DNA from: Rubripirellula sp.
GTDB taxonomy: Bacteria; Planctomycetota; Planctomycetia; Pirellulales; Pirellulaceae
Direction: 5' to 3'
Length of the DNA stretch: 64,000 bases
Assembly (NCBI GenBank): GCA_965216875.1
Contig: OZ244207.1
Coordinates: 608,001 to 672,000, forward strand
Position numbers and translations under genes: made by a program
Part shown: in pieces, positions 1 to 64,000 of the stretch
Numbering within the stretch: the first letter of the stretch is position 1
Layout: every line of letters begins with the position of its first letter
The notes under the pieces: generated by a model
The model's database searches: none
What the model was told of the DNA's origin: nothing
What the model saw: only the letters and a program-made list of their open reading frames with translations

Positions 1-13
1 AGCTACCGACCCG
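1..13 (-). tRNA. 5' end of a probable tRNA-Phe paralog, first gene of a second array running out of the window
   Basis: Minus strand GGGTCGGTAGCT resembles the 5' end GGGCTGGTAGCT of tRNA-Phe at 24567-24638 and sits at the same position relative to the duplicated leader. Confidence 0.55.
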
Positions 14-111
14 CGATAGGAATTTGGGCTTCAGCTTTTTAGCTGTAGGTAGAGCAGAGCCTCCAGCTCACGTCCTCAACACCTACGGTCTAAATCCCCC
101 AACACCCAATG

Positions 112-145
112 AAAAAGGCTCGATGTCTGAGTGACACCGAGCCTT
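112..145 (-). terminator. Intrinsic terminator / attenuator hairpin, leader copy 1
   Basis: AAGGCTCGGTGTC-loop-GACATCGAGCCTT followed by a T-run on the minus strand; conserved in copy 2. Confidence 0.75.
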
Positions 146-176
146 CATGTAGAAAGCAATTCGCTTAAAGCGAGTG

Positions 177-335
177 TCACGTCAGCAATCGAAAACCAAA
201 CGGATACAGGTCCGCGCCATTGCCTGGCTGGAACGTATTGGCGCTGCGTTCGCTTTCGCTGCGCCAATCGCTACCGCCGAAGGGATTCCCTTCGTGTATC
301 CGTTGGAGTTGACTTGTGGGTTGCTTGGTAAACAT
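177..335 (-). CDS. Putative 52-aa leader peptide, copy 1 (MFTKQPTSQLQRIHEGNPFGGSDW...RLLT)
   Basis: Hand-translated (below the ORF-track cutoff); same length and 37/52 identity with 24808-24966, with several synonymous changes. Confidence 0.7.
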   Translation of the reverse strand: MFTKQPTSQLQRIHEGNPFGGSDWRSESERSANTFQPGNGADLYPFGFRLLT

Positions 336-403
336 CTGACTGAAGAACGGTTGTTCGTTTCTCTTTGCGTGATTTGCGCCAGCATCCGCTGGTTCTGGAT
401 TAA

Positions 404-524
404 ATAGACGCTTCCGATACAGAAGGGTTCGCGAAAAACCTCGTCGTCAAAACCTAGATGCGCGACGCGTCGAGATTATTTCATTGCCCAAAAGAAACTC
501 TGCCACATTTTGCTCAATAGTCAA
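404..524 (-). promoter_or_regulatory. Tandem promoter candidates, copy 1: sigma70-like TTGACT-16-CAGAGT plus two ECF-like (GAAAT..GCATCT, GAACC..CGTCTA)
   Basis: Boxes conserved with 25021-25154 while the spacers diverge. Confidence 0.55.
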
Positions 525-702
525 ACAAGAAAACCATCATGACCAACGTAGAGTCGCCGGGATTCTTTGGAGTCGAGGCTCGATCGAGTCGCTTGATTGC
601 TTCGAAAAAGCTGTGTTGTCGACGCTGCTTTCGCGGAGCGAAAGGCGACGATCAACAGCGTCTCAGCCCAAGAGGAGAGTTCTCCAGCAGGATCTCGAGG
701 GC

Positions 703-2208
703 TCAAGTGCCGCAAAACGTTTGGTAATTTTCGGTGAATTCCGAGGGAGCGGGCGCCGCATAACGGGCACGCTGCGGGGCTTCTTCGAACGGATTTCGCA
801 CAACATCAAGCAGGCTTTCGAAACGCGTGAGATCGCCGCTTTCGGTAGCCTCGGCAAGTGCTTCTTCGACAAGATGGTTGCGCGGAATGTAGAGCGGGTT
901 TGCGGCTTGAATCGCGGAAGCCAACTGGGCCGATTCATCGTCACTCTGCAATCGCCTCCACTCCTGCAGCCAAGCATCGATATCTGGCTGCTCGGAAAAC
1001 AGTGACCTCAGTTTGCGTTCATCTCCTTCGGCTACCTCTGCCAGACAACGCCATGCGAGGGTGTAGTCGGCCTTGCTCTTGGTCAGCAACTCCGTCCAGT
1101 CATCCACCAACTTGCGTTCGTCCTCACTCACATCATCCGACCTGTCAGATCCCACCAGGCCCAACTTGACCCGGGCTCCCCTGTACCAGTGTTGCTCGAA
1201 CGTCGGGATAAACGTGTTGAGAACGGCTGTCGCTTCGGCAATCGCACCGTCGGTATCTTCGATTCCCAATAGCGGCAGTAATGTCTCGGCAAACCGGGAC
1301 AGATTCCAGATCGCGATGGCGGGCTGGTTCATAAAGGCGTAGCGTCCAGCGTGATCGATGGAACTGTAGACCGTCTCGGGATCGTACGATTCCATAAATG
1401 CGCACGGCCCATAGTCAATCGTCTCGCCCGAAATCGCCATGTTGTCCGTATTCATGACCCCATGAATAAATCCAACCAGCATCCATCGCGCAATCAATGC
1501 TGCCTGACGCTCCGCAACCGACCGAAGCAGCGATAGGTACGGCTGGTCGGCTTCAGAGATCTCAGGGTAGTGCCGCGCGATGACGTAGTCGGCAAGCTTG
1601 CGAACGTGCTCGTTTTGGCCACGAACAGCAAAGTACTGAAACGTTCCGACTCGCACGTGACTGGCGGCAACGCGCGTCAGGACTGCGCCGGGAAGAGGGC
1701 GTTCGCGCATGACCGGTTCACCCGTCGCGACGGCGGCAAGAGCTCGAGTCGTGGGAATCCCCAAAGCGTGCATCGCTTCACCGATGAGATATTCGCGCAG
1801 CACTGGGCCAACTGCCGCCTTGCCGTCACCGCCGCGCGAAAAAGGCGTTCGCCCCGATCCCTTCAACGCGATGTCACGTCGCCTACCGCGCTCGTCGATC
1901 ACTTCGCCAACCAGTAGAGCGCGTCCGTCTCCCAATTGCGGGACAAAATTTCCGAATTGGTGGCCTGCGTACGCCTGTGCGATCGGCCGCGCATCACCTG
2001 GCAACTCGTTTCCTGAAAAGATCTGAGCGGCAACGTCCCGAGTCAGCGACTCACGATCGAGTCCAAGTTCACTCGCCAACGACTCGTTGAGTTGCAGCAA
2101 ACGCGGTTCGCGAACCGGCGTCGGCTCAACCGAAGCGAAAAAGTCGGGCAACTGCTCGGCATAGGTGTGCTGGAGGCCGAACGCGATTTCGTTTTTCGAT
2201 GGGGTCAT
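703..2208 (-). CDS. selO: Protein adenylyltransferase SelO (YdiU family)
   Basis: YAGHQFG, QLGDGRA, LKGSGRTPFSRGGDG, GFIHGVMNTDN, IDYGP and C-terminal TFCGT motifs. Confidence 0.95.
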   Translation of the reverse strand: MTPSKNEIAFGLQHTYAEQLPDFFASVEPTPVREPRLLQLNESLASELGLDRESLTRDVAAQIFSGNELPGDARPIAQAYAGHQFGNFVPQLGDGRALLVGEVIDERGRRRDIALKGSGRTPFSRGGDGKAAVGPVLREYLIGEAMHALGIPTTRALAAVATGEPVMRERPLPGAVLTRVAASHVRVGTFQYFAVRGQNEHVRKLADYVIARHYPEISEADQPYLSLLRSVAERQAALIARWMLVGFIHGVMNTDNMAISGETIDYGPCAFMESYDPETVYSSIDHAGRYAFMNQPAIAIWNLSRFAETLLPLLGIEDTDGAIAEATAVLNTFIPTFEQHWYRGARVKLGLVGSDRSDDVSEDERKLVDDWTELLTKSKADYTLAWRCLAEVAEGDERKLRSLFSEQPDIDAWLQEWRRLQSDDESAQLASAIQAANPLYIPRNHLVEEALAEATESGDLTRFESLLDVVRNPFEEAPQRARYAAPAPSEFTENYQTFCGT

Positions 2209-2528
2209 ATGCGAGAGCCTCCAATGCAGGAATCGGCCTCGGAAGGAGCCGACGGCGAGTCGGTGAGATACTAGCCATCAGGCGTTGGCGAGGCCACCGG
2301 TACCACAATTCTGTCGACTTTTCAGAACCAATCTTGACCGATCATCTCATTTTAGGCGGGGGAAAACAGCTCGCCCCGGCCAACACTTCGGAGAGATCAG
2401 GACGGAGAAAATGGGCCGATCTCCAGGGTGAGCGTGTTCGATTTCCTGTTTTCAACGCAATAACCAGCCTGGCAGTGCACGGATTTCCTGGGTCGGTAAG
2501 ATTGTCGGCGGATGGACATACTCTATTG

Positions 2529-3074
2529 ATGCCTGATTCCCCCGATATCGACCGACAAGCTGAATTCGTGCAGCTGCTTAATGCGTCACACCGGCGTTTA
2601 CTTGGGTATTTGGTTTCGTTGTTAGGTAATCTGCAGGACGCCGAAGATGTGCTTCAGCGTGCGAGTGTCACGATGTGGAAGAAGTTCGATGTCTTCCAGT
2701 CGGGCACCGATTTTTTCGCGTGGGCGAGCACTTTCGCATTCTACGAAGCTCGTAATTTCCAGCGGATGAATGCTCGATCACGCCTCGTTTTTAGCGACGA
2801 TCTTCTCGAAACACTTGCCGAAGAAAGACTTCAAGACATCGTCAATGTTGAATCTCGTCACAGCGCCTTGAATGAGTGCCTTGGACAACTTGATGAACCA
2901 GCAAGAGCACTGTTGGAGGCTGCGTATCTCGAGGAAGGCAGCATCGTGCACCTCGCCGAGCAATTGGGACGCGCTCCGCAGACCCTCTACAACAAGTTGA
3001 ATCTGTTGCGCCGACGGTTGTTCAACTGCGTCGAACAACGCCTGAATGAGGGGCTTGCGACCAATGAACCGTGA
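2529..3074 (+). CDS. ECF sigma-70 factor
   Basis: DAEDVLQ region 2, F.AWA motif and C-terminal HTH; ATG start chosen at 2529. Confidence 0.9.
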   Translation: MPDSPDIDRQAEFVQLLNASHRRLLGYLVSLLGNLQDAEDVLQRASVTMWKKFDVFQSGTDFFAWASTFAFYEARNFQRMNARSRLVFSDDLLETLAEERLQDIVNVESRHSALNECLGQLDEPARALLEAAYLEEGSIVHLAEQLGRAPQTLYNKLNLLRRRLFNCVEQRLNEGLATNEP

Positions 3075-4647
3075 ATTCGACTCCGACGAACTCCACTTGC
3101 TCCTCAGGGAATTACGTGACGGTTCGATCACGCCCGATAGGCAAATGCGGCTTGAATCCATTTTGCAGCAGTCCCCCCAAGCGCGGCGCCAATGGTTCTT
3201 GTTCTGCGATGTTGAGACTGGACTGAAGGACTGGGCGGTGACCCAGGACGAGAGGCGATCGAATCGCCCGCCCGCAAACAACACGAACGTGCAATCTCAC
3301 ATTCTCCACAAGGTCGGCGTCGTGTCGGTCGCGGCGACGCTCCTGATCGCATTCACGTTGGCTTCTTGGTTGAACCGCACATCCGATCGCCAGAAGGATG
3401 ACGCGTTCCCTAAAACGGAGTTGCTTGTCAGCGATGTGGCTGTTTTGACGCATGTTGTGGATGCAAAATGGACCGATCAAGCGGAAAGCCACAGCGCGGG
3501 ATCAACACTCGCTCCGTCGACGCTCAAACTGCAGTCGGGCGCAGTACTGATCGAATTCTTCAGTGGAGCAACTGCTGTGTTGGAGGGCCCAGCAGAGTTT
3601 GCAGTCCTCTCGAGCAACGAGGGGCATCTTCATTCTGGAAAGTTAAATGCGCATGTCCCCCCTCAGGCTCAGGGATTCACGATCAAGACCGCCGCTGGCG
3701 ACATTGTCGACCATGGAACCGATTTTGGCGTGAAGATGGATGCCGAGACTCCGCCTGAATTACATGTGTTTACCGGCAAGGTCGAGTTCAAATCGGGAAA
3801 TAAATCTCTCGACGTCGAAACGGGCGTAGCGATTCAGCTAGGCGCCGAGAACCAACAAACCTTCGACTGCGATCGTTCCGCATTCCTTGTTGAGCAGGAT
3901 CTGATTCAGCAGAGCCGCTTGGCATCCGAGCGTCGATTGGCCCAGTGGCGGAATGCGAGCACCACTTTGAGCAACGACGCGGCAGCCCTCTATCATCTGC
4001 GACTTGACACATCGCCGGAAACGACAGAGAGCAAACGTGTCCTCTTGAACTCGGCCGTTGGTTCCGACCCAAATTCTGGCGGTACCCTCGTTGGCTGCCA
4101 GCGGGTTGGTGGCCGCTGGCATGGAAAAAGTGGCGTCTCGTTTGGCGGTCCCGGCGACCGAATTCGGCTGACGGTTGCGCGGCCGATGCAAGCCGTAACG
4201 CTATTGGCTTGGGTCAATGTCGAGTCGCTTTCGCGATGGCAGAACTCACTGCTCTCCGCAGATTCGGAGAGGCCCGGTTCGATCCGTTGGCAACTCACCA
4301 AGCGTGGGCAATTGCGGCTGGCGATCGCTCGCGATTTGGGGCGACCTCAATCCGATTGGGAGGCCGTGGAGAGTGAACCGTTCCTAACTGAAGGACTCTT
4401 TCGTCAATGGATACTCTTGGCGACAACGTTTGATGGAACGACGATTCGTCATTACGCCGATGGTCGTCTCGTTGGAACGGGAGCGTCTTTCACGCCCGAA
4501 GCCCTTCACATTGGAACGGCCGAAATTGGTAATTGGGCCGGAGAGACTCGCCGCGAATTGCACGCCACACTCGACGAGTTTGTCGTTCTCGATCGTGTAT
4601 TGCGGGACGAGGAGATTGTTGAGATTCATCGCTACGGCAAACCGTGA
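3064..4647 (+). CDS. FecR-like anti-sigma factor with C-terminal LamG-like domain
   Basis: Overlaps the ECF gene; TM helix, FecR motif DHGTDFGV..HVFTGKV, LamG-like C-terminus. Confidence 0.85.
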   Translation: MNREFDSDELHLLLRELRDGSITPDRQMRLESILQQSPQARRQWFLFCDVETGLKDWAVTQDERRSNRPPANNTNVQSHILHKVGVVSVAATLLIAFTLASWLNRTSDRQKDDAFPKTELLVSDVAVLTHVVDAKWTDQAESHSAGSTLAPSTLKLQSGAVLIEFFSGATAVLEGPAEFAVLSSNEGHLHSGKLNAHVPPQAQGFTIKTAAGDIVDHGTDFGVKMDAETPPELHVFTGKVEFKSGNKSLDVETGVAIQLGAENQQTFDCDRSAFLVEQDLIQQSRLASERRLAQWRNASTTLSNDAAALYHLRLDTSPETTESKRVLLNSAVGSDPNSGGTLVGCQRVGGRWHGKSGVSFGGPGDRIRLTVARPMQAVTLLAWVNVESLSRWQNSLLSADSERPGSIRWQLTKRGQLRLAIARDLGRPQSDWEAVESEPFLTEGLFRQWILLATTFDGTTIRHYADGRLVGTGASFTPEALHIGTAEIGNWAGETRRELHATLDEFVVLDRVLRDEEIVEIHRYGKP

Positions 4648-4739
4648 GCTTTCCATCAGAAAGTGAGGTAAGGACGGGCGCTGCAAGACATTTACTCTTG
4701 TAGATCAATCGGCCAGTCTCCTCGCGCACAAGCATTTGA

Positions 4740-6653
4740 ATGACGACTCAAATCAAAGCCATCGTTTGGGCAACGTTCTCTGTTGCGTTCGTTCTCGTCC
4801 CAATCAGCTCTTCTTTACCGGCAGAAGAACCGTCAGTCGTGCCGTTGTTCGACGAAACCACAACGCTGGAGCCTTCAACGACCGAACACACAAGCGAGGC
4901 GTTGATCACGCGGATTGGTGACCGTGTTCGAGATCGTCACGCGAGGGAGTCGCAGTTCAAGGCATATGATCATTACTTGAGCTTCTATTGGGAGCAGCGA
5001 ACGATTGAGCTTGAGTTTGTCGACAAGATCGCCAAAGACGGCAATGAAATCGTCGTTAACATCAAGTCGTTAACGCCGCTTAACGAACCAAACTTCCGCA
5101 CCTTCTACCGTGGACTCAACACCGTGGCTGAGTACCACGAGAATGTCATCGCGGATCAAGTCGCACCGAATCATTACTCGGTTTCACTCACACGTCATTC
5201 GCCGAAAGGACGTCGCCTCGAAATCGGCGACGAAATTGAATTCGAGTTCAGCCCGTTCCTGCGCAATCCCAAGAACGGACGCAGCAACTACTACGGTACC
5301 ACCATGCTTTATGTGGTCGGCAAAGGGATCGTCCCCTGGTTGGGAGTTGGTGATCGACTCGAATCAATCCCTCTGCCTCAATCTGCCCTGCTCGGTGGAG
5401 GAACGACGATATCACACCAATACTCGGGAGAGCCGGCTGAGAGATTCAAGCAGATGGCGGGAAACATTTCGCCGCGAAACGCCCAACCATTCTTGCTGGG
5501 GCGCAGGCTCCACCACACAAACCTGCTCGATGGTACTCATTCCGAGCAACCCAATCCTGTGTTCAGCAGGCACGCAGGGAAACTAGGCCCCCACTATGTT
5601 GCAACCAGTTGCATCGCGTGCCACGTCAATAACGGCCGTTCATTGCCGCCCCCGGTCGGCGAACCGATCAACCAGATGGTCGTTAAAGTTGCATCCGATG
5701 CATCAGGGACCCCGCATCCCGATCTCGGAACGGCGCTCCAACGCCATTCGACCAGCGGCGCTGTCGAAGGAAGTGCACACATCCAACGCTATGAGTACGT
5801 TGCGGGGGCTTACGCGGATGGTGACAAGTACGAGTTACGCAAACCAATCTACGAGTTTGTTGGCACAGCACCGCAATTCTTTTCGTTCCGCATCACTCCG
5901 CAACTTGTTGGGCTGGGATTGCTCGAGGCAATTCGCGAAGACGATCTCGTCGCACTTGCCGATCCCAACGATCGTGATGGCGACGGCGTTTCAGGACGAG
6001 TCCAGGTCGTCGTCGATCCTGAAACGAAACAACGAAGGTTGGGGCGATTTGGCTATAAGGCGGGTCAATCGCGTCTGCGTCATCAGATTGCTGCAGCACT
6101 CAACAGTGACATGGGTGTCACAACGACCATTGAGCAAGTGCTCGACGGCGACTCGGGCAGCAAGCCAGTCGAAATCTCCGACGAAGACCTCGCGCTGCTT
6201 GAGCGATACGTTGCCCTCTTAGGCGTCAGTGCGCAGCGCGATCAGGATGACGATCAAGTCCGACGCGGCAAATCGCTGTTCACCGAAGCAAAGTGCACCG
6301 CGTGCCACACGCCATCCCTCACAACGAGTGCTTACCATCCGCTCGCTGAACTTCGGGATCAAGAGATTCAACCATTCACAGACTTGTTGTTGCACGACAT
6401 GGGCAAAGGACTCGCCGACCCACTAGGCGAACATGCTGCAAGCGGCGCGGAATGGCGAACAACACCACTGTGGGGAATCGGTCTAACCAAGGGTGTTAGT
6501 GGTGGCGAAGCTTTTCTGCACGATGGGCGGGCCCGAACACTCGAGGAAGCAATCCTCTGGCATGAGGGTGAAGCGGAGATTTCAAAGGAAGCATTCCGCA
6601 ACATGCCGAGGCAAGACAGAGCCGACCTGATCAGATTCCTTCAATCGCTGTGA
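4740..6653 (+). CDS. Secreted di-heme oxidoreductase family protein
   Basis: Signal peptide, two CxxCH motifs (CIACH, CTACH), LLHDMG, WRTTPLWG, LHDGRARTLEEAILWH. Confidence 0.85.
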   Translation: MTTQIKAIVWATFSVAFVLVPISSSLPAEEPSVVPLFDETTTLEPSTTEHTSEALITRIGDRVRDRHARESQFKAYDHYLSFYWEQRTIELEFVDKIAKDGNEIVVNIKSLTPLNEPNFRTFYRGLNTVAEYHENVIADQVAPNHYSVSLTRHSPKGRRLEIGDEIEFEFSPFLRNPKNGRSNYYGTTMLYVVGKGIVPWLGVGDRLESIPLPQSALLGGGTTISHQYSGEPAERFKQMAGNISPRNAQPFLLGRRLHHTNLLDGTHSEQPNPVFSRHAGKLGPHYVATSCIACHVNNGRSLPPPVGEPINQMVVKVASDASGTPHPDLGTALQRHSTSGAVEGSAHIQRYEYVAGAYADGDKYELRKPIYEFVGTAPQFFSFRITPQLVGLGLLEAIREDDLVALADPNDRDGDGVSGRVQVVVDPETKQRRLGRFGYKAGQSRLRHQIAAALNSDMGVTTTIEQVLDGDSGSKPVEISDEDLALLERYVALLGVSAQRDQDDDQVRRGKSLFTEAKCTACHTPSLTTSAYHPLAELRDQEIQPFTDLLLHDMGKGLADPLGEHAASGAEWRTTPLWGIGLTKGVSGGEAFLHDGRARTLEEAILWHEGEAEISKEAFRNMPRQDRADLIRFLQSL

Positions 6654-6770
6654 TCAGTTTCCCGCGTCCGCATTACCGGTTGGGACAAGCACCCTCGCAC
6701 GGACAACTCGCAAATCGGCCAAGCGGCAGACGATTTTTTGACGCATGTCACCGTTGAATCTCGTGCCAAG

Positions 6771-6793
6771 GTAGTGGACGAGGCGACGAGTCC
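6771..6793. repeat. GTAG-type REP-like unit
   Basis: GTAGTGGACGAGGCGACGAGTCC; reverse-orientation copies at about 51547, 51659 and 51721. Confidence 0.6.
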
Positions 6794-6848
6794 CTCTCAC
6801 ATCCATTCGCAAGGATTCGAAGCCTCGGCCACTACGCACATTGCGAAC

Positions 6849-7007
6849 CTAGGATTGCTTCTCTAGCTCGTCGATTTGTCGGCCAATCTCTTCGGCCTCG
6901 GCTCGCTTCTGGTCGCTCTTCTTCCGATTCACGGTTGAAAGGTCGTACGACTCTTGCATGAGCTTGTTGTACTTGGCTTGCAGTTTGTCTTTGCTTTTTC
7001 CGAACAT
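6849..7007 (-). CDS. Small Lacal_2735-like protein
   Basis: MFGKSKDKLQAKYNKLMQESYDLSTVNRKKSDQKRAEAEEI resembles this family. Confidence 0.65.
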   Translation of the reverse strand: MFGKSKDKLQAKYNKLMQESYDLSTVNRKKSDQKRAEAEEIGRQIDELEKQS

Positions 7008-7125
7008 CTCTAGTGATCTCTGTCGAGGTCTGAAGTGGTAGGTCATGCTGTGCATGACATCCTATGCCTATCGGTCGAGGCTCATGCACCGCACGAACCG
7101 GACCCAACAGCCAAACCGTGTAAAG

Positions 7126-7521
7126 TCAGTTGACTTCACAGGTTTCCTTGGTGCATCGACCCGTTAGTCGAAGTCGGTTTTTTGCAAAGACCCGATACCC
7201 AAAGCCAAGGCCGTGTGAAACGCCGGGCAGTCGAGTGACGGCAACGAGCGGGCTAAATCCCACAGCCGCGTACAAACGCCGAAAGACCTCGACGCCAAGG
7301 ATCCAACTTCCATCTGGCAGTCGTCCTTGGATCTCATCCATGAACTCCTGCATCGTCTTGCCGTAGTCTGACGGACGAAAGTCAGGATCAGCAATGTCGG
7401 TGAAGAGGATGTTCTGCTTGCGATCCATCCAGCGAAGCAACTTGATCTCACGCAAGCAAAGCGGACACTCGCCATCGTAAAAGACTTCGACCTTCCAATT
7501 TGCGTTTGATGATTCGCTCAT
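7126..7521 (-). CDS. DCC1-like / DUF393 thiol-disulfide oxidoreductase
   Basis: N-terminal [10 protein letters not shown] motif. Confidence 0.9.
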
Positions 7522-7902
7522 GATTCAGCTTCCGCGTTCGACGCGTCATTGCGACCAATCAAGTTTTGAACACGACGACTTGGCCCTTTACTTACCGGTG
7601 GAACGTCGACGACCGCTTACGCTCTCGACTCACCTTTGGGAACTCAATAATTCGCCTATTCTCGAGGTTTTGCTTCCGCTCAGCTACTGACGAGCAGAGA
7701 AGTCCACAGCCGACGGGGCCCACTGTTGCCGACCAGTCCATCGTCCACGTTTTGATGCAGGGGACTGTAGGCGAGTCGGCTAGCAAGTCAAGCGTTTGAC
7801 TGACGTCTTGAGAAGGTCGCGTGTGAGGGCACGTGTCGGACTGCTCACTTACGGGGAACGCAAAGTTGCCCGAAAAGCCAAGTCGCATCCCCATCGAACG
7901 TA

Positions 7903-9216
7903 CTAATCTGCGCGAACCGAAAGCTCTTCAACGAGAATCTTCACGCAATATGGCGACCTGCCCTTGCTTGGGTCATCTTGATAACCTCGCACGAGAATAA
8001 TCGCACCCTCCTTCAATGGCGGACAGCGCTGTCGATTGAGGCGTGCACACTCCGTGATCGAGTCAAATGTCGCGTCCGGTGACGCTTGCTGGTAGAAGAT
8101 CGGCGCCATGAAGTGACGTAGCTTGAGATTTCCGTCCTCGAAAATCAGTTGCAGATGGACGTCGCGAATGAACTGTAAAAAGCTGGCTGACGAAACCTCC
8201 ATTTTGCCTGCGTCAATCGAACGTCGGAAATCGACCCAAGTTGAATCGACATCTAATTCAAGCGACCCTTGTTCGACTCCATGACCTTCGAAGGAATTCG
8301 TGTTTGGCTTCGAGACGACATATGAGAGCCTCAATCGGTGAGGTTGGTAAAGAGTGAGATCCTGCTTGATTTCGCGTTTATCGTAGTTACGTATCGAGAC
8401 TTGGACGTCACGGCCATAGTAGCCGCCAAAGTAGCCACGTTTGATCGCCTTGATCCCCAGGACCTCCAGGCCAAATCCATCTAGCCGGTAACGCCCTTCG
8501 CCGTCGGTCTGCGTTCGCTGCTTGCCTGCCGATACCATCACGTCAGGCATTGGATTGCCATCCGAATCGGTGACCGTGCCAACGACGCTTACAGTTCCTT
8601 CACCCTTCACTTTCTTCAGCACGATGCGACCAAGATTCGTTGGCTTGCCCTTCTCAAGCACGACAGGAATCCGCACTGTTTCATAAGGAGGCCCCGGGTC
8701 GAGTTCTATTCGACGATTGCCGCTTCCCCCTTCAAGTACGGATTCCAGACGCGTCCACGGTTGACGTGATGGAACTCGAACGACGCCCGAGTACCCGCCG
8801 CCTGGCACTGAATAACACTTGTACTCGATCTGCTCGGGGACTATGTCGTTGGGGTCCTCAGTGTCGATGTACATCCCGACGATTGCCGTCGCACGCGGTG
8901 AATTCGCGGACTGCATTTTTGCTTGGCGGATCTTTGCCTCGACTTGCTTCTCGATCAACGTCGTTCTTCGATCACTCATACCCGGCGCCGCAGCTGCCTG
9001 ACGCTTGAACGAGATCCGGTTGACCTTGGAGATCTCCCCGCTAACGATCTCACCCTTGTCGGTTCTTACCTTGATGAAACCATCCTTGTACTCGAGCACG
9101 GTGCCGGTCATCTTGCGCCCGTTACGCAAGTAGATCTCGTCGGCGCCGCAGTCACGAACCACGAGTGTTAACAGGGCGATAGTGATGGCGATTCTGATCA
9201 TGCGAATTCGAGTCAT
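7903..9216 (-). CDS. Secreted protein with carboxypeptidase-regulatory-like domain
   Basis: Signal peptide; VVGTVTDSDGNPMPDVMV..TDGEGRYRL; start uncertain. Confidence 0.7.
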   Translation of the reverse strand: MTRIRMIRIAITIALLTLVVRDCGADEIYLRNGRKMTGTVLEYKDGFIKVRTDKGEIVSGEISKVNRISFKRQAAAAPGMSDRRTTLIEKQVEAKIRQAKMQSANSPRATAIVGMYIDTEDPNDIVPEQIEYKCYSVPGGGYSGVVRVPSRQPWTRLESVLEGGSGNRRIELDPGPPYETVRIPVVLEKGKPTNLGRIVLKKVKGEGTVSVVGTVTDSDGNPMPDVMVSAGKQRTQTDGEGRYRLDGFGLEVLGIKAIKRGYFGGYYGRDVQVSIRNYDKREIKQDLTLYQPHRLRLSYVVSKPNTNSFEGHGVEQGSLELDVDSTWVDFRRSIDAGKMEVSSASFLQFIRDVHLQLIFEDGNLKLRHFMAPIFYQQASPDATFDSITECARLNRQRCPPLKEGAIILVRGYQDDPSKGRSPYCVKILVEELSVRAD

Positions 9217-9588
9217 TGCGTCAAAAAGGCTGCGGAAGGTAAAGGCACAAGGTTGTCCCACGGTGGCAAGGCTTGTCAGCCATTTCCGGTGGCCCGAAAT
9301 TCCCATGGCCTGGCGCTGATGCAGTGATCGTGCGTGCAGCCCATTCCAAGAGTGAGACTTCATCCTGTCCTCGCACTCGCAGCGCGATGACAAGTTCCTC
9401 TTGCCTACATTCCTTGAACCAATCCAACACAGTTGCGACACGGAATCTTCCAAATTGTGCTTTGGGATCGACAATCGCTGGAATCACGTAACCTCCTGTT
9501 TCTTTTCGTTTACGTTGTCGTGATACGGCGCTAGTGCTGCGGATTGCAATTTCGCTTCCACTAGGCTTCGAAACTGCGCATTTCAACA

Positions 9589-9691
9589 CTCTCCCTTGGG
9601 AGAGTCGGGCTCTAAGGCCCGGAGAGGGTTTGTTTGTAGGGCATTCCCTCCCCGGACTTTGCGTCCGACCCTCCCGCAAGCGGGAGGGTGA
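9589..9691. repeat. Palindromic REP-like hairpin cluster
   Basis: CTCTCCC..GGGAGAG, CCCTCCC..GGGAGGG nested inverted repeats. Confidence 0.45.
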
Positions 9692-9832
9692 TTGTTGGAG
9701 CACGCGTTAAACTGGGCAAACACTTCACCTCATGGCACGGCAACTCCAATCCGTAGCACTAGCTAGGGTGGTTCCAAGAATCGACCGCTGCTACTGTTTT
9801 ACGTCGGTAGTGGAATTTCAGGAGGAAGCTGA

Positions 9833-10957
9833 GTGTCAGAGTATCAATGGGTTGAGTTTCGCGCCGTTGACGCCCCGCTTAACGATGCAGCGTTGGAATT
9901 CATGCACGACCAATCGACGCGTGCCGAAATCGACCGTTGGAGATTCGTCAACGAGTACCACTGGGGCGATTTCCGCGGCGATGTCTCTGAGATGATGCGC
10001 CGAGGTTACGATGTCCACGTTCATTACGCCAACTTCGGCATTCGTCGAATTTGTCTTCGGATTCCCGATGGATTTCTGCACTCGGAGGAATTGGAGTCTT
10101 ACCTTCTCGAATATGAGATCAAATGGGATCCAGACGACGAGGGCGACGGTGGTGTCCTCACGTTGGAACCGGAAGGAGACGCCGGCACGTGGGACTGGAT
10201 GGAAGATATCGAGTCGTTGGCAAGTGATCTGACACCACTGCGTGAGATGATCATCACCGGCGATTTCCGGCCTCTGTATATCGCTCACGTTGCCTTCAAC
10301 TACGACGACGAGGCGATCGAACCACCAGTTCCTCCCGGGCTAGATGGTCAGCACCATGCCCTCGACCGACTTTGCGAGTTCTATGAGATTGATCCCAATC
10401 TCGTTTCGATTGCGGCAGAGGCCTCTCCGCAGCTCAAGTCGTCGACAATGGAAGATGCGATCATTGACTCTTGGCTCAAACAGCAATCAAAAGCTGATTT
10501 GATCAAAGGCTTGGGAAACTGCCTGCGCGAGCCCACGCGGCACCCAATGCAGTTGCTCAGAAAGATCACGGCAGAATCAGCCGCCCCAGTCGTGTTTCAG
10601 TCGGGCAGACGAACGATCATGGAGTTACGCCGGCGAGTCAAAGAGATCGACGCTCAGCAAGAACGTGAACGCAAAACTGCAGCGGCGAACGTAGCGGAAC
10701 GCCGTCGCATCGAAGCCGGGCAAGCTCTTCACGCGAAGCTGGACCAAATCGCAAAGAATCCTAGTAAGTGCATTGCGCGAATCGACGCAGCGATCACGAA
10801 ACGAAACCGCCCGGCTTACGTGCGAGCCGCCGAAGAGCTCACACTACTCGCAAAGGCATGCGGAGCTTCGAAGGCAATCGCAAAGGCGAAGTCCATCCGC
10901 GAAAAATATCCCACTCGCACCGCGCTGAGCATCGAACTCAAGAAGGTCGGGTTTTAG
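9833..10957 (+). CDS. Conserved hypothetical protein
   Basis: 374-aa ORF with upstream GGAGG; no recognised domain. Confidence 0.8.
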   Translation: MSEYQWVEFRAVDAPLNDAALEFMHDQSTRAEIDRWRFVNEYHWGDFRGDVSEMMRRGYDVHVHYANFGIRRICLRIPDGFLHSEELESYLLEYEIKWDPDDEGDGGVLTLEPEGDAGTWDWMEDIESLASDLTPLREMIITGDFRPLYIAHVAFNYDDEAIEPPVPPGLDGQHHALDRLCEFYEIDPNLVSIAAEASPQLKSSTMEDAIIDSWLKQQSKADLIKGLGNCLREPTRHPMQLLRKITAESAAPVVFQSGRRTIMELRRRVKEIDAQQERERKTAAANVAERRRIEAGQALHAKLDQIAKNPSKCIARIDAAITKRNRPAYVRAAEELTLLAKACGASKAIAKAKSIREKYPTRTALSIELKKVGF

Positions 10958-11714
10958 GGTTCAACAAAAGAGAGGTAAGCGGGTTGTTTCGGGGTTTCCA
11001 AATGGCACCGTTCCCCCGCCCCAATTTCAAACTTCACCCTTCAAGAAATTTGGTTAACTTTCTCCAGGACTGCGGGAGCGGCGCTCGGGTATATCACGCG
11101 ATGTTCGACGCCCTCTCCGATTTGGTTGTTGATCCGCAATCTTCTGTGCCGGGCCCACTTAAATCGGTATCTTCCAAGAGACGAGATCGCATCATTGCTG
11201 AAATAGCAGACCGTCTTCTCGATGCCGAAAAATGAATCGCACCGCGTCTGGACTGCACATGAAATGCCGATTCGATCTTTGGTTCTTTCAATTGCTAACG
11301 TCAAACTGGGGATGGCGAGACGTTAAAGAGTCCTTCGCGCGAAACACCCGATCCTATCCCCGCTCCCGCTGTAACCAACTGGGTAAACGGGTTCGAATCG
11401 ATCGTTCCCCGGTGAGGCGGGCCAAGGTACAATACGATCGCCACTCGCCACACGCCGGATCGAATAACAAGCAATTCATACGATGGTCACCACTGAAATC
11501 GAGCGTGAATACCGGCGACGCTGCCAGGCAATGTCGCCTGCAGAAAGATTTTCCAGGAGCGCAGCGATGTTCGCCTAGACCAGCGACCAAATGGCCCGGC
11601 GGATTCGTGATGTCGAACCCGAACTTTCCCATGATGAGATCAAGTGGCGGGTCGCATTGAAGCTCAATAAGAGCGAACCTGAAGTGGTCAAGCTGATTCA
11701 GGAGCACATGGCCC

Positions 11715-12050
11715 GTGTTTCCCGTTGAGGCTGTCGAAAGAACGATTGGAAAGTTCGTCGCGATCGCTGAAACCATAGAGCTTCCGTTCCACTTGACCGG
11801 TGGATCAGTCAGTTCAGCATACGGAGAGCCCCGTCTAACTCAAGGCATTGATTTTGTCGTGTCCCCGGGAGTCGCTGAGCGACGTGCCGAAGACATGATT
11901 CAGCTATTTTCTGCCTCTGACTTTCTATTCACAGAGACCGTTGTTAGACAAGCAGTAGAGTCTGGCGATCTATTTCAGTTACTTGACGAGTCGGAATGCT
12001 TGAAACTCGACGTTTATCCAAGAGAGCTAATCCCTGCAGAACTCCAATAA
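11715..12050 (+). pseudogene. Truncated nucleotidyltransferase-fold protein
   Basis: LTGGSVSSAYGEPRLTQGIDFV resembles the GG..R.T.D.D motif; ends prematurely. Confidence 0.55.
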
Positions 12051-12149
12051 GTAGTTGTTGTCACCTGCAATTGCTGTTTTTGTAAAGTAAAAATGACGAT
12101 AAAAACGCATCCATGGAAACTTGGTGTTTTACTATTTAAACCGATCGAG

Positions 12150-12469
12150 TATCTCCAAAATGCTGCGAGAGTAACGAGTGTCGCACTGCCCATTCTTGCG
12201 AACGTCCGAAACAACTCTGGCCGCGGCTGATTTCGTTTCCGGATCGATGCAGCTACCTAGCCTGGCAATAGCGGCAGTTCGTCTTCGTCGCCATCAAACG
12301 CGTCGGCCAATTTGTGGATGAGCTTCTCCGGCGGATAATCGTCAAAATACAGTTTTCCGTTTTCATCCTTGTTGATGTACGACACGTTTACGGACAAGCG
12401 ATTCGTTAGCGATTGCTTAGTCATTTCCGCTGAATTCTGAGTGATCGAACTCGTTCACCCGAACTTCAT
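12150..12469 (-). pseudogene. Degraded XRE-family HTH regulator
   Basis: MKFG/frameshift/ERVRSLRIQRKMTKQSL..VSYINKDENGKL..YPPEKLIHKLADA with an internal stop. Confidence 0.6.
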
Positions 12470-12739
12470 GAGCTGGCCCATCCCGGCTGTCGCCCATGAT
12501 TGTGCCCACCCCTGCAGAAGGGTAAGCTAGCGACACTCTTAGGTCAAGCAGCATGCGTGCGGGGCGGAGATGTCCAAAGAATGCATTGAACAATCTACGT
12601 ATACGTCAGAGCTTGAGGAGGCTTACAGCAGTGCACGTTACCCATTCGACTTCTCATGCTCCGGTGCTCGTGATTATCTCTTGAACACAGCCGTAGATTC
12701 TGCGTCTGTGTTTCTCGATGAGTTCCAAGGAAGTGGTGC

Positions 12740-15700
12740 ATGAACAAGCATGATCTTATGGAAGACGAGATCACTGGCTGGGCCAAGTTTTGGGCGACGT
12801 GCACGCGGCTTCTGACGACTTATCCCGATCGCCCAGCAACAATGAGTGGCGAATCTGAGGCGAAAAAGCTTGAAAGCAGGCTGAAAATGCTTGCCGAAGA
12901 AATGCTTCCACTGCTTTGTGAAAGCGAATACTGGCTTGCAGACGCATCGGTGGGCAAAGGGAACTGGGCGGCAGTTCCTTGGGTCGCGATCTTTGACTCT
13001 CGGGAGTCAAGCAGTGCTCAGAAGGGGGTCTATCCTGTAATACATTTTTCTCCTGAAGAGCCGGTTGGAATTCGAATCGGACTTGGAGTTGCCGCCACCG
13101 AGTTTAAGTCACAGGCGAATGAGAAGGCCGCAGAAGTTCATTCGGAGCTTTCAACCGAAGAACGCCAAGAACTAGAGAGCGCTGGCTTCCTGGATGTTGT
13201 CGATGGTGACGGTGTTCGAGTGGAGATGGGGACCGGCAACCTCGCGAAAAAATACGCCCGTGGAATGATACTCGAGCGTTTCGTTCCGTTTGATGAGCTA
13301 AAGGCGACACCGAGAGAGTTGACGTCCTCGCTGCAATCGCTGGTTGAGATTTACAAGGCTTGGACGGATCGAAAGCAGGATCGCTCGGGCCACTCTGCCC
13401 ACGCGTCGTTCCTAAATTTGATGCGGACCTACGCCGCAGAAAAGGTTGTATTTCTTAGCCCGAAACGCGATGCCCGGTATTACGTCAGTGATGTCAACGA
13501 CAAAGGTTGCTCTGTTGAGCGACTTGACTCAGACAAGGCTGAGCGTGTTACGGAGTCTGGCTATCAGAGTAGACGCAACTGGCTGCGGGAACAGGGTGGA
13601 GCGGCAGAGCGCGAAAAGCTTGACAATACTGTCGCGCGACACATGTGCTATCTGCAGTCCGCCGACATGTGCCTCGAATCGGACCGGCATACAGCACGGT
13701 ACTTGCCCGATCACCAGGTGGCCTGTGAACAGTTTATCTCGCATGTCATCGAGATCAGTTCTCCCACGCGATATAAGCCAGTCATACTCTCATTGGTGAT
13801 TGAAGCAGTTCGCGACGGCGATCTAACCGAGAATCGGATTACGTTCGACTGGCTACTCCCGCGGTTTATCGACCGACTTGCCAGGTTTGAACAAGAAGTC
13901 GGTGAGCAACAGCTTGCAGAGGGTTTCGCCCGAATGGCATCGACGTCTGGAGCGTTTTGGCTTCTCGCCTACGACGATCCTCATCATCAACTTTCCGAAA
14001 AGCCCGATGCCAGCCAGATTAAGCGCAGGATCTCCCATGCTCGACTCCATGAAGCGTTCTGGAACGCTATTCAGCAACCGTCTCTTCAGCAACACATACT
14101 TGACGCGATCGGCCAGAAGTGGTGGCCAGATATGACAAACATTGAGCCGAACAACATATGGCTTGTGCCAGCCTCGGATAGCGCATCACGAATTAATGCT
14201 GATCGCACCCTCGCCACGAAGATCGATAAGAACATCCCTGAGAGGTGTGGGTTATCCAGCGACGGAAATCGTTACGCCTGGGGTACACAAGAGCACAATC
14301 GCTCTGACTGGCAAAGAATGCTTCCTGGTGATTTGTGCCTGATGTACACCCAATCCCATGAAAAGCCGAGCAAAGGCTACTACTACGCCGGCCGCGTTTC
14401 AGCCACGTACGATTCGGCCGAAGTTGCAACGGAACTTTGGAATGATGAAGCATTTCGATTGCTTTTCTTTTTCGACGAGATTCACGAAGTCGATTTTTCG
14501 GTTGAAGAAGTTACCGATGCGTTAAACGAATTTGCGGACTATCAACCCAAAGCTCCATTGGGATTTCGGCGTGTTCGTGAAGATGTCGCGAATGCACTTG
14601 CCGAGAAATATGGTTCCATTTGGAAATGGTTTCAACAAAAACTTCTGCGTATCGAAGGAGGCACGATGGAGCTTTCGAAATGCGTTGGCGAATTAATAGA
14701 GGGCATCGCCGCAGAGGGTTTTGTCTTTCATCCCTGGCAGATTGCAACCTTCGTGACCGCATTGAGAACGAAGCCCTTCGTAATCCTGGCGGGTGTGTCG
14801 GGAACGGGAAAATCGAAACTGCCTGCACTAGTCGCGAAGCTGACGACGGGCAAGATCGAGCGAGTGTCAGTGCGCCCCGATTGGACTGACAGCGCTGACG
14901 TGTTGGGTTACGTCGATTTGCAAGATCAGTTTCGCCCCGGAGTTGTGCTTCAGGCGGCTCAGGCGGCTTCGAAGGATGGTGAGCATTACCATCTCTGTTT
15001 GTTGGACGAAATGAATCTCGCGCGTGTTGAACACTACTTTGCTGAAGTGCTCAGTGCGATCGAAGATCGCCATCCATCTGCCGACGGAGGATACGAAACG
15101 ACAAAATTGGTAGCCCAAGCTCTGCCAGCCGGTTTTGAACAATGGCAAGAACAGACGATACCCGCCAATTTCGGCATCGTGGGAACGGTCAATATGGACG
15201 AGAGCTCGCACGGTTTTAGCCGCAAGGTGCTTGATCGAGCGTTTACCCTCGAGCTCTCGGAAGTTGATTTGGATCTCGGGCAGTCAAGACCGTCCGAGGA
15301 CGTCGAGCCAGCTCAATGGTTGCCGTCATTTTGGCATTGTCGTGCCACTCGTATTTCCGAGTGCGATCCTGATGATCCCAAGTTTCGGTCGGCCGCCAAG
15401 AAAGCGACCGAAGCGCTTCAGCGAGTTAACGAGTGCTTGATGCATAGTCAGTTGCAAGTCGGTTACCGAACACGTGACGAGGTGATTCTGTTTCTTTTGA
15501 ATGCCGACGAACTGAGCGATTTGTTCATCACACGAGATCGCAAAACGGTCGATCCGTTGGACCTGGCATTGATGATGAAGGTGCTGCCGAGGCTGGTGGG
15601 TGGTAGCAATGCAATTCGGCGGACCATGACCGGGCTGCTGGGACTTTCGCACGGGCAATCAATGAGTGAGCCCGATGATGCCGAGACTTTGGTCGAAAAT

Positions 15701-15820
15701 TGGGTTTCCGCTGGGCGACCGGACACCGTTGATGGGGTAACTTATCCGCGAACTGCATCACGGCTGTGTTTGATGTGGGAGCGTTTGACTTACGAAGGCT
15801 ACACGTCATTCTGGTTGTAG
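12740..15820 (+). CDS. mcrB: McrB-family AAA+ GTPase with several N-terminal DNA-reader domains
   Basis: GVSGTGKS, LLDEMN, GTVNMDE; N-terminal DUF3578-like SVGKGNWAAVPWVAIFD. Confidence 0.88.
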   Translation: MNKHDLMEDEITGWAKFWATCTRLLTTYPDRPATMSGESEAKKLESRLKMLAEEMLPLLCESEYWLADASVGKGNWAAVPWVAIFDSRESSSAQKGVYPVIHFSPEEPVGIRIGLGVAATEFKSQANEKAAEVHSELSTEERQELESAGFLDVVDGDGVRVEMGTGNLAKKYARGMILERFVPFDELKATPRELTSSLQSLVEIYKAWTDRKQDRSGHSAHASFLNLMRTYAAEKVVFLSPKRDARYYVSDVNDKGCSVERLDSDKAERVTESGYQSRRNWLREQGGAAEREKLDNTVARHMCYLQSADMCLESDRHTARYLPDHQVACEQFISHVIEISSPTRYKPVILSLVIEAVRDGDLTENRITFDWLLPRFIDRLARFEQEVGEQQLAEGFARMASTSGAFWLLAYDDPHHQLSEKPDASQIKRRISHARLHEAFWNAIQQPSLQQHILDAIGQKWWPDMTNIEPNNIWLVPASDSASRINADRTLATKIDKNIPERCGLSSDGNRYAWGTQEHNRSDWQRMLPGDLCLMYTQSHEKPSKGYYYAGRVSATYDSAEVATELWNDEAFRLLFFFDEIHEVDFSVEEVTDALNEFADYQPKAPLGFRRVREDVANALAEKYGSIWKWFQQKLLRIEGGTMELSKCVGELIEGIAAEGFVFHPWQIATFVTALRTKPFVILAGVSGTGKSKLPALVAKLTTGKIERVSVRPDWTDSADVLGYVDLQDQFRPGVVLQAAQAASKDGEHYHLCLLDEMNLARVEHYFAEVLSAIEDRHPSADGGYETTKLVAQALPAGFEQWQEQTIPANFGIVGTVNMDESSHGFSRKVLDRAFTLELSEVDLDLGQSRPSEDVEPAQWLPSFWHCRATRISECDPDDPKFRSAAKKATEALQRVNECLMHSQLQVGYRTRDEVILFLLNADELSDLFITRDRKTVDPLDLALMMKVLPRLVGGSNAIRRTMTGLLGLSHGQSMSEPDDAETLVENWVSAGRPDTVDGVTYPRTASRLCLMWERLTYEGYTSFWL

Positions 15821-15822
15821 CC

Positions 15823-18309
15823 ATGAAGCATCTTTTCCGTATCGCAACCAATCGATTCACGCTGGACTGGCACCGCGTCCGCGAGACCGACCCCGCGGTT
15901 TTGGCTCAAGCGATGCCCGTGATGGGATTGTTGAGAATGGTGCCGCACGATAGCGGACTCCAGTGGCGGGATTTGATGATGCGCAGCGGTGTGCCTGACG
16001 CAACTGCCGGAGACGCCAGCGATCCGAGTGGGCCACCGTTATACGAGCAGACGGAATACCAACTTTACCTCCGAGGCGCAAACGATGGCGACACGGTGGA
16101 AATGCGGCATCGCGATCCCGTCATCACTCGCTCGCTCAACTCGCAGGAGAACGGGCGAGTCGTCCATGGATCGGTGAACTTTCGCGGCCAGATCGGTCGA
16201 AGTTTGTTCTCGGTCTATGTCAATGGAAAGCGGACGTTGGACTTCGAGGTCGAAGTTTTTCCAACAAAAATTGACTATGCTTCGGATTACCAAGACATCG
16301 TCGCCGACGTGCAGTCAATTCTGATAAATCTGGCGTACGAATACTTGCGATCGACATACCAGATGGGCAAGCTTTCCGGTGATCGCCCACCGTCGAAGCT
16401 GGAATGGCTTGTTTTGATCGAGCAGATCATCGACGAACTCGATACCGCGATGAATCATATCGCACAGCAACCGACACGAGCGCTGATCCGACGGGAGCGA
16501 ACGACGCGGCTGGAACGCATACGGCGTGTCGATTCACGGGTGCGTTCGCAGGTGCGACGCGGTCAGGGCAAGGGCTCGTTTATTCAACTAGGTGGGTTTT
16601 CTGCTCGGCAGCAAATAACGCAACGTCCGGCAGAATTGACCTTGGACACGATGGAGCATCGTTGGCTTCGAAACCAGCTTGTAGCCGTTCAACGGTCGCT
16701 AGGACAAATCGCCGCGATCTACGATTCTGAACTTGAGTTGTCTTCGCGGCGCAAGCGTACATTCGCAGGAATCGCTCGATTGGAAACACGCGTGTCGCGG
16801 CTGTTAAGTTTGGAGCCGATGAAAGAGGCCGACGGTGATCCTCCGGTCGGATTCGCGTCACTACAGCTGGTGTCGGCCCCCGGTTATCGCGAGGCCTATC
16901 GGCTACTGATGTTCCTGAAGATGGGGCTACGGTTGGAGGGTGATCTTGTTAGGCTCTCACTCAAGGACTTGGAGGTGCTGTACGAATATTGGACCTACTT
17001 GACCGTCGTTCGCATCATCCAGGATGAACATGGATCACCCGAAAATCTTGACTCTCTGTTCCGACTGCGATCATCTGGCCTGTCTGTCCTGTTGAAACAG
17101 GGGAAAACACAACAGGTTGCCTTCAAGGCAGGACACCACCGAACCATTCGAGTCAAGTATAACCCTAAGTTTGCGAACCAAGAGACGACCTTAATTCCGC
17201 AGAAGCCCGATATCTTGATTCGCTTTGAAGAGGACGGCTGGCCCTTGATTCAACTGGTAGCGGACGCCAAATACCGACTCGACGCGACGGATCAGTACCG
17301 CCAACAATTCAAATCGTTCGGTCCGCCAACAGACGCGATCAATGTCCTACATCGGTACCGCGACGCAATTTTGGAATTTGACCGCAGCGAATCACAGTCA
17401 GCTGGCTTAAAACGCTCGGTCGTACAAGCTGCCGCACTGTTCCCGATGAACCAATTAGCCGGAGACGACTTCCGCGATAGTCGGCTTTGGCAATCCTTAG
17501 AGCGGCTTGGCGTTGGTGCTATTCCTGTGTTGCCGACCAACCAAGCACTCCTAAAAGAGTGGCTGATGTCGTCGCTAAGGCAGGGCGGATGGTCGATGGC
17601 GGATAGAGCTATTGCCAATTTGGTGGACGAGCGGGCCAGGGATTGGCGTATCGCAGCGAGTGAGCCGGTCCTGGTTGGAACATTGAGGTCGCCTGGGGGA
17701 CGCGAGCATTTGGATTGGGTGCGCAGCGAACGCCGCTACTACCATCCATTCGCCAAAAAACAGCGACGCCAATACACGGTCAAGCAAGTAGCGATCTACA
17801 TTCCCACCGGATTTGAAGTGCCAAACGGAATCCGCTATGTCGCAGATGTGAAACATCTTGAAATTATTGATCGTTCCGAGATTCCGACACCATGGACGGC
17901 AAGACGCAACGAGAAGATGGTGCTGTATCATTTGGGGCCAGTTCACGAGCTGGCGCATGCTGTCGATTTCACGGTAGGCGATTCGATGCCGCCACGAGGA
18001 CGTTGGACGACGCGTCTGGGCCTGGAGCGAGCTCGGACGGTAAGCGAGATTGCTCTGGAGACAGAACCCGAATGGCGTCTTCGGGAATGGCTTCAAGCAA
18101 ACCGATTCAATCACTCCATCAAACTTGATCCACCGAAAGTACTAAGTTCCGAAAACCCGAAAGGTCGTGCGTGGTTTTGTTTCGACTCAGGGAATCGGTT
18201 GAGATTTGACGGCGCGAATCGCTTTCTAAGTCGCTCCGCAGATGGAATTGATCGCTATTACAAACTAGAAGAGCTACTTAAGCACGACCTTAATTCAGCC
18301 GGTCCGTGA
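15823..18309 (+). CDS. McrC-like DUF2357 / PD-(D/E)XK nuclease
   Basis: LYEYW, QKPD..DAKYR, INVLHRYRDAI; 2 nt after mcrB. Confidence 0.85.
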   Translation: MKHLFRIATNRFTLDWHRVRETDPAVLAQAMPVMGLLRMVPHDSGLQWRDLMMRSGVPDATAGDASDPSGPPLYEQTEYQLYLRGANDGDTVEMRHRDPVITRSLNSQENGRVVHGSVNFRGQIGRSLFSVYVNGKRTLDFEVEVFPTKIDYASDYQDIVADVQSILINLAYEYLRSTYQMGKLSGDRPPSKLEWLVLIEQIIDELDTAMNHIAQQPTRALIRRERTTRLERIRRVDSRVRSQVRRGQGKGSFIQLGGFSARQQITQRPAELTLDTMEHRWLRNQLVAVQRSLGQIAAIYDSELELSSRRKRTFAGIARLETRVSRLLSLEPMKEADGDPPVGFASLQLVSAPGYREAYRLLMFLKMGLRLEGDLVRLSLKDLEVLYEYWTYLTVVRIIQDEHGSPENLDSLFRLRSSGLSVLLKQGKTQQVAFKAGHHRTIRVKYNPKFANQETTLIPQKPDILIRFEEDGWPLIQLVADAKYRLDATDQYRQQFKSFGPPTDAINVLHRYRDAILEFDRSESQSAGLKRSVVQAAALFPMNQLAGDDFRDSRLWQSLERLGVGAIPVLPTNQALLKEWLMSSLRQGGWSMADRAIANLVDERARDWRIAASEPVLVGTLRSPGGREHLDWVRSERRYYHPFAKKQRRQYTVKQVAIYIPTGFEVPNGIRYVADVKHLEIIDRSEIPTPWTARRNEKMVLYHLGPVHELAHAVDFTVGDSMPPRGRWTTRLGLERARTVSEIALETEPEWRLREWLQANRFNHSIKLDPPKVLSSENPKGRAWFCFDSGNRLRFDGANRFLSRSADGIDRYYKLEELLKHDLNSAGP

Positions 18310-18471
18310 CCGGGCGAGGCGGGTGGATTCAAAGGACGAATCGATTGCAGGTTTAGCGAACTTGGCGGCGATGAGACGGAATTGCCTAAACGTCTAGGCT
18401 AATAGACCACCATTCAGAAAACGCCCGCGATGGCTGGCCTTTCCTGGGCGTATCGTTCTTGATGATTGGTC

Positions 18472-18795
18472 CTACAGTTCGTCTGCTTCGACCTCGCGGA
18501 CGAAGCGGTTGGTGTCGGACTCTAGGAAGCTGCTGACGACGTTGAACACGGCGTCGCTGAAGCCTCCGATGTTCAGGATGTCCTGGCGATCGGGGCTTGC
18601 GTGTTGCCGTATGGGGCGATGTCGATGCAGACCAACTTCGGATCAGCGATGCCGTGTCCGCGCTGAGTCTTCTTGAACTTGTCCCACTCGGTCATGACGC
18701 CAGTTGAACCGCCTCGGCCGAACCCGTAAGCACGTCCCGAGTTGATCCTGCTTTCGTTGTCGCTGACCAGGACGAGTTCCGCAAACGCACGCGAA
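18472..18795 (-). pseudogene. C-terminal vWA fragment of a Ro60/TROVE RNA-binding protein, with two frameshifts and the 5' part deleted
   Basis: Hand translation: [22 protein letters not shown] / [17 protein letters not shown] / [23 protein letters not shown]. Confidence 0.8.
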
Positions 18796-18799
18796 TGTC

Positions 18800-18895
18800 A
18801 CAGGGTCCGGCCCCGTATCTAGGTTTCCTGAGAAGGGGGCCGGCCGGGAGTCGAACCTGGTTAGCCATGTACTCCACTCCGGCAGTCGAATGTGT
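18800..18895 (-). ncRNA. Y-RNA-like module D, with T-arm and acceptor-like stem; 3' end apparently lost
   Basis: Shared motif TCGACTGC-N6-GGAGTACATG; CCAGG-TTCGACT-CCCGG; CCGGCCCC/GGGGCCGG stem. Confidence 0.6.
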
Positions 18896-18928
18896 TCGGT
18901 TAATGGTTGTGATGCAGTTCGAAAAAAA

Positions 18929-19074
18929 CGCGATCGACGAAGGTATGACCAGAGACTTTACGGTGCTCTGCCACTGAGCTACGGCCCGGCTATGGAAAGC
19001 AGTTGGGCCGGTGGGACTCGAACCCACGACACCCGGCTCCTGAAGCATGTACTCCGAATCGGCAGTCGATCGTG
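18929..19074 (-). ncRNA. YrlA-like Y RNA (module C) with a circularly permuted tRNA domain
   Basis: Terminal stem CGATCGAC/GTCGATCG plus U-run; T-arm GTGGGTTCGAGTCCCAC precedes a loop-closed acceptor stem and D-arm TAGCTCAGTGGCAGAGC; next to the Ro60 remnant. Confidence 0.8.
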
Positions 19075-19082
19075 TGCGATTG

Positions 19083-19448
19083 TTATTTTCGTTTCTTCTT
19101 CAAAGTCTTCCGCAACCGTTTCCACACCACGTGACCACTTTCCGGGTCAAGCCGGACGAGTTGGTTCTGGCGAGTGTCGAAGGTTTTGGTGCCGCCTTTC
19201 GGTCGCTTGGTGTAAACGAACGGCAGGCATACGGCGACGACTTTGAAAGGTTGACCCGCGTCACTGGGCATGTAACGGATCCGAACCGGCTCGTCCGCTG
19301 GAAGTGTGCTGCCAGAGCAGCTCCAGAGGAACGAAGGCAATTCGACGATCTCGTTCAAGACCGTGACGTAGTCTCCTTGTTTGATGTCTTCTCCGGCGAC
19401 TCGTGCTGCCACGGTCGTCTGGTAGTTGGTTTCAGTTGTAGTTTCCAT
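19083..19448 (-). CDS. Hypothetical protein with basic C-terminus inside the Y-RNA cluster
   Basis: 121-aa ORF co-oriented with the operon. Confidence 0.7.
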   Translation of the reverse strand: METTTETNYQTTVAARVAGEDIKQGDYVTVLNEIVELPSFLWSCSGSTLPADEPVRIRYMPSDAGQPFKVVAVCLPFVYTKRPKGGTKTFDTRQNQLVRLDPESGHVVWKRLRKTLKKKRK

Positions 19449-19450
19449 GG

Positions 19451-19587
19451 TTTCATATCGCTTGATGAAAGTAAGTTTTGAGTGTGCAAAGATTCCTCGA
19501 CGGACGCTCGATTACTCGGCGCCCGTGTTCGTAATGACGAAGAAATGAAATTGCACACGCATGGTTACTCTCACGAGCGATATGAAA
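19451..19587 (-). promoter_or_regulatory. Long nested stem-loop directly upstream of the 19448 start codon
   Basis: 12-bp TTTCATATCGCT/AGCGATATGAAA, 8-bp GTGTGCAA/TTGCACAC and inner hairpins. Confidence 0.55.
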
Positions 19588-19606
19588 AACGGCTGACGAA
19601 GCGTAT

Positions 19607-19689
19607 AGAAGTTTGAAGTGGGAAGTTCGAAATTTGAAACGGACTGCCATCCCTTTCTTCACACTTCACCATTCACTTTTGGAACTTCT
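19607..19689. repeat. Heptamer-periodic imperfect inverted repeat (GAAGT type)
   Basis: GAAGTTT GAAGTGG GAAGTTC GAAATTT ... CTTCACA CTTCACC ATTCACT. Confidence 0.6.
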
Positions 19690-19708
19690 CTCGTTGCCGT
19701 GTTTTGTA

Positions 19709-19929
19709 AAAGCCCGACGAAGTGGTCGTCGAGATCGCTGTTCACTGCCATCACTCGCGTGAGTGGAAGCAAACGCCGCTCTTACCGATCGCTTTCACGA
19801 TTGGCAGTGGGCACACACGATTGCATCTACGAGAGATGGAAACCGTGCTCACTACCTTCGGTTGCCCGAAGGATCGCTACCTTAGGACCGTCATAGTTAC
19901 GATGTAATCCCAACAGGCAGTCGAGCTTT
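19709..19929 (-). ncRNA. Y-RNA-like module B carrying a 23S rRNA H69-H71 sequence and multiple hairpins
   Basis: Terminal stem AAAGCTCGAC/GTCGGGCTTT, shared 5' motif, then CGTAACTATGACGGTCCTAAGGTAGCGA; GCAA and GAAA tetraloop hairpins. Confidence 0.7.
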
Positions 19930-19941
19930 GTGCTGGTTTGC

Positions 19942-20014
19942 GACGGATCGACGAGGTAACAGCTCAGATGGGACACATTTTCAAGATGTAATCCGAGCCT
20001 GCAGTCGATTCGTC
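19942..20014 (-). ncRNA. Minimal Y-RNA-like module A
   Basis: GACGAATCGAC/GTCGATCCGTC stem, shared motif TCGACTGC-N6-GGATTACATC, GCTCGGAT/ATCTGAGC stem. Confidence 0.65.
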
Positions 20015-20016
20015 AG

Positions 20017-20087
20017 AAACGCTGGTGGGAGTCGAACCCACTTAGACCGGGTTGCAGCCGGTTGCCTGGCCATCTGGCTCCAGCGTG
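20017..20087 (-). tRNA. tRNA-Cys(GCA)
   Basis: Anticodon arm ACCGG-CTGCAAC-CCGGT. Confidence 0.85.
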
Positions 20088-20095
20088 TTCTCAAG

Positions 20096-20167
20096 CGTCC
20101 TCGCCAGGAATCGAACCTGGTCTTCGACCTTCGCAGAGTCGCGTGCTGTCCGGCACACTCCGAGAAC
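20096..20167 (-). tRNA. tRNA-Arg(GCG)
   Basis: CGACT-CTGCGAA-GGTCG. Confidence 0.8.
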
Positions 20168-20192
20168 ATGGATGGCTAATCAAAGAGCCGAG

Positions 20193-20264
20193 TAACCCGC
20201 CCAGGAATCGAACCTGGTCCGACAGTTTCGAAGACTGTCATGCTATCCAGCACACCCGCGAGTC
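20193..20264 (-). tRNA. tRNA-Arg(TCG)
   Basis: ACAGT-CTTCGAA-ACTGT. Confidence 0.85.
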
Positions 20265-20289
20265 ATGTTGATTGTTAGTTAGTCACAAG

Positions 20290-20363
20290 AGCCGACGACT
20301 GGGTTTGCACCAGCATGAGCCGCTTTACAAAAGCGGTGCCTTTCTGCATCGAGCCACGTCGGC
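20290..20363 (-). tRNA. tRNA-Thr(TGT), atypical T-loop
   Basis: CCGCT-TTTGTAA-AGCGG; T-loop TGCAAAC. Confidence 0.7.
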
Positions 20364-20380
20364 ATGGGTTGCTGCATCAG

Positions 20381-20452
20381 TAGCCCGACCAGGAATCGAA
20401 TCCGGAACTTCTGGTTAGAAGCCAGAGATGATGTCCGTTTCACCATCGAGCC
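20381..20452 (-). tRNA. tRNA-Arg(TCT)
   Basis: TCTGG-CTTCTAA-CCAGA. Confidence 0.8.
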
Positions 20453-20465
20453 GTTTGCAAGCAAG

Positions 20466-20551
20466 CGGAAGGCGAGGGAGTCGAACCCTCATCACCCGAA
20501 GGTGGCACGCGTTAGCAGTGCGGCCCGGCAAACCGTATCCGGCTGCCTTCC
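20466..20551 (-). tRNA. tRNA-Ser(GCT)
   Basis: Loop CTGCTAA, long variable arm, G73. Confidence 0.8.
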
Positions 20552-20563
20552 GAAATCGTTGAG

Positions 20564-20636
20564 TGGACCGGAAGGGAATCGAACCCTTCTCACCGATCTT
20601 GCAAGGATCAGTCGCCCCCTTGGAACATGCCAGCCC
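20564..20636 (-). tRNA. tRNA-Ala(TGC)
   Basis: TGATC-CTTGCAA-GATCG; G3:U70. Confidence 0.85.
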
Positions 20637-20647
20637 ATTTCACTCAG

Positions 20648-20718
20648 AGGTCCGTCCGGGAATTGAACCCGGTCTTCGTCCATACCACAGACGCGTGCTG
20701 CCGCAACACTTACAGACC
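20648..20718 (-). tRNA. tRNA-Thr(GGT)
   Basis: CGTCT-GTGGTAT-GGACG. Confidence 0.8.
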
Positions 20719-20729
20719 ATTCGTTTCAG

Positions 20730-20802
20730 TGATCGCGGATGGAATCGAACCATCGATCTCCTGCATGTCACGCAGGCGTCTTCGCCGCTGGACCACGCGA
20801 CC
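20730..20802 (-). tRNA. tRNA-Val(GAC)
   Basis: CCTGC-GTGACAT-GCAGG. Confidence 0.85.
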
Positions 20803-20816
20803 GTAGTCTTGATGAG

Positions 20817-20892
20817 TAGTCGAGATAGGAGTCGAACCTACAAAATCACAAGCCTCTCGTGCTTGCCGCTATGCCTGTTTGCGTACTCGACC
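20817..20892 (-). tRNA. tRNA-Leu(GAG), short variable region, C33
   Basis: CAAGC-ACGAGAG-GCTTG. Confidence 0.7.
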
Positions 20893-20899
20893 GAGAAAG

Positions 20900-20968
20900 T
20901 AGCGGATCCGGGGGTCGCACCCGACGGTCCTGGCTTATGAGGCATGGCTGAGCACTGGCCCATCCGCG
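20900..20968 (-). tRNA. tRNA(CAT), initiator-like or degenerate
   Basis: Loop CTCATAA; unpaired 1:72; shortened D-arm; weak anticodon stem. Confidence 0.55.
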
Positions 20969-20972
20969 TTGT

Positions 20973-21415
20973 GTTAGCTTGTTAGCAATTAGCCTGTTAG
21001 CGACTAGCTTTCTATTTCTATTGGGGCACACTCATGCGAGATCACAAAAATCTTCGAGCGTTCGAACTGGCCGACGAAGTTGCTTTGCTCACTTACAAGT
21101 TCACGCGGAGTTTTCCGCGTGAAGAACAATTCGGGTTGACATCCCAAATGCGTCGAGCTGCCGTATCAGTTCCATCGAATATCGTCGAAGGCTGTGGTCG
21201 TCACACGGAAGCGGAGTTCCTCCGATTTCTCGACGTTGCATACGGTTCACTCAGGGAACTTGAGTACCAAACCTCGCTTGCAGTTCGCTTGGAATTCGTC
21301 TCGAACCACGGGGATTTCACTGCCAAGCTAACTGAAGCCTCCAAAGTCCTAGGCTCACTGATCCGCTCCATCCGAAAAAGCTAATTGCTAACTCGCTAGC
21401 TGCTAATCGGCTAGC
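20973..21415. mobile_element. Four-helix-bundle cassette bounded by GTTAGC/GCTAAC periodic inverted repeats
   Basis: Left arm 20973-21008, right arm 21380-21415; lies between two tRNA(CAT) genes. Confidence 0.6.
21034..21384 (+). CDS. Four helix bundle protein (23S rRNA IVS protein / Avd-like family)
   Basis: FPREEQFGLTSQMRRAAVSVPSNIVEG..FLDVAYGSLRELEYQ; antisense to the array. Confidence 0.93.
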   Translation: MRDHKNLRAFELADEVALLTYKFTRSFPREEQFGLTSQMRRAAVSVPSNIVEGCGRHTEAEFLRFLDVAYGSLRELEYQTSLAVRLEFVSNHGDFTAKLTEASKVLGSLIRSIRKS

Positions 21416-21419
21416 TCAG

Positions 21420-21489
21420 TTGCAGGTCTCGGTATCGAGCCGAGCACACCGACCTCATGAAAGTCAGTTGGACACCTGTCGCACCTGCA
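21420..21489 (-). tRNA. tRNA(CAT) Met/Ile2, shortened D-arm
   Basis: TGACT-TTCATGA-GGTCG. Confidence 0.6.
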
Positions 21490-21498
21490 ATGTTGAAG

Positions 21499-21582
21499 TA
21501 GCCAAGGCGAGGGTTGAACTCGCACGCCACGATGGGCACGACATTCTGAGTGTCGCGTGTCTACCGGTTCCACCACTTGGCT
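21499..21582 (-). tRNA. tRNA-Leu(CAG), long variable arm
   Basis: CGACA-CTCAGAA-TGTCG. Confidence 0.88.
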
Positions 21583-21597
21583 GTGTTTGAATCGAAG

Positions 21598-21671
21598 TAC
21601 TGCGGGAGGGAGTCGAACCCTCAAACACGATCGTTTGAAATTCGCCGCTTTGCCGGTTTGCGTACCACAGC
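21598..21671 (-). tRNA. tRNA-Leu(CAA), short variable region
   Basis: Loop TTCAAAC; imperfect anticodon stem. Confidence 0.7.
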
Positions 21672-21683
21672 ATGTTGATTGAG

Positions 21684-21755
21684 TACTGAGGGCGGGAGTC
21701 GAACCCGCAAGCACTTGTTCCTAAGACAAGCGGCTCGCCGTTGGCCTACCTCAGC
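21684..21755 (-). tRNA. tRNA-Leu(TAG), short variable region
   Basis: CTTGT-CTTAGGA-ACAAG. Confidence 0.8.
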
Positions 21756-21767
21756 GTTTGCGAAAAG

Positions 21768-21838
21768 TGGAGCACCGGGGAATCGAACCCCGATTTTCTA
21801 CGTGCAAAACAGACGTCTTCCCGTTGGACGAGCGCCCC
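21768..21838 (-). tRNA. tRNA-Ala(TGC), second copy
   Basis: Loop TTTGCAC; G3:U70. Confidence 0.8.
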
Positions 21839-21864
21839 ATATCGTTTCGTTAACGTTGCAAAAG

Positions 21865-21938
21865 TGCCCAGAGCAGGAATCGAACCTGCAAACATCCGGG
21901 TTTAAGCCGGACCGCTCTGCCGATTGGCGTATCTAGGC
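21865..21938 (-). tRNA. tRNA-Leu(TAA), short variable region
   Basis: TCCGG-CTTAAAC-CCGGA. Confidence 0.8.
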
Positions 21939-22002
21939 GTCGTGTGTTGGCCGCCGTGGGAAGAACGCGATTGCTCACGCCCTTCCTTTGGCTGCCAACG
22001 TG

Positions 22003-22262
22003 TTATGCTCGGAGTCGCGGCGTGCTGTCGCCCGTTGACTTGCGGTGGTTTCGGATTGCCTTGCGGTAGTTCGGAACACTGTCGCCTTCGACGATCACGT
22101 CGCCGACCGTTTCGACAACCCAGCCATCGACCCAGCGGTCGTCGCTATCTTTCAGCTTCAGTATTTCGCGAATTGCGTCGGGATATACGAAGTTGTGACG
22201 ACGCTAGCACCAGCGACGATGCGTCTCATCGCACATTGCGCGTACTTCACGTTTCTGGTCAT
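22003..22262 (-). pseudogene. Frameshifted small hypothetical gene inside the array
   Basis: AAGGAG RBS; MTRNVKYAQCAMRR..TTSYIPTQFAK / LKLKDSDDRWVDGWVVETVG..RKAIRNHRKSTGDS. Confidence 0.6.
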
Positions 22263-22314
22263 CGTCGTCTCCTTGTCAGTTGGTAAGAATAATCATTGTT
22301 TGCGAAGGTCGAAG

Positions 22315-22386
22315 TAGTCCAGGATGGAATCGAACCATCTTTTCCTGTTTGTAAGACAGGCGTCGTAGCCGTTGGACCACAGGACT
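22315..22386 (-). tRNA. tRNA-Val(TAC)
   Basis: CCTGT-CTTACAA-ACAGG. Confidence 0.85.
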
Positions 22387-22410
22387 TTTTCAAAATGTCG
22401 ATCCGGAGAG

Positions 22411-22481
22411 CACGTCCCCAAGGATTTGAAACCTGACTAACTGGTTTGGAATCAGCAGTGCTACCGTTACACCAGAGACGT
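22411..22481 (-). tRNA. tRNA-Trp(CCA)
   Basis: Loop TTCCAAA; imperfect T-stem. Confidence 0.75.
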
Positions 22482-22498
22482 GGATGTGTTTTCAAAAG

Positions 22499-22583
22499 TG
22501 GGAACGCAAGGAATCGCACCTCTCGCCGGCTACCACACAATTAGAGGCAGAAGGGTTACAACCTCCCGTGTGGAAACGCTCCC
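22499..22583 (-). tRNA. tRNA-Tyr(GTA)-like, lacking a D-arm, with enlarged variable region
   Basis: GGGAGCG/CGTTCCC acceptor; GGAGG-TTGTAAC-CCTTC. Confidence 0.6.
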
Positions 22584-22601
22584 ATGTATCAATCGAACAA
22601 G

Positions 22602-22685
22602 CGGAAGCCGTGGGACTCGAACCCACAACGGTGATTAGCCGCAGCTGTTTTCAAGACAGTGTCCTCATCCGGCCGGGTGACTTCC
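22602..22685 (-). tRNA. tRNA-Ser(TGA)
   Basis: Loop CTTGAAA, long variable arm. Confidence 0.8.
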
Positions 22686-22706
22686 GTAGTGCGTCATCAA
22701 ACGCAG

Positions 22707-22781
22707 TGACGTGAGCGGGAAACGAACCCGCGGACTCCTGGATGAAAACCAGGCAATTCTGCCATCAGAATCTACCACGCC
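22707..22781 (-). tRNA. tRNA-Glu(TTC)
   Basis: CCTGG-TTTTCAT-CCAGG. Confidence 0.75.
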
Positions 22782-22806
22782 GTTTGGTTGCTTCGATCGA
22801 AGCGAG

Positions 22807-22878
22807 TACCGCATAGGAGTTTCGATCTCCTTCCTGCTGCCTGAGAAGCAGCCGACCTAGCCAGTAGTCGAATGCGGC
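22807..22878 (-). tRNA. tRNA-Glu(CTC)
   Basis: GCTGC-TTCTCAG-GCAGC; T-loop ATCGAAA. Confidence 0.75.
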
Positions 22879-22892
22879 TTGTTTGCAAAAAG

Positions 22893-22965
22893 CGATGGCA
22901 ACGGGAGTCGAACCCGCAGCGACTTGATAGACAATCAAGCTTCCTTCCGAGAGGAACTTGCCACC
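22893..22965 (-). tRNA. tRNA-Asp(GTC)
   Basis: CTTGA-TTGTCTA-TCAAG. Confidence 0.75.
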
Positions 22966-22980
22966 GAAAATGTTCGCGAG

Positions 22981-23056
22981 GGTGACTAACCGGAATTGAA
23001 CCGGCGACAAACTCATTCACAGTGAGTCTCTGGAAACCAACACCAGATCTAGCCAC
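22981..23056 (-). tRNA. tRNA-His(GTG)
   Basis: ACTCA-CTGTGAA-TGAGT; C73. Confidence 0.78.
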
Positions 23057-23058
23057 AG

Positions 23059-23129
23059 TCGGGTATCAGTGAGTCGCACACTGTCCATGCGTGGTCCCAA
23101 ACCACACCGCTTACTCCAAGCTATACCCG
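23059..23129 (-). tRNA. tRNA-Pro(TGG)
   Basis: Loop TTTGGGA; C1-G72, A73; T-loop TGCGACT. Confidence 0.7.
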
Positions 23130-23141
23130 AAACAAAAATAG

Positions 23142-23216
23142 CACCGGAGACTGGAATCGAACCAATGGACTCCTCGTTCAGAGCGAGGTGCAGCGACCAG
23201 CAACTGCTACTCCGGC
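23142..23216 (-). tRNA. tRNA-Gln(CTG)
   Basis: CCTCG-CTCTGAA-CGAGG. Confidence 0.8.
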
Positions 23217-23238
23217 GTTTTAATCAAATCGTCAATAG

Positions 23239-23306
23239 CACTCCGTCCGGGAATTGAACCCGATCTGCGGGCTTCAAAGGCCCACGTCGCGACTACGCGC
23301 CGGAGA
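23239..23306 (-). tRNA. tRNA-Gln(TTG), shortened D-arm
   Basis: TGGGC-CTTTGAA-GCCCG. Confidence 0.65.
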
Positions 23307-23324
23307 GAGTTTTCCCGATGAAAG

Positions 23325-23396
23325 AGTGTCCTGCGGGAGTCGAACCCGCCTATCTGAGTTGGAAGCCCAGCACCTTTGCCGCTCGGCCAAGGACAC
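23325..23396 (-). tRNA. tRNA-Gly(TCC)
   Basis: CTGGG-CTTCCAA-CTCAG. Confidence 0.85.
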
Positions 23397-23403
23397 GATG
23401 GAT

Positions 23404-23478
23404 GCGGAAGTTTGAAGGGCGAGGTGTGAAACGAAGCGAGCTATTCCACACTTCTGGCTTCACCCTTCAAACTTCGCG
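23404..23478. repeat. Heptamer-periodic inverted repeat spacer (GAAG type)
   Basis: GAAGTTTGAAGGG ... CCCTTCAAACTTC. Confidence 0.6.
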
Positions 23479-23481
23479 AAG

Positions 23482-23553
23482 CTCCGGCGGAAGGACTCGA
23501 ACCTTCACTCGTCTCCTTAACAGGGAGCCGCCTTACCATTGGGCCACACCGGA
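23482..23553 (-). tRNA. tRNA-Asn(GTT)
   Basis: CTCC-CTGTTAA-GGAG. Confidence 0.85.
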
Positions 23554-23569
23554 TTGTTAACTCATCAAG

Positions 23570-23643
23570 TCAGGATGGCTGGATTTGAACCAGCGATCTC
23601 GTGTTTCCGGAACACGCGGAGTGCCAGACTTTCCCACATCCTG
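23570..23643 (-). tRNA. tRNA-Pro(CGG)
   Basis: CGTGT-TCCGGAA-ACACG. Confidence 0.8.
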
Positions 23644-23651
23644 ATTTGCAA

Positions 23652-23722
23652 AGCGCCCAGTGGGAGTCGAACCCACACTTCCGCCATGGCAAGGCAGTAG
23701 GCTGCCACTACATCATGGGCGC
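23652..23722 (-). tRNA. tRNA-Gly(GCC)
   Basis: CTGCC-TTGCCAT-GGCGG. Confidence 0.82.
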
Positions 23723-23757
23723 AGATTTGCATCACAACCAAATTGTCAAAGATCGGA

Positions 23758-23830
23758 TCAGGCTTCAGGTGCCAGGCTTTAGACGTCAGGTTGTATTCCT
23801 GAAGTCTGACTCCTGATTGCTGAAGTCTGC
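23758..23830. repeat. Heptamer-periodic inverted repeat spacer (TCAGG type)
   Basis: TCAGGCT TCAGGTG CCAGGCT TTAGACG TCAGG ... CCTGAAG TCTGACT CCTGA. Confidence 0.6.
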
Positions 23831-23835
23831 TTTAG

Positions 23836-23906
23836 AGCACCGAGCCGGAATTGAACCCGCATCACCTCGTTACGACGGAGGTATCTTGCCGTTAGAAGAT
23901 CAGTGC
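23836..23906 (-). tRNA. tRNA-Thr(CGT)
   Basis: Loop GTCGTAA; one stem mismatch. Confidence 0.7.
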
Positions 23907-23913
23907 TGGAGTA

Positions 23914-23995
23914 GCGGATTAGCCTTTAGCTGTTTAGCTGATTAGGTTTCTTCTTTGTCTTTCCTAATCAGCTAACTCGCTAACAGCTAACCTGC
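23914..23995. repeat. Heptamer-periodic inverted repeat spacer (TTAGC type)
   Basis: TTAGC repeated ... GCTAAC repeated; same unit as the four-helix-bundle flanks. Confidence 0.65.
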
Positions 23996-24002
23996 TCTTT
24001 AG

Positions 24003-24075
24003 TGGGACCGGTGAGAATCGAACTCACATCGTTCGGTTTAAGAGACCGATGCATTACCTTGTCTGCCACAATCCC
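24003..24075 (-). tRNA. tRNA-Lys(CTT)
   Basis: TCGGT-CTCTTAA-ACCGA. Confidence 0.87.
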
Positions 24076-24095
24076 ATGTGTTTTGTCTTGTCCGG

Positions 24096-24168
24096 TCGGC
24101 GCGGAAGGAATCGAACCTTCAACCCTCGTCTTATGAGGACGCCGCCCTTACCACTGAGCTGCACGCCG
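24096..24168 (-). tRNA. tRNA(CAT) Met or Ile2
   Basis: CGTC-CTCATAA-GACG; canonical D and T arms. Confidence 0.85.
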
Positions 24169-24195
24169 GAGGCGCCAATGGCGCGGCGCCGTAAG

Positions 24196-24268
24196 TGGGG
24201 CCGGAGAGATTCGAACTCTCGCCGAACGGCTTAAAAGACCGTCATGCTGCCTGTTACACCACAACCCC
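24196..24268 (-). tRNA. tRNA-Lys(TTT)
   Basis: ACGGT-CTTTTAA-GCCGT. Confidence 0.87.
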
Positions 24269-24332
24269 ATGATTGGTCGGGCGTAGGCGTTTCAATCGCA
24301 ATGCAAGAAGCATGTCGGTTTCTCTTTCGTGT

Positions 24333-24391
24333 TATCGAACTCAGCGCGACCCGCGTATCAGGCGGATTTGGGCGACCAGCCCTCGACTACC
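24333..24391 (-). pseudogene. 3'-truncated tRNA-Ile(GAT)
   Basis: TCCGC-CTGATAC-GCGGG; breaks after GTTCGAT, with no 3' T-stem or acceptor strand. Confidence 0.7.
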
Positions 24392-24408
24392 GTGTTGTTG
24401 TAAAAAAG

Positions 24409-24509
24409 TCGGACACCTCGGAGTCGAACCGCCCGTCGCGGAGCGACCCACAAATGAACGCAGTCTCCTGCTCCCAAAGCAGGCGTGCTTCCATCTGCAC
24501 CTGTATCCG
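24409..24509 (-). tRNA. tRNA-Pro(TGG) with an insertion of about 30 nt in the T-stem
   Basis: CCTGC-TTTGGGA-GCAGG; removing 24432-24461 restores CTCGG-TTCGACT-CCGAG. Confidence 0.65.
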
Positions 24510-24566
24510 ATGTTGTTTGTGGTGTTCGCTGCAGCCGATTCCGTCGGCGCATATCTTCTTTGTCAG

Positions 24567-24638
24567 TGGGCCGGGAGGCGCTCGAATCCTCGTCTGCGGT
24601 GCTTCAAACCGCCGCTAGACCGTCTCAGCTACCAGCCC
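24567..24638 (-). tRNA. tRNA-Phe(GAA)
   Basis: GCGGT-TTGAAGC-ACCGC. Confidence 0.78.
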
Positions 24639-24640
24639 GC

Positions 24641-24740
24641 GTTAGCTTGTTAGCAGTTAGCTTGTTAGCGGTTAGCTTGTTAGCGGTTAGCCAGAAAGTG
24701 CTTTCCTAACTCGTTAATCGGCTAATGGCTAATCAGCTAA
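24641..24740. repeat. GTTAGC periodic inverted repeat
   Basis: Seven GTTAGC units, then five CTAA-type units. Confidence 0.75.
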
Positions 24741-24776
24741 AACAAAAGGCTCGATGCCTGCGTGACACCGAGCCTT
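24739..24776 (-). terminator. Intrinsic terminator / attenuator hairpin, leader copy 2
   Basis: AAGGCTCGGTGTC-loop-GGCATCGAGCCTT-TTGTTTT. Confidence 0.75.
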
Positions 24777-24807
24777 CATGTAGAAAGCAGTTCGCTTGAT
24801 GCGAGTG

Positions 24808-24966
24808 TCACGTGAGCAATCTTGTGCCTAAGGAATACAGTGCCGGGATATTGCCAGGCTGGAACGTATTGGCGCTGCGCTCATTGTCGCTGGGCCAATC
24901 GCTACCGCCGAAGGCATTCCCTTCGTGTATCCGCTGGAGTCGATTTGATTGCTGTTTGGTAGACAT
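24808..24966 (-). CDS. Putative 52-aa leader peptide, copy 2 (MSTKQQSNRLQRIHEGNAFGGSDW...RLLT)
   Basis: Homologous to 177-335; stop codon lies within the antiterminator arm CGTGACAC. Confidence 0.7.
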   Translation of the reverse strand: MSTKQQSNRLQRIHEGNAFGGSDWPSDNERSANTFQPGNIPALYSLGTRLLT

Positions 24967-25020
24967 CGAACTGAAAAGGCTCTTACTCGCTTCTCTGGGT
25001 GTGACTTGTGTTCGGGGTTA

Positions 25021-25154
25021 ATAGACGCTTTCGATTCCGAATGGTTCGCGAAAAGTCTCGTTTCTTGTGAACCTGTGCAAAACTAGATGCGTTTGCCAGC
25101 GAGATTATTTCATCGGCCTAGAAAAAACTTTGCCATGTTTTGCTCGAATGTCAA
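25021..25154 (-). promoter_or_regulatory. Tandem promoter candidates, copy 2 (TTGACA-16-CAAAGT plus two ECF-like)
   Basis: Conserved with 404-524. Confidence 0.55.
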
Positions 25155-25330
25155 ACGAATTCAGCGTCACTTCTGTACTCGGGTGATTCTCGAATTCTGA
25201 AAACTCTTAAACTACCGACATCAGGCATTCTTGGTTGCATGCTCTTCGCAGTAGCTTGCACATTGACGCTCCTCAGACAAGCAAATCCCTCATTCTGCTC
25301 GGTGCTCGATTCTGGAAACGCACGCAGCGG

Positions 25331-28300
25331 TTATTGGGTCAGCTCAATCACGAAGTTGTCTGTTACTCCGTTTCGGGTGGTGTAGGTCAGCACGTTCTGG
25401 TCGTCACCGGTGATCGTTGCGTTCAAGTCGGGGTTCGTCTGCGGCAAACCCGACGTCGCTTTCACAAGCTTGCATCGCTTGTGAGCAAGCACCACTTTGA
25501 TGACGCGCGGTGGCGATTGCTTGGGCCCGTCTCCTCGGCTGACCAAAATCGTTGGGTCAGAAATAGCTAGCTGAATCGTGTCTGGTCCACTTGGCTTGAC
25601 CATGATGTTCAGCCGCCTGTCGGTGCTTTCAATGTGTGGCAACTGAGTTGAGATTCTGGGCGTAAAAAAGATGTAGCTGTAGAGATCGTCGTCTTTGCTG
25701 TAGACCACATGAGCGATGTCATCTTGACGCAGCACCTTGTAACGCGGCTCTTTCGCGTTCCGCTTGACGGTTTCCAAAAACTCGGCTGGCTCCTGCCCAT
25801 CGCTGTTCAACAGAATGCAGTATCGATGGTCGGATTCCTGTGCAGCATCGCCGTGGTCAAGCCATGCGGTTACAAATTCACCGGTCGCCTTCTCGCCTTC
25901 ATCGCTTAGCTTTGATGACACGGCATTCTCCTGATCGGCCCATTGGACATGCAGCTTGCAGTTCTGCCCCTGGGGAATGATCCACGCGTGTCCATATGGT
26001 GAAATTACAAAGCAATTCTGTGACGAATCAACAACTTGGTTCACGCCTTTGTTCTTGAAGGTTCGCGAATTCACCACGACCTCCGGGCTCGCCAAAGACC
26101 AACGTCGAAGGTCTCGGCACTGCCAGTTTTCGTCGCCAACCGCATTCTGAAAGAGCGTCGTTTCCATGTGGCGCGAAACCGGTGAGTCGAAGGTTTTGAA
26201 CCCTGTGCCAAGACAAATGATCTGATTCCCAAGAAAGTGATAGGACTTGTTGCCGTGGAAGTCGCCAGCATGCTTTTTGAGTCCTTCGAGTCGGAGTCGC
26301 GGGTTGATGTGAATGGCCAGATTTCCCCATTGGCCCAGCTGTGAAGCTGTCTCTCCGAAAGTGACGGAGCCTCCGTAATGCAGGCTGTGCCCGTTTTCAT
26401 CGGTCTTCACATCGTTGTCACCACCAAAACCACGAACTCCCAGGGCCCTGATTTCTTCCATGCTCAGCTTTGGCATCGTCACGCCCGAAGTGCGAGACCA
26501 GTCGTAGCCGGCCGCATTTCCGCCGAGGTGAGCCGCATGCCGGTTTCCGAGTTTGCTTTCATGGATAAACAAGGATCCGAAAGCGCGATGCGGCAAGTTG
26601 AAGATGCGGCCTTCGGGTTCTGGCACCGAGCTCGCCATGTAGTTGAAGCTGCGCGCGTGCACCTTGGTCATTCCCGTCACGTAGACAGATGCGGCGGACC
26701 AGTTCAAATCGAGATGAAACTGCTGTGCCGCTTCTATTGGGATGCCTTTCGTTTTGGGGTATTTGTCATGAATCTGTTGAAGGTTGTATGGTTCCAGGTG
26801 ATAGTCGCGCAACACCGATGCCAGGTACTTTCTAGCTGCCGGGACTTGCTCCCAGTCCATCGCGTAGAACTGATCGAACCCGCCCGTCGCCCCGATTTGA
26901 TTGATAAAATCCGTTTCCCGAGGGCTAATCGGCTCGAGTTTTCCAAAGCTGTTGCTCAACCACGGGTTGATGTCGTGGATTGTCGGAAAGCAATACAGGA
27001 ACCGAATGCTGTGTTCGGCCAGGTTCTTGTACGTGATGCGGTCTTCGGGCTGCTCAAGCGGCGTCCCCAGGAAGCGAAGCCCTTCCTTCAGGTAGCCGCC
27101 ATAATTCCCGCCCCAGTAGCCAATCAAATGGCCGTGGTGAAAGAACGTGTAGTCCGGTTTGATCATGCTCATCGCGCCGTAGTCTGAGATCGCAATCGTG
27201 CGATTCCAGCGCCGCCGGAGCGCATCCAAATCCCGATAGAGAACCTTGTCATCTAATTCGGTGAACGACGCCAGGTAAGCCTGTGATGCCGCGACGCCAA
27301 CTTCTCGTGTCGCTCCTGGGATGTCCGAATACAGGAATCGGTTATACGAGTTTCCCCACTTCGCCAGGCCGGACAGATAGTCTGCGTACTCAAGGTCCTG
27401 GGGAGTTCCGAGCGCTTTGAACACGGGAACGATTCGCAGCAGGACCGGCAGGTCACGAGCAACATACGAGCGATGCAGATACTCCCCTCCGTTCTTGCCA
27501 TCCTCAAGGCCGTGATACCGAAACCAGTCCAGCGTCGCCTTCACTTTGTACTCAAGCTGCTTGCAGCCGGGATACTTCAGCCACTGGTTGATGTCGTTAG
27601 ATAACTGCCCGCGCATCAGGCCGACTTTGGGAATCCATTTGTATTTCATCGAGCGATTGCTGGCCGCCATGTGGTCGCCCGGAAACAGCAACACAGCGTC
27701 GGGAGATCCCTGTTGCAGGATGTTCATGCGGTGGGGATAGCGGTAGGTGCCGTCATCGTTCCTGACCAGCACTTCATCCAGAAATTTCTGCACCTCGAGT
27801 CGGACCTGCTCCGGAGCATCAATAGAAAGATCAACTTCTGCCTGTTCGCCCCGAAGGCTTGTGATGTAAGCCTGTTGTTTCTCAGTCAAGCTTTTGGGCA
27901 CAGGATTCTTTTTCGCGAACTTTCCAAAGTAGATCGTTCGGCCACCATTGTCGTCGGGAACATAGGCCGTCGGGTCATACGGCTCGTTCGGGATACCGTG
28001 ATTGACGATGTCGGGAATGTCCTCGCCACCGATCTCCAAAATGTTGCGTCCTGGATCGCTGTCAGAAATCAAGAGCCGATCGAGGTAGAAGGTTCCGGAT
28101 TCGATCGTCGTCGGCGCCTGAATCAGCAACTCGTCAGTTTCTGGGGTGAGGCCGCTCGCATCAAGCCCATCGACCGCGAATGGTTCCGCCTTCTTGACGA
28201 ACAGCGAATGCCAATGGCGATACGTCATCCAGTAAGTGGCGACTTTCGTTCCCCGCCTGTCGCGCCGGTTATCCTTGCAAAAAACCCGAATCGTCGTGCC

Positions 28301-28783
28301 TTGCGGAAGTGGCTGTTCTTGGCAGATTGAGAGTCGGGCAATGATGTCGTGCCGGCCGTCACTGATTCCCTTCAGGTTCCTGATTCGCAGAACATCACCC
28401 TTTTTCCAGTCCCAGCGAATCGATTTCTCACCGGCTTTGGAATGTGCGTCGCTGACGCTCAAACGGCTCGAAGCAGAAACGCTCCAGCTTCTGGGCAAAG
28501 ACTCCAGGATGAAGGCTCGAATCTTGTCCGACGTTTCCAGATCAAACCGCTCTCCCTTTTCGCCAAGTTGCGTTTCGGGATGAACCCGTCTTCCGTAGCC
28601 GACCAGAACTTCTTCAGGGACGTCTTCCAATTGCAGTTGTGTGAGGTCGTGATTGAAGTAGATCGGCACTTCCTGCGAATAGGCCTGCCCATTGGAATCG
28701 CCGTCCGACGGCGTCTGCGCGAAGACAGTTGTCGCGCCAATCAGCACGAGTTTTAGAGCAAGAGTTATTGTTCGCTTCATCAT
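25331..28783 (-). CDS. Secreted polysaccharide lyase, PL8 / chondroitinase-ABC-like
   Basis: Signal peptide; GEKSIRWDW, IKPDYTFFHH..Y, GYDWSRTSGVT, KSYHFLGNQIICLG, ETTLFQ, AWLDHG. Confidence 0.75.
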   Translation of the reverse strand: MMKRTITLALKLVLIGATTVFAQTPSDGDSNGQAYSQEVPIYFNHDLTQLQLEDVPEEVLVGYGRRVHPETQLGEKGERFDLETSDKIRAFILESLPRSWSVSASSRLSVSDAHSKAGEKSIRWDWKKGDVLRIRNLKGISDGRHDIIARLSICQEQPLPQGTTIRVFCKDNRRDRRGTKVATYWMTYRHWHSLFVKKAEPFAVDGLDASGLTPETDELLIQAPTTIESGTFYLDRLLISDSDPGRNILEIGGEDIPDIVNHGIPNEPYDPTAYVPDDNGGRTIYFGKFAKKNPVPKSLTEKQQAYITSLRGEQAEVDLSIDAPEQVRLEVQKFLDEVLVRNDDGTYRYPHRMNILQQGSPDAVLLFPGDHMAASNRSMKYKWIPKVGLMRGQLSNDINQWLKYPGCKQLEYKVKATLDWFRYHGLEDGKNGGEYLHRSYVARDLPVLLRIVPVFKALGTPQDLEYADYLSGLAKWGNSYNRFLYSDIPGATREVGVAASQAYLASFTELDDKVLYRDLDALRRRWNRTIAISDYGAMSMIKPDYTFFHHGHLIGYWGGNYGGYLKEGLRFLGTPLEQPEDRITYKNLAEHSIRFLYCFPTIHDINPWLSNSFGKLEPISPRETDFINQIGATGGFDQFYAMDWEQVPAARKYLASVLRDYHLEPYNLQQIHDKYPKTKGIPIEAAQQFHLDLNWSAASVYVTGMTKVHARSFNYMASSVPEPEGRIFNLPHRAFGSLFIHESKLGNRHAAHLGGNAAGYDWSRTSGVTMPKLSMEEIRALGVRGFGGDNDVKTDENGHSLHYGGSVTFGETASQLGQWGNLAIHINPRLRLEGLKKHAGDFHGNKSYHFLGNQIICLGTGFKTFDSPVSRHMETTLFQNAVGDENWQCRDLRRWSLASPEVVVNSRTFKNKGVNQVVDSSQNCFVISPYGHAWIIPQGQNCKLHVQWADQENAVSSKLSDEGEKATGEFVTAWLDHGDAAQESDHRYCILLNSDGQEPAEFLETVKRNAKEPRYKVLRQDDIAHVVYSKDDDLYSYIFFTPRISTQLPHIESTDRRLNIMVKPSGPDTIQLAISDPTILVSRGDGPKQSPPRVIKVVLAHKRCKLVKATSGLPQTNPDLNATITGDDQNVLTYTTRNGVTDNFVIELTQ

Positions 28784-29737
28784 GATGTTCTCGAATCACT
28801 GTGCCGTAGCTTTACTGTGCCGTAGCTCTGGAGACTGCGGGCGACTTCGCATGGGCCGACCAAGTCCACGTTCAGCCCTTTATCATGCATTTCTTTTTCC
28901 AGACCATTAGCACAAAAAATACTCTGAATGGCCGGCCGACGCGCGGACTCTGCAAGGTAGGCGGACGCCAGTCTCCATAAAAACCGCCGCGACAAGAGCA
29001 CGAACTGAATACTTCCAATCGTGTCTTCGGGGCGAAGAACGGGCACTCTCTGAGTCTCTGAAATCTGGGTCTCAGAAGGCAAACAGAGTGTTAACCAGGA
29101 TGTCAGTGTTAACCGAGAGACTCAGAGACATTGCTCTGCCCGAGATCGGGGTGGAGGGCGAGAAAGGGCTTTCTCGAAGCTGACCCCGGGCGAGACGAGA
29201 CTAGCGAAGTTTGCGGCGGGTTGCGGCAAAAACGCCGGAAACGCGGGGCTCAAACGCAAACAGGCCGAAGCGGATGCTTCGGCCTGGTTAACACATGGAT
29301 CGGTTGTCTGAATCGACAACCGTCTCGAAAGGCTCCCCCGACAGGGTGCGAACGATTGCACTGTTTCCCAGCAAATATCGACATTGCTCAACTTAGGCGA
29401 AGCAGAATCCACAGCACTTCGCGACGAATCCACGCTACGCGAGTTGGTTCGGCTCTGGTCCACTCTGGACATTGAAATCCAAAACTCACTCTTGGCAATC
29501 GCAAAGAGCACATCCAAGCGAGGATAGTTCGTTCGACACCCCAGAGGAGCTGAACAGTCAGACAGAAGCCCCGCAACACCGGCGTGTGATTGATTCTGCG
29601 GTGTCACCGGCGGTGACATCAGCGATAACCAGCACCGATGCGGAGCAGCTTGCTGAACTCGTGAGACGTTGGCCGACGCTTAGTGACGCGATGCGGAATG
29701 CGATTTTGATGATCGCTCGTGACGCTTCACGAGCAAC

Positions 29738-30094
29738 CTAGCTTCGCTTTTTGCGATTTGGTTCCTTGGTTGATTCGTGTTCCGTTTTCGGCCACGTCCA
29801 TTCCGTTTGTGGCGGGCAACCTTCGTCCACCCAAGCTTTGATTTCCTCGTATCCCCAACGCTTTATCCGTCCGATGTAAACCGGCGCGGGCATGTTGCCG
29901 GTTCGGTGTCGTTTGTAGACGGTCCGCGACGACACATTCATAAGCTTTGCGACTTCTGCTTGGCCGATCATCAATCCAGCATCCGCCGGTGGCTCTTGTC
30001 CGCCGAACATTACATGCTTCGATGCGGCGAGCCGTCGTTCTCTTGCGGCTTCTTCAGGGTCCGGTAGTTGGAGAAAGTGCAAGATTCGTTCCAC
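29738..30094 (-). CDS. AlpA-like HTH regulator / excisionase
   Basis: EVAKLMNVSSRTVY..MPAPVYIGRIKRW..EIKAW. Confidence 0.8.
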   Translation of the reverse strand: MERILHFLQLPDPEEAARERRLAASKHVMFGGQEPPADAGLMIGQAEVAKLMNVSSRTVYKRHRTGNMPAPVYIGRIKRWGYEEIKAWVDEGCPPQTEWTWPKTEHESTKEPNRKKRS

Positions 30095-30435
30095 GAGTTT
30101 TTGATTGAATCATTGTCGATGGTGACACGTAGCACGATTTCGGTTTCGCTTTGACTCATGATTCACCTTGTACGTTGGTCGAAATGTCGCGTGGAAGTCC
30201 CCTCCGAGCGAGGAACTCAAAGGATTCAGCCGTTTTCATTGAGCCCCACTCACGGCGGGTTTGTAGTGGCGGACAACGTTGGGGCGACGCTCGGTACGGC
30301 TTGCCCGTATCGAGTAATATGGCGGCTACGTGTCGCAGGTTCGACTAGTTAGACGGTGCCAGAGCGTGCCCAGTCGCCCTAGACAAAAAAGTCTATCGGA
30401 TTCCACCGAAATGTCGCGTAATCCGACCGGAATCA

Positions 30436-31269
30436 ATGTTTGTTGATCGAGACGGCGCCGTTAGGATTCTCAACCCAAAGAACGTTTTCGTACCGACGCA
30501 ACGGAAAGCTCGCATGACTGCTCTCATCGACCGACCCGCTGAAGAAACCCAGCATTGTGAGTTTGGCCAAGCGGAGTTCGATTCGATCTGGTGGGGGAGT
30601 CCCGACGTTGTCTTTACTCCGGCATTCTGGGCCGAGGTGACGCGATTGTCGTGTGACGACGCGTTTGAGTGTCATCGCCTGACGGATTCGTTGGCCAGCG
30701 AATGTATTATGTGTTTGTTGGGCGGACACGGAATTCCAGCCGAACACGGCATTGCCGCTTTTCAAGCCCTCAGCAAGGCGAGTCTTCTCAATGCTTCTGA
30801 GCCTCCGTCATTGGAAGAGATATCCAGTGTGTTGGAGGAGCCGATTGAACTCCCGTCGGGCCGGTCAATTAAGTATCGGTTCGCAAAACAGAAGAGTCGC
30901 TATATCACGAACTTTCTTCACTCGTTTGAAGAGCCACTTGACCTTGACCAATGGGAACATGTTGCAATCCGTGACTGGCTGGTTGAATTCGACGGAATTG
31001 GGCTCAAAACCGCGTCGTGGATTGTTCGAAATTGGTTCGATGCCGACGATGTCGCGATCCTGGACATCCATGTTATCCGTGCAGGTGTATTGGCTGGCTT
31101 TTTCGAGCCAGAAAATTCTTTGCCGCGTGACTATCGCAAGATGGAACAAGAGTATTTATCATTTGCGGAAACAATTGGGGTACGACCGTCTCTATTGGAT
31201 GCCGTAATCTGGGATCAAATGAGACGAGCTGGAGGTCTGGCAATTCGCCTATTCCAGAGTCACCTCTAA
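30436..31269 (+). CDS. HhH-GPD DNA glycosylase, 8-oxoguanine glycosylase-like
   Basis: CLLGG, YRF..QK, GIGLKTASWIVRN..VAILDIHVIR. Confidence 0.85.
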   Translation: MFVDRDGAVRILNPKNVFVPTQRKARMTALIDRPAEETQHCEFGQAEFDSIWWGSPDVVFTPAFWAEVTRLSCDDAFECHRLTDSLASECIMCLLGGHGIPAEHGIAAFQALSKASLLNASEPPSLEEISSVLEEPIELPSGRSIKYRFAKQKSRYITNFLHSFEEPLDLDQWEHVAIRDWLVEFDGIGLKTASWIVRNWFDADDVAILDIHVIRAGVLAGFFEPENSLPRDYRKMEQEYLSFAETIGVRPSLLDAVIWDQMRRAGGLAIRLFQSHL

Positions 31270-31295
31270 ATTTTCACTAGTTGGGGGCAAGCATT

Positions 31296-31637
31296 ATGTC
31301 TGGTGGTGGTGGTGGCGGGGCCGGTGGTTCAGGCGGTGGAGGTGGTGGACCTTCGCAGGATTGCTCGACCCTTATCTTTCGCACAGTTCTTAGTTCCCCG
31401 AAGCCTGCAGTTGTAGCGAAGTTATCCGTCAATGATCGGCTAAGCATTGACAAAAGAGGCGACGCGGGCCCAGCAGTTGCTGTGACTTCCGATGGGGAAG
31501 ACGCCGGCTCCATAACTTCGACAAAACTTGGCCAGATGCTTGCTTGTATTGATGATGGCTACGAGTACGAGGCGACTGTCACGAAGGTAAACGGCGGCTC
31601 GGTCGAGGTTGAGATACGTCCGAGTGCGTCACCGTGA
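31296..31637 (+). CDS. Small protein with Gly-rich N-terminus and beta-rich (HIRAN-like?) domain
   Basis: MSGGGGGGAGGSGGGGGG; overlaps the next gene; alternative TTG start at 31281. Confidence 0.75.
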   Translation: MSGGGGGGAGGSGGGGGGPSQDCSTLIFRTVLSSPKPAVVAKLSVNDRLSIDKRGDAGPAVAVTSDGEDAGSITSTKLGQMLACIDDGYEYEATVTKVNGGSVEVEIRPSASP

Positions 31638-32839
31638 TCGACATCATAGGTGGACTTTACAAGGAGTATTGCGATTCCGGTCGATGGTCTGAACTGTATG
31701 GTTCTGGACTTAGAGCGGCCGCAGCACTCTCCTTCCGCTGCGACGATGTTCGACTTACCGGCTGCGTAGGCAAAAGCGACATTGCGACTGCGAATGCGGT
31801 CGCTGAAACTTTTGGCATCAGGCTTTCGGCATCTCATATTGATGAAACGGTTAGTTTCTCGTACTTGCACGGCTTGGCTTCGCCAGAAATCTTCCCGAAG
31901 TCAGCGCGTGCATCAGAACCGTTAACGCTTGTCGGTGACAACGTTCTGGCGTTTGGAATGATCGAAACCGATTGGCAGATCATCGGCAAGCGCGTAGTTT
32001 ATGACCCGCAAGACCCTGTTCATCCGGTTGGATTTCGAGGACGTGAAAAGTGCCAGGCTGACTCGCTTGCGATTGTCTGTAACAGCAATGAGTTGCGATT
32101 GCTCACGAACGTAGCGGATATCACCGAGGCGGCTCTTGCACTTCTGTCGATGGAATCCGCGGAGGTGGTTGTTGTTAAGTGTGGCGCTCGCGGCGCGTTG
32201 GTATGTACAAGCAATGGTATTGAGAAGGTGCCTGCGTTTCGGACTTCGAGTGTCTGGCCGCTGGGCTCCGGGGATGTATTTGCGGCAAACTTTGCACATC
32301 AGTGGACTTGTCTCGAGAACGAAGCGGTTGAAAGCGCTCTTGCGGCATCAAAAGCAACCGCCTTCTATTGCCAAGAACGTACGCTTCCAATTCCTTTGAA
32401 AGTGGAAGACACGCTAGGAAAAAGCCTGAGTCCGATCGTTCTGAATGATGAAGCAAAGAGGAAGAAAATCTATTTGGCGGGACCGTTCTTCAGCGTTATG
32501 GAACGATGGATGATTGAGGAAACACGATCGTTGCTATCGCAATCGGGTTTTGATGTTTTCTCGCCGTTACATGACGTTGGAATTGGGTCAGCAAGCGAAG
32601 TTGTCCAGCAAGACCTACGTGGACTCGAAACCTGCGACGGCGTCTTTGCAGTATTGGACAATCTAGATTCGGGCACGCTTTTTGAGGTTGGATACGCACG
32701 CGCTAGAGACTTGCCTGTTGTTGGTTATGCGGAAAACGTTGCCGAAGAATCACTAAAGATGCTTGAGGGCACTGACTGCCACATTCATCACGATTTTGTA
32801 TCTGCAATCTATAGTCTCCAGTGGGTAATGGGTGAGTAG
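31634..32839 (+). CDS. PfkB-family kinase fused to nucleoside 2-deoxyribosyltransferase domain
   Basis: VVKCGARGA, GSGDVFAA; IYLAGPFF..DSGTLFEVGYA. Confidence 0.88.
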   Translation: MIDIIGGLYKEYCDSGRWSELYGSGLRAAAALSFRCDDVRLTGCVGKSDIATANAVAETFGIRLSASHIDETVSFSYLHGLASPEIFPKSARASEPLTLVGDNVLAFGMIETDWQIIGKRVVYDPQDPVHPVGFRGREKCQADSLAIVCNSNELRLLTNVADITEAALALLSMESAEVVVVKCGARGALVCTSNGIEKVPAFRTSSVWPLGSGDVFAANFAHQWTCLENEAVESALAASKATAFYCQERTLPIPLKVEDTLGKSLSPIVLNDEAKRKKIYLAGPFFSVMERWMIEETRSLLSQSGFDVFSPLHDVGIGSASEVVQQDLRGLETCDGVFAVLDNLDSGTLFEVGYARARDLPVVGYAENVAEESLKMLEGTDCHIHHDFVSAIYSLQWVMGE

Positions 32840-33437
32840 TGTGGAACTATTGCTTCTTAGCGGTGGGATCGACTCTGCTTGTCTCGCATTTTGGCGTCGG
32901 CCGAAGCACGCAATCACCATTGACTACGGACAAGTCTGTGCGAAGGCCGAGCGTGATGCTTCATCACATTTCTGCCAGCTATTTGGCATCAAACATCACA
33001 CGGTTCGTCTTGATACGGGAATGCTTGGATCGGGTGACCTAGCTGGGCAACCACCTCATGAATTGGCGCCGGAAAGTGAATGGTGGCCGTTCCGAAATCA
33101 GTTACTTCTCACTGTCGCCGCAATAACAGCGGTATCCTTGAGAGTTGATAAGCTCCTACTCGGGACAGTTAGTAGCGACTCATTTCACGCGGACGGGCGA
33201 GTCGATTTTGTATCTGCAGTTGATCGGCTCCTGCAGTTGCAGGAAGGCAATCTTCAAATTGAAGCACCGGCAATTGCAATGGATAGCGCAACGTTAGTCA
33301 AGGAATGTAGGATTCCGTTTTCACATCTCGGATGGGCCCACTCGTGCCATACCAATGACTTGGCGTGCGGACATTGCCGTGGCTGCAACAAACATCGCGA
33401 CGTGATGGAACGCTTGGGCGTATTTGAGCATGGTTAA
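32832..33437 (+). CDS. QueC-family PP-loop enzyme
   Basis: LLSGGIDS, DYGQ, PFRNQ, HSC..CGHCRGC. Confidence 0.88.
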   Translation: MSSVELLLLSGGIDSACLAFWRRPKHAITIDYGQVCAKAERDASSHFCQLFGIKHHTVRLDTGMLGSGDLAGQPPHELAPESEWWPFRNQLLLTVAAITAVSLRVDKLLLGTVSSDSFHADGRVDFVSAVDRLLQLQEGNLQIEAPAIAMDSATLVKECRIPFSHLGWAHSCHTNDLACGHCRGCNKHRDVMERLGVFEHG

Positions 33438-34101
33438 CCGTGATCCGTCGCCGCGCAAAGTACGACTTGACTATGAGGAGGCAAGTCTATGCGTTGCGGC
33501 AAAGCAGAATCTCCCTGTGCCAAAGGCGAACAGTGATCGAGCGTTTTTCGATGTTGTCCGCAGCCGCCGGTCTTGCAGGAGTTTTGGTGCGTTGACGGAC
33601 GAGCAACTAGGCTCGCTTTTCTGGTACACAGCCAAGACGACGCGGACTTTGGGATCATGGCAGGGCCGGGCGACGCCTTCGGCAGGTGGCATTCATCCAG
33701 TCGATCTTTTAGTTGTCGATCATTGCGATGAAAGTGTTCGATTGAGAATGTATGATTCGATGTCTCACGCTCTGTCAACTATTCGCATCGACAACGAACC
33801 TGCTGCCCTCTCATTGTTCGAGCGTTTAAATGGAGTTGTTGAGATTCAAAATGGCGCGGCAATTGTATTCGCGGCACAGTTTGAGAAAACAAGAGCGGTG
33901 TATGAGAACGCTGACAGTCTTGTGTGGCGAGATGCTGGTGCGCTACTGTACGCGTTCTACACCGTTTGTGAAGGAGTGGGGCTTAACTGTTGCGGGATGG
34001 GCATTACATGTTCATCAGAAGTTGGAGAAGCGTTAGGGTCGCCACTCTACGAAGGAGTCGGTGGCTGTGCCGTTGGCAGCAAGCAAACCGGAGCAACATA
34101 G
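33430..34101 (+). CDS. SagB/nitroreductase-family protein
   Basis: RRSCRSF, TPSAGGIHP, RDAG. Confidence 0.82.
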   Translation: MVNRDPSPRKVRLDYEEASLCVAAKQNLPVPKANSDRAFFDVVRSRRSCRSFGALTDEQLGSLFWYTAKTTRTLGSWQGRATPSAGGIHPVDLLVVDHCDESVRLRMYDSMSHALSTIRIDNEPAALSLFERLNGVVEIQNGAAIVFAAQFEKTRAVYENADSLVWRDAGALLYAFYTVCEGVGLNCCGMGITCSSEVGEALGSPLYEGVGGCAVGSKQTGAT

Positions 34102-34274
34102 GTGTGAGTTGGTCGATGAGACGTCTGCCAAGAAGCCCTTTGTAGCCGTATATAAGTGCCTGGAAGTCGATGTATACGTCCAAAGCTGATGATCGCAACA
34201 TGTTGGTTCGATCAGGAACGGATAGTGATTTGATTCGGACGATTTCTGCGGTTTGTTACAGCAACGATTAGTCG

Positions 34275-35315
34275 GTGAGCATTGTGAAAAGTATTGCGTT
34301 TTTCAACAACAAAGGCGGCGTCGGTAAAACGACGTTGTCGTGCAATATCGCTGCCCATTTTGCTAAGGAACTTGGGAAGCGAGTGCTGGTGATTGATTGT
34401 GATCCTCAGTGCAATGCGTCGCAATTGATTCTATCCGAGGAGCGATGCTTTGATGTTTATCAAGCGGAGTCAGGCGACGATGCATCAACGCTCCTGTCAA
34501 TCCTTCATCCAATTAGCGATGGAGACGGTAGTATCGCGACCGATACAACGCCCGAGCTTTCAAGTCAAAATCGCTTCGCGGTTGATTTGATTCCCGGTCA
34601 CCCTGGAATGTCCGTTGTTGAGGACGTACTAAGTACGGCGTGGAATGATCTGCGGGCGTCTAAGGTCGGTGGGTTTCGCATCACGAACTGGTTCCCGCAA
34701 CTGATGCGTCAATTGCACAATCGTTACGACGTTGCATTCGTTGACCTTGGGCCCAGCCTTGGTCCGTTAACGCGAAGCGTGCTGCTGGGTGCGGACTATT
34801 TCGTTACGCCAATGGGTTGCGACATATTCAGCATAGTTGGGATTCAGAACATCGGTGAATGGCTAGAACGTTGGATTGACGAGTACGGTCGATACCTCGA
34901 GTTTTTTAGACGTGACAATAGCGCTGCTATCAAACGTTTTCAAATCAAAGAGCATCTGTCGATCCAGAACGGTTTTTCCGGTTACACGGTTCTCCAATAC
35001 ATAACGAAGTCACGCGGCGGAGAACGGAGGGCGACCGGTGCTTTCGAGGATATTCTTGAGCAGATACCCGAAGTCATCGAGTCGTCCCTTGGTGGTTTCT
35101 TTATTGATGATTTAACTTTGGGCAACGCACATCTAGGCGACATTCCGAACCTCTTTAGCTTAGTCCCACTTGCCCAGTCGTCACATTCACCTGTGGTTGG
35201 GCTTGAGTCGAGAGACGGATTGGCGGGCGGGCAATACAAACAACAAGAGGTCTATGCGGAATTCATTGAGCGTGTTGGGAATCGGCTTGCGATCAACACG
35301 GGATTTGATGGATGA
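34275..35315 (+). CDS. ParA-family ATPase
   Basis: FNNKGGVGKTT, IDCDPQCN, DLGPSLG. Confidence 0.9.
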   Translation: MSIVKSIAFFNNKGGVGKTTLSCNIAAHFAKELGKRVLVIDCDPQCNASQLILSEERCFDVYQAESGDDASTLLSILHPISDGDGSIATDTTPELSSQNRFAVDLIPGHPGMSVVEDVLSTAWNDLRASKVGGFRITNWFPQLMRQLHNRYDVAFVDLGPSLGPLTRSVLLGADYFVTPMGCDIFSIVGIQNIGEWLERWIDEYGRYLEFFRRDNSAAIKRFQIKEHLSIQNGFSGYTVLQYITKSRGGERRATGAFEDILEQIPEVIESSLGGFFIDDLTLGNAHLGDIPNLFSLVPLAQSSHSPVVGLESRDGLAGGQYKQQEVYAEFIERVGNRLAINTGFDG

Positions 35316-36169
35316 GCATCAATTGGCCACAGTCGCTGATCCCTGAGGTCGCCGAGCGGCGTTGCATTATCGTACTGGGTTCTGGTGCAAGTGCGGGTTC
35401 GTTGTCGAGCGATGGAAAAACCCGTCCTCCGAATTGGAGCAAACTCTTGATTGACGCGGCGAGCTTGCTCGCCGATGACGACAAGAAGGTCGTGTTGGCA
35501 CTTGTCGCGAACGAGAAGTACTTGGACGCGGCCGAGATCGTCGTAAACCGGTCGAATGAGGCGGACTACGCCGAGTTTGTTCGAGATACTTTTGTTGAAC
35601 CTCGATTTGAACATTCTGAAATCCACGAACAAGTTCTTGCGCTTGATGCAAAGATTGTTGTTACGACGAACTACGATGACATATACGAAACCTACTGCAA
35701 GACAGGCAAGGGATCGCAAGGATACAATGTATGCCGCTACTATGAGTCCCACGCATTAAATGACGTTCGATCAAAAATGCGGATCATTTTGAAGGCGCAT
35801 GGGTGCGTTTCCGATCCGCAACGCACCGTACTTGCTCGCACTCAATATCACCGAGCTCAGCGTGAGAACTCGCAATTCTTCAATCTTCTCGATTCTCTTT
35901 TCTTAGCCAACACGCTTTTGTTTATTGGCTGCGGGCTTGCGGACCCCGATTTCAATTTGTTGCTTGAGAGCACTAATATCAAGTGTCCCAGCGCGCATCC
36001 ACATTACGCGGTCGTCGAGAATGGCGTTCCGCTGCCATTGCGCCAAGCGACCCGTACCGTTTACAACGTCGAATGCCTGGAATACGAGGCAGGGCAGCAT
36101 CAACAGGTTGTTGATTCGCTTAAGGAGCTAAACAATAAAGTCAGTGGTTGGCGCAGCACTCACTCATAG
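35312..36169 (+). CDS. SIR2-like domain protein
   Basis: LGSGAS, P.W, TTNYD, KAHG, LFIGCGLADP. Confidence 0.88.
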   Translation: MSINWPQSLIPEVAERRCIIVLGSGASAGSLSSDGKTRPPNWSKLLIDAASLLADDDKKVVLALVANEKYLDAAEIVVNRSNEADYAEFVRDTFVEPRFEHSEIHEQVLALDAKIVVTTNYDDIYETYCKTGKGSQGYNVCRYYESHALNDVRSKMRIILKAHGCVSDPQRTVLARTQYHRAQRENSQFFNLLDSLFLANTLLFIGCGLADPDFNLLLESTNIKCPSAHPHYAVVENGVPLPLRQATRTVYNVECLEYEAGQHQQVVDSLKELNNKVSGWRSTHS

Positions 36170-36732
36170 ACCGGTGGCGCTAACACGGTTGTCGAAGGAG
36201 AAAACGTCACCACGCCGCCGGAACTTCGGTAGATGTTCCAATGAGCAGTGGCGGATAAGTCTCCATTCCCGCAAACGCCCGCACCAACGCAAACGGATGT
36301 GTCACGTCGGAGCGACCGCGGGCGGTAACGCCCGAGAGAGCAAGCGACGAAATGCCGTTAGGCACGGCGACTCATGGATGGTCGCCGCGAATGTGCCGTC
36401 GGGGCATGGATGCAGCCGGAACGCAGGCCATGGATGGCCGGAGTGGAGGCCGAGCGTAGCGAGCCGACGGCTCAAGCCGAGGGAAGCCCGTCCGGCAGGG
36501 AAGCGACCGTAACGAAGCATCAACGATTGAATACCAGATGTGTTTCCAATGCAGATTGATCTAACTCAACGAAAAGACGGGAGCGTTGCCGGTTAAGGGC
36601 CGGTGACATTTGCAGCGAATCGCCGGTTTGCCGAAGGTTTCAACCGTTGAACCACCGGATTGACAATCCAACACGAGCGGAGTCACCGCCGAGGCGGCAA
36701 GGCATGGATGCCGCTTTATAACTTCCGTAGCC

Positions 36733-37326
36733 ATGGATGGCGGAGGTCGATTTAGAGGCGGAATCCGTGTCTGTCCGATCTTCCCGGAACTGCGACCGTA
36801 TTTGGAAGAAGCCTGGGACGCGGCGGAAGATGGAGCAACGCGAGTCATCACGCGATACAAGAATCCGAAACAGAACCTGCGAACGCAGCTCGAGCGGATC
36901 ATCACGCGAGCCGGTCATCAGTCCTGGCCGCGATTGTTTCAGAACCTGAGAGCGACCCGCGAAACGGAGTTGATGGCTCGCTTTCCCGCAAAGGATGTCG
37001 CGACCTGGTTGGGCAACAGCGAGCCTGTCGCGATGATGCACTACGCGATGGCGACGAAGGCAAGTTTCGAGGCTGCGAAAACGACTGTCAGTTCGTTCGG
37101 AAGTGACGCCGATGAAGGCGAAGCAAAAAGCGAAGCACGAAATGACGAATCGGGCGAAAATGCGAAGCAAAAAGCTAAGCAGCACCAAACCGAAAAGAAT
37201 GGAGCCAAGTCGCAAAGGCCCGGAAAAAAGCGGGACAATCGCGACTTGGCTCTAGTGGGCTCCACCGCTGACTACAGCGGTAAGCTCCCCCGACAGGGGA
37301 TCAACTGCCGCTCTATTCACCGGTAA
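36733..37326 (+). pseudogene. C-terminal remnant of a tyrosine integrase
   Basis: FQNLRATRETEL..WLGNS..MHY; N-terminal half missing; ends over the att repeat. Confidence 0.75.
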
Positions 37327-37492
37327 ATGAGCGATTCGTCGGTCGTGGTGGTGCAGATGTGGTGCATCCTGACCGGATCGAACTCGCCCGACGGATCCTC
37401 ATCGAACACGGTCTACGAGATGTAGCCGAACTGCTCGCACTTACGGAGCCGAACATTCGTGGTGCCGCCTCTGTTGATTCGGGGGTGGGCCG

Positions 37493-38032
37493 ATGATCGT
37501 CAGACTTCGCGATGTGAAGGGAAACGCCCCGTACATCCCACCCTTCCCGGTAACCATGCCGACCGAGGAGCCAATCGATCGCTCCCTCCCACTGGACGAC
37601 CAGATCATGGCACTCACCTGGATCCCTGCGATCCTCGTGTCTCGGTTCCTTTACCAGTACCCGAACCTCGATTCAGAAGCAGACGAATTGTTCTCGGTCG
37701 GAATCGAGGTAGTTGTCGACATGGTCAACCGAGACGACGTCGACGGTGACGACCTCATCGCGTGGACGGTGGTCAACGCACGGCGAACGATGGAGGTTTA
37801 TGCGAGCGGTCTCGACTCTGTCGTCAAGGTTTGCCAGTCGACTCGCTACAATCGAGCGAAGCAAGGTAGGAAAGTGCCCTCGTCGGGAGAGCTGACCGAG
37901 CACGGCGGAGCGGGAACGGACGACACCGAGCGAATTATCGAGCTAGCGTGTCAGGCTCTCGACCTTGACATCCGGTCCGCGTCTTTTGCCGATCGAAAGC
38001 AGATCGCAGATTATCTCGGACTTACTACGTGA
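37493..38032 (+). CDS. Hypothetical protein, possibly a degenerate sigma-factor-like protein
   Basis: 179-aa ORF; weak resemblance only. Confidence 0.55.
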   Translation: MIVRLRDVKGNAPYIPPFPVTMPTEEPIDRSLPLDDQIMALTWIPAILVSRFLYQYPNLDSEADELFSVGIEVVVDMVNRDDVDGDDLIAWTVVNARRTMEVYASGLDSVVKVCQSTRYNRAKQGRKVPSSGELTEHGGAGTDDTERIIELACQALDLDIRSASFADRKQIADYLGLTT

Positions 38033-38345
38033 TTTCGCTTTGGCAGTGAGACCGATCTGCGGCAAGCCATGGGCCGATTCCGTGCGGAAGGCGGCGGAGG
38101 CGCGCAAAGCAAACGCACGGGCGAAGCGTAGGCTTGGCTAGAGGCATAGCACTCTACCGACGGTACGACTGGGACGAAATCGAACCGATCTACGGCAAAC
38201 CTTGGGCGGAATCTGTCAAGAAAGCCGCTGCCGCACGCAAGGCGAAGGCAGAGGGACTGAGGAACGACAGCTAGTGTCCGGCTTTTGGTAGTCAATCAGT
38301 TCGCTAGAATTGTCTGCGACAAAATACTCATTGGGGCACGACAGC

Positions 38346-39749
38346 ATGGACCCGACTATCGCAGAGCGGATGACGGAAGAAATCACCGGGAAATCAGTAG
38401 GCGGATGGTCCGTCGGCTCTTTCCTAGGTGCAGGGAAATCAGCATTGGTATTCGAATGTGCCAGGGATGACACAATCGCGGCGTTAAAGGTATTCGACCC
38501 TGACCTTGTAAACAGGTACGGGAAAGATACACAGCTAGAGCGTATTCGCAGAGAATTGTCGCTCGTGGGAAAACGTCATCCAAATCTGGTGCAGATCTAC
38601 GACGGAGGAGAGTGCCCGGATACTGGTTACCTTTTCGTGGTGATGGAGCTGATTCCGGGAAGCAATCTTGAGGACAAGCTAGCCGACGTCCCCCGGGACC
38701 GAATTCCCCCAATAATGTCACAGGTGACATCTGCTGCGATGTACTTGGAACAACTCGACATGGCCCATCGAGATATCAAACCTTCCAACATCGCGATAAC
38801 AGATGACTTTCAGCGGGCGGTACTGATGGATCTCGGAGTACTGCGACCGTTCGGCGAATCAGACTTGACTGACCAAGACGCGAAGGTCTTTGTTGGTACG
38901 CTCCGCTACAGCTCGCCCGAGTTCTTGTATCGAGCCGATGTTGGAACCAAAGAGTGTTGGAAGGCAGTTTCCATCTACCAACTTGGCGGAGTGCTGCACG
39001 ACCTGATCATGCGGAAGCAGCTTTTCCACGACCTCAGCGATCCGTTCAGTTTGCTTGTCGATGCGGTGAAATCACAAAGACCGAACATTTATGCAACAGA
39101 TGTGTCACAAGAGTGGGTCGATCTCGCACGAAATAGCTTGACTAAAGACCCCGAAGCAAGGTTGCGACTTGTTTCCTGGGATGATTTTCTAGTCACGGAT
39201 GAGTCCAATCGGGATAGCTCTGAAGCGATACGAGCCAGAGTGATGAAGAGGCAGCTGGCATCGCGACTACAAGCGACAGGGGAGGGTGATCGGTCCCAAG
39301 AGGCCAACATTCTCACTCACAAGATCAAGCACTTGGCAGAGACGATCGAGAACGCAGTTCACAATCAGTGTGCGGGCGACGACTCTTTCCCTCGCATGTC
39401 CATCACGAGCAACGACAGTCATCCCGTAGTCCTTCGTGTCGAGTTTTGCCCAAGTGACATCCACCTGCTGTCCCATACTATGGTCGCTTACTTCAAGTGT
39501 GAGATCGTCGACGAGGACTCGTTTTCGATCTGTGTGGACGCCTCATCCTTCCTGATTCCCACATCGACCGGCGTTGAACACCCGGCGTATGAACACGATG
39601 TGTTCCGTGGGAGAATAAGTTCTCCGAGCTTGGCCAGAGGGATTTCCGATTACCTTTACCAAGTGATTGATGCCGCCCAAAGCGTGTTTGGGATGGAGAT
39701 TACGGAACCATACGACTTGGGTAGCAGTTCAATGGGGCGCGACGAATGA
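38346..39749 (+). CDS. Ser/Thr protein kinase with unknown C-terminal domain
   Basis: GAGKSALV, ALK, HRDIKPSN, DLG, GTLRYSSPE. Confidence 0.92.
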   Translation: MDPTIAERMTEEITGKSVGGWSVGSFLGAGKSALVFECARDDTIAALKVFDPDLVNRYGKDTQLERIRRELSLVGKRHPNLVQIYDGGECPDTGYLFVVMELIPGSNLEDKLADVPRDRIPPIMSQVTSAAMYLEQLDMAHRDIKPSNIAITDDFQRAVLMDLGVLRPFGESDLTDQDAKVFVGTLRYSSPEFLYRADVGTKECWKAVSIYQLGGVLHDLIMRKQLFHDLSDPFSLLVDAVKSQRPNIYATDVSQEWVDLARNSLTKDPEARLRLVSWDDFLVTDESNRDSSEAIRARVMKRQLASRLQATGEGDRSQEANILTHKIKHLAETIENAVHNQCAGDDSFPRMSITSNDSHPVVLRVEFCPSDIHLLSHTMVAYFKCEIVDEDSFSICVDASSFLIPTSTGVEHPAYEHDVFRGRISSPSLARGISDYLYQVIDAAQSVFGMEITEPYDLGSSSMGRDE

Positions 39750-40903
39750 GTGGAACGTGGTGGGTCGGACAAAGCGACTTAGACGAAGATCAACTTAAGA
39801 TTATTTCTTTGCCGGAAACCGAGAGCTTCTTGGTCACGGGGCCGCCCGGGTCTGGAAAAACAAACCTTCTGCTGCTTCGAGCGAACTACCTCCATCTGAT
39901 GGGCTATTCCAACATCGCAGTGGTTACGTTTACGCGTTCACTCCGGGAGTTCATCGCAACTGGTGCGACTGCGTATGAGTTTCCAGACTCTCGCATCATG
40001 ACGTGCAACGAGTTTCTTTCCGACTTTCTCAAGCAGTTTGGTCGCAGAGTTTCACGCGATGGTACGTTTGAAGAGGTTCGGCGTCGAATCGCCGCAGAGG
40101 CCCGCGAGGTAGTCGATGAGATGGGCTTGGAAGACGTCTATGAGGCGATCCTGCTGGATGAAGCTCAGGACTACTTGCCCGAAGAAATCGACCTGTTTCG
40201 CCGTCTTGCCGAGCGACTTTGCTGCGTCGCGGATGGCCGACAGCAAATCTATGGGGGAGAGGATCCTCATGCAACGATTAGGGCGTGCGTCGACTCGTCC
40301 CATGAACTCAAGTTCCACTACCGGATCGGACGCTCGATATGCCGAGTTGCCGACGAAATAGCCAAGAGATGGAACGGGTTCGAGCCCATGATACAATCAT
40401 CCATGTACGTCGAGACCGACAACCCGTCGACCGTCGACACGACTCAGTGTGAGACGCTCGATGACCAAGCAGAATTGATTTTGAAGCGGCTGAAGACCCA
40501 GCTGACTGCGTTCCCGGGAGAGTATCTGGGCGTGCTCTGCCCCAAAAATGAGGAAACTGATCAGATTTGGAATTTCATCGCAAGTTCGGATCTTGCCGAG
40601 CATGCTGCCTTGCTGAAGAGTGGTGAAGACTTGATCCAATTGGAAGGCAAGCAAATCGTCGTCTCCACCTTCCACGGAGCAAAAGGTCTTGAGTTCAGGG
40701 CTACACATCTCGCAGCATCCGAGTCATTGCACAGCTTCCCAAATAATCGAAAGATGGCCTTTACCGTCGTCACTAGAACGAAAACCTCATTGTCCGTTTA
40801 TCACTCGAAGGATTTGCACGCCTACTTTGAGTCGGCTTTGAACTCACCAGACCCCGACCACACCCCTCCATCAATAGATGACTTGTTCGGAGGTGGCGTA
40901 TGA
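39746..40903 (+). CDS. Compact superfamily-1 (UvrD-like) helicase/ATPase
   Basis: GPPGSGKT, DEAQD, QQIY, HYR, TFHGAKGLEF, VVTR. Confidence 0.88.
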   Translation: MSGTWWVGQSDLDEDQLKIISLPETESFLVTGPPGSGKTNLLLLRANYLHLMGYSNIAVVTFTRSLREFIATGATAYEFPDSRIMTCNEFLSDFLKQFGRRVSRDGTFEEVRRRIAAEAREVVDEMGLEDVYEAILLDEAQDYLPEEIDLFRRLAERLCCVADGRQQIYGGEDPHATIRACVDSSHELKFHYRIGRSICRVADEIAKRWNGFEPMIQSSMYVETDNPSTVDTTQCETLDDQAELILKRLKTQLTAFPGEYLGVLCPKNEETDQIWNFIASSDLAEHAALLKSGEDLIQLEGKQIVVSTFHGAKGLEFRATHLAASESLHSFPNNRKMAFTVVTRTKTSLSVYHSKDLHAYFESALNSPDPDHTPPSIDDLFGGGV

Positions 40904-42297
40904 TTCACTATTTGCAATGTGATCGCAGAGACTTTGCTCAACTGGTTTCCGCCAGAGCCCCCGTTGATGCAAAAGAAGTTGAGACGGCTGTTTTCTTGCG
41001 TGAGATAGAGCGTCGGAAACGCTCTCAAGATACTCTGACATTGGCTTGGCGAAACTCACCATCGACACGCTTTTCCTTACCAAGTTTCGTGGTCGTCGAT
41101 GAGGAGTCCCAGAGAGACTTTCACGCTTGGATTGCCACATACTTTCGCGATATCCAGCCGTTTTCTGCACAGTGTCGGGTACTTACACCAAGTTCTGCCA
41201 GATCGGTGATGGCAGCGTTGCCCATCGACGTGCATGCTCGCCTAGGAGCGGTTGATCTAGCTTTGGTCGTTGCCGAAGTTGCAACATATTCGGCGGGTAA
41301 ATTCGATTTGTCGAAGCTCTCTTTTCCCGCATATGAAAGATCGCTGTCGTTTGCGTTCTCACGAGCGTTGGAGCAATTTGGAGACTTCGATACGCCTAAT
41401 TCGCCCAGCCTGGGCGAGTTGGAGGCCTCTTGGATTAAGGCACGAGAATTGGCACGTGAGCCAGAGTTGTCACTTGAATCGAAAGCCATCACAGAGATTT
41501 GGCAGATCGTACTGAATGGCTTGCTCGTGTCACGCGTTCGCGGCCCGAGCGGAGGTCTGGAGTTTGTAAAAGCACTTCGGATGTTTCGCAAGAGTGGGCG
41601 ATTGCCACGGGGCTTGGTGAACAAATTGCCTTTGGATCTTTTTCCCGGCACACAGTCAACTCTTTTCGAGTTGAACGAACAGTCTAGGGAAAGTCGCGTA
41701 GTCGCATTCGAAGAGGCCGCGATTCACTTGTCTCGTACCACAATGTCGAAACGCACAAAGTCGTTTTTGCTGGGCTTTGTCGCTAGTCGAATCTCACCGG
41801 GAACCCTTAATCACATTTCCGTTCTTTACCCACACGTTGAGCGTTTTCGCGAGTGCCTATTCTGGTTCGGTGTATTTGCTGGACTCGAAAGCGACGCTGG
41901 CATCGCCGATTTTTCGAACGGACTAGGCTGGCTACTTCGAAGAGAGATAGGCCGCAGATCTTCTGTGTTTGACCGCCCGACATGCGATATCAGCATTGAG
42001 GATTTCGAAGTATCAATGATGGGAACAAGAACTAAGAGTCGCAACCTTCACGTGACATCAAACGGGATACTTAAGATTGAGATCTATCCGCTCGTGACAA
42101 CTAACGTAAGGTGGCCGCAAAGTCAGCAAGATATATCTGGCAGTCGAAACGCAACGCGGCACGGACAACTTTCGTCGATGGACGAGGAACGAGACGTCGT
42201 ACTGATGGAACTGCTGTCCAAGCTTGACGACAGCACCAGGCACATCGGCCATATCAGGAAGGATCTGGAGAAACTGATGCGGCGGAGAAAATCGTAG
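40900..42297 (+). CDS. Hypothetical protein coupled to the kinase-helicase pair
   Basis: 465-aa ORF with ATGA overlap. Confidence 0.8.
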   Translation: MIHYLQCDRRDFAQLVSARAPVDAKEVETAVFLREIERRKRSQDTLTLAWRNSPSTRFSLPSFVVVDEESQRDFHAWIATYFRDIQPFSAQCRVLTPSSARSVMAALPIDVHARLGAVDLALVVAEVATYSAGKFDLSKLSFPAYERSLSFAFSRALEQFGDFDTPNSPSLGELEASWIKARELAREPELSLESKAITEIWQIVLNGLLVSRVRGPSGGLEFVKALRMFRKSGRLPRGLVNKLPLDLFPGTQSTLFELNEQSRESRVVAFEEAAIHLSRTTMSKRTKSFLLGFVASRISPGTLNHISVLYPHVERFRECLFWFGVFAGLESDAGIADFSNGLGWLLRREIGRRSSVFDRPTCDISIEDFEVSMMGTRTKSRNLHVTSNGILKIEIYPLVTTNVRWPQSQQDISGSRNATRHGQLSSMDEERDVVLMELLSKLDDSTRHIGHIRKDLEKLMRRRKS

Positions 42298-42370
42298 GCT
42301 GTATTATCCACGGTTCGTATTTGCTTTTCTCTAGCCCGTCTGTTCAGTGGAACGGCGGTTCCCGGATTCC

Positions 42371-42675
42371 TTAGCCAAACGCTGAGAACTGATCCCCGAG
42401 GGGAAACTCTGGCGTTTCTGATGACCAGTACAGCATTGGTTCCGGCTCACGCGAAATCAGAACGTGGTAGTGTCGTATCGTTCCGTCCGAGGCGGATGTT
42501 GTCTTTGTCGATTGCAGATAGGTAAGCACGGTGTCGATGGGGACTCTGACAAAGCCAGCTGTACCGAGAATAAAGACAACGTCCGTGACTCCGGCCTCAT
42601 TCATCTGATCAACAATGCTTGGCTTTATGCCGAACCAGTAGTAGTTCTGCCTTTCATGCAGCTTCGAGTACTTGA
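42371..42675 (-). pseudogene. 3' remnant of an unknown gene
   Basis: KYSKLHERQNYYWFGI.. reads as protein only up to the junction with the recombinase fragment. Confidence 0.45.
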
Positions 42676-43069
42676 TGTGGACGAGAAGTCCGAGTTGTTT
42701 AGCGTCAACGATTCGATTGACACACGCACGGCGGGCGGGCGTCTTGTGCTCAACGTGTTGTTCTCGGTCGCACAGTGGGAACGCGAAGCCATCGGAGAAC
42801 GCACACGCGACGCCCTGCGGCACAAGATCGACAACAGAGAGCGCGTCGGGAAAGTTCGATTCGGCTTCGATCTTGCGGACGATGGGCGAACGCTCGTCGA
42901 CAACCAAGCGGAGCAAGACGCGATAGCCTGGATGAAGACGCTGAGGGCGGACGGCTTCACGCTTCGACAGATTGCGGCAGCGTTGACCGATCGGGGCGTC
43001 GCAACGAAAGAGGGACGCAACGAGTGGACCCACACGGCGGTGAGCGGGATTCTGAAACGGGCAGCGTGA
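42676..43069 (+). pseudogene. Serine recombinase fragment lacking the catalytic N-terminus
   Basis: IDTRTAGGRLVLNVLFSVAQWEREAIGERT..TLRQIAAAL. Confidence 0.75.
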
Positions 43070-43344
43070 ATGCCCACACACCCGAACCAATCAAATCAGC
43101 CGACGTTGTGCAACGCCGTCCACGTGGTGACCAGGACTCGGGGGTGTGGGCGTTCCCGCGTCGCAGCGGGAATTATTCGAGCCCGATCACAAGTACCGAA
43201 TGAGACGGCACCCGGCACAAAATCGGGCTCCGGTGCGACCCGCTCGTCTCAAAAGTAGTCGCACCTGATTGCAATGAATGGGGCGGCAGGAAGGAGGGGC
43301 CTGCCGCCCCTGAGGACTTCCACAAAGTGAAGCCTCGCACGCTT

Positions 43345-43731
43345 CTACCATTGCTCCTCGTGTTGGATGCCCGATCGACTGCATACGCTAGACGGCGGCT
43401 CAGGGCCAAAGACCGCCTCAACCGTCGTGTATCCCTCCGCGAGTCGCTTGCCGATCGTTGCTGATTTCTGAGCAGTGAGCTTTGCCCAGCGATGGATGGG
43501 CATCGCGTGTTCGCCAATCCGTAGGTTGATCCCGGACGTTGGTCGAACCCCGGGTCGCTCCTTTCCGAAGACTACGTCGGCCCCGGTATAGCCTGCTCTG
43601 AGTCGTTCGCGGATTGCAGGCGTGCGAAGGCGGAAGATACGGGCCCATTTGGACAGGGACAGGGCTAGCGATCCGATTCGGACGATGGGGTCTGCTGCGT
43701 TTGGGGCTCGTGCGGTGTCGCTGTCGTTCAT
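43345..43731 (-). CDS. Small protein with two phage-type HTH-like repeats
   Basis: LSKWARIF..IRERLRAGY and IHRWAKLT..IGKRLAEGY. Confidence 0.65.
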   Translation of the reverse strand: MNDSDTARAPNAADPIVRIGSLALSLSKWARIFRLRTPAIRERLRAGYTGADVVFGKERPGVRPTSGINLRIGEHAMPIHRWAKLTAQKSATIGKRLAEGYTTVEAVFGPEPPSSVCSRSGIQHEEQW

Positions 43732-44030
43732 AACTCCATCCGCCTCTTCCCTAGCACAACTTCGTCGTCTGCCCAGCCTCGTGCGTGTCGCTTTCGCAAG
43801 GTCGAATCACTCTGACCCGTCAAGCGAGCCCAATCACTAATGGTTCGGGTTTGACCTTCGACCGTGAGCGTGATTCCGGTGACCCGTGACCCGGCAACAA
43901 TCTCGTCACCAGTCCAACCGCACTCATGTCTTGCCCGAATCGTTTTCTCAGCGGTGCCGGTCGCTTCGTGGATTTGCCGAACGGTGTAGGCTCGCCCCTT
44001 GAAGAAGATACATGCGTTGGCTTGCTTCAT
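43728..44030 (-). CDS. Small protein with two phage-type HTH-like repeats
   Basis: TVEGQTRTISDWARLTG..LRKRHARGW. Confidence 0.7.
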   Translation of the reverse strand: MKQANACIFFKGRAYTVRQIHEATGTAEKTIRARHECGWTGDEIVAGSRVTGITLTVEGQTRTISDWARLTGQSDSTLRKRHARGWADDEVVLGKRRMEL

Positions 44031-44227
44031 CAGTTGCTCCGGTTGCTTGGCGTATTGCGTACAGTTCGTTTGAAATTGGGGTCGATGATGTTCTCGTCAG
44101 GCCATCCGTTACTGAGGCGTTCGTGGAGTGTCGCGTGCGGGACTCCCAATTCGCTTGCCCACTCGGCAAGTGTTTGTGTCTTGCCCTTCGCTGTAATCAG
44201 GTAAGGCTTCTTGCGATACGGCAGCAT
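44030..44227 (-). CDS. Small protein with one phage-type HTH-like repeat
   Basis: ITAKGKTQTLAEWASELGV..LHERLSNGW. Confidence 0.7.
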   Translation of the reverse strand: MLPYRKKPYLITAKGKTQTLAEWASELGVPHATLHERLSNGWPDENIIDPNFKRTVRNTPSNRSN

Positions 44228-44230
44228 GGA

Positions 44231-44737
44231 TTACAGTCCCCAACTCTCACGACGAATGCCGCGAATCTTGCCAGCTTTGCGAGCTTCGAAATATTCGGTG
44301 TCAGACATATTGAGCGTCTCTTCCGGGGCGATCGTACGCTCCCTCTGGATCAACTGCTCACGCAGCTGTCGCACTTCGGCGGCAACGTCGTGGTCGGTCT
44401 TTCCGGTCAGCATGTCGGTGACGTCTGCCGTGTCGTTACCGAAAGCGGTGTCACGGGCTGCCTTCTCGGCGGCTTCCCTCGCCTCCAACTCAGAGGCACC
44501 TCCAGCGAGGGAAGTTGCACGGGCATCCTCGTAGGCTTTCGCGGTCTTGGAGTCGGCGAAGAAAGCGTGCTTGTCTTCCTCCCGCGTCACAGACTCCGCG
44601 TGCTCCGCAACCTTCTCGTCTTCGACTTGTGCGGCAGCCTTCGCCTTTTGCTCGGCTTGGTAATGGGCATAACGCTCGCGACGTGCGGCGTCTTGCGGGT
44701 TTACGTTATTGTTCGGAAAGCTCACTGCTGTCTCCAA
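44231..44737 (-). CDS. Hypothetical helical protein
   Basis: First gene of the leftward operon; start may be GTG at about 44722. Confidence 0.65.
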   Translation of the reverse strand: METAVSFPNNNVNPQDAARRERYAHYQAEQKAKAAAQVEDEKVAEHAESVTREEDKHAFFADSKTAKAYEDARATSLAGGASELEAREAAEKAARDTAFGNDTADVTDMLTGKTDHDVAAEVRQLREQLIQRERTIAPEETLNMSDTEYFEARKAGKIRGIRRESWGL

Positions 44738-45050
44738 GGTTTGTTATCTGGCACAGCGTTCGCCACTCAAGCATGGTGCGTGCCTCTCAAACCAATACTG
44801 TCCAGCAAGGGCCGGCAGATCCCGAAATTCTTGGCATTTCGCCGGAATAGTCACAACCGAATGCGTGGTACGAATTGGACTCCGTGTGCTATTCGGTATC
44901 TCGCGGCTCGGGGAGAACTGAAGCCCGACGCGGGAGCATGCGACAAGCCATGCGCCTGCGGAGAGGGTGAACGCAAATCGGCCATTCGGAGGTAGGCTGG
45001 GCAGAAGCCAGCCAATAGTCAGGTAGGGGGCCGGTCTTCGGCCAGATCCA

Positions 45051-45151
45051 ACTTAATTGCGTAGAGTATTTCTCTAATCTATATAGGAAAGAAATTCAGT
45101 AAGTAAATGAATAGATAGAGGCTGGTTGCGAAATGCTCGACGCAATTAAGT
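45051..45151. repeat. 22-bp inverted repeat flanking an AT-rich core
   Basis: ACTTAATTGCGTAGAGTATTTC / GAAATGCTCGACGCAATTAAGT, 2 mismatches. Confidence 0.7.
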
Positions 45152-45760
45152 CAGGAGATGTTCTTCGCCCTGTCGGCGGCTAACAGTCCCGCACCCCGCC
45201 TGCAAGTTGCGATTGTCGCGCCCCATTCGTTTGACCTTGATCGCAGGGAATCAACCTCTGATCTTGCCTAGTCGGACCAGTCCTCTTCTGGCCGCCTGTG
45301 CCGCTCGCTAGCGGTGCTTCGGGGCTTTGGCTAACTTTCACAGTGCACGCGACAGGGTCGATCAGCGAGTCGCAAAGGGCCTCAGATGAAGCGGGTTTAT
45401 TTGGACAAAATTCCGAGATTTCCAGCCATTTGCTACCGCAAACCTTACAAGTTAATAGTAGCCAGGAGTCGCTCACCCTATCGAAGCCCACCCGTCAAGG
45501 TTGGCCCACGATAGATCTTGAGTCTTCAGGCATACTTGAATCGGGCATGAAGGATTGCCCTTGCTAATAAGCCACCGACAGGTGGCGAATGAGAGTTCTA
45601 AGCCAACTGGTACGCCAAGCCACGCGGTTGAAGCTCGGCCCGCCACGGTCGGTGGGTAGCAATGAAGGCACTGCATTCTTGCGGTGGAGCGTCGTGCTCC
45701 GACCCGAGCGAAAGCTCGGTTACGTCCTTCCCATTTCTCCAAACCGATATGGAGGAAACA

Positions 45761-46213
45761 ATGTCCAATTCACACACCATCAAGAGCACTCGGACCCCCG
45801 GTGATCTTGGCGATGCTGTCTCTGACGGCGTACCGGGGGTCTGTCTTTCTTTCGAGGGCAAGCGGCAACTCAAGTCCGACTTGGCAGCACTCGATGCCAA
45901 GTACCGTAAGATTGGTTTCAAGCACTGCAAGAGCTGCGGTAATTCGTTCCCGGCTTCTGAGTTCTTTAACTCCGACCGAAGCAGGTCAGACGGATTCAAT
46001 CGCGAGTGCAAGAGCTGCATCCGCAAACGCCGCCTACTCAAGAAGGAGCAGGGAACATCTCGCAAGGATGCCGGTGTGACGTACATCCCCGGAAAGAAAT
46101 GGTGCCGAGGTTGCGAGAAACAGCTACCGCTACGGGAGTTCGAGAAGAGCAATGGCTCGCGGGATGGGTTAAAGGTCCGCTGTATCGCCTGTAATCAGGA
46201 GCGGTACCGATGA
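45761..46213 (+). CDS. Protein with two CxxC..CxxC zinc-finger repeats
   Basis: KHCKSCG..EF..DG..CKSC and KWCRGC..EF..DG..CIAC; GGAGG RBS. Confidence 0.7.
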   Translation: MSNSHTIKSTRTPGDLGDAVSDGVPGVCLSFEGKRQLKSDLAALDAKYRKIGFKHCKSCGNSFPASEFFNSDRSRSDGFNRECKSCIRKRRLLKKEQGTSRKDAGVTYIPGKKWCRGCEKQLPLREFEKSNGSRDGLKVRCIACNQERYR

Positions 46214-46668
46214 TTGAACTGAAGGTTCAGATGATGCTCCAATTCTCGTACCGCTCATTCTTTGAAGAGAAGGTCTACCCGTCGTTCGGTAGCTTGCCGA
46301 GTAGGCATCAGCTTCGCAAGCACTTCGACAGTGATGAAGACTACGAGGCGTTCGCCTTGGAGTTCATTCGTGGCTATGAGCGGTGGCGAGTTCGACATAA
46401 GCCAGAGCGAGACGGCGACAAGAATTTCTTGGCGAGCCTGATTCTCAAAGCATTGGACTGTCAGGCTACCTCGGATCAAATCCGAGCAAGGGCGAAGCCG
46501 AAGTTCGCGAAACGCAGTCGCGAGCTGGTCGAGCACGATGGTCGAAAGCAGACCGTAACGCAATGGGCAAGCGAGTTTGGAGTGGCACCGTCCACCATTT
46601 CCAGACGGTACAGAAAGACCGGGCGGATTACCTCGAATAAGCAACAAGAGGAGGGGCAACAACAATGA
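46210..46668 (+). CDS. Hypothetical protein with C-terminal phage-type HTH-like repeat
   Basis: VEHDGRKQTVTQWASEFGVAPSTISRR. Confidence 0.65.
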   Translation: MIELKVQMMLQFSYRSFFEEKVYPSFGSLPSRHQLRKHFDSDEDYEAFALEFIRGYERWRVRHKPERDGDKNFLASLILKALDCQATSDQIRARAKPKFAKRSRELVEHDGRKQTVTQWASEFGVAPSTISRRYRKTGRITSNKQQEEGQQQ

Positions 46669-46810
46669 AGACGATGCTGCAGGAGATCCATGTCAAGCTA
46701 TTTGCCTCCATTCCAAAGACGCTTGGGTCAGACAGCCGCTGCCTCAGCCTGTGTCTGGGTGAGCGGCTGTGTCGTTCGTCGTACGGCCGAAACGGATATG
46801 GGGTGCCTCA

Positions 46811-47050
46811 ATGATCTCACTCGATACTGATGGACTTGCCGACCTAATCGCTGATCGTGTAGCGGAACGACTCGCACCGGAACCCGTGTTCCTGAGTGCG
46901 GACCAACTAGCGACACGAGTCGGTCTCGGTGTGGCAACTGTGCGGAAGTTGTCACGTCGAGGTGACATTCCGACAATCATGATTGGACGTAGAAGACTCT
47001 TTGATTTGCAACGTGTAAGGGAGGCATTGGCTGATGGGCTTACGACTTGA
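46811..47050 (+). CDS. Excisionase-like HTH protein
   Basis: LSADQLATRVGLGVATVRK..IP..IGRRRLF; overlaps the integrase start. Confidence 0.78.
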   Translation: MISLDTDGLADLIADRVAERLAPEPVFLSADQLATRVGLGVATVRKLSRRGDIPTIMIGRRRLFDLQRVREALADGLTT

Positions 47051-48239
47051 GAAATACAAGGGACGATCTGGTTACCGATACCAATTCACGGTCGGCGGTG
47101 TGCGGCGCTCGCTTTGGTTGGGCAAGGTGCCACGTCGAACAGCCGAAGAGATTGCCCGCAACGTCGACCGCCTCGCACTTGCTTGCGAGACGCAGACACA
47201 ACCACCTGTAGACGTTCAGCAGTGGGCGGTGAAAGTGTCCGGTAGACTTCGAGAAACGCTAGAGAAGTGGCAACTGATCGAGCCGTCGGTCGTATCGGCT
47301 CGTACACTAGCCGACTTCGCGTCAGCGTATATTGCCACGAAAACGGACGTGAAGGAGGCAACTCGCGAGAAGTACGGTCATACCAAGCGGATGTTGGTTA
47401 ACCACTTCGGACCGGATCGCACCATCGCGTCGATCACCAAGGCAGATTGTCAGCTGTGGTACCGATCGATGCTCCAGACGCACGCGGAGACCACGGCGGG
47501 CAAGCACGTGACCAGGGCACGCACCATCTTCCGATTTGCGGTCGATGGCAACATGATCTCCAGCAATCCATTGGATGGAATCAAGGTCAGCGACCAGATT
47601 GACCGCGACCGCGAGCACTACGTCACCCGAGACGATGCCGCCCGTATCCTCGAACACTGTGATCCCGAGCAAGGCGTCGCCTTTGCACTCGCTCGATTCG
47701 CCGGTCTCAGACCGTGTGAGTTGCTTAGGCTCACCTGGAGCGATATTCGCGAGGATCGGATTCGCGTTGATTCAGTCAAGACAGGTCTGCGTTGGATGAG
47801 ACTGGAACCGGACGTACGGAAGCAACTCGATCGGCTTCCTCTGCGTGAGGGTCGAATCCTCCGGCGTTGGTCGCCCGATGCGAATCTTGCAACCAATCTC
47901 AAGCGAGTCATCGAGCGAGCAAATGTGAAGCCATGGCCGAAGATGTTCGTCAACTGCCGAGCGTCGTGCAGGGGTGACTTGGAAGACCGGTTCCCTTCAT
48001 GGGTCTGCGACCTGCTGATGGGTCATTCGCAAGAGGTTGCGGACAAGCACTATCGCCGACTGCACGATGAGTATTTCGTGGTGCAACAGCCGGTGCGTCG
48101 TGCACCACTACCTAGTGATACTGAGGGATCGTGGTGCGAAGACCAGCCCGCAAATAGCGGTGCGGGCCTTGTTTCAGCTCCCCCGACAGGACTCGAACCT
48201 GTGACAAGGCGGTTAACAGCCGCCTGCTCTACCAACTGA
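47034..48239 (+). CDS. Tyrosine recombinase / integrase
   Basis: AGLRPCE, KTG, NCRAS, MGHS..HY; adjacent to tRNA-Asn. Confidence 0.92.
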   Translation: MGLRLEKYKGRSGYRYQFTVGGVRRSLWLGKVPRRTAEEIARNVDRLALACETQTQPPVDVQQWAVKVSGRLRETLEKWQLIEPSVVSARTLADFASAYIATKTDVKEATREKYGHTKRMLVNHFGPDRTIASITKADCQLWYRSMLQTHAETTAGKHVTRARTIFRFAVDGNMISSNPLDGIKVSDQIDRDREHYVTRDDAARILEHCDPEQGVAFALARFAGLRPCELLRLTWSDIREDRIRVDSVKTGLRWMRLEPDVRKQLDRLPLREGRILRRWSPDANLATNLKRVIERANVKPWPKMFVNCRASCRGDLEDRFPSWVCDLLMGHSQEVADKHYRRLHDEYFVVQQPVRRAPLPSDTEGSWCEDQPANSGAGLVSAPPTGLEPVTRRLTAACSTN

Positions 48240-48250
48240 GCTACAGGGGA
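48178..48250 (-). tRNA. tRNA-Asn(GTT), canonical; integration target
   Basis: TCCCCTGTAGCTCAGTTGGTAGAGC..GCGG-CTGTTAA-CCGC..GGTTCGAGTCC. Confidence 0.96.
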
Positions 48251-48410
48251 TTGGGTTCCCCGCGATTTCATCGCTGAAGAAGGGGGGAATGTACTTGAGC
48301 TTGCCGTCCGTCGCAAGGTGCGTTTTCAACGCTCAACCGCTCAAGTTTTTCCAGTCTAGCTTACGCTTTTCAAAGACAGCCCAATTTCAGCTGAGGTTCG
48401 CGGTGACCTC

Positions 48411-48791
48411 CTAGCTGACCGCAGCGTCCTCCGGCATCTCTACCGGCGACAGCAGCTCGAACATTCGCTCCAACCGCGTCAGCTTGAACACGTCTCGAAC
48501 ACTCGATTGGACGTTCGACAGTACCAGCCGGACGCCTTGATTGCGGGCCTTGCGGTTGATCCCAATCAACTCGTTCAATCCCACACTGCCGAGCCAGGCG
48601 ATTTCGCGGAAATCAAGATTCAGCGTTTCGAAGTCGACGATTCCGCCCCCATGATCACTCCCCTCGATCAAATCCCCCAGGTGTCGGCCAACTTCTTGGC
48701 ACGATGACATGTCGACAAAATCGTCCGGCGAAAACGTCACCGTCTTCTCCGCACCATCGACACGCACCCGGAATATCTCGGCGTGACTCAT
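48411..48791 (-). CDS. STAS-domain anti-anti-sigma factor
   Basis: LDFREIAWLGSVGL..VRDVFKLTRL. Confidence 0.88.
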   Translation of the reverse strand: MSHAEIFRVRVDGAEKTVTFSPDDFVDMSSCQEVGRHLGDLIEGSDHGGGIVDFETLNLDFREIAWLGSVGLNELIGINRKARNQGVRLVLSNVQSSVRDVFKLTRLERMFELLSPVEMPEDAAVS

Positions 48792-48977
48792 GAATCTTCA
48801 GCTACCTAGCTATCGCTCTGGAAGTACATCCGTGTTGCTATCACTACTTCTCGCAGCCTACAGGCCGATTTCGCCGATCGCAACGTTTCACCCCCGCCAG
48901 AACACCCTTTTTCGGGGACTGTTTTCGCTAAGGGCGGAATAGTTTCCGGAATCGGCAAGGTTACGCGCGGGGAAGGG

Positions 48978-49300
48978 GGGAACCACGAATCACTCGAATT
49001 ACGCGAATGGTTCGGGAACGTGGTGGAGGGACAACCACGGATTGCTCGGATCGATCGGATGAGAGATGGAGTGGGAGGAATGAGGGGAACCACGAATCAC
49101 TCGAATTGCACGAATGGGACTCGAGGGCGTGGTGATGGAGGAGGAGATGTGGAGGTGGGATGCCGCGGAGCGGCAGGGAGGTGTTCCCACGGGGGACCGT
49201 GGGAACGAGGTGGGGTGAGATGTGGAGGAGAGATGTGGAGGAGAGATGGCCGCGGAGCGGCAGGGAGGTGTTCCCATGGGGACCGTGGGAACGAGGTGGG
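48978..49300. repeat. Mosaic intergenic repeat cluster
   Basis: AACCACGAATCACTCGAAT units; two GCCGCGGAGCGGC..GTTCCCAYGG..CCGTGGGAAC units. Confidence 0.75.
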
Positions 49301-49310
49301 TGGCGGTTGG

Positions 49311-49934
49311 TTAGTTGCTGTTGGATCGTTGGGCAGTCTTGATCACGAACAGGTTCTGGTCGAAGAATTCCGTGACGACTCCTGAGACGGTCCATTTGTC
49401 GTCCGATGGGTCATCACGAATCGCCTCAACGACTCTCTGAAGCATCAGGTTTTCACAAACGAGCAACTGCGATGTGAGTCGATTGCCGAGCACCAAGTCG
49501 GCTTGCGGGTCGATCGGTCGCGCCGCGGCGCTCGATCCAGTGAAGAGATTGTTCGTTTGGTTCGCCGTTTCCGGTGGCGCCGCTTTTGCCGATTCAACGG
49601 AAGCTGGCAGGAAGGCCCAGCGACGTCCGATCATGACGACGCGACCTGCTGTCGGTGGCACAAGCGTTCCTTCACGAAGCTGCTTGACCTTCTTCTCTTC
49701 GTCGTCGTCATCTTTGTTCAACCGAGCCGGCTCCTCCTCTTCGACATCAAACGAAGAGGATCCGAACCCGTTGCCGCCGCGATCGAACGGATCTGACGCG
49801 ACCAATGGATCGGTCAGCAACAATGGCGACAGAAAGGTCAAGGTCGCGCAAGCTGCGATCAGCATGCGAAGGTTGGTCGTTGAATAACGCATCGGTGCTT
49901 TTGCCCAAACGATCAAGAGCGGCAGTAACAACAT
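49311..49934 (-). CDS. Hypothetical exported protein
   Basis: Hydrophobic N-terminus; ENLMLQRV..W.VSG.VTEF. Confidence 0.7.
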   Translation of the reverse strand: MLLLPLLIVWAKAPMRYSTTNLRMLIAACATLTFLSPLLLTDPLVASDPFDRGGNGFGSSSFDVEEEEPARLNKDDDDEEKKVKQLREGTLVPPTAGRVVMIGRRWAFLPASVESAKAAPPETANQTNNLFTGSSAAARPIDPQADLVLGNRLTSQLLVCENLMLQRVVEAIRDDPSDDKWTVSGVVTEFFDQNLFVIKTAQRSNSN

Positions 49935-50159
49935 GCAAAACGGCTTTGTTGTAGGGAAACGTGTGACACACGGGTCAGGTAAAAACGTTTCCAGCTTCCT
50001 TGCCGGTCATGGCACTCTTCGTGAGGCCTTGTTGGTTGGATTCCGCCAAATCCGATTGGTTGCGATCGGTCGCCTTTGCGTGGGAGGGTGACGACAAAGG
50101 CGACCGATCGCCAGCGTCCGCGGGAAGTTTTCGTGGCTGCGGACGCCGCGAGTGAACGA

Positions 50160-50456
50160 TCATTCGCCTCGGTATTTCGGGATCGAAAAGGCGTGCAGCG
50201 TGATCACCGCTCCAACGGCAAGCATCGCCAACCCAAGCCAACGCGGTGGGCGTACACGCTTCTTGGGGTTGGGGTACACAAACGAGATCATCGATCCAAC
50301 TCCGGAGTTGTCCGCCACCGGACCACTCTTGGTGACGCGGGCAAGCGTCTCGGTCGCACGTTCGTTGAGCACAAACGATTCAACCATTCGGAATTGGAGC
50401 CCCAGCAGGATCAACAAAATCCCGACGAGGAAATAGCGATTGCGATACATGGACAT
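50160..50456 (-). CDS. Small membrane protein
   Basis: Two hydrophobic segments. Confidence 0.75.
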   Translation of the reverse strand: MSMYRNRYFLVGILLILLGLQFRMVESFVLNERATETLARVTKSGPVADNSGVGSMISFVYPNPKKRVRPPRWLGLAMLAVGAVITLHAFSIPKYRGE

Positions 50457-50659
50457 GGGATCGACCCTCTGACTCTGCTACGAGCAACCTGTCGGATGCT
50501 TCGATTACCGGTGTAACAGTAGGCATCGACCCGATCACCGCACCATCTGGAAGACATCCGAGAGGTGATGGGTGAATCCAAACACGCCGGTCGTTTCTCA
50601 GCGAACGGTTTTGAGGGCAGTGCCGGATGTTCGAAGTGACAGTGGTTTGGTTTGGAGGG

Positions 50660-50945
50660 TGAAACCACGAATCGAACGGATGACACGAATGAAGAGGTGT
50701 GGTTGGTGCCGCGGAGCGGCGAGGAGGGTGTTACCACGGGGACCGTGGGAACAAGGTTCGGGATCGAAGGGATCGCGCGAATGAAGAGGATTGGTTCGTG
50801 CCGCGGAGCGGCGAATAGGGTGTTGCCACGGGGACCGTGGGAACAAGGTTGGGGTTGGGAGGGATCGCGCGAATGAAGAGGTTTGGTTGTGCCGCGGAGC
50901 GGCGAGAAGTGTGTTGCCACGGGGACCGTGGGAACAAGGTTTGGG
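50660..50945. repeat. Three tandem REP-like units of about 91 bp
   Basis: GTGCCGCGGAGCGGCG..CCACGGGGACCGTGGGAACAAGGTT three times. Confidence 0.8.
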
Positions 50946-50972
50946 ATGGGAGGGAGCGTGGGAGGATGCGTG

Positions 50973-51260
50973 TTATTGAAAGAGGTCGTCGACGAGGCCT
51001 CGCATTGAATCGCGGAAGCTTGCCAGTGACGCGTCTTCGAGGATTTCAGATTGATCGCTCTTCATGATCGCGGCCGCAAGCGGCTTGTGCTGCTGCCAGT
51101 CACTGAGATTGTATTGGCGAACGTCGACGTACACGTCTTTCAAGTTGTTGGAAACCTTAGGCACAAGCGATGTGCCGTTGTTGGTGCGCACGATGTGGTA
51201 ATGCATCGCGATGTACAACATGAACGCGCCGCAAAGCATCCCTGCAATAAACTGTTTCAT
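50973..51260 (-). CDS. Small hypothetical protein
   Basis: N-terminal hydrophobic segment; YHIVRT..VPK..YVDVR. Confidence 0.72.
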   Translation of the reverse strand: MKQFIAGMLCGAFMLYIAMHYHIVRTNNGTSLVPKVSNNLKDVYVDVRQYNLSDWQQHKPLAAAIMKSDQSEILEDASLASFRDSMRGLVDDLFQ

Positions 51261-51419
51261 AACGTCGTTTCACATTCGTGAGCGTTGAAAAACCTGTCAG
51301 TCCGTTTGTAGTGGGCAACGACCGCCTGAGACAAGAGAAGGATCGCCGCTGCAGAGGAGTTCGCGTGAGCCGACGTCAAATGCCGCATCGGTGAATTGCG
51401 CGTGGTGCTGAAGAGCGCG

Positions 51420-51745
51420 TGGTTGAGAAAGGGTTGAGAAAGGGTTGAGAAGGGAGGAAGTGGGTGGGGCGGAAGGGGAAGGGGTGGATGGCCACGAAAA
51501 ACGCGAAGAGCCACGAAATGGAAAGAAGGTGGTTGGGTGGAATCGGGGACTCGTGGCCTCGTCCACTACTGAAGAGGTGGGGTGAAAGGGGGAAGGGGGA
51601 TGGCCATGAAAAGCACGAAGAGTCACGAAAAGAAAGGAGGGTGGTTGGGTGAAATCGGGGACTCGTGGCCTCGTCCACTACTGAAGAGGGTGGGCGGTTG
51701 GGAGGTGGTTGAGCGCGTGGGGACTCGTGGCCTCGTCCACTACGG
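51420..51745. repeat. REP-like cluster
   Basis: GGACTCGTGGCCTCGTCCACTAC three times; GGTTGAGAAAG tandem; duplicated block of about 112 bp. Confidence 0.75.
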
Positions 51746-51762
51746 GGGTGTTGGACGACGTG

Positions 51763-52257
51763 TTATTGGGTTCGCAGTTGGCGTTGGTGTTCGTAGAGGA
51801 GGATGCCGGCGGTGGTGGCGAGGTTGAGACTTCGGACTTCGGGTTGCATCGGCAACCGGAGCGCTCGCGGGTCGCTGGGGTCGAGGATTGATTCGGGCAA
51901 GCCGGATGTTTCGCGGCCAAAGACGAATACATCACCCTGTTGAAAGTCGGCGTCCCAGACTTCGCGTTTGGCGAACTTGGAAAGAAAGTAAAACCGTTTG
52001 CCGGAGAGTTTTTCAGTCAGCTCTTCCCAATTCTTGGTGTCTTCGAACTGCAGATGTTGCCAGTAATCGAGGCCGGCGCGACGCAGTTTGGCGTCGTCAA
52101 GCTGGAAGGAGGCTGGTCGCACGATCCAAAGTTTGGCCCCCACCGCGACACAGGTGCGTCCGATGTTGCCCGTGTTTTGGGGGATCTCGGGCTGATACAG
52201 CACAACGTGTGCTGTTGGTTCGGTTTGGTCCGGCTGGGGGTGATTTGTCTGCGACAT
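51763..52257 (-). CDS. trmL: tRNA (cytidine/uridine-34-2'-O)-methyltransferase
   Basis: PEIPQNTGNIGR, RRAGLDYW, FGRETSGL, RSLNL. Confidence 0.93.
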   Translation of the reverse strand: MSQTNHPQPDQTEPTAHVVLYQPEIPQNTGNIGRTCVAVGAKLWIVRPASFQLDDAKLRRAGLDYWQHLQFEDTKNWEELTEKLSGKRFYFLSKFAKREVWDADFQQGDVFVFGRETSGLPESILDPSDPRALRLPMQPEVRSLNLATTAGILLYEHQRQLRTQ

Positions 52258-52456
52258 GGCTGCGATTTTAGGAATTACAATCGTGACCACCACCCGCAGT
52301 GGGTTGCGAGGGCGATGTGTGGCGTGACAAACTGTCGCCCAACTCCAGGCCCCTATTCATCAATGCGGACGATTCTTCAGTCGGTGACTGTAGCCTGCTG
52401 ACGAACAACAGGCCCTATTCGATCGTCCTCGGACAGTTCAGCGAAGATTCTATTTC

Positions 52457-53152
52457 ATGCCGATTCAAGTCACCTGTGCGAATTGTCTGAAGCGGTTTCA
52501 AGTCAGCGATAAATTTGCCGGCAAGACGGGGGCATGCCCGAACTGCAAAAAGGAAATCAAGGTTCCTGATGCGTCGGAACAGGTTGTCATCCACGCGCCC
52601 GACGACGGCGCTCCGAAAGATCGCGACGGCCGCAGTGTCCTCAAGCCGCTCGAGCGCAAGGAAACCGATGTCACTCGAAAGGGCCTGCTGCTGACCGGCG
52701 GTGCGATCCTTGCTGCGTTCGGGATTGCCGCTGGGTTTCGATTCGCGGGCGATGGCACCGGAGCCCCACTTTGGTCTCAAATCATTGGCTTGATCCTGAT
52801 GGCGCCGCCATTGGTGTGGGCCGGTTACACCTTCGCGCGTGAACAAGAACTCGAAGCCTTTACCGGCAGCGAACTGAGAATGCGCGTGTTGATCGTGTCG
52901 GCAATCTTCGCGGCACTCTGGTTGATCTACGCTTTCGTGCCAGCCTACGTCTTCGAACTCAACGCCGCCAATGAGATGTCGTTCATGGTCTTTGGCGTCA
53001 CGGTTGCGATCATGATCGGGATCGGCGCGTTTGCTTCTGCTGGTACGTTTGAGCTTGAGTTCACCGGCGGACTGGTCCTCTCAGGACTCTACTACATTGC
53101 GACGATCGTCCTTGCGGTAACCGCTGGCGTGAGTCTTGCCGTGCTGGAGTAG
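52457..53152 (+). CDS. Membrane protein with N-terminal zinc ribbon
   Basis: CANC..CPNC plus several TM helices. Confidence 0.8.
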   Translation: MPIQVTCANCLKRFQVSDKFAGKTGACPNCKKEIKVPDASEQVVIHAPDDGAPKDRDGRSVLKPLERKETDVTRKGLLLTGGAILAAFGIAAGFRFAGDGTGAPLWSQIIGLILMAPPLVWAGYTFAREQELEAFTGSELRMRVLIVSAIFAALWLIYAFVPAYVFELNAANEMSFMVFGVTVAIMIGIGAFASAGTFELEFTGGLVLSGLYYIATIVLAVTAGVSLAVLE

Positions 53153-53330
53153 CGGCGGCGATTCGAATAGGCTTGTCGGCAAAGAAATGGACTGAGTTTG
53201 TGATTTGCTTGGCTGGTGATTGTCCGTCGCAATCGAGTTTGCGAGTAGACGGGGTGATCGAGTGGGCAGGGTCATCGTTGGGCGGGTTGATCGAGCTTGG
53301 TGTTTGAGTAGGGAAAGTCGAACCGGAATC

Positions 53331-54707
53331 ATGCTACCTGAAGTTGCCGCACTGTTTTCGTTGGGATCTTTGGACAAGTCGGAAGGTCCCGCGTCGCTGG
53401 TGCGAATCCCACCTGAAAATGACGTGCCGATGACTCCGCGGATTCGGCGTTTGATCGACACTCCACCGATGAGACGCTTGGCATCGATCAGCCAGCTTGG
53501 GATGGTCGCGCTTGTTTATCCCGGAGCGACCCATTCACGGCTCGAGCATACTTTGGGCGTTTACCACAACGCGCTGCGTCTGTTGGCACGGTTGTCCAAA
53601 GATGATGCGTTCACTGCGGTGGTTGACCGTCGCGCCGCAGAAGCCTTTGTCTTGGCCGCGCTGCTACACGATGTCGGACACTGGCCGTTTTGCCACCCGA
53701 TCGAAGACATGTGCCTCGATCAACTGGGCGAACACGAAGCGCGCGTCGCCGGATGGCTGGAACAGAGCGAGCTTGCTGAGTGCATCGAAGAGGATTGGGA
53801 GTGCGACCAAACGGATGTGTTGACGCTGCTGGGAGTCGGCCCGGAGAGTGATTTCAATACGGACCAAGCTTCCGCGCTACTGGCGAGTTGTTTGAGTGGT
53901 CCGATCGATGTCGACAAGATCGACTACTTGCAACGCGACAGCCTGCATGCCGGCGTTCCCTACGGACGAAACTTTGACGTCGGCCGGTTGATCAATTCGA
54001 TGTGCGTGCACCCGAACAAACCTCAGTTGGCGGTCGGCGAAAAGGGCCGCACTGCCGCGGAGATGATGGTCTTTTCACGCTACATCATGTTCAGCGAAGT
54101 TTATTGGCATCACAGCGTGCGGGCAGCAACCGCAATGCTGCAGCGGGCTGTGTTTCTTTTGCAACATCGCATCGATATCGAAGCATCCTTGCGACTCGAT
54201 GACGCGGCATGGATTTCCATGATCCGCAGGATGGCCGAAGGAAGTGTCGCCGAACCGTTGGTCGAAGGCATTTTTGGGCCCAAGCGTCAGCTCTACAAAC
54301 GGGTCGCCGAATACAACGTGATCGACGGCGGCGAAATCCACGCCAAGCTCGCTCGACGTCCCTATTGGTGGTTGGTCGCTTGCGCCGAAAAACTCGCTGG
54401 CCAACTTTCTCGAGCCAGCGGCGTGATGGTCAGTCCGGCCGACGTTTTGATCGATGCCCCCCCGGTCAAGCTGGAAGTCGACATTAACATCGACGTGGTC
54501 GGTCGAAAGAGTGATGTCGCAACGGTACACTCGCTGGAAGCGGTCTCGCCGGTCGCCTCGGCGTTGGCGAAGACCCAATTTGATGACCAAGTGAAACGTG
54601 TTCGCGTTTTTGTTCGCCAAGAACTGCGAAGCGAACTCGATGGCCGCGTCGATTGGCATGCCGTTGTCAACGATTCGGTGGCCGAAGCGGAAAGTGACAT
54701 CGCATGA
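53331..54707 (+). CDS. HD-domain phosphohydrolase
   Basis: YPGATHSRLEH, LHDVGH.PF.H, DVDKIDYL.RD, VYWH. Confidence 0.9.
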   Translation: MLPEVAALFSLGSLDKSEGPASLVRIPPENDVPMTPRIRRLIDTPPMRRLASISQLGMVALVYPGATHSRLEHTLGVYHNALRLLARLSKDDAFTAVVDRRAAEAFVLAALLHDVGHWPFCHPIEDMCLDQLGEHEARVAGWLEQSELAECIEEDWECDQTDVLTLLGVGPESDFNTDQASALLASCLSGPIDVDKIDYLQRDSLHAGVPYGRNFDVGRLINSMCVHPNKPQLAVGEKGRTAAEMMVFSRYIMFSEVYWHHSVRAATAMLQRAVFLLQHRIDIEASLRLDDAAWISMIRRMAEGSVAEPLVEGIFGPKRQLYKRVAEYNVIDGGEIHAKLARRPYWWLVACAEKLAGQLSRASGVMVSPADVLIDAPPVKLEVDINIDVVGRKSDVATVHSLEAVSPVASALAKTQFDDQVKRVRVFVRQELRSELDGRVDWHAVVNDSVAEAESDIA

Positions 54708-55474
54708 CGACGGAACCGACGCAAATGCAGAAATGCCAACCTACGATTGTGGTTTGCGAAACCGCGGCCGAGGCTTCCGGCAAAGTCGCCGGAATGATCG
54801 CCGACGTGATTCGCAGTAAACCGCACCCGGTGCTTGGTCTGGCCACTGGCGGCACCCCCGTCCAGACCTACGCCGAGTTGGTACGGATGCACCGTGAGGA
54901 AGGGCTCGACTTTTCGGAGACCTCGACCTTTAACCTCGACGAGTACATTGGCCTGGCGCCCGAGCATCACCAAAGCTATCGCCAATTCATGCAGGGGCAG
55001 CTGTTTGACCACGTCAACATCGACGTCAGTCGAACGCATGTGCCCAATGGACTCGCGAGTGACCCGTTGGCGCACGCGGTTGAATACGAGGGTTTAATTT
55101 CCGCAGCGGGCGGCATTGATTTGCAACTGTTGGGGATTGGCCACAACGGTCACATCGCCTTCAACGAACCGGGATCGCCGATCGATTGTCGCACGCGTGT
55201 TGTCGACCTTGCTCAGCAAACGATCGACAAGAATGCGCGTTTCTTCGAATCGGCCGACGATGTGCCGAGGTCGGCGATCACGATGGGCATTGGCACGATC
55301 CTCGAAGCCAAACGTATCGTCTTGTTAGCGTGTGGCGAGGGGAAAGCGGAAGCGATCTATCGCACGATCGAACAACCGCCGACGGAAGATCACCCGGCAT
55401 CTCTTCTTCAGCACCATGGTGCTGTCACGATCGTTGTCGACGCACCAGCGGCAGCCAAACTTGCCTTGCAATAA
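54704..55474 (+). CDS. nagB: Glucosamine-6-phosphate deaminase
   Basis: LGLATGGTP, FNLDEY, GIGHNGHIAFNEPG. Confidence 0.95.
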   Translation: MTTEPTQMQKCQPTIVVCETAAEASGKVAGMIADVIRSKPHPVLGLATGGTPVQTYAELVRMHREEGLDFSETSTFNLDEYIGLAPEHHQSYRQFMQGQLFDHVNIDVSRTHVPNGLASDPLAHAVEYEGLISAAGGIDLQLLGIGHNGHIAFNEPGSPIDCRTRVVDLAQQTIDKNARFFESADDVPRSAITMGIGTILEAKRIVLLACGEGKAEAIYRTIEQPPTEDHPASLLQHHGAVTIVVDAPAAAKLALQ

Positions 55475-56551
55475 TAATGCCGTTGTAAGTGCGGGTCACT
55501 TTGACGGCCTACGCTTAAACAGAGAGACAATCTGACGGCGCGGTCCGTCGATCAAGGGAGAAGCCGCTTGCGCGGTGATCACTCATCGCGTCAGATTGCA
55601 AGAATCTACTCGCGTGCTGAAGACGCGTTACATCGAGAAGGGTGCACAGGGCGGTTGTTCGCAATTAACGGCTGCGAAGATGATTCATCCTGTGTTTCCC
55701 TCTCGGGGTAACGTGTTTGCAATGCGTGAGCCGCCGGCCGCGAAGGCCTCGGGCCTTTGCCGATGCGCAGTGAGTTCAATGCCCGGCCGCTTACGCGATC
55801 ACGGCTCAAATGAGTCGATGGGGCGTTGCGGTGAAGTAGAAACCGGTGGCTAGCGCCATACGGCTCATTGTTCGGGACGCTAGCGCGAGAGAGTTCCTGC
55901 GAGCGTTCGCGACCGGGCACGATCATGTACCCGGTCCGTGAGGTTTGTTGACAACTTTGAAACTCCTGTTTCGCCGCTGTCGACGGTTGTCAGCCCGTGG
56001 CCGCAAGCTGACTCCGCTAACCCCACGCAAGGCGAACTCGCGGAAGACGTGACCGCTGCCGAAACCGCCAGAAAGCGGTTATCCTTGGCAACGTAAGTTG
56101 ATTGCTGTCATAGACTTGCAATCAAATGGTCGCTGTTTTGTGAGGAGTCGAAAAAGGGCACGACCCCTTCAGAGCCGTGCCCGATCCATCGACAGCGTTA
56201 GGGTACGTTCTGGGCAGCAAGGGTCAACCGCAGATTTGTGAATTGACTGGCCGCCCGAGGGCCGTGTTGCGGTAAAACGTTGACCGGGAGCGGTTTAAAA
56301 AATTTGCCCTTTTTGGAGCCAAATCTCCTCCCCCCTCGCTGCCGCACCTCGCCCCCTACCGAAACACCCACGCAGAGGGGGTGCGACACGGTTGCCCAAC
56401 CCCCAATTTTTGCTCCGCGCGAGGGTACTCGCCGTCGACTGGCCGCGATACTCTAGGCCCTTTGCTAGCTTCGCAGAGCCCGCCAGGCCGCCTTCTGGCG
56501 AGGTCGCCGCAAGCCTCGGAAAATCAACGGAAGAACAAAAGGAATGTCCGG

Positions 56552-58033
56552 ATGGCCGACCCCGTGCATCTAGCGGTCGATTTGGGAGCGTCGAGCGGTC
56601 GCGTGATTGCGGGATCGGTTCAAGAGGGACGACTCGTTCTCGAAGAGGTGCATCGGTTTGCCAATGATCCGGTCCGCGTCCAAGACACAATGCAGTGGGA
56701 CCTGCTTTCGTTGTGGCGTGAGATCATCGAAGGCCTGCGAAAAGCAGCCAGCAAGTACGACGTGGTCGAGTCGGTCGGCGTGGATACTTGGGGTGTCGAT
56801 TATGTCTTGTTAGACAACCAAGACATTCAAGCCGGTCCCGCACGACATTACCGCGACGCACGGAATCGTGGCATGGTTGAAAAGGCTTTCGAGACCGTGC
56901 CGCGCAGCGAGATCTTCGACGCGACTGGTTTGCAGTTTATGGAGATCAACTCGCTGTACCAGTTGGTCGCCGCAGTGCAGCTGAAAGAAACCTCTTTGCA
57001 AACTGCCGATGCGTTTCTGATGATCGGCGACTTCTTTCATTGGTTGTTAACGGGGCGTCGCAGCATCGAAGCGACCAACGCTTCGACCACACAGTTGCTT
57101 GACCCACGCACGAAGCAGTGGTGTGACGATCTGTTCGAACGCTTTGGCATCCCGCGGAAGATTTTTTCGGACGTTGTGGAGCCGGGGACAACGCTCGGTC
57201 CTGTCCAACCTTCGGTTGCCTCGCAAACCGGTCTCGACAACGTCCCCGTGGTGATCCCGGCGACGCATGACACGGCATCCGCAGTGCTTGCTGTTCCCGC
57301 AGATGAGTTTGCGCCTCAGACACCATCGTGGTGTTACATCAGTTCGGGAACCTGGTCGTTGATGGGTTGTGAACTTGACCAACCGATGATCAACGACACC
57401 TGTTCCGAGCTGAACTTCACCAACGAAGGTGGTGTGTTTGGCAGCACACGGCTGCTCAAGAACATTGGCGGCCTGTGGGTCTTTCAACAGATCCGCAAAT
57501 CGATGCAGCGTCGTGGCAACGATGTTTCGTGGGACGAAATGGTCACCCAGGCGAAAGCGGCAACAGCGTTCGAGGTGTTGGTCAATCCTGACGATCCGCT
57601 TCTGGTTGCTCCCGATGACATGGTGGACGCCATCGACGAACTCGCCCAAAAGACGGGCCAGGCGAAACCGAGCGCCGAGGGAGTTTACTACCGCGCGGCG
57701 TTGGAAGGATTGGCTCTTCGCTACCGAGTGTGCTTGGGGATGCTCGAGTCCCTTGTCGGCGACCGGATCGAGACGATTCACATTGTTGGCGGCGGGTCAC
57801 TGAATCGCTTGCTTTGTCAAATGACCGCCGACGCGTGCAACCGAACGGTCGTTGCGGGTCCGGTGGAGGCGACGGCGATTGGCAACCTTGCGATGCAGTT
57901 GATTGGAGTCGGGAAACTCGACTCGGTGAACGAAGCGCGGAAATTGATCCGCGAATCGTTTGACGTCGAAACCTACACGCCTCGGGAAGCCGCAAGCTGG
58001 GACGAGCCCGCCGCGCGGTTTGCGGAGTTGTAG
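56552..58033 (+). CDS. rhaB: Rhamnulokinase
   Basis: AVDLGASSGRV, GVDTWGVD, HDTASAV, ISSGTWSL, GPVEATA. Confidence 0.9.
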   Translation: MADPVHLAVDLGASSGRVIAGSVQEGRLVLEEVHRFANDPVRVQDTMQWDLLSLWREIIEGLRKAASKYDVVESVGVDTWGVDYVLLDNQDIQAGPARHYRDARNRGMVEKAFETVPRSEIFDATGLQFMEINSLYQLVAAVQLKETSLQTADAFLMIGDFFHWLLTGRRSIEATNASTTQLLDPRTKQWCDDLFERFGIPRKIFSDVVEPGTTLGPVQPSVASQTGLDNVPVVIPATHDTASAVLAVPADEFAPQTPSWCYISSGTWSLMGCELDQPMINDTCSELNFTNEGGVFGSTRLLKNIGGLWVFQQIRKSMQRRGNDVSWDEMVTQAKAATAFEVLVNPDDPLLVAPDDMVDAIDELAQKTGQAKPSAEGVYYRAALEGLALRYRVCLGMLESLVGDRIETIHIVGGGSLNRLLCQMTADACNRTVVAGPVEATAIGNLAMQLIGVGKLDSVNEARKLIRESFDVETYTPREAASWDEPAARFAEL

Positions 58034-58172
58034 TGTTTTCGCCGCGATACATGGGGCTTTGGACGTTTGCCGCCGATTGACTCGGTCGGTTGCGTCGACT
58101 TTAACGCACCCTCCGCGCAGAGCCGGTTGCGTAGTAGATTTGCAGTTTCAATTCACGGGAGAAAAAGCCGCC

Positions 58173-58784
58173 ATGACCAGCACTGAAGTGCTTGCGCAAC
58201 GCAAGACAGAGATCCGCAAACAGGCTCACGCGGCACGCCGCGACCAGGCCGACAAAGACACCGTAAGCCAACAGATCACCGATCGTGTGATGGGGCTGGC
58301 CGAATACGAGTCGGCCGGCTGCGTGATGTGGTACGTCGATGTTCGCGACGAAGCACGAACGCGTCATGCCCTTCCGGCGACTTTGGAAAGTGGCAAGAAG
58401 ATCGTCATCCCGTACTGTGTCGATGGTGAACTTGAGCTCTTTCACCTCGAGTCGATGGAAGAACTCGAGACCGGTATGTACAAAATCCTCGAACCGCGTG
58501 CCGACTTGCGAGACGTCGAAAGCAAGCGAGTCGACGTCAAGGAACTCGACTTGATCCTTGTTCCCGGTGTGGCCTTCGACGATCGCGGTGGTCGCACGGG
58601 ACATGGCAAGGGTTACTACGACAAGTTGCTTGAAAACGCAAAAGCCGAAACGCCGCTTGTCTCGCTCGCGTTTGAATGCCAAATGTTTGATGAGATCCCG
58701 ATGCAGGATCACGACATCTTTATGGACAAAGTGGTGACCGAAGCTCGCGTGTACGACGGAATCGGTCGTAGCGAGTCGTTGTAA
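58173..58784 (+). CDS. 5-formyltetrahydrofolate cyclo-ligase
   Basis: ILEP, VPGVAFD..GHGKGYYD, HD. Confidence 0.92.
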   Translation: MTSTEVLAQRKTEIRKQAHAARRDQADKDTVSQQITDRVMGLAEYESAGCVMWYVDVRDEARTRHALPATLESGKKIVIPYCVDGELELFHLESMEELETGMYKILEPRADLRDVESKRVDVKELDLILVPGVAFDDRGGRTGHGKGYYDKLLENAKAETPLVSLAFECQMFDEIPMQDHDIFMDKVVTEARVYDGIGRSESL

Positions 58785-58803
58785 CCAACCAAGGGAGCCA
58801 TCG

Positions 58804-59742
58804 ATGGCGACGGGATCAATGGAAACTGAGTTGGGCGTGCTTGTCGATGACACCTACGCCGAGGGCTTTCGCAGCATCTATGGCGAGGTGTTGATCACGG
58901 CGCGCGATGAGCGATGGTTGATGCACTGTGTCAACGCAGTGACAGGACACGCGTCGAGCACCATTCTTTGTGACTGCGAAGCGGGTGTGGCTCAGTGGAT
59001 TAGCGCCGAGGCAGCCGCTGCCGGCGCGACACCAGATGGTCGCATCGGTGCGATCGTGCAATTCCACGTGCCAAGGTTTCTCAAGAACCGCCGCGAGCAT
59101 TTGGAAAAGGTCATGCTGGCTCGCCTTAGCCAAAACGTTTTGACTTGCCCGACCGCACGTTGTTTCAACCAAATCGACTCCGAAGACTACTTTAAACTTG
59201 GTCGCAAGATCGCGTTGTTTGGTGACCGACATCAGTTTCGTGATGTTCGTCACGGCGAACGTGGCTGGGTGGTACCGACGTTGGGCGGCGAGTTCTTTCT
59301 CTCGCGACGATTCGGTTTTCGCGATGGCGTGATGGGCGGGAACCTGTGGTTCTTTGGTCCTGACGAAGACACGGCACTTGATGCTGCCGAGCGAGCCGCC
59401 TTTGCAGCTGAAGGCACACCTGACGTGATCACCACCTTTCCGGGCGGCGTAGCCGCGAGCGGATCGAAAGCGGGCAGCAGCTACGACTTTTTGATCGCAG
59501 CGACCTATGCCGAGTTTTGTCCGACGCTCCGCGAGAAGCTGGGCGAGAAGTCAAAGTTGCCCGAAGGCGTTAACAGCGTGATGGAAATCATCATGAACGG
59601 GCGCGACCTCGATGCACTGAAAGAGGCGACTCGTCGCGCCATCCATGCCGCTGCCGAAACTCCAGGCTTGATCAAGATTAGCGCCGGCAATTACGGCGGA
59701 CGCCTCGGCAAGTCGTTGATTCACTTGCACGAGTTGATTTAG
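58804..59742 (+). CDS. fhcD: Formylmethanofuran--tetrahydromethanopterin N-formyltransferase
   Basis: DDTYAE.F, CDCEAG, TPDGR, QNVLTCPT, SGSK, ISAGNYGG.LG. Confidence 0.92.
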   Translation: MATGSMETELGVLVDDTYAEGFRSIYGEVLITARDERWLMHCVNAVTGHASSTILCDCEAGVAQWISAEAAAAGATPDGRIGAIVQFHVPRFLKNRREHLEKVMLARLSQNVLTCPTARCFNQIDSEDYFKLGRKIALFGDRHQFRDVRHGERGWVVPTLGGEFFLSRRFGFRDGVMGGNLWFFGPDEDTALDAAERAAFAAEGTPDVITTFPGGVAASGSKAGSSYDFLIAATYAEFCPTLREKLGEKSKLPEGVNSVMEIIMNGRDLDALKEATRRAIHAAAETPGLIKISAGNYGGRLGKSLIHLHELI

Positions 59743-59829
59743 TAGTCGCCAGAGTTCGTAGTACCGAGCTTTAGCTGGAATCTTCATGCATTCCGCCTGA
59801 CGGCGGGACTACGAACGGGATTCGCCCGA

Positions 59830-59885
59830 GCGTTGGATGATGGGCGTTGGATGATGGGCGTTGGATGATGGGCGTTGGATGATGG
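59830..59885. repeat. 14-bp tandem repeat, four copies
   Basis: GCGTTGGATGATGG x4 between convergent genes. Confidence 0.9.
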
Positions 59886-59999
59886 GACGGCAAACGAACA
59901 CGTTCCACCTTCTGGCGAATGTAGCTACGTTCGGCAGTGTTCGTAGTGCAGAGCTTTTGCCGGATCTGCGTCGCTGTCGCTCCTTGATCCGGCCTACTT

Positions 60000-61010
60000 C
60001 TACTTTTGCATCGCTTGCAGTTTTTCTTTTGCCGCTCCGCCGTCGATTGCGGAGGTGGCTTGTTTGGCAGCCGATTGCAATGAGTCGGTTTTGCCAACGA
60101 GCAGGAGGGCTGCAGCCGTTCCGGCGATGACCGTGTCGCGACATGGCCCAGGTTCGCCGTCAAAGATCCGACGAATGATCGCGGCGCTTTCCGCGGGGTC
60201 GGCTGCGGCCAGAGCCTCTTGTCCGACGGGCAGGAGACCAAAATCGCTCGCCGTCCACGTGTGTTGGGTTTGCTGATCGCCGACGACTTCGATCACCGAA
60301 GTTTCGCCATCGAGTGAAACCTCATCTTGCCCATCACCGGCGTGAATGACAAAGGAACGCGCAGTGCCAAGTTGCGCCAGCGCGGCGGCAACCTTTTGGT
60401 GTGCGTCAACGCTTGATGTTCCAAGCAATTGATGCGTCGCGCCGGCTGGATTGCAAAGCGGGCCCAACAGATTGAACAGCGTCTTGACGCCAAGTTTTCG
60501 ACGGACGCCCACGACGTGTCGCATCGCTGGATGGAGCTTGGCGGCGAAACAGAAACAGATGCCGATCGAATCGAGTTTGGCCGCCACGGCGTCGGCGTCC
60601 GATTCGATGCCCACGCCAAGTTCTTCAAGGACGTCGGCCGAGCCGGTCAAACTGGTCGCCTTGCGGTTGCCGTGCTTGGCAACGGCAACGCCGCAGGCAG
60701 CTGCGGTGATCGCGACGGCGGTCGAGATATTGAACGTGCCGCTTCCGCTTCCGCCCGTTCCACAGGTGTCGAGGAGGACGCTGTGGCTGTGTGGGATTCG
60801 CGTCATGTGCGACCGCATCGCACGAGCCGCACCGACCATTTCGCTGACCGCTTCCCCTTTGGCCCGGAGCGCAAGCAGCAGCGCGCCCACCTCATCTTCG
60901 GAGGCGTCGCCCCGAAGCATCGCGTCGATCAACTCGGCGGTCTGATCAATCGAGAGGTCGGTTCCGGCGGAGGCTTGCGCGATTGCGGTCGGGAATGCAG
61001 AACTGGACAT
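60000..61010 (-). CDS. trpD: Anthranilate phosphoribosyltransferase
   Basis: DTCGTGG, FNIST, KHGNR, GSADVLE, FNLLGPL.NP. Confidence 0.96.
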   Translation of the reverse strand: MSSSAFPTAIAQASAGTDLSIDQTAELIDAMLRGDASEDEVGALLLALRAKGEAVSEMVGAARAMRSHMTRIPHSHSVLLDTCGTGGSGSGTFNISTAVAITAAACGVAVAKHGNRKATSLTGSADVLEELGVGIESDADAVAAKLDSIGICFCFAAKLHPAMRHVVGVRRKLGVKTLFNLLGPLCNPAGATHQLLGTSSVDAHQKVAAALAQLGTARSFVIHAGDGQDEVSLDGETSVIEVVGDQQTQHTWTASDFGLLPVGQEALAAADPAESAAIIRRIFDGEPGPCRDTVIAGTAAALLLVGKTDSLQSAAKQATSAIDGGAAKEKLQAMQK

Positions 61011-61182
61011 GAATGCGTTTCGATGCGAATGGTTGGAAGCGAAGATGGCTGGGAATCGAAGATCATACGCCGCGGCGGCTTCGCTGACAGCATGGACAAA
61101 GGTTCGAGAAGCGATTCGTTGGCGCCAAGCCTCGTCGGAAATCGGGGTCGTGCTGCGCGGCGTGAATTCCTAAACTGGTTGC

Positions 61183-62124
61183 ATGGCCCGCAAGATAATC
61201 ATCGATTGTGACCCTGGGATTGACGACGCCGTTGCATTGGCGATTGCGCTTTTTGACCCCAGGCTCGAGGTTTTGGCAATCACCGCGACGAGCGGGACTG
61301 TCGAAGCTGATCAGGCGACCGAAAACGTTTCGGCGATCCTCAGCCAGCTCGATCCGCCCAAATACCCGCGAATTGGCAAGGCAACCGCCGCAGCCGGTGC
61401 GTCGGTTGTGGACGACCGTCACCTCAACGGCAGTGACGGACTGGGCGACAGTGGGTTCCAATCATCGGGACGCCAGCACCAGATTTCGAGCGAAAAGGTG
61501 ATGGGCGAACTCGTTCGCAAACATTCGGGCGAAGTCACCTTGGTTTGTCTTGGACCGCTCACCAATTTGGCTCGGCTTTGCCAACGTGATCCAGGTGCCA
61601 TCTCGATGATCGACAAAGTGATCATCAGTGGCGGTACGGTCGAACGCCCCGGCAATGCGACGCCGGTGGCCGAGTTAAACATGTACTTCGACGCCGAAAG
61701 CGCGAACGACGTATTTCATTCGGGAACGACCAAGAGTTTGTTGCCGCTTGATGTGACCGAATCGATTCAGTTCGGTGTTCAATTGTTGGAACAACTGCCC
61801 AACAAATACACGCGTGCCGGATCGATGCTGCACAAGCTGTTGACCTTTGCCTTTCGTGCGGCTCACCAGCGTCTCGGCCGCGAGATGATCTCGCTTTACG
61901 ATGCCACGACGATCCTTGCCGTACTCGAACCTGACTTGTTCACATGGACCAACATGGCGGGCAAAGTCGAAACGCGCGGTGAACTCACCCGAGGCATGAC
62001 GATCTTTGATCGTCGCTTGCGGCCCGAGTGGCCGATGAACATGGAAGTCGCAACGGGCGTGGATGAAACCGAAGCCCAAGAAATGGTCGTTCGCAGTCTG
62101 CGATACGCTGGCCAGCAGAGCTAG
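61183..62124 (+). CDS. Nucleoside hydrolase (IU-NH family)
   Basis: IDCDPGIDDA, GPLTNLA, GNATPVAE.N. Confidence 0.93.
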   Translation: MARKIIIDCDPGIDDAVALAIALFDPRLEVLAITATSGTVEADQATENVSAILSQLDPPKYPRIGKATAAAGASVVDDRHLNGSDGLGDSGFQSSGRQHQISSEKVMGELVRKHSGEVTLVCLGPLTNLARLCQRDPGAISMIDKVIISGGTVERPGNATPVAELNMYFDAESANDVFHSGTTKSLLPLDVTESIQFGVQLLEQLPNKYTRAGSMLHKLLTFAFRAAHQRLGREMISLYDATTILAVLEPDLFTWTNMAGKVETRGELTRGMTIFDRRLRPEWPMNMEVATGVDETEAQEMVVRSLRYAGQQS

Positions 62125-62162
62125 ATCATTGTTCCGCACCTACCTTCGCCAGAAGGTGGAAG

Positions 62163-63992
62163 TCACATCGGGTGATATTCGATGACGTCGCCCTGTTGGT
62201 AGTCCTGCAACGTGAGCGGTAGTTGTGGGTGTTCGAGTTCGCCCGCCGCGTGTGGCGGCAATGCTTCTTCGAGCTGATAGAGTTCATGTCGACGTGGATG
62301 ACATGCTTCATCCATGACGTGCGTTACCAACGCGACGATCAGTTCGTTGCGTCGCACTTCGTCGGAACGTTTTCGAAACAGACGTCCGAGCACCGGAATC
62401 TTGCCGAAGCCGGGGACAATCGATCGAAGATGCACGTCTTCTTCGCGAATCAATCCGCCAATAATGACCCCGCCGCCATCGGGCAACAGGATTGTCGTTT
62501 GCACTTCGGTGGTGTCTTCCTCGGGAAAACCGTTCTCGGTGATCTTGCCTCCCGAGACCTTTGGCAACACCGTCATCAAGACGTTGCCGTCATCGGTGAT
62601 CACCGGTTGGACGGTCAGTACGATGCCGACCTCGAGAAACTCGACGCTTTGAACCGTTGTCGTTTGTGTCGTCGTTGCGACAGAGTACGGCAGACGCTGA
62701 CCAATTTGAATCTTCGCTTCCTGGCGATTGACGACCGAGAGCTTTGGAGACGCCAGCGTGCGTGAATTGGTTTCGGAACGAATCAAATCAATCAACGTTC
62801 CCATGTCGGTCGAATCGACTCGCAGCGCAACCGCGGGTGTGCTCGGCTCTTCCTCGGCAAAGTTCTTGCCCTCGATCGAAATCTTGGCTGTCTTCAATCG
62901 AGCCAAACCGCGAAGGTTGATTCCGTGGCGTTCATCTTCGCCTAGCGCGATTTGCAGCACGTGAGCTTCGACCAGGACTTGGCGTGGCGGAACGTCGATT
63001 TGCGCAACGTACTGTGCGATCCGTTCGTGAGCCGAAGCGACATCCTCGACCACCAACAACTCACGTGTCTTGAGTTGGTCTTTCGAATCCGATTCGCTGA
63101 CAAAGACGCGTCCCGCTTCGGAAAGCAGGCCGTTGGCGACCGATTCGACTTCTTTCGCGGACACGTAGTCGAGCGGATAGACCTGCAAACGGCGACCTTG
63201 CACTCGGCGGTCAAGTCCAGGTGCTTTGGCGCTGGTGACGTAAAGCAGATTGTCGACGCGATGCCAGCTGAAGCCAGCCACTCCTGTGATCGCGTCGAGC
63301 ACTTCTTCGAGTTTCGCGCCGCGGATACTGACCGTAACGCTGCCTTGCACAAGTGGTCCGAGGACGAGGTTGAGCTTGTGGTGGTCGGCGATCATTCGCA
63401 AGACAGCCGTCAGGTCAGCGCCGGTGGCAACCAGCGTCACCAAATCACTTTCGCCATGCAGTTGAACCGATTGATCCGCTGCTTCCGACTCCACTGGTAC
63501 CAAAAGCGTCTCTTCCGAAACTTGTCGAATCGAAGCGGAAGGTTGTTGATTGCGAATCAGTTCGTGGAACGCTCGCGCAGGTTGCTCGGCAGGAATCGTC
63601 TGCGCCCCCGCGTTTCCGCCCGCCTGAGCAATCGGTTGGGCCGCGTGAGTGGTCGTACTGGCCGCGCGAGTTGGACTGGCGGGCTTGAGTTCACGCGGTT
63701 GCCACTTGCGATAGATGAAGTTGTTCGACGGCTGGCGGGGCGCAGTCGGCGCGACGGGGCGCGTGACCAGCTTTGGCAGCCTGGTCGCTTGCGCTGGTGG
63801 CGCGGGCGGCGCGTTGAGTGTTTGCGATTGAGAAGCTGTCGGCTGTGATTGGGTTGGCGCTTCACGAAGTTGGCGTGAAACATCGCGAGCCATTCGCAGC
63901 TTGGCTTCTGCAAATGTTCGTGGAGGCTCGAGCGGTTGGCTCGGCGGGTCGGCAGCGAGTTCGGCGCAGCAGGCAACGCAGAGCATCAGCAC
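62163..63992 (-). CDS. Secretin (GspD/PilQ family); start may lie beyond the window
   Basis: IDVPPRQVLVEA, LASPKL, VGIVLTVQP, IIGGLI, IPVLGRLF. Confidence 0.9.
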   Translation of the reverse strand: MLMLCVACCAELAADPPSQPLEPPRTFAEAKLRMARDVSRQLREAPTQSQPTASQSQTLNAPPAPPAQATRLPKLVTRPVAPTAPRQPSNNFIYRKWQPRELKPASPTRAASTTTHAAQPIAQAGGNAGAQTIPAEQPARAFHELIRNQQPSASIRQVSEETLLVPVESEAADQSVQLHGESDLVTLVATGADLTAVLRMIADHHKLNLVLGPLVQGSVTVSIRGAKLEEVLDAITGVAGFSWHRVDNLLYVTSAKAPGLDRRVQGRRLQVYPLDYVSAKEVESVANGLLSEAGRVFVSESDSKDQLKTRELLVVEDVASAHERIAQYVAQIDVPPRQVLVEAHVLQIALGEDERHGINLRGLARLKTAKISIEGKNFAEEEPSTPAVALRVDSTDMGTLIDLIRSETNSRTLASPKLSVVNRQEAKIQIGQRLPYSVATTTQTTTVQSVEFLEVGIVLTVQPVITDDGNVLMTVLPKVSGGKITENGFPEEDTTEVQTTILLPDGGGVIIGGLIREEDVHLRSIVPGFGKIPVLGRLFRKRSDEVRRNELIVALVTHVMDEACHPRRHELYQLEEALPPHAAGELEHPQLPLTLQDYQQGDVIEYHPM

Positions 63993-64000
63993 TCCGCATT

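Follow-up and report, generated by a model that had tools for sequence, protein, structure and literature searches.

A mobile tRNA array in Rubripirellula, probably switched by a translated leader and followed by Y-RNA-like modules and a Ro60 pseudogene

Layout and content of the cassette

The window, a 64,000-nucleotide stretch of a Rubripirellula genome, carries on its minus strand a single co-oriented unit in which a leader ORF and a terminator precede a tRNA array, followed by four Y-RNA-like modules and a Ro60 remnant (Table 1), all of which had been proposed in a preliminary description made from the sequence. Most of the anatomy given there stood, the exceptions being the tRNA count, the coverage of all 20 amino acids and the promoter motifs. 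Instead of 39 tRNA genes, ARAGORN called 31 at its default, of which 24 reach the Rfam tRNA gathering score; the relaxed threshold (-ps80) gave 40 calls, 37 of them inside the array proper; two of the remainder fall within Y modules and the third in an ORF of the opposite strand. No tRNA-Tyr was found in the array, either by ARAGORN, including the relaxed setting, or by homology to the Tyr genes of relatives, and for Ile(GAT) there is a degenerate homologue at about 24317-24408. The remaining Ile coverage would hold only if the CAT tRNA at 24094-24168, whose orthologues in relatives carry TAT, is of the Ile2 type.

Table 1. Features of the cassette and of the second array, by position in the window
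Feature	Position	Strand	Basis or remark
Second, paralogous array: 3' end of tRNA-Phe and leader/terminator	1..340	-	element at 112-180; runs leftwards out of the window
Ro60 pseudogene, last ~112 codons, frameshifted	18475..18797	-	alignment to intact relative
Y module 4, truncated, 3' strand lost	18800..18895	-	5' motif at 18888; adjoins Ro60 remnant
Y module 3, YrlA-like, tRNA-like T and D arms	18930..19073	-	Rfam YrlA; 8-bp closing stem
Conserved 121-aa ORF among Y modules	19083..19448	-	homologues in relatives
Y module 2, "B type", with 23S rRNA stretch	19710..19928	-	9-bp closing stem
Y module 1, small, YrlB-like	19944..20012	-	Rfam YrlB, weak (19942-20014, 30.5 bits, E 0.0046); 6-bp closing stem
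tRNA array, Phe first to Cys last	20016..24638	-	ARAGORN, Rfam; collinear with related locus L038
23S-rRNA-IVS-protein gene (PF05635) inside array	21034..21384	+	Pfam 106.8 bits
GCTAA-rich palindromic insertion between terminator and tRNA-Phe	24651..24744	-	related arrays join across site, skipping 92 bases
Intrinsic terminator hairpin, 14 bp, then T-run	24745..24777	-	hairpin prediction and covariation
Antiterminator 5' strand (GTGACACTCGC)	24801..24811	-	overlaps stop codon; complementary to terminator 5' arm
Leader ORF, 52 codons	24808..24966	-	TGA stop (24810-24808) within conserved GTGACAC
Conserved upstream block, candidate promoter or 5' UTR	25000..25160	-	TTGACA at 25154-25149; alignment to related leaders

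The array is collinear with that of L038 at 88-96% identity. Between the two, the tRNA genes are 97.4% identical (2.6% divergence, 4 gap columns) and the spacers 93.2% (6.8% divergence, 115 gap columns), a comparison from which selection on the array tRNAs is evident. The 51 dispersed tRNA genes cover all array anticodons except Arg(GCG) and Glu(CTC), and the median identity between an array tRNA and its dispersed counterpart with the same anticodon is 62%. The discriminator is followed by T in 30/31 array tRNAs and 50/51 dispersed genes, and CCA is encoded by none of either group. As far as sequence can indicate, the array tRNAs look functional and supernumerary.

The four ncRNA modules proved to be related by a common 5' motif, as had been claimed, with the qualification that the fourth lacks its 3' strand; no closing stem was found for it, and it lies at the edge of a ~1.6 kb deletion relative to L038. 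The YrlA match of module 3 (18931-19057, 43.5 bits, E 2.8e-7) spans model positions 1-114 of 114 and is below the gathering score of 69. Module 2 contains a 22-nt stretch that equals 23S rRNA except for one base and that we take, from the numbering, to be the helix 69 region. When profiles of this module were searched against the genome, the 23S gene was the only non-self match at E <=0.1, with an E of 0.0016 for 6 sequences and of 0.021 for 19 sequences, the latter failing nhmmer's inclusion threshold. The 121-aa ORF has similarly placed homologues in 15 further loci, including one partial copy, and its predicted model resembles an SH3/KOW-like barrel plus a basic helix, at a Z (about 7) too low to be decisive.

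The Ro60 remnant corresponds to the last 20% or so of the gene; compared with an intact relative of 558 aa, it is 77% identical over residues 447-512 and, after a change of frame, 520-558. Pfam vWA_Ro60 and TROVE were found in 7/7 tested relatives of that kind. A whole-genome search gave no TROVE match at all. The remnant is thus confirmed, but as Ro60 is a pseudogene and there is no second TROVE gene, a Ro60-Y RNP cannot form in this genome. Nor is rtcB linked to the cassette: the window spans 0.61-0.67 Mb of the genome, whereas the two rtcB genes are found at 4.36 and 5.36 Mb.

The cassette has taken up at least five inserted elements. The IVS-protein gene lies within one of them (about 20969-21418), with GCTAA-rich inverted repeats at both sides and a junction in related arrays that skips 448 bases; only two copies of this gene occur in the genome, both inside tRNA arrays. 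The sister array is split by a 12-kb insertion containing a HEPN RNase and a small RelA/SpoT synthetase, and the window also has McrB-like/DUF2357-PDDEXK and SIR2-like genes. Both arrays retain an undamaged leader frame and terminator. Within the genus, another species has the cassette at a different genomic location, and a congener's array is down to 4 tRNAs. By its dead Ro60, degenerate Ile(GAT), lack of Tyr, several insertions and split sister array, the cassette is seen to be decaying here.

The translated leader and its alternative hairpins

The leader is the strongest result of this analysis. Across 44 sequences, the stop codon of an open frame lies within GTGAC(A/G)C, a motif complementary to the 5' arm of an intrinsic terminator; the first tRNA, usually Phe, follows this terminator at a distance of a few dozen bases. 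In 13/14 Phe-first arrays, the TGA or TAA that closes an ORF of 33-68 codons falls inside GTGACAC, 35-40 nt before the terminator arm. The leader frame is open for at least 42 codons in 15/15 leaders, compared with 6/30 for the other two frames, and is the longest of the three in 13/15. Within a subfamily the peptides are conserved (four leaders, for instance, agree over their first ~23 residues); although they differ between subfamilies, the stop codon stays at one fixed place of the RNA element in 44/44 sequences.

The terminator has 98.9% of its cells paired and 23 compensatory cells, and 0/500 shuffles reach the observed value. For the antiterminator, 92.5% of cells are paired in the 44 sequences versus 17-49% with the partner slid, and compensatory changes occur at 2 pairs, one being TGA to TAA matched by C to U in the partner. 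Its compensatory cells number only 4 in 44 sequences, 5/500 shuffles reach the observed value, and the three outer pairs are weak (29-40 of 44); the support for this pairing is mostly invariance. The predicted energy of the antiterminator alone (-3 to -12 kcal/mol) is weaker than that of the terminator (-12 to -24), and the antiterminator would need kinetic control. Taken together, the leader fits a trp-like, ribosome-sensing attenuator, and the earlier claim of a leader ORF with an attenuator is supported by the 44 sequences.

The upstream block aligns with the leader of the second array and with another related locus (L026), and in part with L038. The promoter motifs described previously were not confirmed by a consensus scan of 18300-25500, which returned 0 sigma-70-like sites versus 3.0 expected from shuffles, no promoter model existing for this phylum; the upstream block does include a TTGACA. 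Owing to the inserted palindrome, the terminator and tRNA-Phe are about 105 nt apart in the window, compared with about 12-100 nt in relatives, and a new promoter may be present between them.

Conservation among relatives and comparison with known systems

The Ro60 remnant query matched 19/60 relatives, a patchy distribution. From 154 loci found, 80 with close Ro60 relatives were kept, around which 630 tRNAs were same-strand upstream, 1 was opposite-strand upstream and 4 were downstream. Among the 47 loci with at least 3 kb upstream, co-oriented upstream tRNAs numbered at least 3 in 32, at least 10 in 22 and at least 20 in 14, and at least two Y motifs were present in 42. The preliminary description had set this linkage beforehand as a point on which it could be refuted; array, Y RNAs and Ro60 turned out to be linked in relatives, and no refutation followed. 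As an independent sample, the leader pattern was searched in 200 other genomes of the order, yielding 37 matches in 30 genomes and 0 in a backwards-read control. A co-oriented tRNA lies at most 1.5 kb downstream in 29/30 leader-pattern loci, and in 20 the first is tRNA-Phe, starting 12-104 nt past the pattern, in most cases too short a distance to fit a separate promoter. Ro60 and Y RNAs are missing from 12/13 arrays found via the leader alone, so the Ro/Y part is an optional appendage rather than a fixed component. Hence tRNAs are commonly found upstream of Ro60, and leader-carrying arrays commonly do without it; in the earlier interpretation, the co-oriented unit, the leader switch and the linkage in relatives stand, and Ro60 and Y RNAs as a fixed component and the rtcB link do not. 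As judged by these surveys, this arrangement of parts forms a cassette that is conserved in Planctomycetota and moves horizontally.

Stress-inducible tRNA arrays in cyanobacteria, mentioned in the preliminary description, are indeed published. According to the relevant passages of that report, the trn operon of Anabaena PCC 7120 is silent and induced by translation inhibitors, Planctomycetes are among the phyla listed with such long arrays, and the operon resembles our cassette in its dozens of co-oriented supernumerary tRNA genes, horizontal spread and nearby RNA-processing genes (Santamaria-Gomez et al., 2021; PMC8421152). In contrast, control there is ascribed to 9-nt direct repeats over the -10 box and start site rather than to attenuation; neither a leader ORF nor attenuation is described (0 occurrences of "leader" and of "attenuat"), Ro60 and Y RNA go unmentioned, and the HNH endonuclease and rtcB described as adjoining that operon are both absent beside ours (PMC8421152). 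For bacterial Ro60 (Rsr), Table S1 of Chen et al. (2014; PMC4201824) places YrlA beside Ro60 in Pirellula staleyi, Planctomyces brasiliensis and Rhodopirellula baltica. As described there, the Y RNAs lie at most 4 kb upstream on the same strand and one module has tRNA-like T and D arms, as here; hits overlapping tandem tRNA genes were discarded, and arrays are not discussed in the portions concerned. Our cassette loci differ in having up to 8 modules of several types, one with a 23S rRNA stretch, that are joined to a long tRNA array at its 3' end, and in this genome by the Ro60 pseudogene and unlinked rtcB. Large phages encoding Ro60 (Mx1, BoomerJR, mycobacteriophages and Thermus phage phiLo) likewise carry it among many tRNA genes, with Y-like RNAs upstream in phiLo, according to the sections bearing on it (PMC12135203). 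Phage tRNAs are interspersed with protein genes, whereas the present array is compact and chromosomal, and protein identity is at most 38%.

Amino-acid operons of the trp type are controlled by leader-peptide, ribosome-mediated transcription attenuators. These and the antibiotic-responsive bmrCD and mef/msrD leaders share with our element a short translated ORF, a mutually exclusive antiterminator and terminator, a stop codon beside or inside the antiterminator strand, and read-through when ribosomes lag. The regulated genes here are tRNAs, not proteins. Our leader has no evident run of codons for a single amino acid, and a non-systematic inspection identified no region 1 able to sequester region 2. 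In the literature we came across no description of tRNA arrays controlled by a leader peptide.

Proposed control and alternative explanations

The anatomy, its conservation and the alternative pairings are established by these comparisons. The direction of the switch, its induction and its benefit we infer. In the cassette the upstream block comes first, then the leader ORF, the antiterminator/terminator and ~35 supernumerary tRNA genes (Phe to Cys), with the Y-RNA-like modules and Ro60 at the end. On balance, we favour the reading that the cassette is a mobile long tRNA array with leader-gated, ribosome-sensing read-through control. Since in most relatives the array has no room for its own promoter, all its transcription would depend on read-through of the leader terminator. 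A ribosome abreast of RNA polymerase would reach the leader stop codon and mask the antiterminator 5' strand, so that the terminator forms and the array is off. If ribosomes lag or stall, possibly through tRNA loss or cleavage, inhibitors or starvation, GUGAC(A/G)C would pair with GUGUCAC of the terminator 5' arm and polymerase would read through, making the whole tRNA set and, in intact cassettes, Y RNAs and Ro60.

It is quite improbable that the small ORF and its terminator instead make up an ordinary short gene, with the array constitutive or driven by an unrecognised promoter and GTGACAC/GTGTCAC serving as a protein-binding site or otherwise. The subfamily conservation of the peptides and the scant antiterminator covariation would suit such a gene, no promoter was scored and no promoter model exists for the phylum, and promoter repeats are described as the device used in Anabaena (PMC8421152). 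Against this, the stop codon is fixed within the RNA element despite differing peptides, a change in it is matched in the partner strand, pattern-only elements precede tRNAs almost without exception, and the gap before tRNA-Phe in relatives is mostly too short for a promoter.

A more specific signal is possible, if somewhat unlikely: in a phage-type counter-defence or conflict module, the divergent tRNAs would stand in for host tRNAs that anticodon nucleases or tRNA-modifying toxins have cut or inactivated, with Ro60 and Y RNAs handling damaged RNA and general translation stress not being the real signal. The strong dissimilarity of array and dispersed tRNAs, the abundant conflict genes of the region (window and sister array's insertion), the shifted genomic site in a congener, Ro60 matches in 69 phage records and Ro60 among tRNA genes in Myxococcus phage Mx1 (38% identity, full length) and Streptomyces phage BoomerJR all point this way. 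However, the cassette is not flanked by phage structural genes, little can be concluded from neighbourhood alone, and the leader would react to any ribosome slowdown; such a module and the attenuator model could also both be true. We think it unlikely that the cassette is here a decaying selfish passenger with no present function. The signs of decay listed above, including the truncated Y module, the congener's reduced array and the patchy distribution, are what a passenger would leave, yet the tRNA genes have stayed cleaner than their spacers, 31 still pass default ARAGORN, and both arrays keep an intact leader frame and terminator.

For the attenuator reading, the Ro60 end having decayed here (~1.6 kb deletion and frameshift), only the leader-gated tRNA supply could still work as designed. 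This Rubripirellula genome thus probably harbours a mobile cassette in which ~35 spare tRNA genes, placed behind a translated leader and an RNA switch and followed by Y RNAs and a dead Ro60 gene, would be turned on when ribosomes fall behind.

Leader, terminator and antiterminator

The leader is the part of the finding that we rate highest. The preliminary description had placed an attenuator in front of the tRNA array, and this idea is backed by comparative evidence from the leader frame, from the position of its stop codon in a GTGACAC motif, and from the alternative pairings of the RNA. The region upstream of the first tRNA is 75% identical over 428 nt between the two tRNA arrays of this genome. 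In 13 of 14 arrays beginning with tRNA-Phe, an ORF of 33–68 codons stops at TGA (once TAA) within the conserved GTGACAC, which is followed after 35–40 nt by the 5' arm of a terminator hairpin (consensus CCCGGTGTCAC...GACACCGGG, then a T-run); as in known attenuators, an intrinsic terminator lies directly before the regulated genes. In all 15 leaders compared, the leader frame runs without a stop for 42 codons or more (median 69), and in 13 of them it is the longest of the three frames; of the 30 other frames, 6 reach that length (medians 32 and 16 for the two frames). A further 30 loci were found by pattern, and in 28 of these the leader frame stays open over 36 codons or more. Leader peptides are similar inside subfamilies and dissimilar across them, while the position of the stop codon in the RNA element is constant. 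This is a conserved leader ORF, predicted to be translated, as in ribosome-mediated attenuators.

Features of the cassette region, with coordinates in the window
Feature	Position	Strand	Remarks
Upstream block	25160-25000	minus	conserved with related leaders
Leader ORF	24966-24808	minus	52 codons
Terminator hairpin	24777-24745	minus	14 bp and T-run
tRNA array, Phe to Cys	24638 (Phe) to 20016 (Cys)	minus	31 genes by ARAGORN default; 4.6 kb, all co-oriented
Insertions, palindromes	24651-24744, 23907-24001, 23754-23834		GCTAA- or AG-rich
Further insertions	21938-22312; 20969-21418
23S-rRNA-intervening-sequence protein gene	21034-21384	plus	PF05635; in insertion 20969-21418
Y module 1	19944-20012	minus	weak YrlB match
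Y module 2	19710-19928	minus	B type
Y module 3	18930-19073	minus	Rfam YrlA (RF02553), whole model, 43.5 bits, E 2.8e-7
Ro60 gene tail	18797-18475	minus	homology to relatives

Because GTGACAC is the reverse complement of GTGTCAC, which ends the 5' arm of the terminator and begins its loop, the predicted antiterminator and the terminator would be mutually exclusive. Among 44 distinct sequences, 98.9% of the terminator cells are paired, with 23 compensatory cells in three pairs, a level reached by 0 of 500 shuffles. For the antiterminator, 92.5% of the cells are paired, compared with 17–49% when the partner is slid, and its core of seven pairs is paired in 304 of 308 cells. Only four compensatory cells, in two pairs, were counted there (5 of 500 shuffles reach this), one of the changes being TGA to TAA in the stop codon with C to U in the partner. 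The antiterminator strand overlaps the leader stop codon and the helix is weak; each helix taken by itself, the terminator has -12 to -24 kcal/mol and the antiterminator -3 to -12 kcal/mol. Helix energies of classical attenuators are of the same order, and in these the weaker helix wins by forming first.

An IUPAC pattern of the leader, which misses this genome's own copies because their 3' arm differs, had 37 matches in 30 of 200 other genomes of the order, and the backwards-read control had none. A co-oriented tRNA lies within 1.5 kb downstream in 29 of 30 pattern loci, and the first tRNA is Phe, starting 12–104 nt past the pattern, in 20 of the 30. In most of these 20, terminator and array stand too close together for a promoter to fit between them, so transcription of the array must depend on read-through. 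Being short and highly conserved, the leader element is usable as a search key for such arrays.

We propose the following mechanism, in which the switch direction, leader translation and array induction are all inferred. A ribosome on the leader stop codon would cover the antiterminator strand, region 3 would then pair with region 4, and transcription would end. If the ribosome were late or stalled upstream, GUGAC(A/G)C would be free to pair with region 3, and polymerase would enter the array. The logic would be that of the trp leader but without codon specificity, giving a gauge of general translation capacity. A leader switch of this kind would also explain the behaviour of the Anabaena array, even though section 22 of PMC8421152 describes promoter repeats there and not such a leader.

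Public runs were usable as contigs only, and two metatranscriptome runs contain contigs that are 90–99% like the tRNAs, Y modules and leader. A run presumed to be RNA from the same species gave no contig matching the region. The metatranscriptome contigs were set aside as too weak to serve as expression evidence, since they may derive from library DNA and come from related arrays of other organisms; the parts without coverage (the intervening-sequence ORF, a 121-aa ORF among the Y modules, and the far upstream region) are uninformative.

Content and state of the tRNA arrays

The genome is complete, in one contig of 8.26 Mb, and the window array consists, like L-arrays, of tens of co-oriented tRNA genes at short spacing, in a Phe-to-Cys order broadly common to related arrays. 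The claim of 39 tRNA genes for all 20 amino acids proved to be an overcount. Among the 31 genes called at ARAGORN default, 24 reach the Rfam tRNA gathering score; relaxing ARAGORN to 80% of threshold adds six tRNA-like genes, namely Pro (88 nt), Thr(CGT), Ser(TGA), Ser(GCT) and two with CAT, to give 37. Rfam backs three of these six, Thr(CGT) at the gathering score and the two Ser genes weakly below it. No tRNA-Tyr was found in the window array or in L038, the collinear locus of the closest relative; in related arrays it stands between Leu(CAA) and Glu/Leu. In addition, the Ile(GAT) homologue has degenerated, and the gene orthologous to Ile(TAT) of other arrays has a CAT anticodon here (24094-24168). 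The 88-nt gene (24423-24510, minus strand) has a Pro(TGG) anticodon arm and an extra arm of ~35 nt, and is conserved rather than debris, with 100% identity to L038 along 106 nt.

All array anticodons but Arg(GCG) and Glu(CTC) also occur in the 51 dispersed tRNA genes of the genome. The array tRNAs are therefore supernumerary, adding isodecoders rather than new anticodons, and their median identity to the dispersed tRNA of the same anticodon is 62% (range 57–90%). None of the array genes encodes CCA, and a T follows the discriminator in 30 of 31 array tRNAs and 50 of 51 dispersed genes; to judge from these features, the array tRNAs have the same processing context as the host tRNAs. Compared with L038, the tRNA genes differ at 67 of 2611 aligned bases, with 4 gap columns, whereas the spacers differ at 86 of 1264, with 115 gap columns, which indicates purifying selection on the array tRNAs. 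Elsewhere in the genome (coordinates prefixed G000:C1), a second tRNA-Cys gene at G000:C1:195222 may be the dispersed Cys that is 90% identical to the array's Cys, and ARAGORN calls a tRNA with an amber-reading CTA anticodon at G000:C1:3282034.

A second, paralogous array lies on the minus strand just left of the window (G000:C1:591000-608012; loci L023 and L024), with 14 + 3 tRNAs and its own leader and terminator; its tRNA-Phe and leader extend into window positions 1-340. It is interrupted by an insertion of ~12 kb carrying genes for a Swt1-like HEPN protein, DUF5343, a small RelA/SpoT-type synthetase, two serine recombinases and a terminase-like protein. No Y/Ro60 tail was found on this array, which ends at a Band-7/SPFH gene. 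In Streptomyces phage BoomerJR (L106), a gene for a Band-7-like membrane protein likewise borders the tRNA/Ro60 region, which may be coincidence.

In the window array, five stretches are insertions, since contigs of related arrays bridge across them. The long low-complexity palindromes are GCTAA-rich or GAAG/CTTC-rich, with similar hairpins at ~23410-23470 and ~19610-19670, and may be miniature mobile elements or the remains of elements of the intervening-sequence (IVS) type. The PF05635 gene scores 106.8 bits against a cut-off of 33.8. Only two such genes exist in the genome, one per tRNA array (the other at G000:C1:593675-594022); both are bordered by long inverted repeats, and many copies occur in relatives' arrays. 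This insertion resembles an IVS-type element with structured-RNA operons as its targets.

The surroundings at 12740-18309 and 30436-48250 resemble a defence and mobile-element island, with genes for an McrB-like AAA_5 protein and its DUF2357/PD-(D/E)XK partner, a QueC-like protein, a nucleoside deoxyribosyltransferase fusion, a ParA-like protein, a SIR2-like protein, a Ser/Thr kinase and a UvrD-like helicase. An integrase ORF (47034-48239) runs into tRNA-Asn (48177-48250).

Ro60 remnant and Y-RNA-like modules

The remnant was identified as Ro60 through relatives only, as searches of its pieces gave nothing useful (no Pfam family; in the PDB, no hits for one and a single chance hit for the other). 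It matches the C-terminal end of frames of 530–640 aa in 19 of 60 related genomes, and all seven of these frames that were examined carry vWA_Ro60 and TROVE above the Pfam cut-offs. Aligned with L038, whose Ro60 protein is intact at 558 aa, the remnant corresponds to residues 447-512 in one frame and to 520-558 in a second, with 77% identity each; ~1.6 kb present in L038 is absent, namely the 3' strand of the final Y module together with ~1350 nt from the start of Ro60. The remnant thus lacks a TROVE HEAT-repeat ring in an intact frame, and no further TROVE match was found in the whole genome by a search that was positive in two control genomes, so that no Ro60–Y RNP is possible in this organism. 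The linkage of Ro60 to RtcB, invoked earlier, does not hold for this genome, in which rtcB has two copies, at 4.36 and 5.36 Mb, and the window covers 0.61–0.67 Mb.

The four modules, numbered from the array end toward the remnant, carry a common 5' motif, NACUGCC...GGAnUnCAU. As a loose form of it occurs 59 times genome-wide on both strands, four within 1.2 kb form a real cluster; two Y-type 5' motifs at a distance of 224 nt were also seen at G000:C1:962459 and 962683. In the upstream regions of 75 loci and the window, a closing stem of at least 6 bp, its partner sought after (U/C)UC and 45–340 nt downstream, was found for 254 of 301 motifs, compared with 6 of 301 control 9-mers. The inner four stem pairs covary (CGAC/GUCG 154, CAAC/GUUG 50, UGAC/GUCA 22 and GAAC/GUUC 10). 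Such paired ends are the architecture of Y RNAs, and the closing stem carries the predicted Ro60 site. Of the four window modules, three close, with stems of 6, 9 and 8 bp; the last is a truncated copy.

At the gathering score, Rfam returned only tRNAs and no YrlA in the window and in seven relatives' loci, module 3 falling short of the YrlA gathering score of 69. Chen et al. (2014, PMC4201824) accepted YrlA at E <5e-5, within 4 kb of Ro60, on the same strand and with a tRNA-like domain; module 3 conforms to this description, with its E value obtained over 7.6 kb and a distance of ~130 nt from the remnant, under a model and search space that differ from theirs. YrlA beside Ro60 is already recorded for three Planctomycetes in Table S1 of the same study (Chen et al., 2014).

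Module 2 shares with 18 more distinct B-type modules a near-invariant 21-nt core, AUGACGGUCCUAAGGUAGCGA, and the window copy agrees with the organism's own 23S rRNA gene at 21 of 22 positions. In the window copy and three others the 23S match extends upstream and rebuilds a hairpin, the 9-nt loop of which equals the 23S loop there; we take this stretch to be helix 69 by E. coli numbering. Profile searches of the 8.26-Mb genome returned the 23S site as the only non-self match at E <=0.1, with E 0.0016 from 6 sequences and E 0.021 from 19 sequences, the latter below the nhmmer inclusion threshold. A collinear similarity past the ~22–27-nt core gained no support from nhmmer, and by-eye matches of the B module to later 23S helices were dropped on the same ground. 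The titles and abstract openings retrieved in our literature search describe no rRNA-like Y RNA. A role of module 2 as decoy or adaptor would be speculation.

Small ORFs also accompany the Y modules. A 121-aa ORF (19083-19448, minus strand) has homologues among the Y modules of 15 other loci (one partial), with 36 invariant columns; it had no significant Pfam match and no PHROG. Its structure model (mean pLDDT 68) suggests an SH3/KOW-like barrel with a basic C-terminal helix, the best matches being KOW/SH3-like at Z 7.2, within the range of unmatched models. In other relatives' loci, L017 has an ORF with a by-eye KxDG-type motif between array and Y modules (~11900-13280) that may encode an RNA ligase; the small ORFs at that place in L019 and L021 encode a SEC-C-motif protein and an HExxH protein, respectively.

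Distribution and meaning of the cassette

When one genome of each species was scanned, 154 stretches proved to encode a close relative of Ro60. The best 80 of these loci were kept, from Pirellulaceae, Planctomycetaceae, Thermoguttaceae and others, and among them Ro60 protein identity reaches 92% across families. Of the kept loci, 47 have 3 kb or more of upstream sequence; among them, co-oriented upstream tRNAs number at least 3 in 32, at least 10 in 22 and at least 20 in 14, with a maximum of 43; at least two Y motifs are present in 42 and the B core in 21. Over all 80 loci, 630 tRNAs are upstream on the same strand, 1 is upstream on the opposite strand and 4 are downstream. In a congener, the array is down to 4 tRNAs with Ro60 intact, and the cassette flanks are not in common with the window. 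The unshared flanks, the 92% identity of Ro60 and the occurrence of the leader in 30 of 200 genomes agree with the patchy, horizontally transferred distribution of L-arrays.

When arrays were located by their leader in other families of the order, 17 downstream regions were obtained, 13 with ~13 kb of sequence, and Y motifs with a Ro60 match occurred in only 1 of these 13. Ro60 and Y RNAs are hence a frequent 3'-end passenger rather than a constant part, and the linkage is asymmetric: Ro60 loci often have arrays, whereas leader-arrays seldom have Ro60. The complete combination put forward in the preliminary description is real as anatomy, but the window holds only one decayed variant of the cassette, in which leader and array together form the constant core.

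Among phage records, 69 contain a Ro60 match, and Ro60 lies amid tRNA genes in Myxococcus phage Mx1 and Streptomyces phage BoomerJR, so the pairing of a tRNA cluster with Ro60 already exists in annotated genomes. Ten metagenome runs from six studies (marine, sediment, rhizosphere, algae) hold 22–26% of the 31-mers of window 18400-25400, which argues that pieces of the cassette circulate nearly unchanged in many habitats.

L-arrays, Ro60 with Y RNAs, and ribosome-mediated attenuation are each known alone. Among the papers that it listed, our literature search did not find their coupling in print, nor a leader-peptide gate on a whole tRNA set, nor a paper joining a tRNA array with Ro60, for which Figure 6B and the datasets of PMC8421152 may list such neighbours or Planctomycete arrays.

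A wider reading, which we regard as rather doubtful, would make leader-gated arrays a general gauge of translation capacity, with intact cassettes co-delivering Ro60 and a toolkit of Y RNAs that mimic the translation apparatus. The variable modules would imitate the T and D arms of tRNA and, in the B type, the helix-69 region of 23S rRNA, and the Y modules would act as adaptors or decoys that, in times of ribosome trouble, steer either RNA quality control or a factor that binds 23S rRNA.

Spare tRNA arrays occur widely, but, to our knowledge, the reason for their upkeep and the way in which they are switched are known in one cyanobacterium only. With an attenuator before an entire tRNA set, a cell or mobile element would read its own translation capacity directly and top up tRNAs only when ribosomes lag. 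Such a simple circuit would bear on resistance to tRNA-cleaving toxins and ribosome-targeting antibiotics, on the reason for the frequent company of Ro60 and Y RNAs with tRNA genes, and on the purpose of the variable modules of Y RNAs, including the one that shares a stretch with 23S rRNA. If the wider reading is true, the cassette would be a mobile kit that regulates itself and rescues the translation apparatus.

Follow-up and report, generated by a model that had tools for sequence, protein, structure and literature searches.

Tandem array of predicted Y RNA genes behind a long tRNA array in Rubripirellula, including a module with likeness to 23S rRNA

Introduction

Y RNAs are the noncoding RNA partners of Ro60 (Rsr), a ring-shaped RNA-binding protein, and in bacteria they combine a Ro60-binding stem with one effector module, a loop that binds PNPase in some cases and a mimic of tRNA in others. 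We know of no binding partner that has been assigned to the tRNA-mimic module. In a 64,000-nucleotide (nt) stretch of DNA from Rubripirellula sp. (GCA_965216875.1, OZ244207.1:608,001-672,000; this whole stretch is termed the window herein), four copies of one short motif lie between a row of tRNA genes and the remnant of a Ro60 gene. An initial annotation took them for noncoding RNA modules with interchangeable inserts on a common scaffold, which raises the question of what these modules are, how they relate to Ro60, and what their inserts copy. The region is very probably a tandem array of Y RNA genes located where a long supernumerary tRNA array ends at its 3' side, just upstream of a former Ro60 gene. 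The features considered here are as follows.

20016..24638, minus strand: array of 31 tRNA genes upstream of the modules (ARAGORN and Rfam tRNA matches)
19942..20014, minus strand: module A, predicted short YrlB-like Y RNA (Rfam YrlB, 30.5 bits, E value of 0.0011)
19709..19929, minus strand: module B, predicted Y RNA scaffold with a 23S rRNA-like insert (25/26 identity to the genome's own 23S gene)
19083..19448, minus strand: open reading frame (ORF) of 121 amino acids between B and C, conserved within the arrays (ORF121)
18928..19075, minus strand: module C, predicted YrlA-like Y RNA with a permuted tRNA (Rfam YrlA, 43.5 bits, E value of 6.7e-8)
18782..18893, minus strand: module D, predicted Y RNA of the truncated T-arm/acceptor ("minihelix") type (window 18901-18782 is 94% identical to L043:7557-7675)
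18472..18792, minus strand: Ro60 (Rsr) pseudogene remnant (blastx; residues ~440 to 548 of 548)
19986-20008 (A), 19902-19924 (B), 19047-19069 (C), and 18867-18889 (D), minus strand: matches to the motif pattern TCGACTGCNNNNNNGGAKTACAT

Results

One motif and a two-helix scaffold

The motif TCGACTGC-N6-GGAKTACAT occurs four times within 18800..20014 of the window, always on the minus strand, where none is expected by chance. The pattern TCGACTGCNNNNNNGGAKTACAT gave four matches without a mismatch, each on the minus strand, and 0 matches in 100 dinucleotide shuffles, and a regular-expression search of the entire genome (8,264,643 bases) returned the same four matches only, in agreement with the fourfold repeat described initially. 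The 5' part is spelled AUCGACUG in A and C, CUCGACUG in B, and UUCGACUG in D. A terminal stem (S1) of 10 to 11 bp closes modules A, B, and C; it joins 20014-20004 with 19952-19942 in A (10/11 pairs, one A.C mismatch), 19929-19920 with 19718-19709 in B (10/10 pairs, one of them G.U), and 19075-19065 with 18938-18928 in C (10/11 pairs, one A.C mismatch). Its inner CGAC/GUCG is invariant, and the outer pairs vary among the modules with complementarity kept, just as the initial annotation had proposed.

The other parts of the scaffold are an asymmetric internal loop (5' UGCC versus 3' CA-N3-CUU), a second helix (S2) in which N4-5 plus GGAK pairs with MUCU plus N4 near the 3' end, and a conserved UACAU. 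S2 is formed by 19999-19991 with 19969-19961 in A, by 19914-19907 with 19735-19728 in B, and by 19060-19052 with 18954-18947 in C. Since N6 and GGAK make up the 5' strand of this covarying helix, N6 is not a spacer, and the gap as which it had been written into the motif turned out to be one half of S2. G.U pairs, such as those in S1 of B and in S2 of A, B, and C, would be A.C on the opposite strand, indicating that the constraint acts on the minus-strand RNA.

Covariation of S1 was measured in 171 unique modules that have a single downstream TCGT, a selection that avoids circularity. Pairing at S1 positions 2 to 8 amounted to.98,.98,.96,.89,.76,.66, and.53, compared to shuffle means of.79,.86,.59,.39,.47,.34, and.34 in statistics that, like all shuffle-based ones here, are inflated by the relatedness of the sequences, and up to four Watson-Crick pair types were found at one position. 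At the four outer positions of S2, 3.42 of 4 were paired, versus 2.71 upon permutation (maximum, 2.86). The S2 alignment was anchored on the four inner GGAK:MUCU pairs, and the anchored modules carry GGAG/CUCU (69), GGAC/GUCU (26), GGAU/AUCU (11), or GGAA/UUCU (9), counts that are no test by themselves because pairing at these positions was required for anchoring. The inner helix is tested by the A4 alignment, in which column pair 24:53 is CG in 15 and UA in 15 sequences, with 18 sequences changed on both sides. Among 36 short modules aligned with MAFFT, 91.1% of cells pair (72.8% in shuffles), and there are 158 double-changed cells versus 49.4 in shuffles (0/500) and 11 to 29 in slid controls. 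For 21 rRNA-type modules aligned in the same way, the values were 96.5% (89.4% in shuffles) and 25 double-changed pairs versus 12.4 in shuffles (0/500) and 4 to 9 in slid controls. One measure was weak, with 15 double-changed pairs in A4 versus 12.6 in shuffles (26/500).

Modules A, C, and D and the known Y RNA families

Upon comparison with the Rfam Y RNA models, C came nearest to YrlA (RF02553) and A to YrlB (RF02565). The insert of A is a single hairpin (apical hairpin 19990-19974), which accords with the minimal hairpin seen at the outset, and the module shares 98.6% identity with the module in first position at a Stieleria locus whose Ro60 gene is intact. Module A and the "short" class share with YrlB the layout, the GGAUUACAU element, and an N6 with a 3' partner, and A scores under the YrlB gathering cutoff (30.5 versus 97 bits). 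According to Chen et al. 2014 (PMC4201824), BLASTN searches with YrlB gave orthologues in Salmonella enterica serovars only; in the planctomycete loci, tRNA-Cys is usually followed by a YrlB look-alike as the first module.

In C, the insert is arranged as T arm (19027-19011), acceptor-like stem (19010-19004 with 18988-18982), and D arm (18979-18965), and a run of 7 T is found at 18928-18922. It aligned to YrlA model positions 1 to 114 with both the T and D arms conserved (cmscan), which confirms the permuted tRNA that had been suggested, and it is 89.9% identical to its counterpart in a locus with intact Ro60. YrlA likewise consists of a 5' Ro60-type stem, T arm, loop-closed acceptor-like stem, D arm, and 3' stem, and it is described in PMC4201824 as lying upstream of Ro60 on the same strand. 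Module C differs from it in its score (43.5 bits versus the gathering cutoff of 69), in the 5' motif (AUCGACUG instead of GNCGAAN0-1G), in the S2 helix and the UACAU that separate the stem from the tRNA-like part and are additional to the Rfam consensus, and in being a member of a row of modules and not a single gene. There is no YrlA match at gathering level in the window, and no module in 8 further related loci (141 kb) reached a gathering score. As none reaches these scores, cutoff-based annotation will not call the modules.

The published 5' motif of bacterial Y RNAs is GNCGAAN0-1G (PMC4201824), from which modules A to D depart at the first and sixth positions. G025, a relative belonging to a different family, carries GCGAAUGCC ahead of the N5-GGAGUACAU found here, with the canonical GCGAAUG before CC-N5-GGAGUACAU, on which grounds we regard the local motif as a lineage variant; the Rfam YrlB consensus (Salmonella type) itself has CGaAUGC-N6-GGAUUACAU. 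The initial remark that the motif deviates from the GNCGAA-type consensus was thus right about the letters but not about this being a different motif. By homology with YrlA and YrlB, the scaffold is predicted to be the Ro60-binding module.

Module D keeps the 5' strands of S1 (18893-18885) and S2 (18880-18872), a T-arm-like hairpin (18860-18844), and an acceptor-like stem (18843-18836 with 18814-18807), and it is without the 3' strands of S2 and S1. Its counterpart L043:7557-7675 represents the first 120 nt, counted from the 5' end, of a complete module that precedes Ro60, and another intact counterpart is present on contig 3 of the relative G002. The fold of D is no better than that of shuffles (z = -1.15), as expected for a truncated module. 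The partial tRNA that the initial annotation saw here is real as far as the T-arm-like hairpin and acceptor-like stem go, but it is a remnant left by a deletion and not a natural partial insert.

Linkage to Ro60 and loss of the local Ro60 gene

Two samples were used: a Ro60-centered one, comprising the best 80 of 318 planctomycete Ro60 loci, and a motif-centered one, comprising the whole genomes of 40 relatives with the reversed pattern as a control. Seventy-eight of the 80 Ro60 loci have 1 to 8 modules upstream (304 modules in total, all on the Ro60 strand), and the two others have <200 nt of upstream sequence each; of the matches to the 5' motif expression, 370 were on the Ro60 strand and 0 on the opposite one. 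The exact motif was present in 8 of the 40 whole genomes (reversed control, 0), and 11 of its 15 matches were followed within 2.5 kb by a TROVE gene in the same orientation. In the window, A to D share the strand of the Ro60 remnant and precede it by no more than 1.6 kb, which is inside the 4 kb used by Chen et al. 2014. The outcomes that the initial annotation had named as speaking against it, namely, lack of enrichment near TROVE genes, lack of covariation, and behavior as a DNA operator, did not materialize.

TTTT follows the closing stem in 151 of the 304 modules, compared to 3% of random windows. Metatranscriptome contigs of near relatives cover A with tRNA-Cys, C, D, and the ORF, with DNA carry-over being possible, and the four runs gave no cover across 19736-19899, which is most of B. 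A scan of 18300-25400 for sigma-70 promoters returned 0 sites versus a shuffle mean of 3.3. The genes downstream of Ro60 are not syntenic (six loci). Tpt1/KptA was rejected as a conserved partner, as it adjoins Ro60 in just 3 to 4 of the 80 loci. An 11-member insert class located just before Ro60 has 17 nt in common with the genome at position 3875309, a match that we put down to chance because the position lies inside an ORF and belongs to no Rfam family.

The local Ro60 gene itself is lost. The remnant is read in two reading frames with one frameshift near 18580, is 69% (residues 440 to 509) and 67% (residues 501 to 548) identical to the G002 Ro60 protein (blastx), and at the DNA level is 93% identical to the 3' end of an intact Ro60 gene (L057). 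No TROVE match was found genome-wide, and tblastn with Ro60 returned this remnant only, meaning that the genome holds no intact Ro60. A deletion of ~1.65 kb, with its junction at ~18782-18792, removed the 3' end of D and Ro60 residues 1 to ~439, leaving A, B, and C orphaned but intact; it appears to be recent. The reading of the scaffold as a Y RNA stem that accompanies Ro60 is supported by the likeness to YrlA and YrlB, the 78 of 80 loci, and the covariation; its role as a Ro60-binding module is a prediction, and this genome has no intact Ro60 left to bind it.

The tRNA array and a possible life without Ro60

With 31 same-strand and mostly redundant tRNA genes in 4.6 kb, the upstream array is an L-array by definition; a tRNA array unit has at least 20 tRNA genes at ≥2 per kb, as stated in PMC4758250. 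Of its 30 anticodons, 28 are also found among the genome's 68 other tRNAs, and the arrays that precede Ro60 in other Pirellulaceae match its DNA with 76 to 96% identity. Last in the row is tRNA-Cys (20016-20087), which ends 1 to 2 nt before module A. Among 40 Ro60 loci with at least 6 kb of upstream sequence, 29 have ≥3 same-strand tRNAs and 24 have ≥10 (743 upstream tRNAs on the same strand, 1 on the opposite strand), and in 19 loci the first detected module begins <60 nt after tRNA-Cys, mostly at 9 to 11 nt. A viral scan (CGACTGCC-N4-5-GGAGTACAT) returned 14 loci, 12 of which were rejected as chance matches within coding DNA (9 are copies of one phage gene); the two real ones are L119, with 32 tRNAs, 5 motifs, and Ro60, and the IMG/VR contig L126, with a short module after a tRNA and no Ro60 within 6 kb.

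ORF121 has a tblastn homologue in 31 of the 80 Ro60 loci, always between modules and on the same strand. It matched no Pfam or NCBIfam family. Its AF2 model (pLDDT of 75) is a small beta-barrel with a C-terminal helix, for which Foldseek gave no match at E values up to 0.001 and VIA-align gave SH3/KOW-like folds with a best Z of 6.8, which is within the range of unspecific matches.

This tight coupling to tRNA genes could also mean that the modules are structured RNAs of the tRNA array, which would punctuate processing or termination, or act on their own as decoys of tRNA and rRNA, without Ro60, whose adjacency would merely reflect a shared, horizontally spread island. Their position directly after tRNA-Cys and the T-run at the end of about half of them would fit, as would the intact modules in two genomes with truncated Ro60 (this one and G016, whose modules are apparently intact), the stand-alone rRNA-type and minihelix pair on G002 contig 3, which is not the contig of that genome's only TROVE match, and the IMG/VR contig. 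Yet 7 of the 40 loci have modules adjoining Ro60 without any upstream tRNA, practically every Ro60 locus sampled (78 of 80) has modules, homology connects the scaffold with the part of YrlA and YrlB to which Ro60 binds (PMC4201824), and both Ro60 truncations look recent, with the remnant still 93% identical to an intact gene and broken by a single frameshift. We consider this explanation unlikely for the modules as a whole; since intact modules persist where Ro60 was lost twice, some of them may act without it. The reading as Y RNA genes is kept in what follows.

Module B and its 23S rRNA-like insert

Module B combines the scaffold with an H69-like hairpin (19902-19888), an H71-like hairpin with a GCAA loop (19872-19855), and further hairpins beyond the rRNA-like stretch (fold z = -3.36), and it is 96.0% identical to a module of another locus, in which Ro60 is intact (L054). 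Its positions 19899-19874 are identical in 25 of 26 nt to the helix 69 loop and following strand of the genome's own 23S gene, which was confirmed as large-subunit (LSU) rRNA with Rfam, so that the rRNA mimic with multiple hairpins proposed initially is well founded. The H69-H71 region of the large subunit forms bridges to the small subunit. In the rRNA-type module, the H69 loop sequence is UAACUAUGA, and the closing pair is flipped from C-G to G-C, by which the hairpin is kept. A profile of the B subtype had its best non-self match in the 8.26-Mb genome in the 23S gene (E value of 0.0059), as did a profile of a second rRNA-type subtype (E value of 0.024), whose alignment is collinear through H71 to UGAAAGGCG; these E values are modest (0.006 to 0.024), and the likeness of B to 23S rRNA spans just ~26 to 60 nt. 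The LSU_rRNA_bacteria model (RF02541) gave no match with E values up to 10 in 18300-20100, whereas the true 23S segment scored 229 bits over 241 nt. In its minimum-energy fold, B pairs the 5' scaffold strand with the rRNA-like stretch; this fold was passed over in favor of S1 and S2, which have the backing of the consensus of 21 relatives, and it could be an alternative conformer.

This type of module extends beyond this genome. The rRNA-like signature was found on the Ro60 strand in 38 of the 80 Ro60 loci (0 on the other strand) and in 3 of 400 further planctomycete genomes sampled, all three from the class Planctomycetia. In the common rRNA-type subtype, CGGUC pairs with a downstream GRCCG, with 3 of 5 pairs changed on both sides, and the H71-like hairpin likewise has 3 of 5 pairs changed on both sides.

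Could the 23S-like stretch alone matter, as DNA, being a captured rDNA fragment or a copy of a homing-endonuclease target that promotes gene conversion or lets the island spread? Such a target site presumably lies in the corresponding part of 23S rDNA. The identical stretch is short (26 nt) and among the most conserved parts of 23S rDNA, and long tRNA arrays are reported beside homing endonuclease genes (PMC8421152). Against this, the stretch forms part of an RNA structure that covaries, as the double-changed pairs in CGGUC/GRCCG and the H71-like hairpin attest, its signature never occurs opposite to the Ro60 strand, the H69 closing pair is compensated, and the Rfam LSU model finds nothing in module B, and we judge such a DNA role to be highly improbable. 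Least credible of all is a reading of the repeats as DNA elements instead of RNA genes, be they operators, attachment sites, or REP-like repeats, as a short conserved motif in four copies within 1.2 kb and an inverted repeat (S1) in each module, reminiscent of protein-binding palindromes, might suggest, since the strand bias is complete (370 versus 0), the S1 arms are 50 to 220 nt apart, some of the compensatory changes involve G.U pairs, which fit just one of the strands, and the inserts are tRNA-like and rRNA-like folds.

Discussion

YrlA-like RNAs beside planctomycete Ro60 genes have already been published: PMC4201824 tabulates them for Pirellula staleyi, Planctomyces brasiliensis, Rhodopirellula baltica, and R. 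maiorica. The rRNA look-alike Y RNA seems to be new. In the literature searched, we found no rRNA-mimicking Y RNA, no modular array, and no link between tRNA arrays and Ro60. L-arrays are documented for Planctomycetes, and those of Anabaena are induced together with rtcB by translational stress (PMC8421152 and PMC4758250). Like them, the array found here consists of same-strand, mostly redundant tRNA genes, and arrays closely similar to it occur across genera; unlike in their descriptions, the tRNA array of the window runs straight into Y RNA genes and Ro60, and the terms Ro60, Y RNA, TROVE, and Rsr are absent from both papers.

As a working model, the Yrn1/Rsr/PNPase complex of Deinococcus radiodurans (RYPER) offers a Ro60-binding stem with a tethering effector module, and there, too, Ro60 is tied to 23S rRNA metabolism; in Deinococcus it is Y-RNA-free Rsr that acts on 23S rRNA (all according to PMC4201824), whereas here the Y RNA itself copies a part of 23S rRNA. 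Module B also resembles ribosomal-protein leaders in being a short RNA that copies a protein-binding part of rRNA. Such mimicry was reportedly described by Meyer in 2018 for these leaders, which are said to be cis-regulatory mRNA leaders that bind a ribosomal protein. Module B differs in that a Y RNA scaffold standing alone would carry the mimic as its effector domain, with the H69-H71 region as the part that is copied.

If the modules work as Y RNAs, they would be transcribed together with the tRNA array, tRNA 3' processing would define where they start and U-runs where they stop, and Ro60 would bind the scaffold. The variable part would then be the effector module, copying RNAs of the translation apparatus in the permuted tRNA of C, the minihelix of D, and the 23S H69-H71 of B, with a hairpin in A, and the mimic may tether the Ro60 ribonucleoprotein to proteins or particles that recognize tRNA or this part of 23S rRNA, or it may compete with them. 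Tentatively, and with slightly more doubt than belief, we propose that Planctomycetia carry a Y RNA class with a miniature, partly circularly permuted copy of 23S H69-71 as its effector and that this class, jointly with the tRNA and minihelix types, provides interchangeable mimics of translation RNAs on a predicted Ro60-binding scaffold at the tail of a horizontally spread tRNA array, which would direct Ro60 to, or decoy, tRNA- and rRNA-recognizing enzymes or free 30S subunits in translational stress or RNA damage.

The loci offer a natural series on one scaffold, namely, a hairpin, a tRNA, the top half of a tRNA, a copy of 23S H69-H71, and at least one further insert, and this series makes the question of the partner of the tRNA mimic directly testable. 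They would tie Ro60 to the ribosome via the Y RNA itself, and they link Ro60 and its Y RNAs to long supernumerary tRNA arrays.

A two-helix scaffold shared by the four modules

The window has four exact matches to the pattern TCGACTGC-N6-GGAKTACAT, each on the minus strand; 100 shuffles of the window gave none, and there is none elsewhere in the genome (one contig of 8.26 Mb, 99% complete). This agrees with the fourfold 5' motif of the initial annotation. The matches mark modules A to D, named 5' to 3' along the RNA. A closing stem (S1) is present in A, B, and C, and its outer pairs vary from module to module while staying complementary, as had been proposed, around an invariant inner CGAC/GUCG. 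The N6 stretch is no mere spacer; jointly with GGAK, it supplies the 5' strand for another helix (S2). The G.U pairs in S1 and S2 are consistent with a minus-strand RNA only.

Motif matches (pattern search) and scaffold helices in the window
19986-20008, minus strand, motif match of A
19902-19924, minus strand, motif match of B
19047-19069, minus strand, motif match of C
18867-18889, minus strand, motif match of D
20014-20004 with 19952-19942, minus strand, S1 of A, 10 of 11 pairs
19929-19920 with 19718-19709, minus strand, S1 of B, 10 of 10 pairs, one of them G.U
19075-19065 with 18938-18928, minus strand, S1 of C, 10 of 11 pairs
19999-19991 with 19969-19961, minus strand, S2 of A, 9 pairs
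19914-19907 with 19735-19728, minus strand, S2 of B, 8 pairs
19060-19052 with 18954-18947, minus strand, S2 of C, 8 pairs, one bulge

The motif had been set apart from the described Y RNA consensus, a distinction that holds only in part, since the Rfam consensus of the bacterial Y RNA family YrlB contains CGaAUGC-N6-GGAUUACAU, and most of the supposedly new motif is therefore already present in a known Y RNA. Judged by sequence, the scaffold is homologous to the Ro60-binding parts of both YrlA and YrlB.

The scaffold lies upstream of Ro60 and covaries

Among 40 relatives' genomes, the exact motif occurs in 8 (reversed control, 0), and for 11 of its 15 matches there is a same-strand TROVE gene no more than 2.5 kb downstream, the expected enrichment near such genes. 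The remaining four matches are in G002, G019, G016, and G025. Genome G002 has a stand-alone pair of an rRNA-like and a minihelix module (T-arm/acceptor type, the class of D) without a tRNA array (contig 3, about 8300-8600, minus strand), with its only TROVE match on another contig; the N6 of this minihelix module is the same as that of D. The match in G019 is on a contig apart from its two TROVE contigs. In G025, a Ro60 gene that was overlooked by the Pfam scan is located just upstream of two modules with the canonical GCGAAUGCC.

An alignment of six planctomycete Ro60 proteins was then searched against species-representative genomes, and the best 80 of 318 relatives' loci were used. Modules were located by a regular expression for the 5' motif, followed by the closest TCGT with a flank able to pair with that at the 5' end. 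The position of the scaffold upstream of Ro60 is near-obligate: 304 modules, on the Ro60 strand only, were found in 78 of the best 80 loci and the window, with 1 to 8 per locus, and the two loci without modules have less than 200 nt of sequence upstream of Ro60. The 5' regular expression alone gave 370 matches on the Ro60 strand and 0 on the opposite strand of the best 80.

Because a choice of the 3' end by pairing would be circular, S1 was tested on 171 unique modules with a single downstream TCGT, whose 3' end was chosen without regard to pairing. S1 positions 2 to 8 were paired in fractions of.98,.98,.96,.89,.76,.66, and.53 of these modules (shuffle means,.79,.86,.59,.39,.47,.34, and.34), with as many as four Watson-Crick pair types per position. 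S2 was anchored on its four inner pairs (GGAK with MUCU), which in the anchored modules were GGAG/CUCU (69), GGAC/GUCU (26), GGAU/AUCU (11), and GGAA/UUCU (9), counts that are no test by themselves because the anchoring demanded pairing there; at the next four positions, outside the anchor, 3.42 of 4 were paired, compared to 2.71 with partners permuted (maximum, 2.86). In a MAFFT alignment of 36 short modules scored for S1 and S2, 91.1% of cells were paired (72.8% shuffled) and 158 cells were changed on both sides, compared to 49.4 shuffled (reached in 0 of 500) and 11 to 29 in slid controls; shuffle figures overstate significance because the sequences are related, and slid controls and the number of pair types are independent of relatedness. 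Less distinctive was the number of pairs with a both-side change (15, compared to 12.6 shuffled; reached in 26 of 500). At the K position (column pair 24:53), 15 of these modules have CG and 15 have UA, and both sides are changed in 18 sequences. RNAalifold predicted 50 pairs in 10 helices for the common rRNA-like subtype (21 modules), with 96.5% of cells paired (89.4% shuffled) and 25 pairs changed on both sides (12.4 shuffled, 0 of 500; 4 to 9 in slid controls). Both S1 and S2 thus covary, and the modules constitute a conserved two-helix scaffold with interchangeable inserts.

Module classes, assigned by crude sequence rules (304 modules)
Full tRNA-like, 90
T arm only, 81
Short, 66
rRNA-like, 33
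Other, 34 (four of which are further rRNA-like variants)

The commonest order is short, rRNA-like, tRNA-like, T-arm-only, other, and Ro60, and the window order of A, B, C, D, and a Ro60 remnant matches it. An insert class with 11 members is found in the last module right before Ro60 (L053:3698, L056:915, L062:7862, L081:7861, and 7 more), with a conserved core containing GGAAG(U/C)GGGAGCUUCC; a search for likeness to an identifiable RNA gave none that we recognized.

Inserts resembling tRNA and 23S rRNA

By likeness, the inserts copy tRNA, the tRNA top half, and helices 69 to 71 (H69-H71) of 23S rRNA. In an Rfam scan at E-value threshold, C was closest to YrlA (43.5 bits, E 6.7e-8, model positions 1-114) and A to YrlB (30.5 bits, E 0.0011), both under the gathering scores of 69 and 97, respectively; no module in the window or in eight further loci reached a gathering score. 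The parts of C follow the YrlA order, which together with the YrlA match argues for the permuted tRNA that had been suggested, and a run of seven T's lies directly 3' of C.

Parts of C (coordinates read from the sequence)
19027-19011, minus strand, T arm
19010-19004 with 18988-18982, minus strand, acceptor-like stem closed by a loop
18979-18965, minus strand, D arm

Module D, described as a partial tRNA, does keep an acceptor-like stem and a T-arm-like hairpin in addition to the scaffold's 5' strands; the 3' strands are absent, and its 3' end was lost by a deletion of ∼1.65 kb.

The 26 nt of B at 19899-19874 are identical at 25 positions to a site elsewhere in the genome, which Rfam identifies as the 23S rRNA gene; according to the Rfam structure line, the 23S-like stretch spans the H69 loop and the strand after it. 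The sole mismatch turns the H69 closing pair around (C-G in the rRNA, G-C in B) and so preserves the hairpin, and from this pair on the stretch is identical to the Rfam bacterial LSU consensus at 27 of 28 positions. A hairpin with a GCAA loop (19872-19855) occupies the place of H71 in rRNA. The Rfam LSU model had no match in B. The rRNA mimicry first noted for B is upheld, and its insert is, on this likeness, a miniature rRNA copy rather than a gene fragment. Profile HMMs of both rRNA-like subtypes, that of the common subtype built without the window's sequence, were searched against the whole genome, and for both the best match other than B itself was the 23S gene (E 0.0059 for the H69-loop subtype and 0.024 for the common subtype). 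The common-subtype alignment is collinear with 23S through the H69 3' strand, the junction strand, and the H71 hairpin, up to UGAAAGGCG. In this subtype, CGGUC (the rRNA H69 3' strand) pairs with a downstream GRCCG, so the H69 stem is retained, with its loop end open and linked to the scaffold. The tRNA-like modules show the same kind of permutation. The window's subtype has H69 complete as a local hairpin.

In 38 of the best 80 loci, the rRNA-like signature has one site, which is on the Ro60 strand (opposite strand, 0), and 8 loci of that set have the H69-loop subtype. The signature also occurs in 3 of 400 other genomes evenly sampled from the phylum, all of the window genome's class (reversed control, 1). 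The scaffold loop of B, CUGCC(U) at 19916-19921, is complementary to the rRNA-like (A)GGUAG at 19876-19881, as is also the case in the common subtype, and a single-sequence fold of B uses this pairing, which could be an alternative conformer or chance.

tRNA array and neighboring genes

A tRNA array lies directly upstream of the modules:
20016-24638, minus strand, 31 tRNA genes

Its last gene, for tRNA-Cys, ends 1 to 2 nt ahead of A. The genome has 99 tRNA genes in total, and 28 of the 30 array anticodons are found elsewhere in it too, so the array is supernumerary; its DNA is 76 to 96% identical to the arrays of other genera. Among the best 80 of 318 loci, 40 have at least 6 kb upstream of Ro60, and of these, 29 have at least 3 same-strand tRNA genes, 24 at least 10 (up to 36), and 7 none. 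Summed over all loci, the Ro60 strand holds 743 upstream tRNAs and the opposite strand 1, and in 19 loci the first detected module begins <60 nt after tRNA-Cys, mostly 9 to 11 nt. Of 304 modules, 151 have TTTT after the closing stem, compared to 3% of random windows. A sigma-70-like promoter scan of 18300-25400 found none, and a terminator-like hairpin (24777-24745) lies ahead of the array. Metatranscriptome contigs from four studies, 88 to 99% alike, cover C, D, the open reading frame (ORF) between B and C, and A joined to tRNA-Cys, a junction bridged in three runs, and leave most of B without cover; since such libraries can contain DNA, this is a weak hint only that the modules are expressed in relatives.

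The ORF between B and C (19083-19448, minus strand) encodes 121 amino acids, is single-copy in its genome, has a homologue inside the Y RNA array in 31 of the best 80 loci, and belongs to no Pfam or NCBIfam family. In the predicted structure, a small SH3/KOW-like beta-barrel is joined to a basic helix at the C terminus, and the product may be a protein partner of the Y RNAs. A second ORF (21034-21384, plus strand), antisense within the tRNA array, encodes a "23S rRNA-intervening sequence protein" (PF05635, E 8e-31); homologues are in or beside tRNA arrays in 12 of the best 80 loci, and a second copy lies in the same genome (593675-594022) amid other tRNA clusters. In one locus, a tmRNA gene (150 bits; L050:796-1154) lies upstream of a tRNA array leading into Y RNA modules. 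A 35-kb IMG/VR contig classed as viral (L119) combines 32 tRNA genes with five scaffold motifs and a 70%-identical Ro60 gene, and in one of 28.7 kb (L126) a tRNA is immediately followed by a short module, with Ro60 absent within 6 kb. The tRNA/Y RNA/Ro60 island may travel on putatively phage-like elements.

A truncated Ro60 gene and its apparently recent loss

Module D is followed immediately downstream by the end of a Ro60 gene: residues ∼440-548 of 548 are left, split over two frames that share 69% and 67% identity with Ro60 from a genome of the same genus. A TROVE domain search of the whole genome found none, and the remnant was the sole tblastn match to planctomycete Ro60; the same query detects a 42%-identical Ro60 in another family (E 3e-109), so a divergent copy would have shown. 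At the Stieleria sedimenti locus, the initial 120 nt of an intact module upstream of Ro60 match window 18901-18782 with 94% identity, and the 3' end of the Ro60 gene matches 18792-18416 with 87% identity. These alignments indicate that a single ∼1.65-kb deletion took Ro60 codons 1 to ∼439 together with the 3' end of D. Counterparts at intact-Ro60 loci share 98.6%, 96.0%, and 89.9% identity with A, B, and C, respectively, and the remnant has one frameshift only; the loss looks recent, so the persistence of A to C is weak evidence of a Ro60-independent role. In G016 (99% complete), only Ro60 residues 489-548 are found, right after a T-arm-only module (contig 81, L028, about 5100-5460, minus strand), by comparison a second, independent truncation, and the upstream modules look intact. 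A Tpt1/KptA-like RNA 2'-phosphotransferase gene then follows (family confirmed on the L095 homologue, PF01885). A McrBC-like restriction pair (12740-18309, plus strand) converges on the window's remnant and encodes a 1026-amino-acid protein with MrcB_N and AAA_5 and an 847-amino-acid protein with DUF2357 and PDDEXK_7; ORFs of comparable size lie beyond Ro60 in L096 and L038.

Proposed function and relation to known Y RNAs

On the model described in PMC4201824, the scaffold would be the Ro60 binding site, and the insert would tether the Ro60 ribonucleoprotein to other factors or gate access to Ro60. The same account describes cutting by RNase P and the attachment of CCA for YrlA of M. smegmatis and modification by TruB and DusA for that of Salmonella. 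By analogy with YrlA, the tRNA and minihelix modules would meet tRNA enzymes, and the H69-H71 copy would meet whatever recognizes H69-H71 of 23S rRNA. Candidate partners of the copy are the H69 pseudouridine synthase and methyltransferase, assembly or splitting factors, or the 30S subunit, which touches H69 and H71 in the ribosome. Long tRNA arrays of Anabaena are described as induced with rtcB under translational stress (PMC8421152), which makes it a reasonable guess, and no more, that the island as a whole acts in translational stress or RNA damage.

For 254 bacterial species and 22 phages, YrlA-like RNAs are reported on the Ro60 strand at a distance of up to 4 kb from the gene, with four planctomycetes in the supplementary table (PMC4201824), so module C and its class are known in kind. 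We found in the searchable literature no Y RNA with an rRNA-like effector domain, no multi-class array on one scaffold, and no fusion of such an array with long tRNA arrays. Neither of the tRNA-array papers PMC8421152 and PMC4758250 uses the terms Ro60, Y RNA, TROVE, or Rsr. The strongest new element is the putative mimic of 23S rRNA H69-H71, which accompanies Ro60 in nearly half of the best 80 of 318 loci.

Follow-up and report, generated by a model that had tools for sequence, protein, structure and literature searches.

A Y-RNA-like RNA family of Planctomycetota carrying a short stretch of 23S rRNA sequence

Results

The window analysed here, 64,000 nucleotides from the genome of a Rubripirellula species (contig OZ244207.1, positions 608,001 to 672,000), lies within a single 8.26-Mb contig of a genome that is 99% complete. 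On its minus strand, an array of 31 tRNA genes (20016-24638), the last of which encodes tRNA-Cys(GCA), is directly followed by module A, and then in order by module B, an ORF of 121 aa, module C, module D, and a remnant of the Ro60 gene rsr. Module A (19942-20014) is a YrlB-like hairpin Y RNA that matches the Rfam YrlB model with 30.5 bits (E 8.6e-4), below the gathering score, and its homologue in a related locus (L133) reaches 36 bits. Module B (19710-19929, 220 nt), with which this study is concerned, is the second of four Y-RNA-like modules. The ORF next after it (19083-19448) has no Pfam match, and module C (about 18931-19075) is YrlA-like with a tRNA-like domain, scoring 43.5 bits (E 5e-8) against Rfam YrlA, whose gathering score is 69. 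All four modules, including module C, open with a common 33-nt motif (repeat family D11), and the 3' motif of module B also ends modules A and C.

Module D (18798-18889), recognized by its D11 motif, is represented by its 5' part only. An intact homologue in genome G002 ends in CUUCGUCGAG. Because the copy in the window has no 3' end and runs straight into the rsr frame, one deletion seems to have removed both the end of module D and about 480 codons of rsr. What is left of rsr (18472-18797, minus strand, 0.9 kb downstream of module B) is a frameshifted C-terminal remnant of about 100 codons, with 54-55% identity to residues 480-581 of the Ro60 ORF of G058. The Pfam TROVE profile found no match in the host genome. 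A protein search of the same genome returned the rsr remnant and a 534-aa ORF (G000:C1:1335376-1336980), located 0.7 Mb from module B, whose score against vWA_Ro60, 21.7 bits, does not reach the cut-off. Two YrlA-like matches lie upstream of this ORF; judging from these similarities, a divergent Ro60 may exist in trans. A promoter scan gave no promoter-like site against 3.5 expected, and a terminator scan gave none after module B, both scans being uninformative for this phylum.

Read on the minus strand, positions 19874-19901 form a 28-mer which corresponds to C1909-A1936 of 23S rRNA (E. coli numbering), as seen in alignments to the 23S genes of E. coli K-12, the host, and its relatives. The initial annotation had reported this 28-mer and a match to E. 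coli at 27 of 28 positions with a G at 1918, and both agree with the sequence and with the K-12 alignment, where the one difference is A1918 of E. coli against G here. Numbering was taken from K-12 rrlH (locus L148, position 60 being nt 1) after another E. coli record had been dropped for indels in its 23S gene. Allowing for up to three mismatches, the window contains the 28-mer a single time, and no match was found in 100 shuffles. It begins immediately 3' of the D11 motif, in line with the annotated start at the end of the shared scaffold, and the absence of other rRNA around it also holds, as an Rfam scan of the window gave 25 tRNA matches and no rRNA, and the flanks resemble 23S rRNA at about chance level.

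The host genome has one 23S gene (L002), which the 28-mer matches at 26 of 28 positions. The two differences together make up a flipped closing pair, C-G in the host and G-C in the module, and the nine-base loop, G1918 included, is the same in both. Many genomes belonging to the host's family and order have 23S genes that are identical to the 28-mer at all 28 positions.

When the region was compared by blastn with 60 relatives, the matches consisted of 23S genes and of non-rRNA loci in which the similarity extended past the 28-mer. In a set of 185,579 species genomes, an exact 20-mer joining the Y scaffold to the rRNA-like stretch was present in 25 records, of which 24 carry the label Planctomycetota or that of a group within it and the remaining one just "bacterium". 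The family has two forms. In B1, to which these copies belong and which is present in Aeoliella straminimaris ICT_H6.2 (L055), the scaffold is followed by CAUGACGGUCCUAAGGUAGCGA, which is 23S 1916-1936, and the seven bases CGUAACU that make the match in the window 28 nt long are missing. In B2, the form found in the window, 1909-1936 is kept together with an H69-like hairpin whose loop is UAACUAUGA. In locus L140 a B2 module is followed in tandem by a B1 module, and therefore B1 and B2 are paralogous module types. B-type modules are 165-220 nt long.

Since the 20-mer set had been collected through the stretch itself, a covariance model (R1) was built only from the parts of B1 relatives that lie 3' of the rRNA-like stretch, with the window left out. 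R1 matches the window at 19711-19871 (25 bits, E 1.3e-6), so that homology is established independently of the rRNA-like segment. In total, R1 matched 30 places in 25 of 151 genomes of the family, comprising 27 modules (23 B1 and 4 B2, the latter in G128, G088, G102, and G151), the second half of an insertion-bearing copy, and two doubtful places (G019:C413 and G160). The rRNA-like stretch is kept in 26 of these 27 modules. Among the 23 B1 copies, 15 have the exact 21-mer, seven differ from it at one to three positions, all within 1920-1926 (G028, G140, G006, G020, G091, G167, and G002), and one, the first copy of G061, is truncated at its 5' end. A separate search for B2, in which only the scaffold and CCUAAGGUA were fixed and the loop region was left free, identified 15 metagenome contigs of this form; the loop UAACUAUGA is found in 14 of the 17 distinct B2 copies, the exceptions being L091, L094, and L141. 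Retention in homologues had been named by the initial annotation as one of the points on which its reading would stand or fall, and modules found without use of the stretch do retain it. The stretch is kept across many genera while its flanks vary, and we conclude that this rRNA-identical sequence is under selection.

No Rfam family matched module B (19710-19929) at E<=10, and the B modules of six related loci gave no Rfam match, including those of tRNA, YrlA, and tmRNA type, at E<=1. There was also no match to the module in 2.9 million viral contigs. An 18-mer pattern allowing three mismatches, run over 401 genomes of the order, was discarded as noise because its matches were as frequent as those of a reversed control. 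As far as these sequence searches reach, the module family is absent from Rfam and has so far been seen only in Planctomycetota.

Independent contigs, from genomes as well as metagenomes, show the same junction of scaffold with rRNA-like stretch, which excludes the assembly chimera that the initial annotation had allowed for. This bears on a group of explanations, namely that the stretch is a fragment of an rRNA pseudogene, an assembly chimera, or an ectopic DNA target of a homing endonuclease or intron. The corresponding region of 23S rRNA is a known hotspot of introns and homing endonucleases, and the initial annotation had pointed to the I-CeuI site there; that remark concerns DNA, and we found no support for it at this locus, where the genes of the window include no intron or endonuclease gene at the site of the stretch. 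Besides, module B does not show the continuation of rRNA similarity into the flanks that would mark a 23S gene fragment or pseudogene, the junction is identical in independent assemblies, and a conserved RNA structure spans it. By its flanks, its recurring junction, and its structure, this group of explanations is already contradicted, and we give it almost no credence.

The similarity to 23S rRNA ends at A1936. In shuffle-controlled local alignments, the module parts 3' of this position gave z values of about 0 (range -1.0 to 2.5) with p>0.05 in 23 of 24 sequences, and the longest exact words shared with the host 23S (from nt ~447) and 5S rRNAs were at chance level in all eight modules tested, out of 39 aligned. 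Further mimicry of H70/H71 or other 23S segments was rejected on these grounds, as was the likeness, noted by eye, of a GNRA hairpin to a shortened H71, which also gave z of about 0. The initial annotation had labelled the element helices 69-71. Of this label, the H69-like hairpin with its conserved loop stands for subfamily B2, to which the window belongs, while H71 is unsupported because nothing after A1936 resembles 23S rRNA beyond chance. The claim likewise stands in part for the homologues: B2 copies have the H69 loop, whereas most family members, being B1, lack it and keep only 1916-1936. Relative to the 23S structure, with helix boundaries that we assume rather than derive here, module B is identical in sequence to helix 69 plus the strand 1925-1936 over the whole of 1909-1936, and the B2 hairpin has the same nine-base loop and a covarying closing pair. 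In the module, however, scaffold bases replace the outer half of the H69 stem, and there is no counterpart of the H70 partner strand or of H71.

The secondary structure was derived from two alignments, A2 with 24 B1-type sequences and A4 with 15 B2 sequences. Module B, assigned to the B2-type Y-RNA-like ncRNAs by the family alignment A4, its consensus structure, and the R1 match, is closed by two helices. The 5' strand of P1, GCUCGAC (19920-19926), pairs with GUCGGGC (19712-19718), which is preceded by a conserved CUUCG; the 5' strand of P2, GUUGGGAU (19907-19914), which lies within D11, pairs with AUCUCGAC (19728-19735). Inside these, an H69-like hairpin (19888-19902) has a stem formed by 19899-19902 with 19888-19891 and a loop at 19892-19898, and a seven-pair hairpin capped by a GCAA tetraloop occupies 19855-19872, all on the minus strand. 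RNAalifold on the 24 B1-type sequences likewise paired the 5' scaffold with the 3' end, P1 being CCCAAC with GUUGGG and P2 being GCUGGGAG with CUCUUGGC.

Covariation supports this fold. P1 covaries in both subfamilies, with compensatory changes in 4/7 pairs in A2 and 5/7 in A4, and P2 is 97% paired in A4 (helix 2) and has 6/8 compensatory pairs in A2. The four-pair H69-like helix (A4 helix 3) is 96.7% paired, and three related sequences have C-G in place of its G-C closing pair, a change that probably arose once. In the GCAA-capped hairpin (A4 helix 4, with an equivalent A2 helix 3 that is also supported), four of five pairs are compensatory. Taken over the whole fold, 94.5% of cells are paired in the 24 B1-type sequences, compared with 30-47% in slid controls, and 22 of 38 pairs are compensatory; for the 15 B2 sequences, the values are 95.4% and 21 of 48 pairs, and in neither alignment did any of 500 shuffles reach the observed value. 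Covariation thus supports both a Y-type closing stem and the H69-like hairpin. In the copy of the window, P1, P2, the H69-like hairpin, and the GNRA hairpin are all intact, and an additional hairpin of ~40 nt is shared with the G151 copy; judging from its sequence, module B of the window does not look decayed.

Position 1920 was compared between modules and the 23S genes of their own genomes. The 23S genes of G000 (the host), G088, G091, G102, G167, and G020 have the flipped pair C1910-G1920, and those of G006, G030, G036, G058, G061, G079, G111, and G116 have G1910-C1920; no 23S gene was found for 11 further genomes (G002, G018, G028, G062, G069, G078, G128, G140, G144, G151, and G169). B1 module and host 23S are both known for 11 genomes, and position 1920 is the same in the two in every case, with C in both for eight (G030, G036, G058, G006, G061, G111, G079, and G116) and G in both for three (G091, G167, and G020). 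This agreement exists even though B1 copies lack the 5' strand of H69. The G/G cases belong to two lineages. One has GAGGAGCC and includes G091 and G167, together with G002, whose 23S gene is among those not found. The other has GAGGGGCC in G020, and its sister copy in G006, which differs from it at exactly base 1920, has C there, like the G006 23S. Of the three B2 copies with known host 23S, that of G088 shares the flipped C-G pair with its 23S, while the other two (G000 and G102) do not follow the flipped pair of their hosts. Thus, the stretch appears to follow the host's own 23S in part. As the G/G tracking rests on two or three independent events in related genomes, it is a lead and not a proof.

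Such tracking would also result if the stretch were a functionless, neutral by-product of repeated gene conversion between rDNA and a Y RNA patch that resembles it by chance, and the letter-perfect identity of the window's 28-mer to the 23S genes of relatives could be read in the same way. In the GAGGAGCC lineage, however, G091, G167, and G002 have G1920 while 1922-1923, only two to three bases away, remain unlike rDNA. A conversion tract would have reset these positions, which argues against simple gene conversion. The host's own 23S, matching at 26 of 28 positions, cannot have been the donor of the window's copy, the stretch persists across many genera between variable flanks, and the B2 hairpin shows a compensatory change. 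We therefore hold conversion to be very improbable.

The surroundings of the modules were examined in six 15-kb loci of relatives. Five of them (G030, G091, G088, G020, and G036) have an ORF with TROVE and vWA_Ro60 domains directly downstream of the last module and in its orientation; the sixth, one of the three G061 copies, does not. Weak TROVE matches, above the cut-off, were found within ~2.5 kb of modules in eight genomes (G030, G058, G033, G020, G018, G040, G036, and G019), inside ORFs of 460-640 aa.

These loci also bear on a function as a decoy, which the initial annotation had proposed with regard to rRNA-targeting toxins. In a wider form of this reading, the RNA would absorb a nuclease or modifying toxin directed at rRNA, or an effector of a phage or defence system, that attacks the H69/H70 region, and would belong to a panel of tRNA and rRNA decoys encoded together with the tRNA array. 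The modules adjoin large tRNA arrays, restriction- or defence-type genes are often nearby (an McrBC-like gene in the window; a type I restriction R subunit, helicases, and T5orf172 in relatives), RtcB lies after rsr in G036, and a decoy would be required to track the host 23S, as seen here. On the other side, the neighbouring genes, transposases among them, vary between loci, no toxin gene is consistently linked, the viral contigs mentioned above contain no match, and a decoy would have to be abundant relative to ribosomes. Moreover, we know of no toxin that cuts exactly at this stretch of 23S rRNA. A decoy of this kind seems to us rather improbable.

With regard to transcription, no RNA run of the organism contains the stretch. 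It is contained in four sequencing runs of the organism for which RNA or DNA is not on record, one of them possibly being the source of the assembly. Metatranscriptome contigs (X1 record 7, 19873-20061, and X2 record 15, 19775-20041) cover modules A and B of relatives. They are a weak hint of expression in those relatives, where DNA carry-over is possible, and are not evidence that module B of the window is expressed.

Discussion

Bacterial Y RNAs are characterized by a long stem formed from their 5' and 3' ends and, according to the portions of Chen 2014 used here (PMC4201824), by rsr within 4 kb. Module B has such a stem, with P1 and P2 covarying in both subfamilies. It shares the 33-nt 5' motif and the 3' CUUCGUCG, which may correspond to the sequence of the Ro60-binding helix, with the YrlA- and YrlB-scoring modules next to it, whose own scores are below gathering. 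An rsr ORF is directly adjacent in relatives, and in the window only the truncated remnant is left. The description of module B as Y-RNA-like is therefore supported. Pirellula staleyi and Rhodopirellula baltica are among the Planctomycetes for which the same paper records Ro and YrlA (Chen 2014 supplementary file 4, PMC4201824).

Among known RNAs, module B is most readily compared with YrlA (RF02553), a modular bacterial Y RNA with a 5'/3' closing stem encoded within a few kb of rsr, as described in the sections of Chen 2014 considered here (PMC4201824). The module B family is alike in these respects, YrlA-like copies are located in the same arrays, and in both RNAs the internal domain imitates an RNA of the translation apparatus. 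Unlike YrlA, however, module B is longer (165-220 nt) and carries a 21-28-nt copy of 23S rRNA instead of a tRNA-like domain. No T arm, D arm, or acceptor-like stem was apparent, there being no match of tRNA, YrlA, or tmRNA type on the module at E<=10, nor a YrlA or YrlB match of any score in Rfam 15 on 19710-19929. YrlB or Yrn2-type hairpins (RF02565), to which module A belongs, have the same scaffold motif and closing stem but are simple hairpins without an effector domain. Leaders of ribosomal-protein operons, as far as the sources seen describe them, offer a precedent for a short rRNA look-alike that binds an rRNA binder outside the ribosome. In contrast to these leaders, module B is placed inside a Y-RNA scaffold and not upstream of a ribosomal-protein gene, being followed by other Y modules and rsr in relatives and by the 121-aa ORF in the window, and its identity to rRNA is exact over 21-28 nt and not a structural resemblance. 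No description of an rRNA-like Y RNA was found in the part of the literature covered.

For its possible function, we borrow the model of the Yrn1-Rsr-PNPase particle of Deinococcus radiodurans, in which, according to the parts of the report that we cite, Ro60 is held to a further component by the Y RNA, which also gates the Ro60 cavity, and 23S rRNA is acted on by Rsr (PMC4201824). Module B has no sequence relation to Yrn1. By analogy, Ro60 would hold the stem, as other bacterial Y RNAs are thought to work, and the internal domain would act as a look-alike of the 50S interface element H69/H70 in place of a tRNA. Through it, Ro60 and any nuclease or repair enzyme bound to it would reach, or compete for, the readers of that rRNA element. 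The partners of H69 include the decoding region of the 30S subunit, the pseudouridine and methyl transferases specific for H69, and factors of ribosome recycling, release, and splitting. Candidate partners of the module are this decoding region, enzymes that modify H69 specifically, and factors for recycling or splitting. As the adjacent rsr is destroyed in the window, only the divergent Ro60-like gene at a distance of 0.7 Mb could supply a Ro60 partner here. Taken together, we think it fairly likely that module B is a gene for a Y-RNA-like ncRNA with Ro60 on its stem, which is presumably the Ro60-binding module, and an internal domain that looks like H69/H70; a function as bait, recruiter, or decoy is what we infer from this arrangement. 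The initial annotation is supported in kind, as a Y-RNA-like RNA that displays rRNA sequence and keeps it in homologues, and corrected in extent. It should be added that, with the H69 loop missing from B1, imitation of H69 cannot be the function common to both forms. What they have in common is the strand 1916-1936, and any model with a single partner must account for that.

A different possibility is that the stretch is a recognition element for Ro60 itself, which would read it in 23S rRNA that is misfolded or immature and likewise in the Y RNA; the latter would then be a pseudo-substrate or gate that occupies or regulates the substrate site without a third party. GGUCC is likewise found in the metazoan Ro60-binding helix, on its 5' strand. 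Furthermore, the 5' strand of the scaffold is complementary to the stretch, 83% of this pairing being present across 24 sequences compared with 29-51% when the partner is slid, and the minimum-energy fold of the window's copy taken singly uses it, at -86.6 kcal/mol compared with -81.8 for the family fold. Rsr is also reported, in the passages available to us, to mature 23S rRNA under heat stress and to be inhibited in this by bound Y RNA (Chen 2014, PMC4201824). Nevertheless, the pairing of scaffold and stretch shows no covariation, the observed value being reached by 407 of 500 shuffles, and was therefore rejected as a conserved fold. At three positions, 4-6 of 24 sequences carry changes on the 5' side that disrupt the pairing, the scaffold covaries with the 3' end, and B2 uses part of the stretch for the H69-like hairpin. 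On energy modelling, this pairing is possibly an alternative conformer, and we regard recognition by Ro60 alone as unlikely.

Returning to the look-alike held by Ro60, the array as a whole allows a wider proposal, which we put forward tentatively and regard as less likely than not. Planctomycete Y RNA arrays may jointly imitate the RNAs of translation by means of tRNA-like modules and two rRNA-like modules, the latter co-evolving with the host 23S at position 1920. The rRNA-like modules could be baits by which Ro60, linked in some genomes to RtcB, locates the partners of H69/H70 or competes for them, one such partner being the decoding region of 30S subunits that are free or damaged. If this is true, module B would be the first Y RNA known to mimic rRNA and would provide a handle on what bacterial Ro60 particles do. 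Mimicry of tRNA by bacterial Y RNAs is known, and its purpose has been open since 2014; in the part of the literature seen, the role of the tRNA-like domain of YrlA is itself unsettled (PMC4201824). A letter-perfect, selected copy of a functional centre of 23S rRNA suggests that imitating the RNAs of translation is a general principle. A small RNA that seems to co-evolve with an rRNA, as this one would, is also a rarity, and a bait of 21-28 nt with natural variants, namely the presence of the H69 loop in B2 and its absence in B1 as well as the flipped pair, could be used to fish for the partner of the Ro60 particle.

The close association of the modules with tRNA genes extends beyond the window. 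Of 23 loci scanned, 16 contain tRNA genes, and 12 have a tRNA-Cys(GCA) gene shortly before the B module, at a distance that would accommodate a YrlB-like module. The order of tRNA-Cys, YrlB-like module, and B module is also seen in relatives.

In module B (19710-19929, minus strand), the Y-RNA-like module that carries the rRNA-like stretch, the 5' strand of the scaffold (19907-19926, minus strand) is complementary to the 3' end of the module and also to the rRNA-like stretch itself (19874-19889, minus strand). The 3' strand of P2, the inner part of the closing stem, resembles 23S 1923-1932. Because every Y module has this scaffold, each of them could in principle base-pair with 23S itself through it.

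Several copies of B1, the commoner family form which keeps the 21-mer 23S 1916-1936, depart from the usual arrangement in related genomes. In one copy (L044 = G018:C316; L024), the loop of its GUCUC/GAGAC hairpin holds an insertion of ~110 nt, and the remaining module is intact. Three copies are found at sites far apart in a single genome (G061:C1; loci L072, L097, and L101). In one of them the scaffold is missing together with most of the rRNA-like stretch, and another is not accompanied by a nearby rsr, the Ro60 gene. Two B1-like copies, L085 (G116:C5) and L099 (G079:C48), retain the 21-mer in a different 5' context and lack the ACUGCC scaffold motif.

Downstream of module B lies a hairpin with arms of GAAGUGUGAAG / CUUCAAACUUC type (19608-19670, minus strand; repeat families D20 and I4), and this hairpin is found again inside the tRNA array (23407-23475). 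In a B1 copy (L041), the same hairpin stands in place of the module's 3' half. It could represent a small repeat element or act as a terminator. A 121-aa ORF without Pfam match (19083-19448, minus strand) is located between modules B and C. Because metatranscriptome contigs of relatives span it at roughly 85-90% identity, this ORF may represent a small conserved gene.

Within 18472-18889 (minus strand), a single deletion seems to have fused the interior of Y module D to codon ~480 of rsr. The rsr remnant also contains a frameshift near 18615-18642, and is directly adjoined by a pair of large ORFs (12740-18309, plus strand; MrcB_N + AAA_5 in one, DUF2357 + PD-(D/E)XK in the other) that looks like a McrBC-type restriction system. 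Elsewhere in the host genome, a second Ro60-like locus (L071, G000:C1:1334338-1337904) encodes a 534-aa ORF with a vWA_Ro60 score of 21.7 bits, under the cut-off, and the YrlA-like matches upstream of this ORF, two in number, score 39.5 and 34.1 bits.

The tRNA array (20016-24638, minus strand) comprises 31 tRNA genes, and blocks of it are bordered by runs and inverted copies of GTTAGC-like 15-nt repeats (20973-21010, 23913-23996, and 24641-24738; families D6, D13, I1, and I2). Within the array, on the strand opposite to the tRNA genes, an ORF of 116 aa (21034-21384, plus strand) belongs to the '23S rRNA intervening sequence protein' family (PF05635, E 8e-31). Two sub-threshold tRNA-Sec-like Rfam matches were also seen, at 20467-20551 and 22603-22685, neither of which is called by ARAGORN. 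Finally, an ORF for a phage-type integrase terminates next to a gene for tRNA-Asn (48177-48250, minus strand), and this site (47034-48250) may be the integration site of a mobile element.
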